Shown here: piece by piece, positions 1 through 40,503 of the stretch
Layout: every line of letters begins with the position of its first letter
Numbering within the stretch: position 1 is the stretch's first letter
Program-made: the position numbers and the translations under genes
The notes under the pieces: model-generated
What the model saw: only the letters and a program-made list of their open reading frames with translations
What the model was told of the DNA's origin: nothing
Database searches by the model: none
NCBI GenBank assembly: GCA_023819665.1
Contig: JAMWCP010000003.1
Span: forward strand, 1 to 40,503
DNA: 40,503 nt
From: Candidatus Omnitrophota bacterium
Lineage (GTDB): Bacteria; Omnitrophota; Gorgyraeia; Gygaellales; JAMWCP01
Direction: 5' to 3'

Positions 1-2
1 TT

Positions 3-341
3 AGTTATTCTGTAGGTAATTTCGAGGAAGCGATCGATTTTTATCGTAAAGCCATAGAAAATTCTTCTTCTAAACAGGCAGTTTTTTTTCAGTTTAGAAT
101 TGCAGAGTGTTTTCAAGAAGCCTTTCGTTTAGATGAAGCCATCCAGGAGTACCTTAAGGTAAGTTATTTTTATCCACAGAATAAATCTTTATGCGCAAAG
201 GCATTGTTAAGGATAGCTCAAATTTATGAAGACAGAGAGGATATTCAATCAGCTAAAAGCATATATCAGAAGATATTACAGATGGATGTTCAAGAAGCAA
301 AGTACGCAAAGGAGAGGCTTGATTTGCTTGGTTTACAATAA
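3..341 (+). CDS. Tetratricopeptide-repeat protein, 5'-truncated by window edge (CpoB/BamD-like TPR)
   Basis: Open frame from 3 to TAA at 339-341, not in ORF track: SYSVGNFEEAIDFYRKAI...FRIAECFQEAFRLDEAIQEYLKV...ALLRIAQIYEDREDIQSAKSIYQKIL; three TPR-like helix pairs; directly upstream of exbB. Confidence 0.85.
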   Translation, partial: SYSVGNFEEAIDFYRKAIENSSSKQAVFFQFRIAECFQEAFRLDEAIQEYLKVSYFYPQNKSLCAKALLRIAQIYEDREDIQSAKSIYQKILQMDVQEAKYAKERLDLLGLQ

Positions 342-358
342 AAGAAAGGAGCTTAGAG

Positions 359-976
359 ATGTGGCAACTGTTTTTGAAGGGTGGGGCAGTGATGTGGCCA
401 ATTCTTATTTGTTCGATATTTGCTTTAGCAATTATTCTAGAGAAGTTATATTTTTTACATAAAAATAGTATTGATGATGCTCAACTGTTCTTAAAGGATA
501 TTAAGGATAAATTAAAGCGACACGATATAAAAGAGGCAGTTAAATTATGTGATCAACAAAACACTTCTGTTTCTCGTGTAGTGAAGGCGGCAATCTTGAA
601 ATTCGATCGCGGCAAAGAGGAAATAAAAGAAGCAATTGAGGAAACCGCTCTCTATGAGATACCGCATTTAGAGAAAAATTTGAATATGCTGGCTACCATT
701 GCCCACATTTCTCCTCTTTTAGGTCTTCTGGGCACCGTTACAGGAATGGTAAAATGTTTTTATACTATTCAGACAAAAACAAGTACCTTTAATCCAGTTT
801 CTGCGGCTGATTTGGCAGGAGGAATTTGGGAAGCTTTGCTTACTACAGTTTTTGGTTTAGTAGTGGCAATACCTACTTTTGTAGCTTATAATTATCTTGT
901 AGGTAGAGTAAATCATGTTATTCTAGAAATGGAACAGATTTCTACGGAAATAGTGAATTTTTTACACAATAATTAA
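359..976 (+). CDS. exbB: MotA/TolQ/ExbB proton-channel family protein
   Basis: GGAVMWPILICS first TM, SPLLGLLGTVTGM and GGIWEALLTTVFGLVVAIP motifs; RBS AAAGGAG upstream. Confidence 0.9.
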   Translation: MWQLFLKGGAVMWPILICSIFALAIILEKLYFLHKNSIDDAQLFLKDIKDKLKRHDIKEAVKLCDQQNTSVSRVVKAAILKFDRGKEEIKEAIEETALYEIPHLEKNLNMLATIAHISPLLGLLGTVTGMVKCFYTIQTKTSTFNPVSAADLAGGIWEALLTTVFGLVVAIPTFVAYNYLVGRVNHVILEMEQISTEIVNFLHNN

Positions 977-983
977 AAGAGTT

Positions 984-1382
984 ATGCGTTTTAAAAGACA
1001 TATAGAATTTGAGCATGGTTTAAGACAGATTGATATCGCTCCTTTAGTGGATATGATATTTCAGTTACTTATTTTCTTTATGCTTACCTCCTCTTTTATT
1101 ATTCAACAGGGTATCAGGGTTAATCTTCCCCGTGCTATTACTTCTGAAATGGTAAAGAGGGAAAATATAGAAATTTCTATATCTGCAGAGAATGTTATAT
1201 ATCTAAACGAACAAGTAGTAACTTTGCAGGAACTTAAAGAGATACTTAATAATTTTAATCGTAAAGATATCTCTGTTTTAATTAAAGCAGATCGTCGAGC
1301 AATATTGGGAAGGGTAGTAGAAGTTTGGGATATTTTACGAGAAGTAGGTTTATCTCATATAAATATTGCTACTACCCAATAA
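984..1382 (+). CDS. exbD: ExbD/TolR biopolymer transport protein
   Basis: IDIAPLVDMIFQLLIFFML TM with conserved Asp; VNLP and LIKADR motifs; follows exbB. Confidence 0.92.
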   Translation: MRFKRHIEFEHGLRQIDIAPLVDMIFQLLIFFMLTSSFIIQQGIRVNLPRAITSEMVKRENIEISISAENVIYLNEQVVTLQELKEILNNFNRKDISVLIKADRRAILGRVVEVWDILREVGLSHINIATTQ

Positions 1383-1398
1383 ACAATACTAAGAATAT

Positions 1399-2045
1399 AT
1401 GCGGAATTTATCTTTCAATACGACCGTTATTCTTTCTCTATGCGGTCATATTTTAGGATTTACTTTTATTCAACCTACTTTAGGGAATATATTTCAAAAG
1501 TCAGAATGGTTAAAAATATTTTTTTTAGGTTCTTTATTTAATCAAAAAGATCTTTTATTTTCTGTAGATAATGATTTATTAAAAGAAAAGAGGTTTTTTG
1601 TTAATATTAACATAGAAGAATAAATCTAAGAAAACTCGTTAGTTTAGATTATCATAATAATTTTTATTATCCCAAAGAACGCAATTTATTCCAGATGAGT
1701 ATAGAGGAGAAAAAAGCCTTATTTTATCCTAAATCAACTCTCTATGTAGAATCATTAGACTCAGAAGAGAAGGAAGGTTCTTTGATGTTTTATCCTTACT
1801 TACCTTATAGTTTTATTATCTATTTTAAAGATCGGCAGAAGATATCATTGGAGTTTTTATTCTATACCTCCAAAAGAGAAGGAATAGCTTATCTTAAAAG
1901 AAAGATATCTTGCGGTAATTTAGAGGTTGATCTATTGGTGATGCGCTATATTACGAGGAGTTTGTGTTTATTAAAAGATTTTTTTTCTGTTAACGAATGG
2001 CAAACAGTAAAGATAGAACTTAGTCGTAAAGATGATAAGGATTGA
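1399..2045 (+). pseudogene. TonB/TolA-like energy transducer split by a single frameshift near 1611-1620 (ORFs 1399..1623 and 1695..2045)
   Basis: N-terminal TM has S-x3-H (SLCGH); downstream ORF has TonB_C-like ISCGNLEVDLLVMRYI; the downstream frame is open from 1611, overlapping the end of the upstream ORF; position after exbBD. Confidence 0.65.
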
Positions 2046-2265
2046 TTTTTACTGTCTGATAGCGTTTTACTTAAGCATATTTATCATTTTTTTCTTCCTT
2101 TTTGAATTAGGAAGAAAGATCCCCCGTCGGGATTTGAATATTAATCCCCATTTCATCTGGTATTGTTCCGTTTGTACTTATACCTATATAGATACACGGA
2201 GTGATTTTTATAGTATTTGTCCACGTTGTGGTTTTATCACCCAGAAAATTATAAAAAGTGATTGA
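2032..2265 (+). CDS. Small membrane-anchored zinc-ribbon protein
   Basis: N-terminal hydrophobic helix, then CSVC...CPRCG. Confidence 0.7.
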   Translation: MIRIDFYCLIAFYLSIFIIFFFLFELGRKIPRRDLNINPHFIWYCSVCTYTYIDTRSDFYSICPRCGFITQKIIKSD

Positions 2266-2289
2266 CATATTTAAAATTATAATTATAAT
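2262..2289 (+). promoter_or_regulatory. Sigma70-type promoter for the wHTH and pilX-like genes
   Basis: TTGACA (2262-2267), 16-nt spacer, TATAAT (2284-2289); AAGGAGG RBS before ATG 2306. Confidence 0.75.
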
Positions 2290-2305
2290 TTAAAAAGGAG
2301 GGATA

Positions 2306-2512
2306 ATGATTACCGAGATAGGTATTGTAGCCGGAGAGATATGGCATTATTTGGATCAACATGGAGAGACAAATTTTTCAGAGTTGGTTAGTAATATTGA
2401 CAAACCCCGCGATACTATCTTGATGAGTTTGGGGTGGTTGGCAAGAGAGGGGCATGTTATTCTGGTAGAATATAATAATGATTATCGAGTAAGTTTAAGA
2501 AGAAATGTTTAA
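2306..2512 (+). CDS. Winged helix-turn-helix protein, DUF2582 family
   Basis: IGIVAGEIWHYL...LMSLGWLAREG signature; 68 aa. Confidence 0.85.
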   Translation: MITEIGIVAGEIWHYLDQHGETNFSELVSNIDKPRDTILMSLGWLAREGHVILVEYNNDYRVSLRRNV

Positions 2513-2861
2513 AAGAAGAACTTCTAATAAATCAGTAGCCTTAGTTTATGTTTTAGGTGTCCTTGTGGCAATGATGGCGATTGCCTCTCTTATAATCACA
2601 ATTTTTTTGAGCCAATTCCGATTATCTCATCACCATACATCTCGAATGCAGGCTTATTATGCAGCAATGGCGGGGATAAATTATGCTTTTGAAAAAGTAA
2701 GGACAGGACAGATTGGTCCAACACAAGCTTATAATTATACTTTACATGATGAAGATTTTCCTGTTACGGTGAGGAATAAAAATGTTTATATAGAGGTAGC
2801 TCCCTATAACACTACCCGACAGCAACGCAGAATTAAAGTGAGAGTTAATTACCTCAATTAA
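2505..2861 (+). CDS. PilX/GspK-like minor pilin
   Basis: Basic leader then NKS|VALVYVLGVLVAMMAIA lacking Glu5; QAYYAAMAGINYA motif typical of PilX N-terminus. Confidence 0.75.
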   Translation: MFKRRTSNKSVALVYVLGVLVAMMAIASLIITIFLSQFRLSHHHTSRMQAYYAAMAGINYAFEKVRTGQIGPTQAYNYTLHDEDFPVTVRNKNVYIEVAPYNTTRQQRRIKVRVNYLN

Positions 2862-2904
2862 TTCTTCTAATTCTTCCTTATCCCAAATTAAAAAATTTAT
2901 AATC

Positions 2905-2975
2905 TAAGTAAATTTATTATAATTTAATTTATTTTTTTACAACTTTATAATTTTTTTAAAAATAAGTAAATTTAT
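2905..2975 (+). repeat. 13-bp direct repeat TAAGTAAATTTAT upstream of the pilus operon promoter
   Basis: Exact copies at 2905-2917 and 2963-2975; AAGTAA cores recur at 2994 and 3030. Confidence 0.55.
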
Positions 2976-2987
2976 ATAAAAAAATAC

Positions 2988-3016
2988 TTGACAAAGTAAA
3001 AATATTATGTTTTAAT
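2988..3016 (+). promoter_or_regulatory. Sigma70-type promoter of the HTH-pilMNOPQBC operon
   Basis: TTGACA (2988-2993), 17-nt spacer, TTTAAT (3011-3016) with TGn extension. Confidence 0.65.
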
Positions 3017-3048
3017 ATTTTTTGTTTTAAAGTAATGAAATAGATAAA

Positions 3049-3249
3049 ATGAAAAGATTGATGAATATTGATGAATTGGCTAACTATTTAAGGTTACGCA
3101 AACAGACTATTTATAATTGGCTTTATCAGAAGAAAATATCGGGGTTTAAAGTAGGAGGGGTTTGGAGATTTGATAAAAGAGAGATTGATGCATGGTTGAA
3201 AAGCAGGAAACCGGAAGTAAAGACTAAGGAGAACAATGAGAAACAATGA
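3049..3249 (+). CDS. Excisionase/BldC-like (HTH_17) DNA-binding protein
   Basis: LMNIDELANYLRLRKQTIYNW...KISGFKVGGVWRFDKREIDAWL; overlaps the pilM start by 14 nt. Confidence 0.9.
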   Translation: MKRLMNIDELANYLRLRKQTIYNWLYQKKISGFKVGGVWRFDKREIDAWLKSRKPEVKTKENNEKQ

Positions 3250-4747
3250 TATAGGTATATATTTTGGGATAAAAGGAATTGAAATCGTTTGGGTAAAAGC
3301 AGGTAAAATTATAGATAACCTTGAGATACCTGCAGAAAAATATATTGGTACAGAGTTGGAAGAAAAAATTCCTCAAAAAACAAAAATTATAACATTAATA
3401 AAAGAAGGGTTAAGAAAAAAGGATATAGAAAGTTATGGAGTAGGTATCTGTTTTGCGGGGAGAGAGTTAATTATTCGTTCTTTTGAGCTACCTTTGAATA
3501 TTCCTTACAAGGAGTTACCCCAGGCAGTTAGTTATGAAGCCAAAAAATACATTCCTTTTAAACTGGAAGAGATATTGTATGATTTTCAGATTAAAAAAGA
3601 GTACAAAGAAAAGAAGATATTAGTAAGTTTCTTAGGAATTAAAAGGGAAACTTTTGATTTTTATTCTTCTTTAATAAGAGAAATCGGCCTTAAATTAAAT
3701 AATGTAGAATATGCAACTTTTAGTTTATTTAGATTTGCCAGAGCACTTAATTTAGAAAAAAAAGGAAGTTATGCTTTTTTGACCATCGATATTGAAGATG
3801 AAACAAGTTTTATGGTAATAGAAGAGAATTTCCCCTTATTTACACGCGATATTTATATAGAAACAAAAGAGGTCAGTAATGAATTCTGGATAGAGAAATT
3901 AAAAAGCGAGATTCAATTATCTCTGGATTATTATTATCATCGTAAATTTCCTTCCAAACATATAGAAAAGATAATTATTTTAGGAACGCCTCAGATTAAA
4001 GAGGCATGTGTCAAATTAAGTCAGCAGGTGGAATGGATATTGGAATTTGTGGATATATCAGATATAACTCAATCTTACAAATATACTTTGAGTTCTTTGA
4101 AATCTTTTGGCATTTGTTTAGGTTCTACTGTGAAGCTTCCTTTTAGGTTTGATCTTCTTGGAATATGGGAAAAAGAGAGAAAAAAAGAGCGAATAAAAGA
4201 GCCGTTATGGGAGGAGGTTTCTTTACAGAGTATAAAGCCTTCGTTAGGGGTAATAATCTTATCTATTTTTATGGTTGTTGTTACATTTATGGTGCAATTT
4301 TATGAAGGTATCCCTATAAAAAAAGAGATAGAAAAGATGGTTTCTACAATGTTAAAAAATTATCCTCTGTTAGGAACAAAAACCATCGGAGAATTGGAAG
4401 ATAAAAAATCAGATTACAATAATAAACTCTATAATATGCATAATGCTTTTAGAGGTTATTCCTATATTACCCCTAATCTAAACATAATTCCTCAACTTCT
4501 TCCGCAGGGTGTATGGTTAGTAGAGTTGAATTTTAAGCAAGGAAAGGATGATAAAGGGTTTTTGTTGAAGGGGAGAGCTTATCTTAAAGATTATAATAAA
4601 GAGATAGAGGCTATCAATAAGTTTTTTTCTGATTTAAAAAATAAATCCGAGATTGCAAAGATCTATAAGAATATTGAGTTAGTTTCTATAGAACGTTCGG
4701 AAATAGAAAAAGAATTGGTAACTAATTTTATTATTATAGGTAAGTAG
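3236..4747 (+). CDS. pilM: Type IV pilus PilM-PilN fusion protein
   Basis: N-terminal actin-like PilM (ELIIRSFELP, EAKKYIPF, PLFTRDI, EIQLSLDYY), then a TM and PilN-like LLPQGVWLVEL...LKGRA. Confidence 0.85.
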   Translation: MRNNDIGIYFGIKGIEIVWVKAGKIIDNLEIPAEKYIGTELEEKIPQKTKIITLIKEGLRKKDIESYGVGICFAGRELIIRSFELPLNIPYKELPQAVSYEAKKYIPFKLEEILYDFQIKKEYKEKKILVSFLGIKRETFDFYSSLIREIGLKLNNVEYATFSLFRFARALNLEKKGSYAFLTIDIEDETSFMVIEENFPLFTRDIYIETKEVSNEFWIEKLKSEIQLSLDYYYHRKFPSKHIEKIIILGTPQIKEACVKLSQQVEWILEFVDISDITQSYKYTLSSLKSFGICLGSTVKLPFRFDLLGIWEKERKKERIKEPLWEEVSLQSIKPSLGVIILSIFMVVVTFMVQFYEGIPIKKEIEKMVSTMLKNYPLLGTKTIGELEDKKSDYNNKLYNMHNAFRGYSYITPNLNIIPQLLPQGVWLVELNFKQGKDDKGFLLKGRAYLKDYNKEIEAINKFFSDLKNKSEIAKIYKNIELVSIERSEIEKELVTNFIIIGK

Positions 4748-4750
4748 AAT

Positions 4751-5296
4751 ATGGGGATTAAAAATATAAAAGAGATTGTCAATGCATTTATTTTAATTAT
4801 AGGAATTATTGTTAGTTTAATTACTTATAATCTTCAAAAAAATCAAAATACTGCTCACAAGAAAAGATTGGAGATGGAAAAATATAAAAGTGGATTATTA
4901 AATGAGTTATTAAATTTAGAAGACAATTTAAAGAAGTGTCGAAAAATTTTAAAAATAAAAGATACTTCCGAACTTATGGGTAAGATTAATCAATTAGCAG
5001 AAAGAAGCGGGGCAAAGGTTCTTTCGATCAAACCTGAAGAAGAAGATTTTGCTAAGAAAAATCCTTTTTATACAAAATCAACTTTGAGGCTTATTTTAGA
5101 AGCAGGAGATTACCATGCTTTAGGGAATTTTATTGCTCAATTAGAATCAGATGAGGATTTATATAAGATTGAGTCTTTAACTATAAAACCGTCAAGAAAA
5201 AAAAGTGGTGAATTTCTTAAAGATGATGTAAAAATAGAAGAGATAACGGTGCTTAAGGCGGAGATGGTAATTATAAGGTTTAATTTTAAAGGATGA
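4751..5296 (+). CDS. pilO: Type IV pilus assembly protein PilO
   Basis: N-terminal TM, coiled coil, LAERSG...SIKP and GDYHALGNFIAQLE motifs. Confidence 0.85.
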   Translation: MGIKNIKEIVNAFILIIGIIVSLITYNLQKNQNTAHKKRLEMEKYKSGLLNELLNLEDNLKKCRKILKIKDTSELMGKINQLAERSGAKVLSIKPEEEDFAKKNPFYTKSTLRLILEAGDYHALGNFIAQLESDEDLYKIESLTIKPSRKKSGEFLKDDVKIEEITVLKAEMVIIRFNFKG

Positions 5297-5748
5297 AAAA
5301 AGAGATTATCTTTTTTATTTTTGTTAGTTATGTATTAATAAGCAGAGGAATAATCTGTGCAGAAGAGAAAAAGAATTCTGATTTTCTTTCTCCTTCTTCA
5401 GTAAGATACACTTCTTATAACCTTAGAGATCCCTTTGAAGATTACCTTATACCCAAAATGAAACTACAATCTAAAAAAGAAGAAAAAACCCAATTGCCTC
5501 CTGCCGTCTCTATTCAAGGGGTGATTTGGCAAGGAACGGTACCCATGGCTATCATTGATAATAAAGTAGTAAAAGTAGGAGATACAATAGCGGTCAGGAA
5601 TGAATTAATTAAAATTACTGAAATTAATAAAGAAGGGGTCAAATTTCTCTATCAGGGAAATGAATTTAGCTTATTATCTCCCGGTTCCATTTATAAAATT
5701 AGAAGCGAAAAAAGTAAAAAGGATAAAAAAGAAGGAGGGAAAGAATGA
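5293..5748 (+). CDS. PilP/GspB-like pilus assembly protein
   Basis: Signal/TM, LRDPF motif, IQGVIW...AIIDNKVVKVGD beta domain; lies between pilO and the secretin. Confidence 0.75.
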   Translation: MKKEIIFFIFVSYVLISRGIICAEEKKNSDFLSPSSVRYTSYNLRDPFEDYLIPKMKLQSKKEEKTQLPPAVSIQGVIWQGTVPMAIIDNKVVKVGDTIAVRNELIKITEINKEGVKFLYQGNEFSLLSPGSIYKIRSEKSKKDKKEGGKE

Positions 5749-7262
5749 GAAGGATGTCCTTTTTAATTATTAGTATAATAATATTAAGTTTGGTTTTAAT
5801 AAAACCGGCGAACTCAGAATTATCTTCTGATTTTGAAGAGATACTCTTTGATGAAGAGACAGGAGAGGAGCCATTGATTTCTTTAGATTTTAAAGATGCG
5901 AGTTTAAAAGATGTACTTAAGGTTTTTTCTATGCAGGCAGGATTGAATTTTATTGCTTCGGAAGATATACAGGATAAAAAAATTACCCTTTATTTAGAAG
6001 GAGTGCCTTTAAGTAAAGCTATGGAGAAAATATTTGAAGCAAATAATCTTACCTATAAATTTGATGAGAAAGCAAAAATATATATTGTTAAACCTCCTCC
6101 TACCCCTCCGCCTGTAGAACCTATCACTAAAGTCTATTTCTTAAAATATGTTACGGTTGGTTCCTCCTCTTTGGTTAAAGAGATGAGGAGTTATTTAGAG
6201 GAAGAAAAAGGAGGTTCTATAGGAGAAAGCGTGGGAATCACAGAGGCGATCAGAAAAGTTCTTTCTGATAAAGGTAAAGTAGTTGAAGAACCTCAGACTA
6301 ATAGTTTAATTGTTACTGATTTTCCCAAACAATTTCCTCTTGTTGAAGAAGTGATTAAGCGTTTAGATACCCCGATAGTTCAGGTGATATTAGAGGTAGA
6401 AATGTTGGATGTCAATAAAAATAAATTAGAGCGGATGGGGATAAAGTTTGGAGATATTAATGATTTTCCTTCTGTTTTAGCGATGACAATTACGGGAGCA
6501 CAACGAGGGACAAAATTCCCTTTTTCTGCTCTTTGGCCAAAACCGGAAGATGATATTTCTACTCCTCGGTCAGAAGTTACAGAAGCAGGTAAGATAAGTT
6601 TTGCTAATTCCTATCAAGTACTTTTAGATCTTATTAAATCTTATTCTGATACGAAGATTCTAGCGCGTCCTCGGATATTAACTTTAAATAATCGTACTGC
6701 AGAAATAAAGGTTGTTTCTAATGAGGCAGTCAACGAAGAGGTAACTTTTGATGAAAAGGGTAACATTGTCGGGCGTGATTATGAACGTATAGAAGTAGGG
6801 GTTTCTTTAAGAATTACTCCCCAGGTTAATTTAGAAGAGAGAGAGATCACTATGTTTATTATACCAAAAGTTTCTAATACCAAAATAAGTGGTATTTCTT
6901 CTGTAGTGCTTGATCCGGAGGAGCGTACAACAAAGAGCTTGGTAAGAGTAAAAGATGGAGAGACAGTTATTTTAGGAGGACTTATTCATAATGATTTCAA
7001 TAAAATTAATACCAAGGTCCCTCTTTTAGGAGATATACCTGTTATTGGTGCTCTTTTTAGGCATAAAGAAGTCAAAAGAAATAAAGAGAGAGAATTATTG
7101 GTTTTTATAACTCCTCGTATTGTAATGGATAAAAAATTAGCTAAACTTACCGAAATTCCTGTTCCCGAAGAAGAAAAAGGTTTTTATGTTTTTCAGCAAA
7201 AAGATGAACTTCGCTACAAAACCATAGGTAATTTTCTAAATAATTTTGAAAAAGCGAAGTAG
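5745..7262 (+). CDS. pilQ: Type IV pilus/T2SS secretin
   Basis: Signal peptide, ISLDFKDASLKDVL (N0/STN), TNSLIVTD (N3), LARPRILTLNN and KVPLLGDIPVIGALF secretin motifs. Confidence 0.92.
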   Translation: MRRMSFLIISIIILSLVLIKPANSELSSDFEEILFDEETGEEPLISLDFKDASLKDVLKVFSMQAGLNFIASEDIQDKKITLYLEGVPLSKAMEKIFEANNLTYKFDEKAKIYIVKPPPTPPPVEPITKVYFLKYVTVGSSSLVKEMRSYLEEEKGGSIGESVGITEAIRKVLSDKGKVVEEPQTNSLIVTDFPKQFPLVEEVIKRLDTPIVQVILEVEMLDVNKNKLERMGIKFGDINDFPSVLAMTITGAQRGTKFPFSALWPKPEDDISTPRSEVTEAGKISFANSYQVLLDLIKSYSDTKILARPRILTLNNRTAEIKVVSNEAVNEEVTFDEKGNIVGRDYERIEVGVSLRITPQVNLEEREITMFIIPKVSNTKISGISSVVLDPEERTTKSLVRVKDGETVILGGLIHNDFNKINTKVPLLGDIPVIGALFRHKEVKRNKERELLVFITPRIVMDKKLAKLTEIPVPEEEKGFYVFQQKDELRYKTIGNFLNNFEKAK

Positions 7263-7263
7263 T

Positions 7264-8982
7264 ATGCCTAAGGAAAAATATCTAAAACTAGGAGATATGC
7301 TCCTTAAGGAAGGGGTAATTACTCCTCAACAATTAAAAAAAGCTTTGGATATTCAAGCGAAAGAAGGAGGTAGATTAGGAGAGATTTTAATAAAGATGGG
7401 GGCAGCAAAAGAAGAAGAGGTGGTAAGTATTTTGGGAAAGCAATTAGGAATCCCTTATTTTTCTTTAGGCACAGGTATGCTGAAACCAGCAGCGGATCAA
7501 GGATTAGAGGAACTTATTCCTCGAGACTTTGCTATTAAGAATTTGGTTTTGCCACTTTCGCGCGTTTTAAAATCTTTAACTTGCGCAATGTATGATCCTT
7601 TGGATTTAGTTTTGATCGATAATTTAAGAAAACTTACAGGATGCGAAATAAATCCAGTTATTGCTACCCGTGCAGATATCATCAAAGCCATTGAAGAGTT
7701 TTATGGAAAACAGACTTTTTTAAAACAAGCAGTAGAAGCAACCTATGAGGTTGCTCCAGCAATAGAGGAAGCCATAGAGCTTGCTGAGGGACAATTGAGT
7801 TTAGATGCATTGATTGCTCGGGCAGAAGAAGCACCGGTAGTAAAACTTACCGATCTTATTATTCGTCAGGCAATTAATGAACGCGCTTCAGATATTCATA
7901 TCGAGCCATTCAAAGATAGGATTTCTTTAAGATACAGAATAGATGGTAAGCTTTATGAGATACCTCCACCCGCAAAACATCTGCATCTTCCTATTATTTC
8001 GCGTATAAAGATTCTGGCTAAATTGGATATTGCAGAAAAACGTTTACCTCAGGATGGAGCATTCTTTGTGAAGTTAGAAGATAGGGTAATAGATATTAGA
8101 GTTTCTACTATTCCTACTATTTATGGAGAAAAAGTGGTATTGAGACTTCTGGATAAAAGTTCAGTAGTTTTAGATCTTAATCAATTAGGATTTGAAACAC
8201 ATCAGTTGGAACAGATTCGTAAGTGTATAAATATGCCATATGGGCTTATACTTTTAACCGGTCCCACAGGAAGTGGGAAGACCACTACTCTTTATTCGAT
8301 TCTGAATGAGATAAAAGATCCTACAAAAAATATTATTACTATTGAAGATCCTGTAGAGTATCGATTAGAGGGGATAAATCAGGTACAGGTAAAGCCAGAG
8401 ATTGGGCTTACTTTTGCTACAGCACTACGTAGTTTTTTAAGACAGGATCCGGATGTAATGTTAGTAGGAGAAATCAGGGATATGGAGACAGCAGAGATAT
8501 GTATCCGTTCTGCACTTACTGGGCATTTAGTTTTTAGTACTCTCCATACCAATGATGCTCCTTCCGCAATAAATCGTTTAATAGATATTGGAGTACATTC
8601 TTATCTTATCACTCCTTCTTTGTTAATGGTAGTTGCTCAACGATTATTAAGAAAACTCTGTCCTGACTGCAAAGAAGCCTATGAACCTGATCCTGAACAG
8701 TTGGGAGGTATAAAATTGAATGCTGAACTTATATATAGACCTAAGGGTTGTTCTAAGTGTTCTCAGGTGGGGTATAAAGGGAGACTCTGTGTGGCAGAGG
8801 TGATGGTAGTTACTGATAAAATAAGAGAAGCAATTACAAAACATGCTACTTATCAAGAGATAAAGGAATTGTGTATTTCTGAAGGTATGCAGACATTGTA
8901 TCGATCTGCATTAAGAAAGGTAGAATCAGGCATTACTTCTTTAGAAGAAGCACTAAACGTTACAATGGAAATAGGAGGATAA
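7264..8982 (+). CDS. pilB: Type IV pilus extension ATPase PilB (GspE family)
   Basis: MshEN-like KLGDMLLKEG...RLGEILIKMG, Walker A GPTGSGKT, LRQDPDVMLVGEIRD, CxxC...CxxC; ATG 7264 preferred over 7246. Confidence 0.95.
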   Translation: MPKEKYLKLGDMLLKEGVITPQQLKKALDIQAKEGGRLGEILIKMGAAKEEEVVSILGKQLGIPYFSLGTGMLKPAADQGLEELIPRDFAIKNLVLPLSRVLKSLTCAMYDPLDLVLIDNLRKLTGCEINPVIATRADIIKAIEEFYGKQTFLKQAVEATYEVAPAIEEAIELAEGQLSLDALIARAEEAPVVKLTDLIIRQAINERASDIHIEPFKDRISLRYRIDGKLYEIPPPAKHLHLPIISRIKILAKLDIAEKRLPQDGAFFVKLEDRVIDIRVSTIPTIYGEKVVLRLLDKSSVVLDLNQLGFETHQLEQIRKCINMPYGLILLTGPTGSGKTTTLYSILNEIKDPTKNIITIEDPVEYRLEGINQVQVKPEIGLTFATALRSFLRQDPDVMLVGEIRDMETAEICIRSALTGHLVFSTLHTNDAPSAINRLIDIGVHSYLITPSLLMVVAQRLLRKLCPDCKEAYEPDPEQLGGIKLNAELIYRPKGCSKCSQVGYKGRLCVAEVMVVTDKIREAITKHATYQEIKELCISEGMQTLYRSALRKVESGITSLEEALNVTMEIGG

Positions 8983-10208
8983 TGCCTTACTATTTATATA
9001 TTGCCCGCGATAAAACAGGAAAAAGAATTACAGGTAGAGAAGAGGCTTTAAATAGCGAGGAGTTAGCTGCAAGATTGCAGGCACAAGAACTTATTGTAAT
9101 AAATATTATTCCCGAAATAGAAAAGACTGTTAAAACTACTTCTCCTGTAAGATCGAGATTTATTCATCAACATAAACGGATTACTTCGGGTGATCTTGTT
9201 CTCTTTTGTCAACAACTCCATACTCTTTTAGAGGCAGGAGTAACAATTTTGCAAAGTTTAAAGATTATTGCTAAACAGGTTTCCAGCGCAAGATTAAATA
9301 AGATCATTTATGAGATCATCTCCAATATGGAAAAAGGTATGAGTCTTCATGAAGCGATGGCAGAATATCCGGATGTTTTCTCGGAATTATGGTTAAATTT
9401 GATAGAAAGCGGGGAGGCCTCGGGAAATCTGGTAGAAGTTTTGAAGCGTCTTTCAAGTTATTTAGAAAGAAACGCTCAATTCCAACGTAAAGTTATATCT
9501 AGTTTAATGTATCCTGCTATACTTTTGATGGTAGGAATATTCGCTTTGCTCTTTTTGAATATAAAAATTATTCCTGTTTTTGCGGAGCTGTTTAAGAGTT
9601 TTAATGTACAACTTCCTTTGCTTACCCGAATTTTAATTTTTGTAAGTACTATTATTAAAAAGTACTCTATATTTATATTTGCGGCATTAGTGATCTTTAT
9701 ATTTTTATTACGTAAAGTATTAAGGACTAAAGAAGCAAGAAAGAGATGGGAAGAGATTTTATTTAAGTTGCCTTTGGCAGGTGTTTTTTTTCGTTCCCTT
9801 ATTATAGAGCGATTCTCTTCTAACATGGCTACTCTTTTAGAGAGCGGAGTACCTGTTCTTTATGCTTTGGAGATAAGTGAGCGTAGTATTGTTAATTTAG
9901 TAGCAGCCGATATAATTCGTGAGATAAAAAATGAAGTAAGAGGAGGAAAGAGTTTAAGTATTCCTATGGAGAAAACCGGATTCTTTGAACCAATGGTAGT
10001 ACAGATGGTAGCGGTAGGCGAAGAAATTGGAGAGTTGCCTAATATGTTTAAAAGGATAAATAGTTTTTATCAGGAATATATAGATACCTTTTTGACTCGT
10101 TTTACTACTCTGTTTGAACCTTTAATGTTAATAATTTTAGGAGGAATTATTGGTTTGATGGTGGTGGGAATATTTTTACCTTTATTTCAAATTACTCAGA
10201 TACGTTAA
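8982..10208 (+). CDS. pilC: Type IV pilus platform protein PilC (GspF family)
   Basis: Two T2SSF domains (GEASGNL, VGEEIGEL), MYP and FEP motifs, three TMs. Confidence 0.95.
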   Translation: MPYYLYIARDKTGKRITGREEALNSEELAARLQAQELIVINIIPEIEKTVKTTSPVRSRFIHQHKRITSGDLVLFCQQLHTLLEAGVTILQSLKIIAKQVSSARLNKIIYEIISNMEKGMSLHEAMAEYPDVFSELWLNLIESGEASGNLVEVLKRLSSYLERNAQFQRKVISSLMYPAILLMVGIFALLFLNIKIIPVFAELFKSFNVQLPLLTRILIFVSTIIKKYSIFIFAALVIFIFLLRKVLRTKEARKRWEEILFKLPLAGVFFRSLIIERFSSNMATLLESGVPVLYALEISERSIVNLVAADIIREIKNEVRGGKSLSIPMEKTGFFEPMVVQMVAVGEEIGELPNMFKRINSFYQEYIDTFLTRFTTLFEPLMLIILGGIIGLMVVGIFLPLFQITQIR

Positions 10209-10212
10209 TATC

Positions 10213-10241
10213 TTGACAGATTTCATTTTAAGTGATAAACT
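10213..10241 (+). promoter_or_regulatory. Sigma70-type promoter for the pilin cluster
   Basis: TTGACA (10213-10218), 17-nt spacer, TAAACT (10236-10241) with TGn extension; AGGAGG RBS before 10297. Confidence 0.75.
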
Positions 10242-10296
10242 TAAATTAGAATGAGAGGTAAAATAAATTGTTTAATTTAATGAGAGGAGGTATAAA

Positions 10297-10683
10297 ATGA
10301 AGAAAGGTTTTACATTATTGGAACTTTTAATTGTAGTTATAATTATAGGACTGTTGGCAACCTTGGCTTTACCTAATTTTTTAAGAGGTGCAGAACGTGC
10401 TAGATGGTCTGAAGCAAAGAACCTCTTAGGAGCTTTAAGAGGATCGCAGATAAGGTATTATGCTCAGTATGAAACGTATGCTACTAACTTGGAGAATTTA
10501 GATGTAAATATTACTGATCTAACTGGCTCAGGGGCGGGTAAACATTTTTCCTTCACGGTTGAGGCGAATGAGAATAATTTAGCTCAAGCTACTCGTACAG
10601 GTGGACCCTATAGGGGCGCAACTGTTAGTATTGATTTCTATGGAAATTTTTCATACAGCGGAGCTCCTGAGTGGCTACAGTAA
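10297..10683 (+). CDS. pilA: Type IV pilin, probable major pilin
   Basis: MKKG|FTLLELLIVVIIIG class III signal; own promoter and strong RBS; no Cys. Confidence 0.85.
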   Translation: MKKGFTLLELLIVVIIIGLLATLALPNFLRGAERARWSEAKNLLGALRGSQIRYYAQYETYATNLENLDVNITDLTGSGAGKHFSFTVEANENNLAQATRTGGPYRGATVSIDFYGNFSYSGAPEWLQ

Positions 10684-10705
10684 TTATTATACATATAAGT
10701 AATAT

Positions 10706-11107
10706 ATGAAAAAAAATGGTTTTTCTCTTTTAGAATTAATTGTAGTAGTAATAATTATAGGTATATTAGCGGGTTTGGCTTTACCTTTATTTTATCGAAC
10801 ACGTGAACGCGCTTTAGATGAAGAAGCCAAAGCAAATCTTAAACTTATTCAGGCAGCTGAAAAAGTATATGTTATGGAAAATGGTACATATCTTGGCTGT
10901 AGTAGTATAGATTGTATAAATGAGAACCTAAGATTATCTCTTCCTACTTCATTGAGTAGAGCCTGGGATTATTCTGTTGTTCTTCAGGGTGTCGATAATA
11001 TTATAATTACGGCAACAAGAAGAATAAACAATCCTGTCCTCAGGAGAAACTGGAGATTAGATAAAGATGATGAAGAGCCCGCTTGTCAAGGTCAAGGTTG
11101 TCCTTAA
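10706..11107 (+). CDS. Type IV pilin (PilE-like)
   Basis: KKNG|FSLLELIVVVIIIG; 4 Cys. Confidence 0.88.
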   Translation: MKKNGFSLLELIVVVIIIGILAGLALPLFYRTRERALDEEAKANLKLIQAAEKVYVMENGTYLGCSSIDCINENLRLSLPTSLSRAWDYSVVLQGVDNIIITATRRINNPVLRRNWRLDKDDEEPACQGQGCP

Positions 11108-11112
11108 TCACT

Positions 11113-11496
11113 ATGTCTAAGTCTAAAAAGAGTTTTTCCTTAACAGAAGTTATTGTGGCATCTGTTATATTAAGTATTGCAATGGTAGGAATAACTAATC
11201 TATTTTTAAGTAGCAAAAAATATTTTCAGCACAGTCGTTGTTATGCACAAGCGACAAATCTAATTAGATTCTTTTTGGATGAATTTGTTATGGCAGTAAG
11301 AGCAGATCAGTTTAGAGGAGGAGATTATATTAGCAGTAATCCTTTAAACTTAGGAAACCATAGTTTAGCTACCATAAGATTAGGTTTACCTTATATCAAT
11401 TATTTCCCTCAATATCGGGTATCGGAAGTAGAAAATGAAGTGCGCAAGGTTAAATTTACCATAAGGTGGTGGGAATCTCCATTTTATGCCGGTTAA
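11113..11496 (+). CDS. Minor pilin, PilV/GspI-like
   Basis: KKS|FSLTEVIVASVIL; C-terminal VRKVKFTIRW strand; ATG 11113 preferred. Confidence 0.8.
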   Translation: MSKSKKSFSLTEVIVASVILSIAMVGITNLFLSSKKYFQHSRCYAQATNLIRFFLDEFVMAVRADQFRGGDYISSNPLNLGNHSLATIRLGLPYINYFPQYRVSEVENEVRKVKFTIRWWESPFYAG

Positions 11497-12151
11497 ATTT
11501 TCTTTTAAAAAAGCAATTACCCTTGTAGAGTTAATAATTGCTATAACTTTGGTGATAGTGGTAGCAGCGGGTGTGGTAAGTTTAGATAAGTTTGCTACTT
11601 ACCAACTTCACGTTGCTGATCAGCAAGCTCGACTTCAAAATGAGTTATCTTATGTTTTGGATCATATGGCAAAATTTATTGGGGGAGCAGAAATAGGAGG
11701 AGCAATTGGAAGCGTAAATGATCCGCCGGTAAGGATCGAGAGAGTTCCTGGTCGGGGGCAATTCTTGAAGGTACGTATTGATAAAAATAGAAATGGAAGG
11801 GTAGATCCGTATCCCGAGGATATATGGATAGCATATCAAGCAACTATCCGAGATACGCCAGCGTATCGTCTTTTTTTCTGGGCTCCTTGCGGAAATCCTC
11901 AGAGCATGGGATGTCAACAAATAGAAGGGCACCCTCCATTAGTTATTTCAGAAAAAATTCATTGTTGTTGTGAAGCAGGAGGAGATTGTTATAATTTCGC
12001 TGTTTATAATTCTACCACAAATTATGTGGAGATAAGATTAGGAGCCTGTTATGATCCTTCGGGATATGTAGGTTATGTCTGTGGTAGTAGGGAAAATCCT
12101 GCAGTTTATATGCGCACGCGGATAAGAATGCCCGCCGTTTCTGCAAATTGA
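11486..12151 (+). CDS. Minor pilin, PilW/GspJ-like, Cys-rich
   Basis: KKA|ITLVELIIAITL; LQNELSYVLDHMAKFI helix; 8 Cys in the C-terminal half. Confidence 0.8.
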   Translation: MPVKFSFKKAITLVELIIAITLVIVVAAGVVSLDKFATYQLHVADQQARLQNELSYVLDHMAKFIGGAEIGGAIGSVNDPPVRIERVPGRGQFLKVRIDKNRNGRVDPYPEDIWIAYQATIRDTPAYRLFFWAPCGNPQSMGCQQIEGHPPLVISEKIHCCCEAGGDCYNFAVYNSTTNYVEIRLGACYDPSGYVGYVCGSRENPAVYMRTRIRMPAVSAN

Positions 12152-12152
12152 T

Positions 12153-12572
12153 ATGAAAAATAAAGGTTTTTCTTTATTGGAGATGATGATAGTCATAATA
12201 ATAATAGGGATATTGGCAAGTATAGCAGGTTATTATATATATAAAAATACTGAAAGGGCACGTTGGACAGAAGCAAAGACAATTTTAAATGCTTTATTAG
12301 CGGGTCAACTTAGGCATAGAATCCAAAAATTTGGAAATACTACCTATTGTACTTCTTCCTATGATTATACCGTTAAGGGTTTCCGCTGTATAGAGGTATA
12401 TTTTAATCCTTCTAAGTATTTCAATTACTTTTTAATGGATAATCCCAATTTGTTAGCTTGCGCAAGGAGAACAAGAGGGAGTTGTAGCCATTGTACTATA
12501 TGTATTGATCAAAACGGAATTATTAAGGAATATACTGGTTGCAGTCCAGGATGTAATAAGTTTTTTCAATAA
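12153..12572 (+). CDS. Type IV pilin, Cys-rich paralog of the major pilin
   Basis: KNKG|FSLLEMMIVIIIIG; ERARWTEAK nearly identical to ERARWSEAK of the 10297 pilin; 8 Cys. Confidence 0.88.
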   Translation: MKNKGFSLLEMMIVIIIIGILASIAGYYIYKNTERARWTEAKTILNALLAGQLRHRIQKFGNTTYCTSSYDYTVKGFRCIEVYFNPSKYFNYFLMDNPNLLACARRTRGSCSHCTICIDQNGIIKEYTGCSPGCNKFFQ

Positions 12573-12625
12573 AATCCTACCCATATTTTATTTGCCAAAA
12601 AATTAAATTGTGTTAAATTATTTTA

Positions 12626-12696
12626 GGGGCCATAGTTAAAAGGGATAACATAGCGTTCGCAACGCTAAATTCCGGGTTCAATTCCCGGTGGCTCCA
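12626..12696 (+). tRNA. tRNA-Ala(CGC)
   Basis: Acceptor GGGGCCA/TGGCTCC with G3:U70, A73; anticodon arm TAGCG-TTCGCAA-CGCTA; T arm CCGGG-TTCAATT-CCCGG; CCA not encoded. Confidence 0.9.
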
Positions 12697-12764
12697 GATT
12701 AGTCTGTAGTTAATAGTTTTTAATTTATAAAAGAGAGGAATTTCAAGGAGAAGTTATTAGCAGA

Positions 12765-14267
12765 ATGAGAGATAAATATATTTTTTTATTTATATTTTGT
12801 TTAACCTTGATTAATATAAAAGTATGGGCGCAAGCAATTAAGGAACCTAATGTTTCAGGAAGTTTTTATCCTCGCGAACCCAAAGAACTTTCTTTGATGA
12901 TTGATAAGTTTCTTTCTGAGGTTATACCTGAATCTCTAGAAGATGAAGTTTTTGGTTTAATTTTACCCCACGCCGGTTATCTTTATTCAGGTAAGACTGC
13001 AAGTTTTGGATATAGACTTATTAAAGGTAAATCCTATCGTACGGTAATTATTATGGGACCTAGCCATTATTATGGTTTTACAGGTGTTTCTATATATCCG
13101 GAAGGAAAATTTAGAACACCTTTGGGTGATATAGAGATAGATAAAGAATTTACCCGGAAGTTACTCTTTAAAGATAAATATATTTTCTTTAACCCTCTCG
13201 CATTTGAAAAGGAGCATTCAATAGAAGTTCACCTTCCTTTTTTACAAAAAGTATTAAAGGATTTTAAGATTGTTCCTGTAGTAATGGGAAAGATGGATTT
13301 AGAAATGAGCAAAAGATTCATTAAAATTTTAAAAGAGTCCATCGATGGATATAAGGATATATTAGTAATTGCTTCTTCAGATATGTATCATGGTTATGAT
13401 TACGAATTGTGTAGGTTAGTGGATACCGTTACATTAACTTATTTAAAAAATATGGATGTAAATGGACTTTATGAAGCAATACAGGAACAGAAAGCTCAAC
13501 TCTGTGGTGCTTGGCCGGTTTTAACTTTGCTTATGTTAGCCAAAGATATCGGATATTATAATTTAAAGATATTAAACTATACTAATTCCAGTGAGGTTAT
13601 GGGAAACAGAACCAAAGGTATCTGGACAGTAGGTTATGCGAGTTGTGTATTAGGAAGATATTTTCCTTCTTCTGCTAATGAGATAAGTCATTTCCAGAAT
13701 AAGGAGGTAATTATGTTAAATAAAGAACAAAAGAGGATACTTTTAGAAATTGCCCGCCGCTCTATTGAGTTTTATCTTAAGACAGGAAAGAAATTAGAGA
13801 TAAATCAGGCAGATCCTATGTTAATAGAAAAGTGTGGGGCTTTTGTTACATTGCATAAACATGGTCAATTGCGGGGTTGTATTGGGAATATAATAGGAGA
13901 TAAACCACTTTATTTAACGGTACGAGATATGGCGATTGAATCTGCAGTAGGTGATCCTCGGTTTGCTCCTTTGGATTTAGAAGAATTAAAAGAGGTAGAA
14001 ATCGAAATTTCTGTACTTTCTCCTTTAAAGAAGGTAGATGATCCTCAAGAGATAATCCTTGGAAAACATGGTGTTATGGTGAGAAAGGGATTTAGAAGTG
14101 GAGTATTTTTACCTCAGGTAGCCACAGAAACAGATTGGTCTAAAGAAGAGTTTTTATCTTATCTTTGCAGTCACAAAGCAGGACTCTCCCCTTATGCCTG
14201 GAAAGATAAGGATACCGAGCTTTATATCTTTAGCGCCGAAGTTTTTTCAGAAGAAAAGTTGGAATAA
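12765..14267 (+). CDS. amrB: AmmeMemoRadiSam protein B (MEMO1-like) fused to protein A (AMMECR1-like), with N-terminal signal peptide
   Basis: GSFYP, PHAGYLYSG, GPSH, EHSIEVHLPF, SSDMYH (Memo); GAFVTL...LRGCIG, DPRF, FLPQVA (AMMECR1). Confidence 0.92.
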   Translation: MRDKYIFLFIFCLTLINIKVWAQAIKEPNVSGSFYPREPKELSLMIDKFLSEVIPESLEDEVFGLILPHAGYLYSGKTASFGYRLIKGKSYRTVIIMGPSHYYGFTGVSIYPEGKFRTPLGDIEIDKEFTRKLLFKDKYIFFNPLAFEKEHSIEVHLPFLQKVLKDFKIVPVVMGKMDLEMSKRFIKILKESIDGYKDILVIASSDMYHGYDYELCRLVDTVTLTYLKNMDVNGLYEAIQEQKAQLCGAWPVLTLLMLAKDIGYYNLKILNYTNSSEVMGNRTKGIWTVGYASCVLGRYFPSSANEISHFQNKEVIMLNKEQKRILLEIARRSIEFYLKTGKKLEINQADPMLIEKCGAFVTLHKHGQLRGCIGNIIGDKPLYLTVRDMAIESAVGDPRFAPLDLEELKEVEIEISVLSPLKKVDDPQEIILGKHGVMVRKGFRSGVFLPQVATETDWSKEEFLSYLCSHKAGLSPYAWKDKDTELYIFSAEVFSEEKLE

Positions 14268-14292
14268 TTTTAGACAAACTTAAATTAACACA

Positions 14293-15027
14293 ATGATTCA
14301 TATATATATTGCACAACCCTCTATTTTTAAAGAAGAATTAGTTATTAAAGATAAAGAAAAAATTCACTATCTTAAAGATGTTTTAAGAATAGATAAAAAA
14401 GAAAAACTTACAGTGTTTGATGTCCAAGGAAAACATTATATCTGTGAGGTTAAAGATATATCTAAATGGAGTATCGTTTTAAGCATAAATAAAGAGATAA
14501 ATAAAAAGATGATGCCGCCTCTGATTAAGATTGGTTTTGGTCTAATTAAAAGGACACATATTTTAGATGATTTAATAGATAAACTTACTCAGTTAGGGGT
14601 TTATAAGATAATTCCTTTGGTTACCCAGAGGGTAATGGTAAAATGGGAGGAAGAGAAGAAAAAGGGGCGTCTTCTTCATTGGCAGAGGATTGCGGTTAGT
14701 GCTAGTCAACAAGCACATCGTAGTTATGTACCATTAATTGAAGGGATTAAACAGATGGAAGATATAATTGCTCAGGAAGAAGCAGAGCTTAAGCTCATTT
14801 TTACCCTTTATGAAAAAGGAAAGTCTTTGAAGTCTATTTTTGTTAAAGAGAAGGAATTTAGAGATATTCTTGTTTTAATTGGTCCAGAAGGGGATTTTTC
14901 TCCTTCTGAATTACAGTTGGCAAAAGATAAAGGTTTTATTCCTGTATCTTTAGGAGAATTAGTCTTAAGGACCGAAACCGCTGTGCTTTCTATTGCAAGT
15001 TTTATTAGGTTGTATGTTCAAGGTTAA
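14293..15027 (+). CDS. rsmE: 16S rRNA m3U1498 methyltransferase
   Basis: HYLKDVLR, KLTQLGV, IGPEGDFS, LGELVLRTETA. Confidence 0.95.
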   Translation: MIHIYIAQPSIFKEELVIKDKEKIHYLKDVLRIDKKEKLTVFDVQGKHYICEVKDISKWSIVLSINKEINKKMMPPLIKIGFGLIKRTHILDDLIDKLTQLGVYKIIPLVTQRVMVKWEEEKKKGRLLHWQRIAVSASQQAHRSYVPLIEGIKQMEDIIAQEEAELKLIFTLYEKGKSLKSIFVKEKEFRDILVLIGPEGDFSPSELQLAKDKGFIPVSLGELVLRTETAVLSIASFIRLYVQG

Positions 15028-16300
15028 ATTTTTTACTGTTGGTTGTAAAGTAAATCAATACGATACCCAACTTTTACGTGAACAGGTTTTATCATGTGCA
15101 GATTTTAAAGAAGTAAATGATTTTTTACCCGCCGATATTTATATAATTAATACATGCACTGTCACTCACAAAGCGGATACAGATTCGTTTTATTTGATCC
15201 GTAAGGTAAAAAAAGAAAATCCCAGAGCAAAAGTTGTGGTTACAGGGTGTCTTGCAGAGCTAGAGGAAGATGTAAAAAGAATTAGAGATGTTGAGAGGAT
15301 AGATTTAATTGTTAAAAATAGAGATAAATTTAAAATTCCATTTTTACTGAACTCTTTTATCTCTAATTCTTCTTTTATCCATAGTTCCTGTAGAGGTATT
15401 TCGTACTTTAAGTCTCATACGCGTGCTTTTTTAAAAGTTCAGGAAGGATGTGATAATTTCTGTAGTTATTGTAAAGTGCCTCGAGTTAGAGGTAGATCAA
15501 GAAGTAAAAATCCTCAAGATATACTTGAAGAATTTAAGAGGTTAATTAAAAATGGTTATAAGGAGATAGTACTCTGTGGTGTATGCTTAGGCAGTTATGG
15601 TAAAGATATCGAACCATCTTTAGAGTTAATTGATCTTTTGGTGATACTAGATAATCTGGGAGGTGATTTTCGTATCCGTTTAAGCTCTATTGAGGCTTGG
15701 GATATAACAGAGAGATTTATTCAAAATATAGATAAGATTAAAAAACTCTGTCCACATCTACATATACCTATACAGAGCGGCGATAGAGATATCATTTTTC
15801 TGATGAATAGACCGATAGATCCAACAGGATACTTAGAAATAATCCAGAGATTAAGAGAAAGGATACCCTCATTAGTGATTACTACTGATGTTATGGTGGG
15901 TTTTCCACAAGAAAAAGAAAAAAATTTTTTAAATACCGTAGAGATAATTAGAAAGATAAGACCGCTTAAGGTTCATATCTTTAGTTTTAGTGCTCGAAAG
16001 GACACTGCAGCTTATTTCTTGAAAGAGAAGATTCCGTCTTGGCAGATAAGAAACAGAGTGGCTTTTCTTAAAAAACTTACCGCTGAGATTTCATTTGAGG
16101 TTAAAAAGAGTTTTTTAGGAAAGACTGGTTCTGTACTTTTTGAACAAGAGATTAAGGAATCTACTAATCGGTGGTGGTATGGCCTTTCTGAGCATTATTT
16201 AAAAGTGAAAGTAAATTCTTTTGAAGAGCTAAAGAATAGATTTAAGAAAACAGAGCTTTGTTCATTGGATGAGGGTTATATAATTGGTGTAGTTCAATAG
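15014..16300 (+). CDS. mtaB: tRNA t6A37 methylthiotransferase (radical SAM)
   Basis: TVGCKVNQYD, INTCTVT, RAFLKVQEGCDNFCSYC, RIRLSSIE; ATG 15014 preferred. Confidence 0.93.
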   Translation: MFKVKFFTVGCKVNQYDTQLLREQVLSCADFKEVNDFLPADIYIINTCTVTHKADTDSFYLIRKVKKENPRAKVVVTGCLAELEEDVKRIRDVERIDLIVKNRDKFKIPFLLNSFISNSSFIHSSCRGISYFKSHTRAFLKVQEGCDNFCSYCKVPRVRGRSRSKNPQDILEEFKRLIKNGYKEIVLCGVCLGSYGKDIEPSLELIDLLVILDNLGGDFRIRLSSIEAWDITERFIQNIDKIKKLCPHLHIPIQSGDRDIIFLMNRPIDPTGYLEIIQRLRERIPSLVITTDVMVGFPQEKEKNFLNTVEIIRKIRPLKVHIFSFSARKDTAAYFLKEKIPSWQIRNRVAFLKKLTAEISFEVKKSFLGKTGSVLFEQEIKESTNRWWYGLSEHYLKVKVNSFEELKNRFKKTELCSLDEGYIIGVVQ

Positions 16301-16329
16301 AAGAGGATATAGAAGATAAAAACTATACT

Positions 16330-16358
16330 TTGACTTTTTTAAAAGAGGATGTTATATT
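16330..16358 (+). promoter_or_regulatory. Sigma70-type promoter for gatCAB
   Basis: TTGACT (16330-16335), 17-nt spacer, TATATT (16353-16358) with TGn extension. Confidence 0.6.
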
Positions 16359-16372
16359 ATTAAAAGTTTAAT

Positions 16373-16675
16373 ATGATTAGCAAAGATAAGTCTATAGATA
16401 TTAAAACTGTTAATTATATTGCAGACCTCGCCAGAATAGCATTGTCCCAAGAAGAAGCTGAGATTCTGTCGCATCAGCTTAAAGAAATCTTGGATTTTAT
16501 TGATAGATTAAAAGAGATCAATATTGAAGATATGCCGGCTACTACTCATATTCTTGAGGTTAAAAATGTTTTGAGAGAAGATATCCTCCGTCCTTCGATT
16601 TCATCAGCTAAAGTCTTGGATATGGCTCCACTTAAAAAAGATAATTTTTTTGTGGTTCCCAAAATAATTGAATAG
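16373..16675 (+). CDS. gatC: Asp/Glu-tRNA amidotransferase subunit C
   Basis: YIADLARI, NVLRED, FFVVPKII. Confidence 0.96.
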   Translation: MISKDKSIDIKTVNYIADLARIALSQEEAEILSHQLKEILDFIDRLKEINIEDMPATTHILEVKNVLREDILRPSISSAKVLDMAPLKKDNFFVVPKIIE

Positions 16676-16683
16676 AGTTAAGT

Positions 16684-18123
16684 ATGGAATTAAATAAACT
16701 TACTGCTCATCAGCTTCTAGGGTTACTTAAGGAAGGCGTGATAAAATCTTCGGATGTTATACTTGCTTTGAAGGAGAGAATAGATGTTATTGATTCTCAA
16801 ATAAATGCCTATGTAAGAAAAAACGAAAAGATAGAGTTGTCTTATGTGCAAAATGGACCTTTACAGGGCTTACCGGTTGCCGTAAAAGACAATATTTGTA
16901 CCTTAGATCTAAATACTGAATGCTGCTCGAAAATTTTAGAAGGATTTAAGCCGCCTTACGATGCTACAGTGATTAGCAAATTGAAATCCCAAGGCGCTTA
17001 TATCTTCCCTTTAAAGACAAATATGGATGAGTTCGCTTTTGGTTCTTCATGTGAGAATTCATGTTTTGGTCCGGCGCATAACCCCTGGAATTTAGAGTAT
17101 GTCTGCGGAGGTTCTTCTGGCGGTTCAGCAGCAGCGGTAGCCGCAGATGAAGCAATCTTTGCTTTAGGAACAGATACTGGAGGTTCAATCAGGCAACCTG
17201 CTTCTTTTTGTGGAGTAGTGGGGTTAAAACCCACTTATGGAAGGGTTTCGCGTTATGGTTTGATTGCTTTTGCTTCCTCTTTGGATGTAATTGGACCGAT
17301 CACTAAGGATGTTTATGATTCTGCGCTAATTTTGAGTATTATTTCAGGTTACGATCCATACGACTCTACGTGTGTTAATCTTAGCGTACCGGATTTCACT
17401 CAAAATTTATCTAAAGATATAAAAGGGATAAAGATAGCTCTGCCTAAAGAATATTTTATTGAAGGATTAGACAAGGATGTTGAACAGAATATAAAAGAGG
17501 CTATTGAGGTCTTAAAGAAATTAGGAGCGAGTTTCACAGAGGTTTCTTTACCCCACACTAAATATGCGGTTGCCACTTACTATATTATTGCTACTGCTGA
17601 GGCAAGTTCAAACTTGGCACGTTTTGATGGGGTACAGTATGGTTTAAGAATAAATTCTTTTGAAGGAGATTCATCTTTATTACAGATGTACAAGACGACG
17701 CGGGCTAAAGGATTTGGAGAGGAAGCGAAGCGTCGAATTATTTTAGGAACTTTTGCATTGGCACACGGTTATTATGAAGCATACTATTTGAGAGCTCAAA
17801 AGGTAAGAACCCTTATAAAGAAAGACTTCGAGGAAGTTTTTAAAGAGTTTGATTGTATTCTTACACCTACTTCCCCTACGGCGGCATTTAAAATAGGAGA
17901 AAAGATAAGAGAGCCTTTGAAGATGTATCTTTCCGATATATTTACTATTAGTGCAAATTTGGCAGGGATCCCTGCTATCTCTGTCCCTTGTGGATTTACT
18001 AAAAAAGGATTACCGGTGGGATTGCAGTTTTTGGCAGGATATTTCAGAGAGGATATGCTTCTACAAGTCGCTTATAATTATGAGCAGAATACTATTTGGC
18101 ATAAGATGAAACCAAAGATATAA
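16684..18123 (+). CDS. gatA: Asp/Glu-tRNA amidotransferase subunit A
   Basis: KTNMDEFAFGSS, GGSSGGSAAAV, GTDTGGSIRQPA, SSNLARFDG. Confidence 0.98.
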   Translation: MELNKLTAHQLLGLLKEGVIKSSDVILALKERIDVIDSQINAYVRKNEKIELSYVQNGPLQGLPVAVKDNICTLDLNTECCSKILEGFKPPYDATVISKLKSQGAYIFPLKTNMDEFAFGSSCENSCFGPAHNPWNLEYVCGGSSGGSAAAVAADEAIFALGTDTGGSIRQPASFCGVVGLKPTYGRVSRYGLIAFASSLDVIGPITKDVYDSALILSIISGYDPYDSTCVNLSVPDFTQNLSKDIKGIKIALPKEYFIEGLDKDVEQNIKEAIEVLKKLGASFTEVSLPHTKYAVATYYIIATAEASSNLARFDGVQYGLRINSFEGDSSLLQMYKTTRAKGFGEEAKRRIILGTFALAHGYYEAYYLRAQKVRTLIKKDFEEVFKEFDCILTPTSPTAAFKIGEKIREPLKMYLSDIFTISANLAGIPAISVPCGFTKKGLPVGLQFLAGYFREDMLLQVAYNYEQNTIWHKMKPKI

Positions 18124-18171
18124 AAGTTATTTCAAATTTAAATTTTTTTAAAATTCATTATTGAACTTAGA

Positions 18172-19605
18172 ATGGAATACGACGTCGTTATTGGTTTAGA
18201 GACACATGTCCAACTAAAAACAAAAACCAAGGCATTCTGTAGTTGTTCTACTGAATTTGGACAGGTGCCTAATACTAGCATTTGTCCAGTTTGCTTGGGG
18301 TTGCCGGGAAGTTTGCCGGTATTGAATAAGCTGGCGTTAGAATTTGCAGTTAAGACTGCTTTGGCGCTTAACTGTCGGATTCAGAGATACTTTCGTTTTG
18401 ATCGTAAAAACTATTTTTATCCGGATTTACCTAAAAATTATCAAATTTCTCAATATGATTTACCTGTGGCTTTGCAAGGTTTTTTAGAGATTGAGCCTCA
18501 AGAGGGAGTAAGGAAATGTATTGAGATAAAGAGGATTCATTTAGAAGAAGATGCAGGAAAGTTAATTCATACTGAAGGTTATTCTTTGATTGATTTTAAT
18601 CGTGCAGGAATTCCTCTTTTAGAAATTGTAAGCGAACCACAAATAAATTCTCCAGAAGAAGCATATGAGTATCTTTTGAGTTTAAAAGAAATTTTGCGTT
18701 ACTTAGAGGTATCGGATTGTGATATGGAAAAAGGGTCTTTGCGTTGTGATGCTAATATCTCCTTAAAAAAAAGAGATCACTTTCAGTTAGGAGCTAAGAT
18801 AGAGCTTAAGAATATGAATTCATTTAAAGCGGTAAAAGATGCACTTGCTTACGAGATTGAACGACAGAGTAAATTATTAGATAAAGGTAGAATATTAACC
18901 CAAGAGACTCGTCTATGGGATGCAAAGGAGGTGAGGACAGTTTCTATGCGTACAAAGGAATCTGCACCAGATTATCGTTATTTTCCCGAACCCGATCTTC
19001 TACCTTTTGTTTTAGAAGATTCTTATATAGAAAAGATAAAAGAGTCTTTACCGGAGTTACCTTATTACAAAAAACATAGATTCATCGAGACATATGGATT
19101 ATCTTTCAATGAGGCAAGGTTTATTGTTTCAGAGAAAAAATTAGCAGATTATTTTGAGTTATGTGTAAATTTGTTTCCTTTTCCAAAAATAATATATAAT
19201 TGGATTGTTGGTCCGTTGATGGGAGAACTTAACGAACGAAAGATAAGCATAGAAGATATAAATATCTTACCACAAGACTTTGTTTGTCTGATTAAAGATG
19301 TAGAATCAGATAAGATAAATAGTCTTAAAGCAAAAGAGGTGTTAAAGAAAATTCTTGATACAGCTAAATCCTATGCGGAAGTTATCAAAGAAGAGTCGGT
19401 TATTATGATCTCTGATAGTAATATTTTAAAAGGAGTAGTTCAGAAGGTGTTAGATGAGAATCCTAAATCAGTTTCGGATTATAAATCAGGAAAGACCAAT
19501 GCCTTGATGTTTTTAGTAGGACAGGTAATGAAGAAGACGCAGAATAACGCGGATCCTAAGATTGTCCAGAAATTACTTAAAGAACTTTTGGATGGTAGTG
19601 TTTGA
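18172..19605 (+). CDS. gatB: Asp/Glu-tRNA amidotransferase subunit B
   Basis: VIGLETHVQL, RKNYFYPDLPKNYQISQ, HLEEDAGK, YRYFPEPDL. Confidence 0.98.
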   Translation: MEYDVVIGLETHVQLKTKTKAFCSCSTEFGQVPNTSICPVCLGLPGSLPVLNKLALEFAVKTALALNCRIQRYFRFDRKNYFYPDLPKNYQISQYDLPVALQGFLEIEPQEGVRKCIEIKRIHLEEDAGKLIHTEGYSLIDFNRAGIPLLEIVSEPQINSPEEAYEYLLSLKEILRYLEVSDCDMEKGSLRCDANISLKKRDHFQLGAKIELKNMNSFKAVKDALAYEIERQSKLLDKGRILTQETRLWDAKEVRTVSMRTKESAPDYRYFPEPDLLPFVLEDSYIEKIKESLPELPYYKKHRFIETYGLSFNEARFIVSEKKLADYFELCVNLFPFPKIIYNWIVGPLMGELNERKISIEDINILPQDFVCLIKDVESDKINSLKAKEVLKKILDTAKSYAEVIKEESVIMISDSNILKGVVQKVLDENPKSVSDYKSGKTNALMFLVGQVMKKTQNNADPKIVQKLLKELLDGSV

Positions 19606-19615
19606 AAAAGATAAG

Positions 19616-20884
19616 ATGAAAAAAATAAACCGTATATTTTTTATATTAGTTTTTATCTCAATTTTAATTTGGATTAGAAATTCGTTTTCGGCATCCACCT
19701 TGGAGCGCAAAAAGAAAGAAGAGCTTTACCGTGAGATTGAAATTTTTTCTTCGGCTTTGGGTATTATAGAAAGTGATTATGTAGAAGAGGTTTCATATAG
19801 GGATCTTATCTACGGAGCATTAAAAGGAATGCTTTCTAGTCTTGATGCGCATAGTCAGTTTCTTGATCCGGAGAGTTATAAAGAGTTGAAAATGGAGACA
19901 GAGGGAAGGTTTGGAGGTTTAGGGATGGAGATAACTATAAAAGATGGTCTTTTGACTGTAGTTTCACCTATCGAAGATACACCCGCTTGGAAAGCAGGAA
20001 TAAAACCCGCTGACCGTATTGTTAAGATCAACGGTCAGTCCACACGTAATATTACTTTAGATGAAGCGGTAAAAAAGTTAAGAGGAAAGCCGGGTACAGA
20101 GGTATATCTTACTATTTTAAGAGAATCAGTGGGTAAGGTTTTAGATTTTAAATTAACGCGTGATATTATAAAACTGCAGGATATTAAAGAAGCCAAAATT
20201 TTGGAAGACAAAATCGGCTATATTCGGATAGTAGAATTTAGAGAGAATACTTATCTTCAGTTAGAACAGGCCTTGAAGCGCCTAAAAGAAGAAGGGGTGT
20301 CTGCTTTAATATTAGACCTTCGGAACAATCCGGGAGGATTATTGGATAGCGCAGTAAAGATTGCAGGAAAATTTATTGAAAGAAAAAAACTCATTGTTTC
20401 TACTAAAGGTAAAAAAGAAAATCAAAGTATAGATTTCTTTTCTGAAGAAAACGATCCTATTTTGGATATACCTATGGTAATATTGGTAAATAAAGGTTCC
20501 GCTTCTGGCTCAGAGATTGTAGCTTCTGCTCTCCAGGATTATAATAGAGCAATTATTTTAGGAGAGAAGACTTTTGGGAAAGGTTCGGTGCAGACAATCT
20601 TTCCCTTATCCGATGGTTCTGCTTTAAAACTTACTACCAGTAAGTATTTTACTCCTAAAGGTAGACTTATTCATAATGAAGGAGTGATGCCGGATATTGT
20701 AGTACAACAGAAAGAATTAAATTCTGAATCTGTAAATGATAAACCTCTGGATATATTTGACCAATTAGAGGATAAAAAAGATGCTCCTTCTTTGACGCAG
20801 CCCTTAGATTATAAAGATGACTTACAGCTTCAACGCGCGGTAGATCTTTTAAAAGCAATTCAGATTTACCAACATAAAAAATAG
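19616..20884 (+). CDS. ctpA: S41 family carboxyl-terminal processing protease
   Basis: PDZ (FGGLGMEI), LDLRNNPGGLL, GSASGSEIV, TFGKGSVQ; ATG 19616 gives a signal/TM start. Confidence 0.94.
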   Translation: MKKINRIFFILVFISILIWIRNSFSASTLERKKKEELYREIEIFSSALGIIESDYVEEVSYRDLIYGALKGMLSSLDAHSQFLDPESYKELKMETEGRFGGLGMEITIKDGLLTVVSPIEDTPAWKAGIKPADRIVKINGQSTRNITLDEAVKKLRGKPGTEVYLTILRESVGKVLDFKLTRDIIKLQDIKEAKILEDKIGYIRIVEFRENTYLQLEQALKRLKEEGVSALILDLRNNPGGLLDSAVKIAGKFIERKKLIVSTKGKKENQSIDFFSEENDPILDIPMVILVNKGSASGSEIVASALQDYNRAIILGEKTFGKGSVQTIFPLSDGSALKLTTSKYFTPKGRLIHNEGVMPDIVVQQKELNSESVNDKPLDIFDQLEDKKDAPSLTQPLDYKDDLQLQRAVDLLKAIQIYQHKK

Positions 20885-20888
20885 AAAT

Positions 20889-21677
20889 ATGAGGAATTTA
20901 ATAAGATATAGGATAGTTGGGAGTATTTTGTTGTTGATTATTTTTATTCAGGCAGGATTTATCTGGAGATTCTTTTTTAAAAAAAGACTGATAGGGCGGT
21001 TTCCTGTAATAAAAGGGGAAATAGTAATTGTTTTAGATGATTGGGGATATAATCTAGATAATTTAGAAATATTAAAAGAAATACCTCAACCTTTAGTATT
21101 GGCTATTTTACCTCATCTGGAATATTCTCGAGAGATTTCAGATTTTGCTAAATCAATCGGTAAAGAAGTAATTTTGCATCTTCCTCTGGAGCCCAAAAAG
21201 AGCAGCGATTATTTGGGCTGGGAAAAATTTACTATCACTGTTAATATGGGTGAAGAAGAGATAAAAAGGATTGTTTCTAAAGCCATAATTAATTTAGGAG
21301 AAGTAAAAGGTGTTTCCAATCATATGGGTTCACGTGCTACAGAACACGAAAAAACAATGAACGTAATCTTTAAGGAAATTAAGAAGAGAGGGTTTTATTT
21401 TTTGGATAACCGTGTTAGTGGTGGTTCTATTTGTAGATATTTATCAAAGAAGCTCTCCTTAAAATTTATCAGTAGAGATATTTTTTTAGATAACGAAAAG
21501 AGGATTGATTATATAAAAACTCAACTGAATAAATTGAAAATTATAGCTTTAAACAAAGGCCACGCAGTAGGAGTGGGACATAATCGTCCTTTAACGCTTA
21601 AGATCTTGAAAGAAGAACTTCCTAAAATAGAAAAAGAGGGATTTAAGTTTGTTTTTTTATCAGAATTAATTAAATAA
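20889..21677 (+). CDS. Divergent polysaccharide deacetylase (YibQ family)
   Basis: IVLDDWG, LHLPLEP, NHMGS, RDIFLDN, VGVGH; N-terminal TM; usual position after ctpA. Confidence 0.92.
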   Translation: MRNLIRYRIVGSILLLIIFIQAGFIWRFFFKKRLIGRFPVIKGEIVIVLDDWGYNLDNLEILKEIPQPLVLAILPHLEYSREISDFAKSIGKEVILHLPLEPKKSSDYLGWEKFTITVNMGEEEIKRIVSKAIINLGEVKGVSNHMGSRATEHEKTMNVIFKEIKKRGFYFLDNRVSGGSICRYLSKKLSLKFISRDIFLDNEKRIDYIKTQLNKLKIIALNKGHAVGVGHNRPLTLKILKEELPKIEKEGFKFVFLSELIK

Positions 21678-21679
21678 AG

Positions 21680-22702
21680 ATGAATATATTAGGGATCGAA
21701 ACATCCTGTGATGAAACCTCCCTTTCTCTGATAAAAGATGGAGAAAAAATTTTAAATCAACAGACTTCTTCTAGTTTAAGATATCACCGTAAGTACGGCG
21801 GAGTGGTTCCTGAGATTGCTTCCCGTATGCATTTAGAGGTAATTGGTTTTTTGTTTGAAGTTTTATGGAAGCAAAGTGGATTGACTCCTAAAGATATAAA
21901 TTTAGTAGCAGTGACTACCGGTCCCGGTCTTTTGGGATCTTTATTGGTAGGGGTATGTTTTGCTAAAGCCATTTCTTACGCTTTAGATGTTTCTTTGGTA
22001 GGAGTAAATCATCTTCACGGACATCTCTATGCAGTTTTTTTAGGTGAGGAGCGTAAAAAGATAAAATTCCCATTTATAGGTTTAGTAGTTTCAGGGGGAC
22101 ATACGTGTTTATTTTATGTAAGGGATTTTTTGGAACCGTACTTATTGGGCTCTACTCTTGATGATGCATGTGGAGAAGTTTTAGATAAAGTTGCCCGTGT
22201 TCTCAACTTAGGCTATCCCGGTGGTCCAATTATTGAAAGATTAGCTAGGAAAGGTAACCCTAAGGGTATTCATTTTAATCCCATCAAAACAAAAAATCCA
22301 TTGGATTTTAGTTTCAGTGGGGTAAAAACCGCTGTGCTTTATTATTTGAAGCAGAGAGGATATAAAATAGATTCTCTTAGTAAAAGCATAAAAGTTCCTT
22401 TAGGATTAATTAGAGATATCTGTGCTTCTTTTCAGGAAGTTGTTTTTGATTCTTTGATAGAAAAATCTTTACTTGCTTGTAAACTTAAAAAAGTAGATAC
22501 TGTGGTAGTAGGCGGAGGGGTAGCAATAAATAATCGGCTAAGAGAGAAATTTTTTATTTCTGCAAAAAAAGAAAAAATAAAAGTTTATTTTTCTCCTCCT
22601 CAATTATGTTTAGATAACGCTAGTATGATTGCAGGTTTAGGGTATATATTATTTAAATTTGGTAAGAGAGATAGTTTTACTTTAAAGATACACACTGATT
22701 AA
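21680..22702 (+). CDS. tsaD: tRNA N6-adenosine threonylcarbamoyltransferase
   Basis: ILGIETSCDET, GGVVPEIASRMH, NHLHGH, VSGGHT, FSFSGVKT, DNASMIA. Confidence 0.97.
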   Translation: MNILGIETSCDETSLSLIKDGEKILNQQTSSSLRYHRKYGGVVPEIASRMHLEVIGFLFEVLWKQSGLTPKDINLVAVTTGPGLLGSLLVGVCFAKAISYALDVSLVGVNHLHGHLYAVFLGEERKKIKFPFIGLVVSGGHTCLFYVRDFLEPYLLGSTLDDACGEVLDKVARVLNLGYPGGPIIERLARKGNPKGIHFNPIKTKNPLDFSFSGVKTAVLYYLKQRGYKIDSLSKSIKVPLGLIRDICASFQEVVFDSLIEKSLLACKLKKVDTVVVGGGVAINNRLREKFFISAKKEKIKVYFSPPQLCLDNASMIAGLGYILFKFGKRDSFTLKIHTD

Positions 22703-22716
22703 AAGGGAGGTTAACA

Positions 22717-23166
22717 ATGTCAGATAGATTAGTTTTTTTAAGGCTCCTTATTTCTTTATTATTAGGTGGTCTTGTAGGATTAGAACGTCAGTTCCATCGG
22801 AGAACCGCAGGATTGCGTACCCATATATTGGTCTGTATGGGGTCGTGTCTTATTATGTTGACATCTCTTTATGTTTTTGATATATATAAAGAAAAAGTTA
22901 ATTTAGATCCCGCCAGAATCGCCGCGGGGGTAATTACCGGGATTGGGTTTTTGGGTGCAGGAACAATTATAAGAGCGGGAGAGGCAGTAAAAGGACTTAC
23001 TACCGCTGCTAGTTTATGGTTGGTAGCAGGAATTGGTTTAGCGGTAGGTTGTGGTTTTTATAGTGCGAGTATTTTTGTTACCGTTTTAGGATTAATTACT
23101 CTTTTTTTCTTAAGGTACATAGAGAATCTCTTTTTTGATTCTAAAATAGATAGGTCTGAAAAATAA
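22717..23166 (+). CDS. MgtC/SapB family membrane protein (short form, no C-terminal domain)
   Basis: GLER, AGLRTHILV, DPARIAAGVITGIGFLGAG, GLTTAASLW. Confidence 0.93.
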   Translation: MSDRLVFLRLLISLLLGGLVGLERQFHRRTAGLRTHILVCMGSCLIMLTSLYVFDIYKEKVNLDPARIAAGVITGIGFLGAGTIIRAGEAVKGLTTAASLWLVAGIGLAVGCGFYSASIFVTVLGLITLFFLRYIENLFFDSKIDRSEK

Positions 23167-23192
23167 ATTAAACTTGTAGGAAGGAGGTGAGT

Positions 23193-23693
23193 ATGGCTTT
23201 AGTCAAGAAACCGCAAGAAAAAATTTTAGACGTAGATGCTTTTCTTCAGGGAAATCTGTCTTTTAAAGAACCCGTTAATTTAAAAATAAATGGGAGATTT
23301 GAGGGGAATTTAGAGACTAAAGGAAACCTTACTATTGGTACCTCAGCGGTAGTAAATGCAGAAATTATCGGAGAAAATATTATTATTGCAGGAAAAGTTA
23401 AAGGTAAGATAGTGGCTAACCATTTGCTTACTCTTTTGCCCACTGCGGTAGTAGAAGGAGAGATTTTCCCGGCGCGTTTAAATGTAGCGGAAGGAGCAAT
23501 CTTTGAAGGAAGTTGTAGAATGTTACAGGATGTATTTAATGTGGAAGAATTAGCACGTTATCTGGAATTGGATACAACCAGTATTTTAGAACTGGCAAAT
23601 GCAGGTAAAATTCCTGCTTTCAAAGATGGTGAGGAATGGAAATTTGAACGCCGAGCCATAGATAATTGGCTTGTTTCAAATAGATTGAAATAG
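23193..23693 (+). CDS. Bactofilin (polymer-forming cytoskeletal protein) fused to a C-terminal HTH_17 domain
   Basis: Beta-helix repeats LKINGRFEGNL, LTIGTSAVVNAEI, IAGKVKGKI, AVVEGEI, VAEGAIFEGSCRM; then FNVEELARYL...GKIPAFK...WKFERRAIDNWL; SD AAGGAGG favours ATG 23193. Confidence 0.92.
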   Translation: MALVKKPQEKILDVDAFLQGNLSFKEPVNLKINGRFEGNLETKGNLTIGTSAVVNAEIIGENIIIAGKVKGKIVANHLLTLLPTAVVEGEIFPARLNVAEGAIFEGSCRMLQDVFNVEELARYLELDTTSILELANAGKIPAFKDGEEWKFERRAIDNWLVSNRLK

Positions 23694-23697
23694 GAGT

Positions 23698-24006
23698 ATG
23701 CCCCAAGAAAAATTACTTACAGTAAGAGAGGTTTCTATTTTGCTTCATCTTACCGAGAAAGAGGTATTGGATTTAGTAGAGAAAGGACAAATCCCTGCTT
23801 ATAAAGTAGCAGGGATATATTTAAGGTTTAGACGCAATGATATAGAGGAATTTAAAAAAGAGAGATTAAAGTCAGGTGAGTTGTCCCCTCAATCTAAAAT
23901 AACTTTAAAGGAAAAAATATATGATTTTTTATATTTTAATGATTTCTATATCTTTTCCCTTTTTTTGATTATCTGGTTAATTGTTATAATTATTAAGAGT
24001 CAATAG
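23698..24006 (+). CDS. HTH_17 domain protein with a C-terminal transmembrane anchor
   Basis: LLTVREVSILL...GQIPAYKVAGIYLRFRRNDIE; C-terminal FYIFSLFLIIWLIVIII. Confidence 0.88.
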   Translation: MPQEKLLTVREVSILLHLTEKEVLDLVEKGQIPAYKVAGIYLRFRRNDIEEFKKERLKSGELSPQSKITLKEKIYDFLYFNDFYIFSLFLIIWLIVIIIKSQ

Positions 24007-24039
24007 AAGGATAGTTTGGGGTTGATCAGGATAGATAAA

Positions 24040-24462
24040 ATGAGAAGTATTAAGATAGAAGAGGCTGTTCGTTTTCATGGACATTTAGGCCCATGGTTGA
24101 TAATGGGGATTTTGGCAGGGGAATTCGCTTTAAAGAGATTGAAGGCAGAAAAATATTTTGGATTAGATGTTAAAGTCAGCGGAGCAAATGATAAGCCTCG
24201 TTCTTGTATTATTGATGGTTTACAGCTTTCTTCAGGGGCAACTTATGGAAAGGGGAATATTAAAAAGTTAAGTAATCATTCTAAAATTGAAATTATTTTT
24301 GTAAATAAAAAAAATAATAAAAAATTAATCTTGATACCAAAAGAGAAAATAGTTAAAGAATTAGATAGGATAACTTCTCATAGAGAGTCGGAAGAAATAG
24401 CGAAAAATTTGTATAAGAAAGATTGCCTACAAATTTTTGACTTAATCTACCATAATTTATAA
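24040..24462 (+). CDS. FmdE/FwdE (formylmethanofuran dehydrogenase subunit E) family protein
   Basis: FHGHLGPWLIMG, SCIIDGLQLSSGATYGKGNI; ATG 24040 preferred. Confidence 0.9.
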   Translation: MRSIKIEEAVRFHGHLGPWLIMGILAGEFALKRLKAEKYFGLDVKVSGANDKPRSCIIDGLQLSSGATYGKGNIKKLSNHSKIEIIFVNKKNNKKLILIPKEKIVKELDRITSHRESEEIAKNLYKKDCLQIFDLIYHNL

Positions 24463-24475
24463 TCGGAGTACCGAT

Positions 24476-25804
24476 ATGGCTCTATCGGGTTTAGAGATAT
24501 ATAAACTTCTTCCGAAGACCAACTGTCGAGAATGCGGATTTTCTACGTGTTTAGCTTTTGCTATGCAGTTGGCAAAAAAGGCAGTAGCTTTAGATAAATG
24601 CCCTTTCTTAACAGAAGAGTCAAAAAAAATTTTGGAGGAATTGAATCTTCCGGCAATAAAATTAATTACCATTGGTAAAAACGATCAAAGAGTACAGATT
24701 GGTAATGAGAATGTGCTTTTTCGACACGAGGAGAGATTTTATAATCCGCCGGGGATAGGCATTATTATTAACGATGATTTAGCGCAGACCGAGGTACTTA
24801 ATATTATTAGAAAGATAAAGGATTTAGAATTTGAACGTATAGGACAGAGGCTCAAAATAGAACTCCTCGCCATAAGAAATAGATCTTCAGAAGAAAATTT
24901 TTTAAAAACCATAGACCTAGTAGTTCATAATACTTCTTTTGCCCTTGTTCTGATGTGCGAAGAACCCCGTAGAGTTAAAAAAGTATTAGAGTTATATAAA
25001 GATTTAAGACCTCTTATCTACCGCATAACCCCAGATAACTTTTTACAATTCTCTCAATTACTTAAAGGAGATAATGTGCCTGTAGTGGTATGGAGTGAGG
25101 ATTTAGAAGGAATTTCTTATTTGACTCAACAGTTAAACAGAAATCAGATAAACGAATTAGTTTTGGAGGTAAGCAATAAATCTCCGGCTTTTGCCCTATG
25201 GCAACTTACCCAAATAAGAAGACTCTCTTTAAAGAAAAAAGAGCGGAGTTTAGGATATCCTGTTTTGGTGTTAATAGAAAATCAGGATAAAGACTTAAGT
25301 CTTTTATTTACAGTTAGTTATATTGCTAAATATGCGGGGATTATACTTCTGGATACATTTTCTCCAGAAGATATTTTTGGTATTTTAACTTTAAGACAGA
25401 ATATATATACTGATCCCCAAAAACCTTTACAGATTGAACCAAAACTTTATAGTATTGGAAGTGTAAATACTTATTCTCCTGTGCTGGTTACTACCAACTT
25501 TTCTCTTACCTATTATACCGTCTTAGGAGAAGTGGAGGCCAGCAGAGTCCCTTCTTATATATTAAGTGTAAACACAGAGGGAATGTCAGTCTTAACCGCA
25601 TGGGCAGCAGAAAAATTTACTCCGGAGAGTATTATTGAAGCAATTGAAAAGTCGGAGTTAAAAAAGTTCGTCAATCACAATCGTATAATTATTCCCGGTT
25701 ATGTAGCAATGATGAGCGGAGATTTGCAAGAGAAGTCAGGTTGGCAGGTAATAGTAGGTCCAAGGGAGGCTGCGGGAATACCTAGGTTTTTAAGAGATTT
25801 ATAA
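24476..25804 (+). CDS. acsC: Corrinoid iron-sulfur protein large (gamma) subunit
   Basis: LPKTNCRECGFSTCLAFA...CP [4Fe-4S]; RQNIYTDPQKP, TTNFSLTY, GMSVLTAWAA, GPREA. Confidence 0.96.
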   Translation: MALSGLEIYKLLPKTNCRECGFSTCLAFAMQLAKKAVALDKCPFLTEESKKILEELNLPAIKLITIGKNDQRVQIGNENVLFRHEERFYNPPGIGIIINDDLAQTEVLNIIRKIKDLEFERIGQRLKIELLAIRNRSSEENFLKTIDLVVHNTSFALVLMCEEPRRVKKVLELYKDLRPLIYRITPDNFLQFSQLLKGDNVPVVVWSEDLEGISYLTQQLNRNQINELVLEVSNKSPAFALWQLTQIRRLSLKKKERSLGYPVLVLIENQDKDLSLLFTVSYIAKYAGIILLDTFSPEDIFGILTLRQNIYTDPQKPLQIEPKLYSIGSVNTYSPVLVTTNFSLTYYTVLGEVEASRVPSYILSVNTEGMSVLTAWAAEKFTPESIIEAIEKSELKKFVNHNRIIIPGYVAMMSGDLQEKSGWQVIVGPREAAGIPRFLRDL

Positions 25805-25889
25805 TTTTTATTTTAGGTTAAAGAATAAGAAATACTTAAACAAAGAAAACAGATAACGAAAATTATTGTAGGGTGGGAGAATTTATATT

Positions 25890-27821
25890 ATGGAAAAGTT
25901 TAAAGTTACTTTTTACCCGGATCATAAGACCGTTGAGATACAGAAGGGGCAGAGTATTCTTTCTGCTGCACTTGCCGCAGGTATCTATATCAACTCAAAT
26001 TGTGGGGGAGAGGGGATCTGTGGGAGATGTAAGATAATTTTAAGAAAGGGAGAGGTTTTTACTCAACCTAGTGGAAGACTTTCGTGGGAAGAGAGAAAAC
26101 ACAACTACTATCTCGCCTGTCTTACTACGGTGCAGAGCGATTTAGAGGTAGAGGTTCCTGAGGAATCACGGTTAAGTTTTGAAAAACTTGCTGTTGAAGA
26201 GATAGCATTGCGTTTTAAAGGATTTTATGAAAAACCTGAAAGTATTGAGACTACCCAATCAATTCTAGATGAAGTTTTTGTACATTCACCATTAGCTACC
26301 AAATTATATATAGAATTGCCTCCACCCAATTTAAATGACCGCGTAAGCGATCTCGAAAGGTTGTATCGAGAGATCCGCAAGAGACACGAAATCCCTATTA
26401 TTCAGACATGCCTTACTAATATAAGATCCTTAGGGCATCTTTTGCGGAATTCAGATTGGAAAGTGACGGTTACGTTGGGGAAGAGAGACGGGGTGGTAGA
26501 GATTGTTCTTGTTGAACCAAATAATACTTCTTTGCATAATTATGGGTTTGCTTTTGATATCGGAACCACTACCATCTGTGGTGAACTTATAGATCTGAAT
26601 AACAAAAAGATTTTAGGGGCACGTGCAATTTATAATAAACAAACAGTGTTTGGTCCTGATGTAATTACGCGTATCATCTACGGTTCGCAAGCCGATGGCT
26701 TGGAGAAGTTACATCATGCCGTCGTTGATGGAATGAATGAAATTATTCAAGAACTCATCCAAGAAGAAAAAATTGATTTAAACAATGTTACCTGTGTTCT
26801 CTGTGCCGGTAATCCTACCATGATCCATCTTTTACTTAAAATAGAACCTACTTATTTAAGGAGAGAGCCTTATATACCGGTTGCTAATTTTATCCCCACT
26901 ATCCGTGCCAGTGAGACAGGAATTAAGATAAATCCACGCGGACTACTTTTCTGTCTACCGGGGGTTTCTAGTTATTTAGGTGGAGATATAGTGGCAGGAG
27001 TACTTTCTTGCGGGATGTATAAAGAAGAGGGAATCTGTCTTTTGATTGATATTGGAACAAACGGAGAAATTGTTTTAGGAAATAGAGATTTTCTTGTAGG
27101 TTGTAGTGCTTCTGCAGGTCCTGCTTTTGAGGGCTCAGGAGTAAACTATGGTATGCGTGCCAGTGGTGGTGCTATACAGAAAGTGAAGATTTTACCCAAC
27201 GCTGATAAGGTAGAATTTTCTACTATCGGTAATATACCCGCACGGGGAATATGTGGTTCAGGATATATTGATATTCTGGCGCAGATGTTGATGACAGGGG
27301 TCATTGATCGTTCAGGAAAGATAAGATGGGAAGACCATCCGCGGATAAAACAAAGAGAGCTTGAGAAAGAGTTTATAATAGCTTTTAAAGAGGAGACTAA
27401 TTTGGATTCTGATATCGTAATTACTGAGACAGATATTGAGAATTTAAAACGTGCAAAAGCCGCCATCTTTGCGGCTACTTCTGTTTTAGTAAAACATATG
27501 AATTTGGATTTGAAACAGATAGAGAAAGTGTTTATTGCGGGTGGATTTGGTAGTTATCTAAATATTCAAAATGCTAAACTTATTGGTTTACTTCCAGATT
27601 TAGAAGAGAGAAGGTTTATCTTTGTAGGAAACAGCTCTTTGATAGGCGCATCTTATGTTCTTTTATCTCATCAGGCAATGCAGAGAGCAGAGGAGCTGGC
27701 ACACAAGATTACTTATTTTGAATTATCGGTGGATCACAGTTATATGGAAGAGTATATGGCTGCTTTGTTTTTCCCGCACACGGATATCTCAAGGTTCCCT
27801 AATCTTAAAGGCATGATATGA
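25890..27821 (+). CDS. acsV: Reductive activator of corrinoid protein (RACo/AcsV; 2Fe-2S plus ASKHA ATPase)
   Basis: CGGEGICGRC...LAC ferredoxin; DIGTTT, DIGTNGE, SAGPAFEG, GICGSG, AGGFG, GNSSL. Confidence 0.93.
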   Translation: MEKFKVTFYPDHKTVEIQKGQSILSAALAAGIYINSNCGGEGICGRCKIILRKGEVFTQPSGRLSWEERKHNYYLACLTTVQSDLEVEVPEESRLSFEKLAVEEIALRFKGFYEKPESIETTQSILDEVFVHSPLATKLYIELPPPNLNDRVSDLERLYREIRKRHEIPIIQTCLTNIRSLGHLLRNSDWKVTVTLGKRDGVVEIVLVEPNNTSLHNYGFAFDIGTTTICGELIDLNNKKILGARAIYNKQTVFGPDVITRIIYGSQADGLEKLHHAVVDGMNEIIQELIQEEKIDLNNVTCVLCAGNPTMIHLLLKIEPTYLRREPYIPVANFIPTIRASETGIKINPRGLLFCLPGVSSYLGGDIVAGVLSCGMYKEEGICLLIDIGTNGEIVLGNRDFLVGCSASAGPAFEGSGVNYGMRASGGAIQKVKILPNADKVEFSTIGNIPARGICGSGYIDILAQMLMTGVIDRSGKIRWEDHPRIKQRELEKEFIIAFKEETNLDSDIVITETDIENLKRAKAAIFAATSVLVKHMNLDLKQIEKVFIAGGFGSYLNIQNAKLIGLLPDLEERRFIFVGNSSLIGASYVLLSHQAMQRAEELAHKITYFELSVDHSYMEEYMAALFFPHTDISRFPNLKGMI

Positions 27822-28786
27822 TAAAAGAATATATTGAAAATTGGTCGGGAGAAGTAAATACACTAGTTATTGGAGCTACTCCTGAAGAAGGAGGTAGCCG
27901 GCGTTTTAGTGTGAAGATAGGGGGCGAAAGGACATTACCTTTTTTATTTAAAGAAGCGTTGCTTCCTTTTAAACCTGTAATTGCTTATGAGATTTGGGAT
28001 ATAGAGCCAATTGATTGGGCAACAGCTCTATCTAAATATTATGGAGATGTTTGGGGTAACACCTTGGAGTGGGCAGATAAGTTAATTAGAGAATATAAAG
28101 CAGAACTTCTGTGTTTAAAACTAGCAGGAGCACATCCGGAAATAGGGAAAGATTTAGATGAGATAGTAAAACTTTTAGAGGGTCTTTTAAAGAAAGTCGA
28201 TATACCTTTGATTATTATTGGCTGTGGAGATGTTCAGAGAGACAACTTTATTCTTCCTTTGTGTTCTCAGATACTTAAAAATGAACGTTGTCTTATTGGG
28301 GAGGTAAATCAGGACAATTATAAAACTTTAACTGCAGCAGTATTGGCTGATGGTCATAGTATTATTGCTCAATCTCCTATTGATATAAATATTGCGAAAC
28401 AGTTGAATATTTTAATTTCTGATATGGGTTTGCCTTTGGAACGGATTGTGATCAATCCCACGGTGGGTGCCTTAGGATATGGTTTAGAATATACCTATTC
28501 TATTATGGAGCGTTTGAGATTAGCCGCCTTAAACAACGATAGAGTAGTAGCATCACCTTTTATCTGTTTTGTAGGACAAGAGAGTTGGCGGGTAAAAGAA
28601 GCAACTACTCCCGAGAAAGAATTTTCTCGTTGGGGTAGTGAATGGCGGCGTGGTTATCTATGGGAATTGATTACTGCTGGCGCTTTATTACAGGCAGGAG
28701 CAAATATTTTGGTGATGAGACATCCAAAAGCGATAGAAAAAATAAAGGAGTATATAGACAAACTATATGAATTTAAAATAAATTAA
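27818..28786 (+). CDS. acsD: Corrinoid iron-sulfur protein small (delta) subunit
   Basis: IGGERTLPF, SPIDINIAKQLN, LGYGLEYTYSIMERLRLAAL, VMRHP. Confidence 0.96.
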   Translation: MIKEYIENWSGEVNTLVIGATPEEGGSRRFSVKIGGERTLPFLFKEALLPFKPVIAYEIWDIEPIDWATALSKYYGDVWGNTLEWADKLIREYKAELLCLKLAGAHPEIGKDLDEIVKLLEGLLKKVDIPLIIIGCGDVQRDNFILPLCSQILKNERCLIGEVNQDNYKTLTAAVLADGHSIIAQSPIDINIAKQLNILISDMGLPLERIVINPTVGALGYGLEYTYSIMERLRLAALNNDRVVASPFICFVGQESWRVKEATTPEKEFSRWGSEWRRGYLWELITAGALLQAGANILVMRHPKAIEKIKEYIDKLYEFKIN

Positions 28787-28797
28787 AGGATGCTATT

Positions 28798-29586
28798 ATG
28801 TTTATTATTGGAGAGCTAATCAATGGAATGTACAAAAATGTTGGTCAGGCAATCAGAAAGAGAGATAAATCTATAATTCAAGAGATCGCATTAAAACAGA
28901 TTGAAGCAGGAGTGGATGCTTTGGATTTAAATTGCGGTCCTCTTTCGGAAAACCCTTTAGAGGATATGTGTTGGTTAGTAGAGACAGTGCAAGAGGTAGT
29001 AGATAAACCTCTCTGTTTAGATTCAAGTAAGCCAAGGATAATTGAAGCAGGGCTTAAAATAATTAAAAATAAAGCAATTATTAATTCTACCAGTGCAGAT
29101 TTAGAAAAATTAGAGATATTGGTTGATTTAGCCAAAAGATATAATGCAAAACTTATTGGACTTACATTGAGTAGTAAAGGAGTGCCTCAAAATAAAGAAC
29201 AGCGATTAGAATTGGCTGCCGAGATAGTGGCGTATTGTAGCCGAGAAGATTTCTCTATAGAAGATCTTTATTTGGATCCAGTAGTTCTCCCTATAAATGT
29301 AGCCCAGGATCGGCAGAGAGATATTTTAGATTCTATTCAGGAGTTTAAAGTTATTTCCGAGCCCCCACCGAAGACTATCGTAGGATTGAGCAACATTTCG
29401 CAAGGGGCATCTCAACGTCCTCTGTTAAATCGTACTTTTATCACCATGGCAATTTCTTTTGGATTGGATGCAGCAATACTTAATCCATTGGATAATGAGT
29501 TAATAAATGCTATAATTACTAGTGAATTGATTTTAAATAGACAGATATACTGTGAGTCGTTTTTAAAAGCTTATAGAAAGAGATAA
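28798..29586 (+). CDS. acsE: Methyltetrahydrofolate:corrinoid/Fe-S protein methyltransferase
   Basis: MFIIGELING, PLCLDS, IINS, LYLDP, GLSNISQG, GLDAAI pterin-binding barrel; position in acs cluster. Confidence 0.94.
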   Translation: MFIIGELINGMYKNVGQAIRKRDKSIIQEIALKQIEAGVDALDLNCGPLSENPLEDMCWLVETVQEVVDKPLCLDSSKPRIIEAGLKIIKNKAIINSTSADLEKLEILVDLAKRYNAKLIGLTLSSKGVPQNKEQRLELAAEIVAYCSREDFSIEDLYLDPVVLPINVAQDRQRDILDSIQEFKVISEPPPKTIVGLSNISQGASQRPLLNRTFITMAISFGLDAAILNPLDNELINAIITSELILNRQIYCESFLKAYRKR

Positions 29587-29588
29587 TC

Positions 29589-29984
29589 ATGTCAAATAAA
29601 AAGATATTTCGTGAAGTATTTAATTTTAGTGATTTAAAAGAAAGCTTAAAATTTGCTACGCGAGGTATAGTTTATCTTTTTATATTCCATAGAAATTTGA
29701 GGATCATTTTTCTGTTGGGGTTCATAGCCTTGTTATTAGGTTTTTATTTTAGACTAAAAGGCGTAGAATTGATGGTTCTTTGTTTAACTATAACTCTAGT
29801 TTTTCTAGCAGAGGTAGTTAATACTACTGTAGAACTTATTTTAGATACTTTCTGTGATCGTTATCATCCTAAGATAAAGATTATTAAGGACATTGCTGCT
29901 GCGGTAGTTTTGATTACAGTATTTAATGCTCTTGCCGTTGGTTATATAATTTTTATTCGTCGGATTATATACTTAATGAAATAA
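29589..29984 (+). CDS. dgkA: Prokaryotic diacylglycerol/undecaprenol kinase family protein
   Basis: SLKFATRG, AEVVNTTVELILD, KDIAAAVVL; three TMs. Confidence 0.9.
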   Translation: MSNKKIFREVFNFSDLKESLKFATRGIVYLFIFHRNLRIIFLLGFIALLLGFYFRLKGVELMVLCLTITLVFLAEVVNTTVELILDTFCDRYHPKIKIIKDIAAAVVLITVFNALAVGYIIFIRRIIYLMK

Positions 29985-29993
29985 TTTATTTGT

Positions 29994-30070
29994 GGCGGAG
30001 TAGCTCAGCCTGATAGAGCAGACGGCTCATACCCGTTAGGTCGTCGGTTTAAATCCGACCTCCGCCACCA
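29994..30070 (+). tRNA. tRNA with CAT anticodon, most likely elongator tRNA-Met
   Basis: Acceptor GGCGGAG/CTCCGCC plus ACCA; anticodon arm GACGG-CTCATAC-CCGTT; G1:C72 paired and no 3-GC run, so not initiator. Confidence 0.9.
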
Positions 30071-30151
30071 CGTCGGTGCAAATATCATATATCAATTAAA
30101 ATTCCATTTTGTTGTAAATACAAATTTTAAAATTATTAATTTTTAATTTAA

Positions 30152-31138
30152 ATGATTATAAAGAAAGTAAAAGAATTTATTCAAGATTACAGGCTTATCG
30201 AGAAGAATGATAGAATTGTGGTGGGTGTTTCGGGAGGGGCTGATTCAGTTGCTTTGATTTATATACTTAATAGATTAAAAAGAGAGATGGGGTTTTATCT
30301 ACACATTGCGCATTTGGATCATATGTTACGATTAGATTCTTCTAAAGATAAGGAATTTGTAGAAAATTTAGCTAAAAAACTAAATCTTCCTTTTAGTTCC
30401 GCATCTATTAATATTAAGGAGTTGGCTCACTATTCTTCGATTGAGCAGATTGCTCGGAATGTCCGGTTGGCTTTTTTATTCAAGGTAGCCAAAGATATAA
30501 AAGCAAAAAAGATTGCTTTAGGACATAATTTTGATGACCAGGCAGAAACAGTTTTGATGCGTATTTTAAGAGGCGCAGGACTTTATGGCTTATGTGGAAT
30601 TTTGCCTAAAAGGGGAATATACGGTTTTACTATTATTAGACCACTTTTAGGATTAAGAAGGAAAGAGATTGAGAATTATCTAAAGAAAAAAAAGCTAAAG
30701 TTCTGCCAGGATTATACCAATTTAAAAGATATTTATTTTAGAAATCGTATTCGTCACCATCTATTGCCCCTCTTAGAAAATAGATACAATAAAAATATAC
30801 GCAGAGTTCTGGTAAATATGGCAGAGAGTATTGGTTATGATTATGAATACCTTTTAAGATCGAGCCAGAAGGCTTTTTCAAAAAAAGCCCGTGTCTACGG
30901 AAGAAAAAGAATAGTGTTCAATCTTAAGGAATTTTTGAATTTAGATACTGCTTTACAGAGAATGCTTATCCGCGTAAGTGTAAAGAGGATAAAGGGAGAT
31001 TTGCGTCATTTGGAGTTTCGGCATATCAGAGAGATTGAAGATCTTTTGTATAAACGCCCACATAATTCAGTTGTAGACTTACCCAAAGGTGTTTTTATCA
31101 TAAAGACAAACAAAAGTATCTCTATAATGAAGCGATAA
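30152..31138 (+). CDS. tilS: tRNA(Ile)-lysidine synthetase (short form)
   Basis: PP-loop VSGGADS, HLDHMLR, GHNFDDQAETVL, IRPLL, RNRIR; upstream of ftsH. Confidence 0.96.
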   Translation: MIIKKVKEFIQDYRLIEKNDRIVVGVSGGADSVALIYILNRLKREMGFYLHIAHLDHMLRLDSSKDKEFVENLAKKLNLPFSSASINIKELAHYSSIEQIARNVRLAFLFKVAKDIKAKKIALGHNFDDQAETVLMRILRGAGLYGLCGILPKRGIYGFTIIRPLLGLRRKEIENYLKKKKLKFCQDYTNLKDIYFRNRIRHHLLPLLENRYNKNIRRVLVNMAESIGYDYEYLLRSSQKAFSKKARVYGRKRIVFNLKEFLNLDTALQRMLIRVSVKRIKGDLRHLEFRHIREIEDLLYKRPHNSVVDLPKGVFIIKTNKSISIMKR

Positions 31139-31142
31139 TTTG

Positions 31143-31151
31143 TGGTATAAT
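31143..31151 (+). promoter_or_regulatory. Extended -10 promoter for ftsH
   Basis: TGGTATAAT 30 nt upstream of the ftsH ATG. Confidence 0.5.
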
Positions 31152-31181
31152 AAAATAAACCAATTTTAAAAAAGTTAGACT

Positions 31182-33014
31182 ATGGCAAGAGATAAACAGC
31201 AAAAGCGTGTATTGATATGGATTCTAATAATTTTTGGGTTATTTTATCTTCTGAGTAATATAGAGATTTCGGTTAAAAGCATACCCCGTGAGATTTCCTA
31301 TAGTCAATTTTATCGGATACTAAAAGAAGAGCCTCAGAGCATAAAAAGCCTTGCTAAAACAGAACTTCTTCTCCAAGGTGAGTTCCAAGATGGTTCTCGT
31401 TTCTTTGTAAATATACCTGAAAATGATCAGGAGTTGCTATCGTTGATACGTGAGAATGTGGTTAATTTCAAAATAAACCCTGCACGTACCATTTGGAGCA
31501 ATCTGTTTTTTTCCTTGGGACCGATTTTACTTCTGATCATTTTTTGGTGGATAATGGCTTCTCGTGGAGAGCGCTTGGGAGATCGTATACTTTCTTTTGG
31601 TAAAGCACGTGCGCGTATCCATACGGAGAAGGAAACGGGAAGGATTACTTTTAATGATGTTGCGGGTGTAGATGAAGCAAAGGAGGAGTTAAAAGAGGTA
31701 ATTGAGTTTTTAAAGGATCCTAAAAAATTTCAACGTTTGGGAGGGAAGATTCCAAAAGGAGTTTTGTTAGTGGGGCCACCCGGCACAGGAAAAACTCTCT
31801 TAGCAAGAGCTGTAGCAGGAGAAGCAGAAGTTCCTTTTTTTAGTATCAGCGGTTCTGATTTTGTAGAGATGTTTGTGGGTGTGGGGGCCAGTAGAGTAAG
31901 GGATCTGTTTGAACAAGGTAGACGCGCGGCTAAGAGTTCCAATAAAGGAGCAATTATTTTTATTGATGAGATTGATGCAGTAGGAAGATTGCGTTTTGCC
32001 GGTATAGGTGGTGGTCACGATGAAAGAGAGCAGACGTTAAATCAATTATTAGTAGAGATGGATGGATTTGATAGTACTCAAGGGCTCATTCTTATTGCTG
32101 CTACTAACCGACCGGATACATTGGATCCTGCGCTTTTACGTCCGGGAAGATTCGATCGTCAGATTGTTGTTAATCTTCCTGATATTAAAGGTAGGGAAGA
32201 GATCTTTAAAGTGCATACTCGTAAATTAAGACTTAGTTTTCAGATTGACCTTAAGACTTTAGCGGCACTTACTCCCGGTTTTTCCGGAGCAGATATTGCC
32301 AATGTTTGTAATGAATCTGCCTTGATTGCCGCACGTTATAATAAAGAGGCAATTGAAATGGAAGATTTTGAGAAAGCGATTGAGAGAGTCCTTATGGGTC
32401 CAGAAAAAAAACACCGTATTATGTCTAAGAAAGAAAAACATATCACTGCTCTTCATGAATCCGGTCATGCTTTACTATCCCTTTTACTTCCCGAAGTAAA
32501 TCCTTTAAAGAAGGTCTCTATTATTCCTCGCGGTTTATCCGGAGGTTACACTTTCACTCCACCTATAGAGGACCGCCACTATTGGACAAAGAATGAATTA
32601 CTAGCAGAGATTACTCTTATGTTAGGAGGAAGGGCATCTGAAGAGTTAAATTTAGGAGATATTACCACAGGTGCCCAGAATGATTTGGAGATGGCCACTC
32701 AAATGGCGCGGAGAATGGTAACCCAGTTTGGAATGTCTGAGAAGTTAGGTAATCTTACTTTGGGTAGAAGGGAAGGGTTGGTATTTTTGGGACGGGATAT
32801 TATTGAAGAGAAAAATTATAGTGAAGAGACTGCCCGACTTATTGATGAGGAGGTTAAAAAGATTATTGACACTGCCTATAATAAAGCAAAGTTCCTCCTT
32901 AAGGATAACTTAGACAAGTTAAATATCCTTACCAATGCTCTTTTAGAGAAAGAAGTGTTGGATGGGGAAGAGGTAAAGAGACTTTTAGGTATAGATAAGA
33001 AAGAAGAAAATTAA
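31182..33014 (+). CDS. ftsH: ATP-dependent zinc metalloprotease FtsH
   Basis: Two TMs, [30 protein letters not shown]. Confidence 0.98.
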
Positions 33015-33024
33015 TTTTTTAAAT

Positions 33025-34245
33025 ATGCGAATTATTGAGGTGTATAATTCGAAAGATTTAGAAAGATTATTAAAAAAGATAAAAGTCGATTCTTACGGTA
33101 TTAAGATTATGCTTCCTAAAACAGTGAGGCGTTTGATCTTAATAAGAGGTGTCTCTAATATCTATGCCAATATCTTAAAACAGGAATTGCTTTCATTAGG
33201 TGGAGATGTAGCGGTATCAAGAGGAGCTTTAACCGGTCAAGATAAAACCACAGATTGTTTGATTATGGGCAATCTTTCTCAGTTGATAGGTTTAAGAGAA
33301 AAGCTAAAAAAGCAGCCCTTTGGTTTGGATAGATTGGCTAAAGATATCTCTAATGCTTTGAATAATTATCAAAAGGAAAGTTTTACCCTTAAATTAGGTG
33401 ATTATAGACTGAATTTGAATAATAAAAAAGTTTTAATTATGGGTATTGTGAATCTTACCCCTGATTCTTTTAGCGGCGATGGGCTTTATCAAATTCCGAA
33501 TGTTAAATCCCGTTTATCCGAGATAATCGATTTTGTAGAGAAAAAAGTTCAGGATGGCGCGGATATTATTGATGTAGGAGGACAATCATCAAGGCCGGGA
33601 GCAAGACCTGTTTCTCTGCAGGAAGAGTTAGAGAGGATCATTCCCGTATTAAAAAAAATGGTAAAAAAAATAAAAGTTCCTATTTCCATTGATACCTATC
33701 GGCCGGAAGTTGCTGAGCAGGCTTTAGATAATGGAGTAAGCCTCGTTAATGATATTACCGGATTAAGAAACCCCAAAATGCGCAAGCTTCTAAAAAGATA
33801 TAAAAAAGCAGCAATAGTGATCATGCATATGCAGGGTATGCCTTCTACCATGCAGATAAATCCACATTATGAATCTCTTATAGATGAGATTATAGAATTT
33901 TTATCAAGAGTAATAAAAAAGGCAGAAGATTCGGGTATAGAAAGAGAAAGAATTATAGTTGATCCCGGCATTGGTTTTGGTAAGACCTTAGAGCATAATC
34001 TTTTAATTTTGAAGGCATTAAAAGAATTTAAGATCTTAGGAAGGCCCATTCTTGTTGGTCCTTCACGCAAGTCATTTATTGGAAAGATCTTGAATTTAGA
34101 ACCTTCTCAGAGACTATATGGAAGCATAGCCTCTGTATGTCTATGCGCCATTAATGGGGCCAGTATTGTACGTGTGCATGATGTGAAAGAGACAAGACAG
34201 GCATTGTCAATTTTAGAAAATGTCTTTAAAATAAATTATACTTAA
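33025..34245 (+). CDS. folP: Dihydropteroate synthase with ~130-aa N-terminal extension (putative dihydropteroate reductase domain)
   Basis: MGIVNLTPDSFSGDG, DPGIGFGK, GPSRKSFIG, RVHDV; extension carries ILKQELLSLGGD and QPFGL. Confidence 0.94.
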   Translation: MRIIEVYNSKDLERLLKKIKVDSYGIKIMLPKTVRRLILIRGVSNIYANILKQELLSLGGDVAVSRGALTGQDKTTDCLIMGNLSQLIGLREKLKKQPFGLDRLAKDISNALNNYQKESFTLKLGDYRLNLNNKKVLIMGIVNLTPDSFSGDGLYQIPNVKSRLSEIIDFVEKKVQDGADIIDVGGQSSRPGARPVSLQEELERIIPVLKKMVKKIKVPISIDTYRPEVAEQALDNGVSLVNDITGLRNPKMRKLLKRYKKAAIVIMHMQGMPSTMQINPHYESLIDEIIEFLSRVIKKAEDSGIERERIIVDPGIGFGKTLEHNLLILKALKEFKILGRPILVGPSRKSFIGKILNLEPSQRLYGSIASVCLCAINGASIVRVHDVKETRQALSILENVFKINYT

Positions 34246-34254
34246 TTCTTAATT

Positions 34255-35016
34255 ATGGTTTTAAATTTTAGAATTATCTTAGAGATAATTATCCTTTGGT
34301 TTATAATCTATCATATTATGCTCTTCTTTGAAGGAACACGCGCGATAAATGTATTAAGAGGGATAATTCTAATTTTATTAATGTTCTTTATTATTCAACG
34401 TTTACGCTTAGAGATATTAGATTGGATATTTACCAAACTTTTTGCTATCTCCATTATTGCACTTTTAGTCATTTTTCATCCCGAGATTAGACAGGGGTTG
34501 GCATATCTTGGGAAGAGACATTTTCTGTTTAGGATAGCCTTGAAGGAGGAAGAGCTTGAGCACATCTTAAAAGAGATTATTAAAGCAGTAAGCAACCTTT
34601 CAGAGAAGAAATTAGGTGCACTTATTGCTATTGAAAATGAGATTTCTTTAAAATCCTATGTAGAAAGTGGAGTAATTCTCGATGCTTTAGTTTCAAGCGA
34701 ATTAATTGAAAGTATTTTCGCACCCATGTCTCCTTTGCATGATGGAGGATTAATTGTCCAACAGGCAAGAATTACCGCGGGTGGCTGTATTTTTCCGGTA
34801 GCAGAGGATCCTACTTTGAGTCGAGAGTATGGTATGCGACATCGTGCAGGAGTTGGGCTTTCCCGAGAGACAGATGCCTTCGTGATAATTGTATCGGAAG
34901 AACGAGGAAGCATATCTTTAGCTTTGGCAGGAAGATTATATGAAGGTATAAATAAAGAGGAACTTTTTATGCGAATAAAAGAGATAATGAAATTAAAGAG
35001 AAACAGAAAAGAATGA
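34255..35016 (+). CDS. cdaA: Diadenylate cyclase CdaA/DacA
   Basis: Three N-terminal TMs, FHPEIRQGL, LHDGG, GMRHRAGVG, VSEERG. Confidence 0.95.
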   Translation: MVLNFRIILEIIILWFIIYHIMLFFEGTRAINVLRGIILILLMFFIIQRLRLEILDWIFTKLFAISIIALLVIFHPEIRQGLAYLGKRHFLFRIALKEEELEHILKEIIKAVSNLSEKKLGALIAIENEISLKSYVESGVILDALVSSELIESIFAPMSPLHDGGLIVQQARITAGGCIFPVAEDPTLSREYGMRHRAGVGLSRETDAFVIIVSEERGSISLALAGRLYEGINKEELFMRIKEIMKLKRNRKE

Positions 35017-35135
35017 GAAAAGGGTTTAAAGAAATAATTATCCATTGGTTGACAAATCATCCTTGGCTTAAGCTCATTTCTTTAATTTTGGCAATTATCG
35101 CTTGGTTATATGTAGCAGGAGAAATAAAAAGGTAA
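35013..35135 (+). CDS. 40-aa membrane microprotein resembling the CdaR/YbbR N-terminal anchor
   Basis: MRKGFKEIIIHWLTNHPWLKLISLILAIIAWLYVAGEIKR*; ATGA overlap with the cdaA stop; ends 3 nt before pdxJ; not in ORF track. Confidence 0.8.
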   Translation: MRKGFKEIIIHWLTNHPWLKLISLILAIIAWLYVAGEIKR

Positions 35136-35138
35136 ACT

Positions 35139-35864
35139 ATGCCTAAACTGGGAGTAAATATTGATCACATTGCTACATTAAGGGAAGTAAGAAAAGGAAA
35201 AGAGCCACAGCCGGTTTTTGCTGCTCTTATCTGTGAGACAAATGGTGCAGATAGTATTGTGGTACATCTACGAGAGGACCGCCGACATATAAAAGAGGAA
35301 GATCTTTATTTATTAAAAAAAGTAGTAAGAACAAAACTTAATTTAGAGATGTCTGTAGCTAAAGATATTGTAGAGATCGCCTGTAAGGTTAAACCGCATC
35401 AGGCAACTTTGGTACCGGAAAAAAGAAAGGAGTTAACTACAGAGGGAGGATTAGATGTTATTTCTAATTTTAAGAAAGTAAGAGAGGTTTTTGAGAAATT
35501 AGGTAGAGAGAAAATCGAAGTAAGTTTATTTATCGATCCCGATAAGAAACAGATAGAATCAGCTAAAAAAATAGGCGTGAGAATGATTGAGTTACATACG
35601 GGTCGGTATGCAGATGCCGAAGATAAAGATTTGAAAGAAAGATATCTTTTAGAAATAAAGAAAGCAACCGAATTTGCTAAAAATATAGGCCTAATAGTTA
35701 ATGCCGGACATGGCTTAAATTATTATAATGTCTCTGCGGTTGCGCAGATAAAAGGGATTGAGGAATTAAATATTGGTTATTCGATTATCTGTCGAGCAGT
35801 TATTGTAGGTTTGGCTGAGGCCGTAAAAGAAATGAAGGCATTGATTAGCGATGATAAATATTAA
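35139..35864 (+). CDS. pdxJ: Pyridoxine 5'-phosphate synthase
   Basis: LGVNIDHIATLR, HLREDRRHI, TTEGGLDV, IELHTG, AGHGL. Confidence 0.97.
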   Translation: MPKLGVNIDHIATLREVRKGKEPQPVFAALICETNGADSIVVHLREDRRHIKEEDLYLLKKVVRTKLNLEMSVAKDIVEIACKVKPHQATLVPEKRKELTTEGGLDVISNFKKVREVFEKLGREKIEVSLFIDPDKKQIESAKKIGVRMIELHTGRYADAEDKDLKERYLLEIKKATEFAKNIGLIVNAGHGLNYYNVSAVAQIKGIEELNIGYSIICRAVIVGLAEAVKEMKALISDDKY

Positions 35865-36213
35865 AGGAATAGGTATAGATATAACCGAGGTAAGACGAAT
35901 TAAAACGGCTATTGAGAGATGGGGAGATAATTTTTTAGAAAGGATATTTACTTCTCGAGAACTCGACTTCGCTTCAAAACATCAGAATTTCTATCAACAT
36001 CTGGCAGGTAGATTTGCTGCCAAAGAAGCGATTTTTAAAGCTTTAGGAGATTTGGAACTTAGTTGGAAAGATATGGAAATTTTAAATAACTCAGAAGGAA
36101 AACCGTATTGTAATCTCTTAAATACCAAAGGGAAAGACGTAGAGATTTTTCTTTCTATTTCTCATATAAAGAATTATGCGCTTGCCCAAGCAGTTGCGAT
36201 TAAGAAAACTTGA
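35851..36213 (+). CDS. acpS: Holo-[acyl-carrier-protein] synthase
   Basis: GIGIDI, AGRFAAKEAIFKALG, GKP, SISH. Confidence 0.96.
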   Translation: MINIKGIGIDITEVRRIKTAIERWGDNFLERIFTSRELDFASKHQNFYQHLAGRFAAKEAIFKALGDLELSWKDMEILNNSEGKPYCNLLNTKGKDVEIFLSISHIKNYALAQAVAIKKT

Positions 36214-37033
36214 TTCTCATAAAAAAGATTTTGGGCATATATTTATTTTAGCAGGTTCTCCGAGGTTTTCAGGAGCGGCAGTTTTATGTGCTGAGGCTTG
36301 TATGCGTTCAGGCGCAGGATTAGTTACTTTAGGGATACCCAAAGGATTGAATAATGCAATCATAAAGATTAAACCTAAAGAGGTGATGACCCTTCCTTTA
36401 GAAGAAACCCAAAAGGGTAATTTAAGTTTTATAAATTATAATAAGATAAAGAGATTTTTAAGAGATATTGATGTGGTGGTAATTGGCCCCGGTTTAGATA
36501 AACATATTTCTACACAGAGATTAGTAAGAAAGCTTATCTATGAAATAAATAGACCTATGGTAATAGATGCCGATGGTCTTAATGCTTTAGTTGGACACCT
36601 CGATTTACTCCGTGTTCTTTGCTTCTCTACTCGTATACTGACTCCTCATCCTGGAGAAATGGCGAGACTTTTGGATAAGACTACAGAAGAGGTTCAGAGA
36701 GAAAGAAAAGATATTGCCAAATCGTTTTCTAAAAGGTATAATTGTATTCTTGTATTGAAAGGATACAGAACCGTTGTTTCGGAACCCAACGGAAGAGTTT
36801 ATATAAATAAGACGGGTAATCCCGGAATGTCTACCGCGGGAAGCGGAGATGTTCTCACAGGAATGATTGCTGCCTTTTTAGGGCAGAGATTAAATCCTTT
36901 TGACTCTGCTAAGTATGCAGTTTATATTCATGGATTAGCGGGAGATTTAGCAGCCAAGAAAAAAACACAGGTGGGAATGATTGCCTCAGATATTATTGAG
37001 AAGATTCCGGAAGCCATTAGTATTAGTTCGTAG
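36176..37033 (+). CDS. nnrD: ADP-dependent NAD(P)H-hydrate dehydratase (stand-alone)
   Basis: HKKDFG, GAGLV, IGPGL, IDADGL, LTPHPGEMARL, GSGDVLTG. Confidence 0.94.
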   Translation: MRLPKQLRLRKLDSHKKDFGHIFILAGSPRFSGAAVLCAEACMRSGAGLVTLGIPKGLNNAIIKIKPKEVMTLPLEETQKGNLSFINYNKIKRFLRDIDVVVIGPGLDKHISTQRLVRKLIYEINRPMVIDADGLNALVGHLDLLRVLCFSTRILTPHPGEMARLLDKTTEEVQRERKDIAKSFSKRYNCILVLKGYRTVVSEPNGRVYINKTGNPGMSTAGSGDVLTGMIAAFLGQRLNPFDSAKYAVYIHGLAGDLAAKKKTQVGMIASDIIEKIPEAISISS

Positions 37034-37042
37034 TTTATAGAT

Positions 37043-37114
37043 GCTGGCGTGGCGCAATGGCAGCGCAGCTGATTTGTAATCAGCGGGTTGGAGGTTCGAC
37101 TCCTCTCGCCAGCT
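37043..37114 (+). tRNA. tRNA-Thr(TGT)
   Basis: Acceptor GCTGGCG/CGCCAGC; anticodon arm GCTGA-TTTGTAA-TCAGC; TTCGACT T loop. Confidence 0.96.
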
Positions 37115-37117
37115 TAA

Positions 37118-37138
37118 ACTGAAAACTGACCACTGATA
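37118..37138 (+). repeat. Heptamer tandem repeat (ACTGANN)x3
   Basis: ACTGAAA ACTGACC ACTGATA between tRNA-Thr and tRNA-Tyr. Confidence 0.55.
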
Positions 37139-37147
37139 ATTAAATTT

Positions 37148-37234
37148 GGGCAGGTACCCAAGCGGCCAAAGGGGACAGACTGTAAATCTGTTGCACTTCG
37201 TGCTTCGGGGGTTCGAATCCCTCCCTGCCCACCA
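37148..37234 (+). tRNA. tRNA-Tyr(GTA)
   Basis: Acceptor GGGCAGG/CCTGCCC plus ACCA; anticodon arm ACAGA-CTGTAAA-TCTGT; long variable arm. Confidence 0.97.
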
Positions 37235-37258
37235 AATAAATAGGGATAAATTTTAAAG

Positions 37259-37738
37259 ATGAGACAAGTATTTATCCATATTAAGAAAAAAAAAGTTCTT
37301 TTAAATCTGCTTAAAAATGAGATTAAGAAATTCTATAAAGAAAATCTCGTATCTCTAGTCATCTTTGGTTCTTTTGCCAGGTCTGATTTCTTCTCGGATA
37401 TAGACTTGCTGATTGTCTGTAAGCGATTACCTGTCCATAGGATAAGACGTGTAGAAGATTTTATGCGGATAGAGGATATTTTGATTCGCAAGGGTTTTGA
37501 TTTTTTCTATTCACCCGTAATAAAGACTACAGAAGAGGTAAAGTTAGGCAGTCCTCTTTTTTTTGATATGATTGAAGATGCCATAATTCTCTATGACCGG
37601 GATAATTTTTTCAAGAATTATCTAAATATATTAAAGAAAAGATTGAATCAACTGGGTGCGACAAAAATGAAATATAAAGATTACTGGTTCTGGTTATTAA
37701 AAAAGGATTATCACTTAGGAGAGATATTTAGCCTATGA
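37259..37738 (+). CDS. Minimal nucleotidyltransferase (MNT), putative antitoxin
   Basis: LVIFGSFARSDFFSDIDLLIV pol-beta motif; GSPLFFDMIEDAIILYD; ATGA-coupled to the HEPN gene. Confidence 0.9.
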   Translation: MRQVFIHIKKKKVLLNLLKNEIKKFYKENLVSLVIFGSFARSDFFSDIDLLIVCKRLPVHRIRRVEDFMRIEDILIRKGFDFFYSPVIKTTEEVKLGSPLFFDMIEDAIILYDRDNFFKNYLNILKKRLNQLGATKMKYKDYWFWLLKKDYHLGEIFSL

Positions 37739-38154
37739 CAAATTTGGATTTAAGTAAAAGTTATTTAATAAAGGCAGAAAAAAGGCTTAAGATTTTAGAG
37801 GTGCTTTTGAGAGAGGATGATTATTCTGATGTAATAAGGGAGGCCCAGGAGATTGTAGAATTAAGCTTAAAAGCTCTTTTAAGATTCAAAGGAATAGATG
37901 TGCCCAAGATTCACGAGGTAAGTGGTTTAATTTTAAAATTTAAAGAAAGACTTTCTCCTTCCTTAAAGAAGAACCTGAGGCGAATAGTAAGGATTTCCCG
38001 CTACTTAAGAAAAGAAAGAGAATTAAGTTTCTATGGAGATATAGATTTTATTCCTACGGAGATGTATAGCCGGCTAGATGCACAGAAGGCAATTTTAGAT
38101 TCCCATTTTATTGTGAGAGTAGTAAAAAAGGAATTTTCTCATAAGTATAAATAA
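37735..38154 (+). CDS. HEPN domain protein, putative toxin partner
   Basis: YSDVIREAQEIVELSLKALL, PKIHEV, RELSFYGD, DAQKAI helical HEPN pattern. Confidence 0.9.
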   Translation: MTNLDLSKSYLIKAEKRLKILEVLLREDDYSDVIREAQEIVELSLKALLRFKGIDVPKIHEVSGLILKFKERLSPSLKKNLRRIVRISRYLRKERELSFYGDIDFIPTEMYSRLDAQKAILDSHFIVRVVKKEFSHKYK

Positions 38155-38165
38155 AGAGAATATCT

Positions 38166-38236
38166 GCGGGTGTAGTTCAATGGCAGAACAACGGCCTTCC
38201 AAGCCGTATATGACGGTTCGATTCCGTTCACCCGCT
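38166..38236 (+). tRNA. tRNA-Gly(TCC)
   Basis: Acceptor GCGGGTG/CACCCGC, U73; anticodon arm ACGGC-CTTCCAA-GCCGT; TTCGATT T loop. Confidence 0.96.
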
Positions 38237-38260
38237 CTTTTTACTATAATTTATCTAAAA

Positions 38261-38281
38261 ACTGATCACTGAAAACTAATA
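38261..38281 (+). repeat. Heptamer tandem repeat (ACTGANN-like)x3
   Basis: ACTGATC ACTGAAA ACTAATA downstream of tRNA-Gly. Confidence 0.5.
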
Positions 38282-38284
38282 ATT

Positions 38285-39043
38285 ATGGAAAGAGAATTTT
38301 TAAAACCCATATTCATTGATGCCTTTGATTTAGATGATGCATGGTTTCAGTGTTTGTCCAAGATTTTAGAAGAAGGTTATGTCTATACCGTAGAGCGGGG
38401 CAGTTATAAAGGCCAAAGACGTTTAGAATTTGATTTTGTGGTAGTAAGGGTAAGAAAACCTTCTCACCAGATAATTCCCATTATTCCGGAAGGGATGAGT
38501 ATTCCTGCTCCTACTGATATGGAATATATTCAAAGCTATTTGAATTATTTGTTAACCGGTGCAAAGACTGATACCGAAGATTATACCTACGGCGAAAGAC
38601 TTGTTGAGCCCAAGGTAAAGATAAAAGATAACTCTTCTGGTAAAGAGATGATTAAGGAGATTCCTCTGAATGTAAATCAGGTTGAGGAGATAATTCGGAT
38701 GTATAAGGAGCAGGGCTTTGGTACAAATCAAGCAATTATGGAAATTGGTATGCCTTCGGATATAAAATTAGTTGATCCTCCATGCTTAAGACTTATTGAT
38801 ACACGCGTGCGATATGGAAAACTACATTTTATCTTATATTTTAGATCGTGGGACCTCTGGGGTGGTTTCCCTTCTAATTTGGGAGGCTTACAACTTGTAA
38901 AACAGTATATGGCAGAAGAAATTGGGGTGGAAGATGGCGAGATAGTGGCGGTAAGTAAGGGATTACATTTATATGAATATAGCTGGGAGTTAGCCAAGAT
39001 AAGGACAATGAAGTATGATGTTAAAATAGGAAATGATAAATAA
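38285..39043 (+). CDS. thyA: Thymidylate synthase, divergent archaeal-like ThyA
   Basis: YTYGERL, catalytic PPCL, FRSWDLWGGFPSNLGGL, GLHLYE. Confidence 0.85.
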   Translation: MEREFLKPIFIDAFDLDDAWFQCLSKILEEGYVYTVERGSYKGQRRLEFDFVVVRVRKPSHQIIPIIPEGMSIPAPTDMEYIQSYLNYLLTGAKTDTEDYTYGERLVEPKVKIKDNSSGKEMIKEIPLNVNQVEEIIRMYKEQGFGTNQAIMEIGMPSDIKLVDPPCLRLIDTRVRYGKLHFILYFRSWDLWGGFPSNLGGLQLVKQYMAEEIGVEDGEIVAVSKGLHLYEYSWELAKIRTMKYDVKIGNDK

Positions 39044-40042
39044 ATGAACATAGCTGTATTAGGTGACGGCGGTTGGGGTACGACCTTAGCCATCCTTCTT
39101 AATAATAAAGGTTATAATCTTACGTTGTGGAGTGCTTTCGCTGATTACGCTTTATATCTGGATAAGAAAAGAGAGAATAAAAAATTTCTTCCCGGAATAA
39201 GAATTCCTGAAAATATAAAAATTACTTCCAATTTAGAAGAGGCACTTTTGGGAAAAGAGATAGTCATTTTTGCTATTCCTTCTATATACTTACGTTCTGT
39301 ATTAAAAGAGATAAAGAAGTATAAGATTACAAAGAGTATTTTTGTCAGTGCCACTAAAGGAATAGAGCGCAAAACCCTTATGCGTATGTCTGAGGTAATA
39401 AAGGATGAATTAAAAAATATAAAATTGAGTGTTCTTTCCGGACCCACTATTGCTCAGGAGGTAGCCCGCGGCGTTCCTACTACGGCGGTGATCGCCTCTT
39501 TTGATAAAAAAATGAATTCTTTTTTGCAGGAAGTTTTTATTACGGAAAGATTTAGAGTCTATACTAATGTAGATTTAATTGGAGTAGAATTGGGAGGTAG
39601 CCTTAAAAATGTGATTGCTATTGCCTGCGGAATTGCTGATGGTTTAGGCTTTGGTACCAATACTAAGGCAGCAATTTTAACCCGAGGACTCGTGGAGATT
39701 ACACGTTTAGGTGTAGCTATGGGAGCAAATTCTAAAACTTTTTCAGGCATAAGCGGTTTGGGAGATATGGCAACTACGTGTATGAGTTGTTTTAGTCGCA
39801 ACCGTTATGTGGGAGAGGAGATTGGTAAGGGCAGATGTTTAAAGGATATACTTAAAAAAATGGCTATGGTAGCCGAGGGTGTCTTTACCGCGGAATCCGC
39901 TTATAAGTTGAGTCTCAAATACAAAATAGATATGCCCATAACGAGAGAAGTTTATTTTGTCCTTTACAAAGACAAGCCTCCTCACGTAGCAGTGAGAGAT
40001 TTAATGTCGAGAGAGAGAAAAGATGAGATGACAGATGATTAA
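39044..40042 (+). CDS. gpsA: NAD(P)H-dependent glycerol-3-phosphate dehydrogenase
   Basis: GDGGWGTTLA, TKGIE, LSGP, LKNVIAIACG, GLGDMATTC, SRNR. Confidence 0.97.
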   Translation: MNIAVLGDGGWGTTLAILLNNKGYNLTLWSAFADYALYLDKKRENKKFLPGIRIPENIKITSNLEEALLGKEIVIFAIPSIYLRSVLKEIKKYKITKSIFVSATKGIERKTLMRMSEVIKDELKNIKLSVLSGPTIAQEVARGVPTTAVIASFDKKMNSFLQEVFITERFRVYTNVDLIGVELGGSLKNVIAIACGIADGLGFGTNTKAAILTRGLVEITRLGVAMGANSKTFSGISGLGDMATTCMSCFSRNRYVGEEIGKGRCLKDILKKMAMVAEGVFTAESAYKLSLKYKIDMPITREVYFVLYKDKPPHVAVRDLMSRERKDEMTDD

Positions 40043-40045
40043 TAG

Positions 40046-40074
40046 TTGAAGAATATAAATCTTTATGCTATACT
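40046..40074 (+). promoter_or_regulatory. Sigma70-type promoter for the 40100 gene
   Basis: TTGAAG (40046-40051), 17-nt spacer, TATACT (40069-40074) with TGn extension; AAGGAG RBS. Confidence 0.55.
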
Positions 40075-40099
40075 TACTTATAGAAGAAGGAGTTAATTA

Positions 40100-40345
40100 A
40101 TGCAAATAAAAAGAATTAAAATTATAAGTGTTATTTTAATACTTATATTCTTAGGAAGTGTACTTTTTGTTGTTATAGCTAAAGAGAATAACCAGAAAGA
40201 AGAAAGCGATATTTTGGAACCCCCCTCTATTTCTAAACTTCCTGAACTTTCTGTTTTTAAACCGGTAGAGAAAGAAAAGGATAAGATTGTCACTCGCTTT
40301 ATCTTGTGCGAACCTCTAATAGCTACCCCTATTGAGACCGAATAA
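40100..40345 (+). CDS. Small exported or membrane-anchored hypothetical protein
   Basis: Basic N-terminus, hydrophobic helix, low-complexity tail; has RBS and promoter-like elements. Confidence 0.65.
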   Translation: MQIKRIKIISVILILIFLGSVLFVVIAKENNQKEESDILEPPSISKLPELSVFKPVEKEKDKIVTRFILCEPLIATPIETE

Positions 40346-40385
40346 ATCCTCTTTTAACCATATTTTATTTAACAGAATAGTTTTG

Positions 40386-40414
40386 TTGCCAACTTATTTT
40401 CTTTTTGTTATAAT
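40386..40414 (+). promoter_or_regulatory. Sigma70-type promoter for purB
   Basis: TTGCCA (40386-40391), 17-nt spacer, TATAAT (40409-40414) with TGn extension; AAAGGAG RBS. Confidence 0.7.
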
Positions 40415-40441
40415 AAATTTCTCATCGAAAGGAGCAGAAAA

Positions 40442-40503
40442 ATGATCGAGAGATATTCTTTAAAAAGGATGAAGAGTATATGGAAGGAGGAATATAAATT
40501 TAA
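40442..40503 (+). CDS. purB: Adenylosuccinate lyase, 5' fragment running off the window
   Basis: MIERYSLKRMKSIWKEEYKF matches the MIERYS..EM..IW N-terminus of PurB; only 20 codons visible. Confidence 0.8.
   Translation, partial: MIERYSLKRMKSIWKEEYKF

What the first reader, a model, noticed from the sequence alone, without database searches (positions are those of the whole stretch)
23193..24006. Bactofilin-HTH fusion with a tail-anchored HTH partner: candidate cytoskeleton-DNA-membrane tethering system
Seen: a complete bactofilin beta-helix (ending GAIFEGSCRM, with the Phe typical of the polymerisation interface) is fused directly to an Xis/BldC-type HTH_17 domain. The next gene starts 4 nt later and encodes a second HTH_17 with a C-terminal TM helix. 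The bactofilin has no obvious membrane-targeting N-tail. Known: bactofilins form nucleotide-independent filaments, and Myxococcus BacNOP position ParABS only indirectly through PadC; BldC/Xis HTHs oligomerise head-to-tail on DNA. Inference: either (a) a filament displaying arrayed DNA-binding heads plus a membrane anchor tethers or organises the chromosome, or (b) the HTH pair has become a protein-protein clasp that anchors the filament to the membrane. Option (b) is suggested by the acidic, non-basic recognition helices (DTTSILEL, TEKEVLDL) compared with RKQTIYNW in the 3049 protein. I know of no characterised bactofilin with a fused DNA-binding domain.
Basis: partly seen in the sequence, partly recalled or inferred. 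Interest (0 to 1): 0.85.

Follow-up and report, generated by a model that had tools for sequence, protein, structure and literature searches.

The report
Omnitrophota bactofilin-HTH with membrane partner
A filament-forming bactofilin with a fused, unusually acidic helix-turn-helix domain sits next to a small tail-anchored helix-turn-helix membrane protein, and this uncharacterised gene pair is kept across most of the uncultivated phylum Omnitrophota, where both domains look built for protein contacts, not for reading DNA.

Summary
Gene A (23193-23693) is Bactofilin plus HTH_17. Gene B (23698-24006) starts 4 nt later and is HTH_17 plus a C-terminal TM helix.

The pair is a hallmark of the phylum. 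In 301 genomes, 266 have a strong A match and 281 a strong B match. B lies directly downstream of A in every locus with enough sequence: 30/30, 20/20 and 77/80.

A never occurs without B (0 genomes). B persists without any bactofilin in 11 genomes from at least 5 lineages.

A's HTH is acidic: -2.65, against +4.5 for 29 other HTH_17 domains. Conserved Glu sits where BldC has Arg22 and Arg30. B's recognition helix is also acidic, but its wing stays basic.

Most relatives start MAFKKK, which resembles the known bactofilin membrane-targeting motif. B is therefore unlikely to be a mere anchor.

Best reading (0.4): the filament is a scaffold dedicated to B and holds it through HTH-HTH contacts. B is the effector, and its own function is unknown. 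No A-B binding has been shown.

I rate this a new variant of a known kind. No paper on it turned up.

The parts
23183..23187 (+). Shine-Dalgarno GGAGG 5 nt before the ATG of gene A. It argues for ATG 23193 as the start, not the listed GTG at 23187.
   Evidence: Read from the sequence; ORF list.
23193..23693 (+). Gene A: the bactofilin-wHTH fusion, 166 aa. It is the only bactofilin found in this genome.
   Evidence: Of the 120 listed homologues, 120 carry PF04519 plus PF12728.
23193..23225 (+). N-terminal tail of A (residues 1-11, MALVKKPQEKI). It is basic, modelled with low confidence, and resembles a membrane-targeting sequence in relatives (MAFKKK).
   Evidence: pLDDT below 50 for residues 1-11. 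N-termini of 102 relatives. BacA membrane-targeting sequence from PMC12448750 passages.
23226..23516 (+). Bactofilin beta-helix domain of A (residues 12-108). It includes F104, at the position of the polymerisation-interface Phe of BacA (F130) and Thermus bactofilin (F105).
   Evidence: Pfam; AlphaFold2; Foldseek; PDB profile alignments.
23517..23534 (+). Short linker (residues 109-114). Other clades carry an insertion here of up to 13 alignment columns.
   Evidence: Alignment A1.
23535..23690 (+). Acidic winged HTH of A (residues 115-166). Topology is helix 117-124, helix 128-137, hairpin 143-152, helix 153-165. Conserved residues: E125, E133, W134 (Leu in the window protein), K139, W149, E152.
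23698..24006 (+). Gene B: a tail-anchored wHTH protein of 102 aa. Its start lies 4 nt after A's stop, with AGGAG overlapping that stop.
23713..23871 (+). Winged HTH of B (residues 6-58). The helix-2/helix-3 region is acidic (E22, D25, E28). The wing is conserved and basic (Y35, K36, G39, R43, R45, R46).
23905..23952 (+). Juxtamembrane helix and aromatic motif of B (residues 70-85, consensus DFxYFNDFY). This is the most conserved part of B: D76 100, F77 100, F80 99, F83 99 and Y84 102, each of 102.
23941..24000 (+). C-terminal transmembrane helix of B (residues 82-101), followed by one residue. B is therefore tail-anchored and has no periplasmic domain.
   Evidence: Hydropathy; AlphaFold2 helix 82-101.

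Best explanation
Proposed mechanism.
- A polymerises through its bactofilin beta-helix at the inner face of the membrane. In the window's order, its own N-terminus (which resembles a membrane-targeting sequence) helps it attach.
- The filament displays a row of acidic winged-HTH domains on short linkers.
- These domains no longer read DNA. They dock the cytoplasmic winged HTH of the tail-anchored protein B.
- The likely contact is of the head-to-tail type that BldC, Xis and RdfS proteins use between neighbouring protomers. A's side would be L124, E125, V126, E133 and W134. B's side would be the wing residues Y35, K36, G38 and G39.
- The filament is thus a scaffold dedicated to gathering or positioning B. 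B is the effector and can work without A. Its own activity at the membrane is unknown.

Shown: the architecture, the folds (predicted), the phylum-wide pairing, the nested distribution and the charge patterns.

Inferred: polymerisation, membrane binding, the A-B contact and its interface.
For: 1. Adjacency.
- B lies directly downstream of A in 30 of 30 same-order loci.
- It does so in 20 of 20 loci from 11 other same-class and 9 other-class genomes.
- It does so in 77 of 80 species-representative loci. The other 3 contigs end 70-340 nt after A.
- The other neighbours change between clades.

2. Nested distribution in 301 genomes. I counted this myself from the per-genome best E-values, taking A <= 1e-20 and B <= 1e-15.
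- A+B+: 266 genomes.
- A+B-: 0 genomes.
- A-B-: 20 genomes.
- A-B+: 15 genomes. Of these, 11 have an intact TsaD(-MgtC)-B locus with A missing. The other 4 are contig-edge cases.
- No Pfam Bactofilin match over the cut-off was found in the 12 A-B+ genomes tested.

3. A's HTH is acidic.
- Net charge is -2.65 (range -5 to +1) in 102 unique pairs.
- The comparison set is 29 other HTH_17 domains from 13 genomes of the phylum, at +4.5 per 50 aa (range +2 to +7.3).
- Conserved acidic or aromatic residues: E/D125 in 101/102, E/D133 in 100/102, E/D152 in 93/102, W134 in 95/102.
- In the alignments these positions fall on BldC R22 (head-tail salt bridge), R30 (base contact; R30A abolishes binding), R50 and W31.

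4. B's recognition helix is acidic and its wing is basic.
- E/D22 in 93/102, D/E25 in 77/102 and E/D28 in 81/102 fall on BldC T27, R30 and K33.
- The wing is basic and conserved: +3.8 overall, R43 in 102/102, K/R45 in 102/102.

5. B's wing residues 35-36 track the presence of A.
- With A present, residue 35 is aromatic in 102/102 and residue 36 is K/R in 102/102.
- In 9 parsed B proteins from A-less genomes the AYK motif reads AYK in 4, THN in 3, SHH in 1 and ISK in 1.
- Position 35 corresponds to BldC I40, a head-tail interface residue.

6. Precedents.
- Bactofilins recruit bitopic membrane clients through the clients' cytoplasmic parts (BacA-PbpC; PMC12448750 passages).
- Bactofilins recruit an HTH protein to the membrane (BacR; PMC13649987 abstract).
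- The MerR-like fold is used in a protein complex (CbpM with the CbpA J-domain, PDB 3ucs; title only).
Against: - No experiment or computation here shows that A and B touch.
- The net charges of A's HTH and B's HTH or wing do not co-vary (Spearman -0.07 and +0.05, n = 102).
- An acidic residue at the BldC-R30 position also occurs in basic, presumably DNA-binding HTH_17 proteins of the same genomes (TIYEWL, TIYNWL). That single position is therefore weak evidence, and the argument rests on overall charge and on several positions together.
- B's conserved basic wing would also suit minor-groove DNA binding.
- Only 2 of at least 5 A-loss lineages changed B's Y35/K36, and related genomes are not independent.
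- A divergent bactofilin-HTH lineage outside the sampled phylum has no B next to it.
- The search for A used one sequence while the search for B used a profile, so A was sought less sensitively. This was offset by inspecting the loci and by Pfam searches.
Confidence: 0.4

Rival explanations
1. DNA-membrane tether. B's wing, perhaps together with A's HTH, binds DNA. The tail-anchored B would then tie the nucleoid to the membrane, and the bactofilin would array or position these ties, much as RacA-DivIVA anchors the chromosome.
For: - B keeps a conserved basic wing: K36, R43 (102/102), K/R45 and K/R46. These lie at or near the positions of the BldC wing residues R41 and R48 that dock in the minor groove.
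- The closest solved relatives of both HTH domains are DNA-bound proteins. These are BldC (TM by target 0.77-0.83 for B), the RacA DNA-binding domain, Pukovnik Xis and RdfS.
- B persisting without A fits a B that has its own ligand.
Against: - Both recognition helices carry conserved acidic residues at positions that contact phosphate or bases in BldC.
- A's HTH has net charge -2.65, and B's helix-2/helix-3 region has -2.3. Other HTH_17 domains of the phylum have +4.5.
- No parS-like repeat or ParAB neighbour was seen. The neighbours are housekeeping genes.
Confidence: 0.2
2. B is simply the membrane anchor of the filament. The HTH-HTH clasp exists only to hold the bactofilin on the membrane.
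For: - In one class the N-tails of A are hydrophilic (MAKKKEE, MANNKKKEE) and carry no hydrophobic residue. A there might need another route to the membrane.
- A is never found without B.
Against: - B is retained in 11 genomes from at least 5 lineages that have lost A. No Pfam Bactofilin match over the cut-off was found in the 12 A-B+ genomes tested. An anchor with nothing to anchor should be lost.
- 78 of 102 A proteins have Phe at position 2 or 3 followed by Lys (MAFKKK), like the known membrane-targeting sequence. That sample is biased towards the window's order.
- The most conserved part of B is its juxtamembrane aromatic motif, which suggests a role of its own.
Confidence: 0.12
3. Regulatory switch of the BacR type. 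One of the HTH domains is a transcription factor held inactive at the membrane or filament and released on a signal.
For: In B. subtilis the HTH protein BacR is encoded with bactofilin genes. It is bound by BacE and BacF, loses DNA binding when bound, and sits at the membrane in a bactofilin-dependent way (PMC13649987, abstract only).
Against: - B is covalently tail-anchored, and no cleavage site or sensor domain is evident. Only one residue follows its TM helix.
- A's HTH is fused to the polymer.
- The recognition helices are acidic.
- No match to DUF4004 was found.
Confidence: 0.1
4. The two proteins do not interact. They share an operon for expression reasons only, and each HTH has its own unrelated partner.
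For: - No direct evidence of contact exists.
- The whole region is a tightly packed same-strand run of unrelated housekeeping genes.
- Promoter-like and terminator-like sites were not above chance.
Against: - A-B adjacency is kept in every locus with enough sequence, while all other neighbours change between classes.
- The distribution is strictly nested: 0 genomes of 301 have A without B.
- Both proteins carry the same rare, acidified version of one domain family (hhalign probability 98.3).
Confidence: 0.08

Closest known systems
Canonical bactofilins (Caulobacter BacA, Thermus thermophilus bactofilin)
   Same: - The Pfam domain and the predicted beta-helix fold match (TM by target 0.84-0.89).
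- A hydrophobic residue sits at the C-terminal polymerisation interface: F104 against F130 and F105.
- The N-tail is short and basic, and in most relatives it resembles the membrane-targeting sequence.
   Different: - The usual disordered C-terminal tail is replaced by a folded 52-residue winged HTH.
- There is a dedicated partner gene.
- It is the only bactofilin in the genome.
BacA-PbpC and similar pairs of a bactofilin with a client protein
   Same: The client is a single-pass membrane protein whose cytoplasmic N-terminal part is what the polymer recognises (PMC12448750 passages). B has that topology.
   Different: - B has no periplasmic or enzymatic domain.
- The proposed recognition is domain to domain (HTH to HTH), not a short peptide binding the beta-helix.
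- Binding is not shown here.
BacR (YhbD, DUF4004) with BacE/BacF of Bacillus subtilis
   Same: An HTH protein encoded beside bactofilin genes is bound by them and held at the membrane (PMC13649987 abstract).
   Different: - BacR is soluble, binds DNA and regulates the operon.
- Here one HTH is fused to the bactofilin and the other is tail-anchored. Both have acidic recognition helices.
- The HTH family also differs: no DUF4004 match was found.
RodZ-MreB
   Same: A membrane protein with an N-terminal cytoplasmic HTH and one TM helix, whose HTH binds a cytoskeletal polymer and not DNA.
   Different: - RodZ has an HTH_25 domain and a periplasmic RodZ_C domain. B has HTH_17 and nothing beyond the TM helix.
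- This genome has its own RodZ and MreB, so B does not replace RodZ.
BldC, Xis and RdfS: small winged-HTH proteins that oligomerise head to tail
   Same: - These are the best structural and sequence relatives of both HTH domains.
- The hydrophobic residues of the BldC head-tail interface have counterparts here. F21, V23 and W31 map to A's L124, V126 and W134. I40 and G44 map to B's Y35 and G39.
   Different: - Those proteins are basic and assemble on DNA.
- Here the DNA-contact positions are acidic. The BldC salt-bridge residue R22 is Glu in A.
RacA-DivIVA chromosome anchoring; BacNOP-PadC-ParAB
   Same: These systems link a polymer or scaffold to DNA at the membrane or pole. The RacA DNA-binding domain is among the best matches. 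For BacNOP I saw only the search listing and the start of the abstract (PMC5703909).
   Different: - RacA uses an Arg at the BldC-R30 position (PMC5859096 passage). A has Glu there.
- No ParAB or PadC-like neighbour is present.

Membership tests
Bactofilin (PF04519) | Match to the family model above the curated cut-off. | tested here: met
   83.7 bits against a cut-off of 27.9, residues 12-108. PDB profile hits: BacA 2.9e-11 and Thermus bactofilin 1.3e-9.
Bactofilin (PF04519) | Right-handed beta-helix fold. | tested here: met
   This rests on a predicted model only. AlphaFold2 gives strands over 18-108 with block-mean pLDDT of 87-97. Foldseek TM by target is 0.84 (2n3d) and 0.89 (6rib), at rmsd 1.6-1.9.
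Bactofilin (PF04519) | Hydrophobic residue, classically Phe, at the C-terminal polymerisation interface (BacA F130, Thermus F105). | tested here: met
   F104 aligns with both. The family has F, L, I or V at this position.
Bactofilin (PF04519) | Nucleotide-independent polymerisation. | not testable with these tools
   Needs purified protein and EM.
Bactofilin (PF04519) | N-terminal membrane-targeting sequence (BacA MFSKQAKS; F2 and K4/K7 are critical). | tested here: inconclusive
   The window protein starts MALVKK. Of 102 relatives, 78 have Phe at position 2 or 3 (MAFKKK). One class has MAKKKEE with no hydrophobic residue.
HTH_17 / excisionase-type MerR-like winged HTH (PF12728) | Match to the family model above the curated cut-off. 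| tested here: met
   A scores 38.3 bits and B 38.0 bits against a cut-off of 27. All 34 of 34 B family members match.
HTH_17 / excisionase-type MerR-like winged HTH (PF12728) | Helix, helix, beta-hairpin wing, helix topology. | tested here: met
   Predicted models. B against BldC gives TM by target 0.77-0.83 at rmsd 1.1-1.2. A against BldC gives 0.74-0.79.
HTH_17 / excisionase-type MerR-like winged HTH (PF12728) | Basic DNA-contact surface on the recognition helix and the wing. | tested here: not met
   A's HTH has net charge -2.65, with E/D at the positions of BldC R22, R30 and R50. B has E/D at the positions of T27, R30 and K33, although its wing is basic. Other HTH_17 domains of the phylum have +4.5.
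HTH_17 / excisionase-type MerR-like winged HTH (PF12728) | DNA binding. | not testable with these tools
   Needs EMSA or fluorescence polarisation.
RodZ | HTH_25 domain, TM helix and periplasmic RodZ_C domain. | tested here: not met
   B has HTH_17 and one residue after its TM helix. A true RodZ is encoded elsewhere, on contig C30.
BacR / DUF4004 | Match to the DUF4004 HTH family. | tested here: not met
   No such Pfam hit for A or B, or for the 34 B relatives.
Tail-anchored membrane protein | A single TM helix at the extreme C-terminus and no signal peptide. | tested here: met
   Hydropathy of 2.52 from residue 83 of 102. All 77 of 77 B orthologues have their strongest hydrophobic stretch in the last 30 residues. 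AlphaFold2 models a helix at 82-101. Insertion and topology are not tested.
Anti-phage MADS MAD1 HTH / phage excisionase | Score above the model cut-off and a defence or integrase context. | tested here: not met
   NF047737 scores 46.5 and 42.2 bits against a cut-off of 80. PADLOC mad1 scores 17.9 bits, for B only. PHROGs returned only generic HTH families. The neighbours are housekeeping genes.

The most novel reading that the evidence does not exclude
In a phylum where no FtsZ was found (0 of 301 genomes), excisionase-type winged HTH domains have been turned from DNA binders into protein-protein 'hooks'. A bactofilin filament would display acidified HTH heads. These would capture the wing of a tail-anchored HTH protein through BldC-like head-to-tail contacts. 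The result would be a membrane-attached lattice that takes part in FtsZ-independent division or envelope organisation in these very small cells.
Probability: 0.2. Interest if true: 0.8.

Novelty: new variant of a known kind. Interest (0 to 1): 0.6.

Why it matters
- Bactofilins are known as bare beta-helix polymers with disordered tails. How they pick clients and reach the membrane is an active question. Here the tail is a folded domain, and a dedicated partner gene is kept across a whole phylum. This offers a defined and testable client-recognition module.
- It would also be a clear case of a DNA-binding fold re-used for protein assembly.
- Omnitrophota are uncultivated, often ultra-small bacteria, and their cell biology is essentially unknown. 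This pair was found in about 88% of sampled genomes (266 of 301). Together with the lack of any FtsZ match in the sample, that makes it an obvious first target for heterologous cell-biological work.
- The nested loss pattern (A never without B) gives a directional hypothesis that is rarely available from sequence alone.

Tried and rejected
- **Complex prediction.** I ran A (full length) with B (residues 1-86), using alignments A1 and A2. The verdict was 'no answer': ipSAE 0.16 and 0.15, against a mark of 0.32, and the controls were not run. I use this neither for nor against binding.
- **Sequencing runs.** For 21680-24470 no RNA holder was listed. One DNA run held a small share (0.10).
- **Longer forms of B.** I looked for a fused A-B or other longer relative of B. 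None of the 164 candidates scored, which is weak evidence.
- **Charge co-variation** between A-HTH and B gave nothing.
- **Promoter and terminator scan** of 19500-26000 was not above the shuffled controls.
- **PADLOC and PHROGs** returned only generic HTH matches.
- **Single-sequence PDB searches** with the two HTH domains gave only chance-level rows, such as glutathione transferases and a portal protein.
- **Idea: B is a general receptor for HTH_17-tagged proteins.** The roughly 520-aa frames with an N-terminal HTH_17 turned out to be a glutamine-synthetase-like fusion (by eye, not Pfam-tested). The 326-aa frame in the window's own genome is an unrelated weak hit. I dropped the idea.
- **Idea: B replaces RodZ.** Rejected, because RodZ is present.
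- **The bactofilin hit in G043** is a 171-aa protein with a signal-peptide-like N-terminus. It is not an A orthologue.
- **Taxonomy of the divergent fusions P0298 and P0263** could not be obtained. A metagenome scan with P0263 found no relative.
- **Background charge set.** I left out two rows. L161 is an A orthologue. L139 I had wrongly tagged as A-type; its charge is +7, so leaving it out does not favour my reading.
- **Regex parsing.**
  - One search dropped 9 of 111 A sequences because they lacked my anchor pattern. By eye most of these also contain MAFKK or MPLRKK.
  - parsed 9 of 11 A-less B proteins. L180 and L182 were not parsed.
- **Papers.** The figure supplements of PMC12448750, which cover bactofilin N-termini and TM-containing forms, might list domain architectures that I could not see.
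Full report
**What is there.**

Gene A (23193-23693, + strand) encodes 166 aa from an ATG preceded by GGAGG at 23183-23187. Pfam gives Bactofilin at residues 12-108 (83.7 bits, cut-off 27.9) and HTH_17 at residues 115-160 (38.3 bits, cut-off 27).

Four bases after A's stop codon, gene B (23698-24006) encodes 102 aa. It has HTH_17 at residues 6-56 (38.0 bits) and a hydrophobic C-terminus.

AlphaFold2 on a 34-sequence alignment models A as a beta-helix (18-108) followed by a winged HTH, with mean pLDDT 84.9 and pTM 0.62. It models B as a winged HTH (6-58), a short linker, a helix at 70-80 and a helix at 82-101, with mean pLDDT 82.2.

Foldseek places A's first domain on BacA (2n3d, TM by target 0.84) and Thermus bactofilin (6rib, 0.89). 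It places both HTH domains on BldC, Pukovnik Xis, RdfS, RacA and CbpM. No Foldseek row reached E <= 0.001. A profile search of PDB sequences gives BacA at 2.9e-11 and Thermus bactofilin at 1.3e-9. In those alignments F104 falls on BacA F130 and Thermus F105.

**How widespread it is.**

A word-indexed search found 954 proteins with E <= 0.001 among 1266 candidates. All 120 listed are 165-171 aa long and carry both Pfam domains. Where a source names them, the names are 'polymer-forming cytoskeletal protein [Candidatus Omnitrophica/Omnitrophota]' or 'excisionase family DNA binding protein'. B's relatives carry the same taxon labels.

The window's genome is 1.24 Mb and 94.8% complete. A is its only Bactofilin match.

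In a sample of 301 genomes of its phylum, 294 have some match to A. By my count of the printed best E-values, 266 have a match at <= 1e-20. With a profile of B, 281 have a match at <= 1e-15. The weakest B in a genome that has A is about 7e-19. The strongest match in the remaining genomes is 1e-11.

Most of the 80 best records are labelled Omnitrophota or Omnitrophica. The rest are labelled 'uncultured Planctomycetales' or 'bacterium', plus one Margulisiibacteriota and one Pacebacteria; these are submitters' labels.

An exhaustive profile search of 1.84 billion cluster representatives found 44 proteins at <= 1e-30. About 20 representatives cover both domains. The fusion family is therefore compact.

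**The pair is the conserved unit.**

A B-type gene (HTH_17 with a C-terminal hydrophobic helix) lies directly downstream of A in three locus sets:
- 30 of 30 same-order loci, counting the window's own; 29 were found by ORF and blastp, and L014 by tblastn;
- 20 of 20 loci from 11 other same-class and 9 other-class genomes;
- 77 of 80 species loci, where the other three contigs end 70-340 nt after A.

These sets overlap. After removing duplicates, 102 unique pairs remain.

The other neighbours are housekeeping genes and change between clades.
- In the window the order is GatA, GatB, S41 peptidase, divergent polysaccharide deacetylase, TsaD, MgtC, A, B, then an FmdE-domain protein and acetyl-CoA-pathway genes.
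- The block from GatB to MgtC recurs within the class.
- Another class has different genes downstream of B. I read these by eye as AcpS-like and YdjC-like and did not test them.

**Nested distribution.**

Combining:

| Class | Genomes |
|---|---|
| A+B+ | 266 |
| A+B- | 0 |
| A-B- | 20 (9 of them at least 90% complete) |
| A-B+ | 15 |

I inspected the 15 A-B+ genomes. Four are assembly edges:
- G131 shows the last residues of A at a contig start.
- In G175, G124 and G300, B lies at a contig start.

Eleven have an intact TsaD-MgtC-B or TsaD-B locus with A missing:
- G033, G163 and G015 (one genus);
- G226;
- G087, G047, G093, G063 and G109 (one family, other members of which keep A);
- G273;
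- G287.

That amounts to at least five separate losses.

Pfam Bactofilin found nothing over its cut-off in the 12 A-B+ genomes tested. G273 gave one sub-threshold row inside a 2849-aa frame.

Related genomes are not independent, and A was sought with a single sequence. Even so, the direction is clear: A is not seen without B, and B survives without any bactofilin.

**The HTH domains do not look like DNA readers.**

Net charges are as follows:

| Region | Net charge | Range |
|---|---|---|
| A's HTH, residues 114-162, 102 unique pairs | -2.65 | -5 to +1 |
| 29 other HTH_17 domains from 13 genomes of the phylum, per 50 aa | +4.5 | +2 to +7.3 |
| B's HTH overall | +1.2 | -3 to +5 |
| B's helix-2/helix-3 region | -2.3 | -4 to +4 |
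| B's wing | +3.8 | +3 to +4 |

The 29 comparison domains fall into about four orthologous groups.

Profile alignments to BldC can be read against the BldC-DNA paper (PMC5859096, passages). That paper reports:
- phosphate contacts by T27, T29 and K33;
- base contacts by K26 and R30, with R30A abolishing binding;
- wing contacts by H46, R47 and R48;
- a head-to-tail dimer in which F21, V23 and W31 pack on L11', I40', T42', L43' and G44', with an R22-E16' salt bridge.

A has E/D at the R22 position in 101/102, E/D at the R30 position in 100/102, and W at the W31 position in 95/102. B has E/D at the T27 position in 93/102, D/E at the R30 position in 77/102 and E/D at the K33 position in 81/102. 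B keeps R43 (102/102) at the R48 position and K/R45 (102/102).

A caveat: basic stand-alone HTH_17 proteins of these genomes also have E or N at the R30 position. The argument therefore rests on overall charge and on several positions together.

The acidic residues are conserved, which points to selection and not decay.

**Membrane contact of A.**

The window protein starts MALVKK. Among 102 relatives, 78 have Phe at position 2 or 3 (45 start MAFKKK) and 86 fit a loose hydrophobic-then-Lys/Arg pattern. That sample leans heavily on the window's order.

The BacA membrane-targeting sequence is MFSKQAKS, with F2 and K4/K7 essential (PMC12448750, passages). One class has MAKKKEE or MANNKKKEE with no hydrophobic residue.

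So A probably reaches the membrane by itself in the window's lineage. B is not needed as a mere anchor there.

**A hint at the interface.**

B's wing motif A-Y-K (residues 34-36) has an aromatic residue at 35 and K/R at 36 in 102 of 102 pairs. In nine parsed B proteins from A-less genomes it reads AYK in 4, THN in 3, SHH in 1 and ISK in 1.

Residue 35 corresponds to BldC I40 and residue 39 to G44, where the G44E mutation destroys the BldC dimer. Only two loss lineages show the change, so this is suggestive and nothing more.

**Most likely mechanism (confidence 0.4).**

A polymerises at the membrane and displays acidic HTH domains. These bind the HTH of tail-anchored B by a head-to-tail type of contact. 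The filament exists to gather or place B. B is the effector, with its own unknown activity, possibly involving its strongly conserved juxtamembrane motif DFxYFNDFY (D76, F77, F80, F83 and Y84, each conserved in 99-102 of 102).

The nested distribution, the invariable adjacency and the shared acidification support this model. No contact has been shown.

The rivals are:
- a DNA-membrane tether through B's basic wing (0.2);
- B as a pure anchor (0.12);
- a BacR-like regulatory switch (0.1);
- no interaction at all (0.08).

**Comparison with what is known, and novelty.**

A is a member of the bactofilin family by every testable criterion. Both HTH domains are members of HTH_17 by model score and fold, but they fail the basic-surface criterion.

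The system resembles three known arrangements. It works like a bactofilin-client pair (BacA-PbpC). It resembles BacR-BacE/F in bringing an HTH protein to the membrane. It resembles RodZ-MreB (recalled from memory) in using an HTH next to a TM helix to bind a polymer. It is a member of none of the three.

Literature searches gave:
- 0 papers for bactofilin with Omnitrophota;
- 0 papers for bactofilin with HTH_17;
- 1 unrelated paper for bactofilin with Omnitrophica;
- 21 papers for bactofilin with helix-turn-helix, 17 of them listed, none of which by title or abstract start describes a fused HTH.

Public databases already annotate both domains, so the architecture itself is on record but uncharacterised. 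I rate it a new variant of a known kind.

**Outside the phylum.**

A divergent bactofilin-HTH protein (P0298, 187 aa) starts MKFFPQKKR and also has an acidic HTH. It occurs on four metagenome contigs of about 50% G+C, against 34% for the window. There it is followed by a 261-262-aa protein matching the conserved TM helix of mechanosensitive channels, not by B.

It is only 28-33% identical to the A proteins of the sampled phylum, so it belongs to another lineage whose name I could not obtain.

**Context.**

No Tubulin/FtsZ match (PF00091) was found in any of the 301 genomes of the phylum. Of these, 297 are at least 90% complete, and the control rang in 13 of 14 model genomes. TIGR00065 gave nothing over its cut-off in 101 genomes. 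The window's genome has MreB and RodZ.

A 2016 survey found FtsZ in only one of three 'Omnitrophica' genomes and left the question open (PMC5147048, passages). A 2025 paper groups Ca. Omnitrophota with phyla in which dcw genes are highly conserved (PMC12283558, passages).

I report the absence as 'not found in those searched'. It raises the interest of a phylum-wide cytoskeletal module but does not link the module to division.

Noticed in passing
Whole genome G000 and 300 further genomes of its phylum: No FtsZ/tubulin match was found. PF00091 hit 0 of 301 genomes, of which 297 are at least 90% complete; the control rang in 13 of 14 model genomes. TIGR00065 hit 0 of 101 genomes over its cut-off. 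G000 does have MreB and RodZ. The literature I saw is ambiguous on FtsZ in this phylum.
   Followed up: partly
window 3049-10208: A type IV pilus gene cluster. It begins with a small, basic stand-alone HTH_17 protein (3049-3234, charge +6 over 50 aa). Then come PilM, PilO, an unassigned 151-aa ORF, a secretin, a PilB-type ATPase with an MshEN domain, and PilC. Close relatives of that HTH_17 recur in many genomes of the phylum.
   Followed up: partly
L195:528-2060 (-); similar frames of about 520 aa in G213 and G243: A 510-aa protein with an N-terminal HTH_17 fused to what looks like a glutamine synthetase. I read this by eye and did not test it with Pfam. It is notable because MerR-type regulators (TnrA, GlnR) bind glutamine synthetase in Bacillus (mentioned in the PMC5859096 passage).
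   Followed up: no
L185-L188 (metagenome contigs), e.g. L187:2501-3064: A divergent bactofilin-HTH_17 fusion lineage (P0298, about 30% identity to A, 50% G+C). It has no B-type neighbour. Upstream lies a protein with an AMPK1_CBM domain and a ParA-like part (the latter by eye). Downstream lies a 261-262-aa membrane protein matching the conserved TM helix of mechanosensitive channels.
   Followed up: partly
P0370 (479 aa), P0375 (417 aa), P0295 (231 aa): Proteins made of 7, 7 and 3 tandem HTH_17-like repeats appeared among the profile hits. They look like covalent arrays of the domain that BldC-type proteins assemble non-covalently. Origin and function are unknown.
   Followed up: no
window 24016-28786: Directly downstream of B lie an FmdE-domain protein, a corrinoid Fe-S protein (CdhD plus an FeS domain), a RACo-type reductive activator and a second CdhD-family protein. 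These are acetyl-CoA (Wood-Ljungdahl) pathway genes in a 1.24-Mb genome.
   Followed up: no
L166, L176, L183 (genus g37) and L040: In one family B is about 132 aa long, with a 30-residue acidic insert between the HTH and the juxtamembrane motif. This long form occurs both with A (L040) and without A (g37).
   Followed up: no
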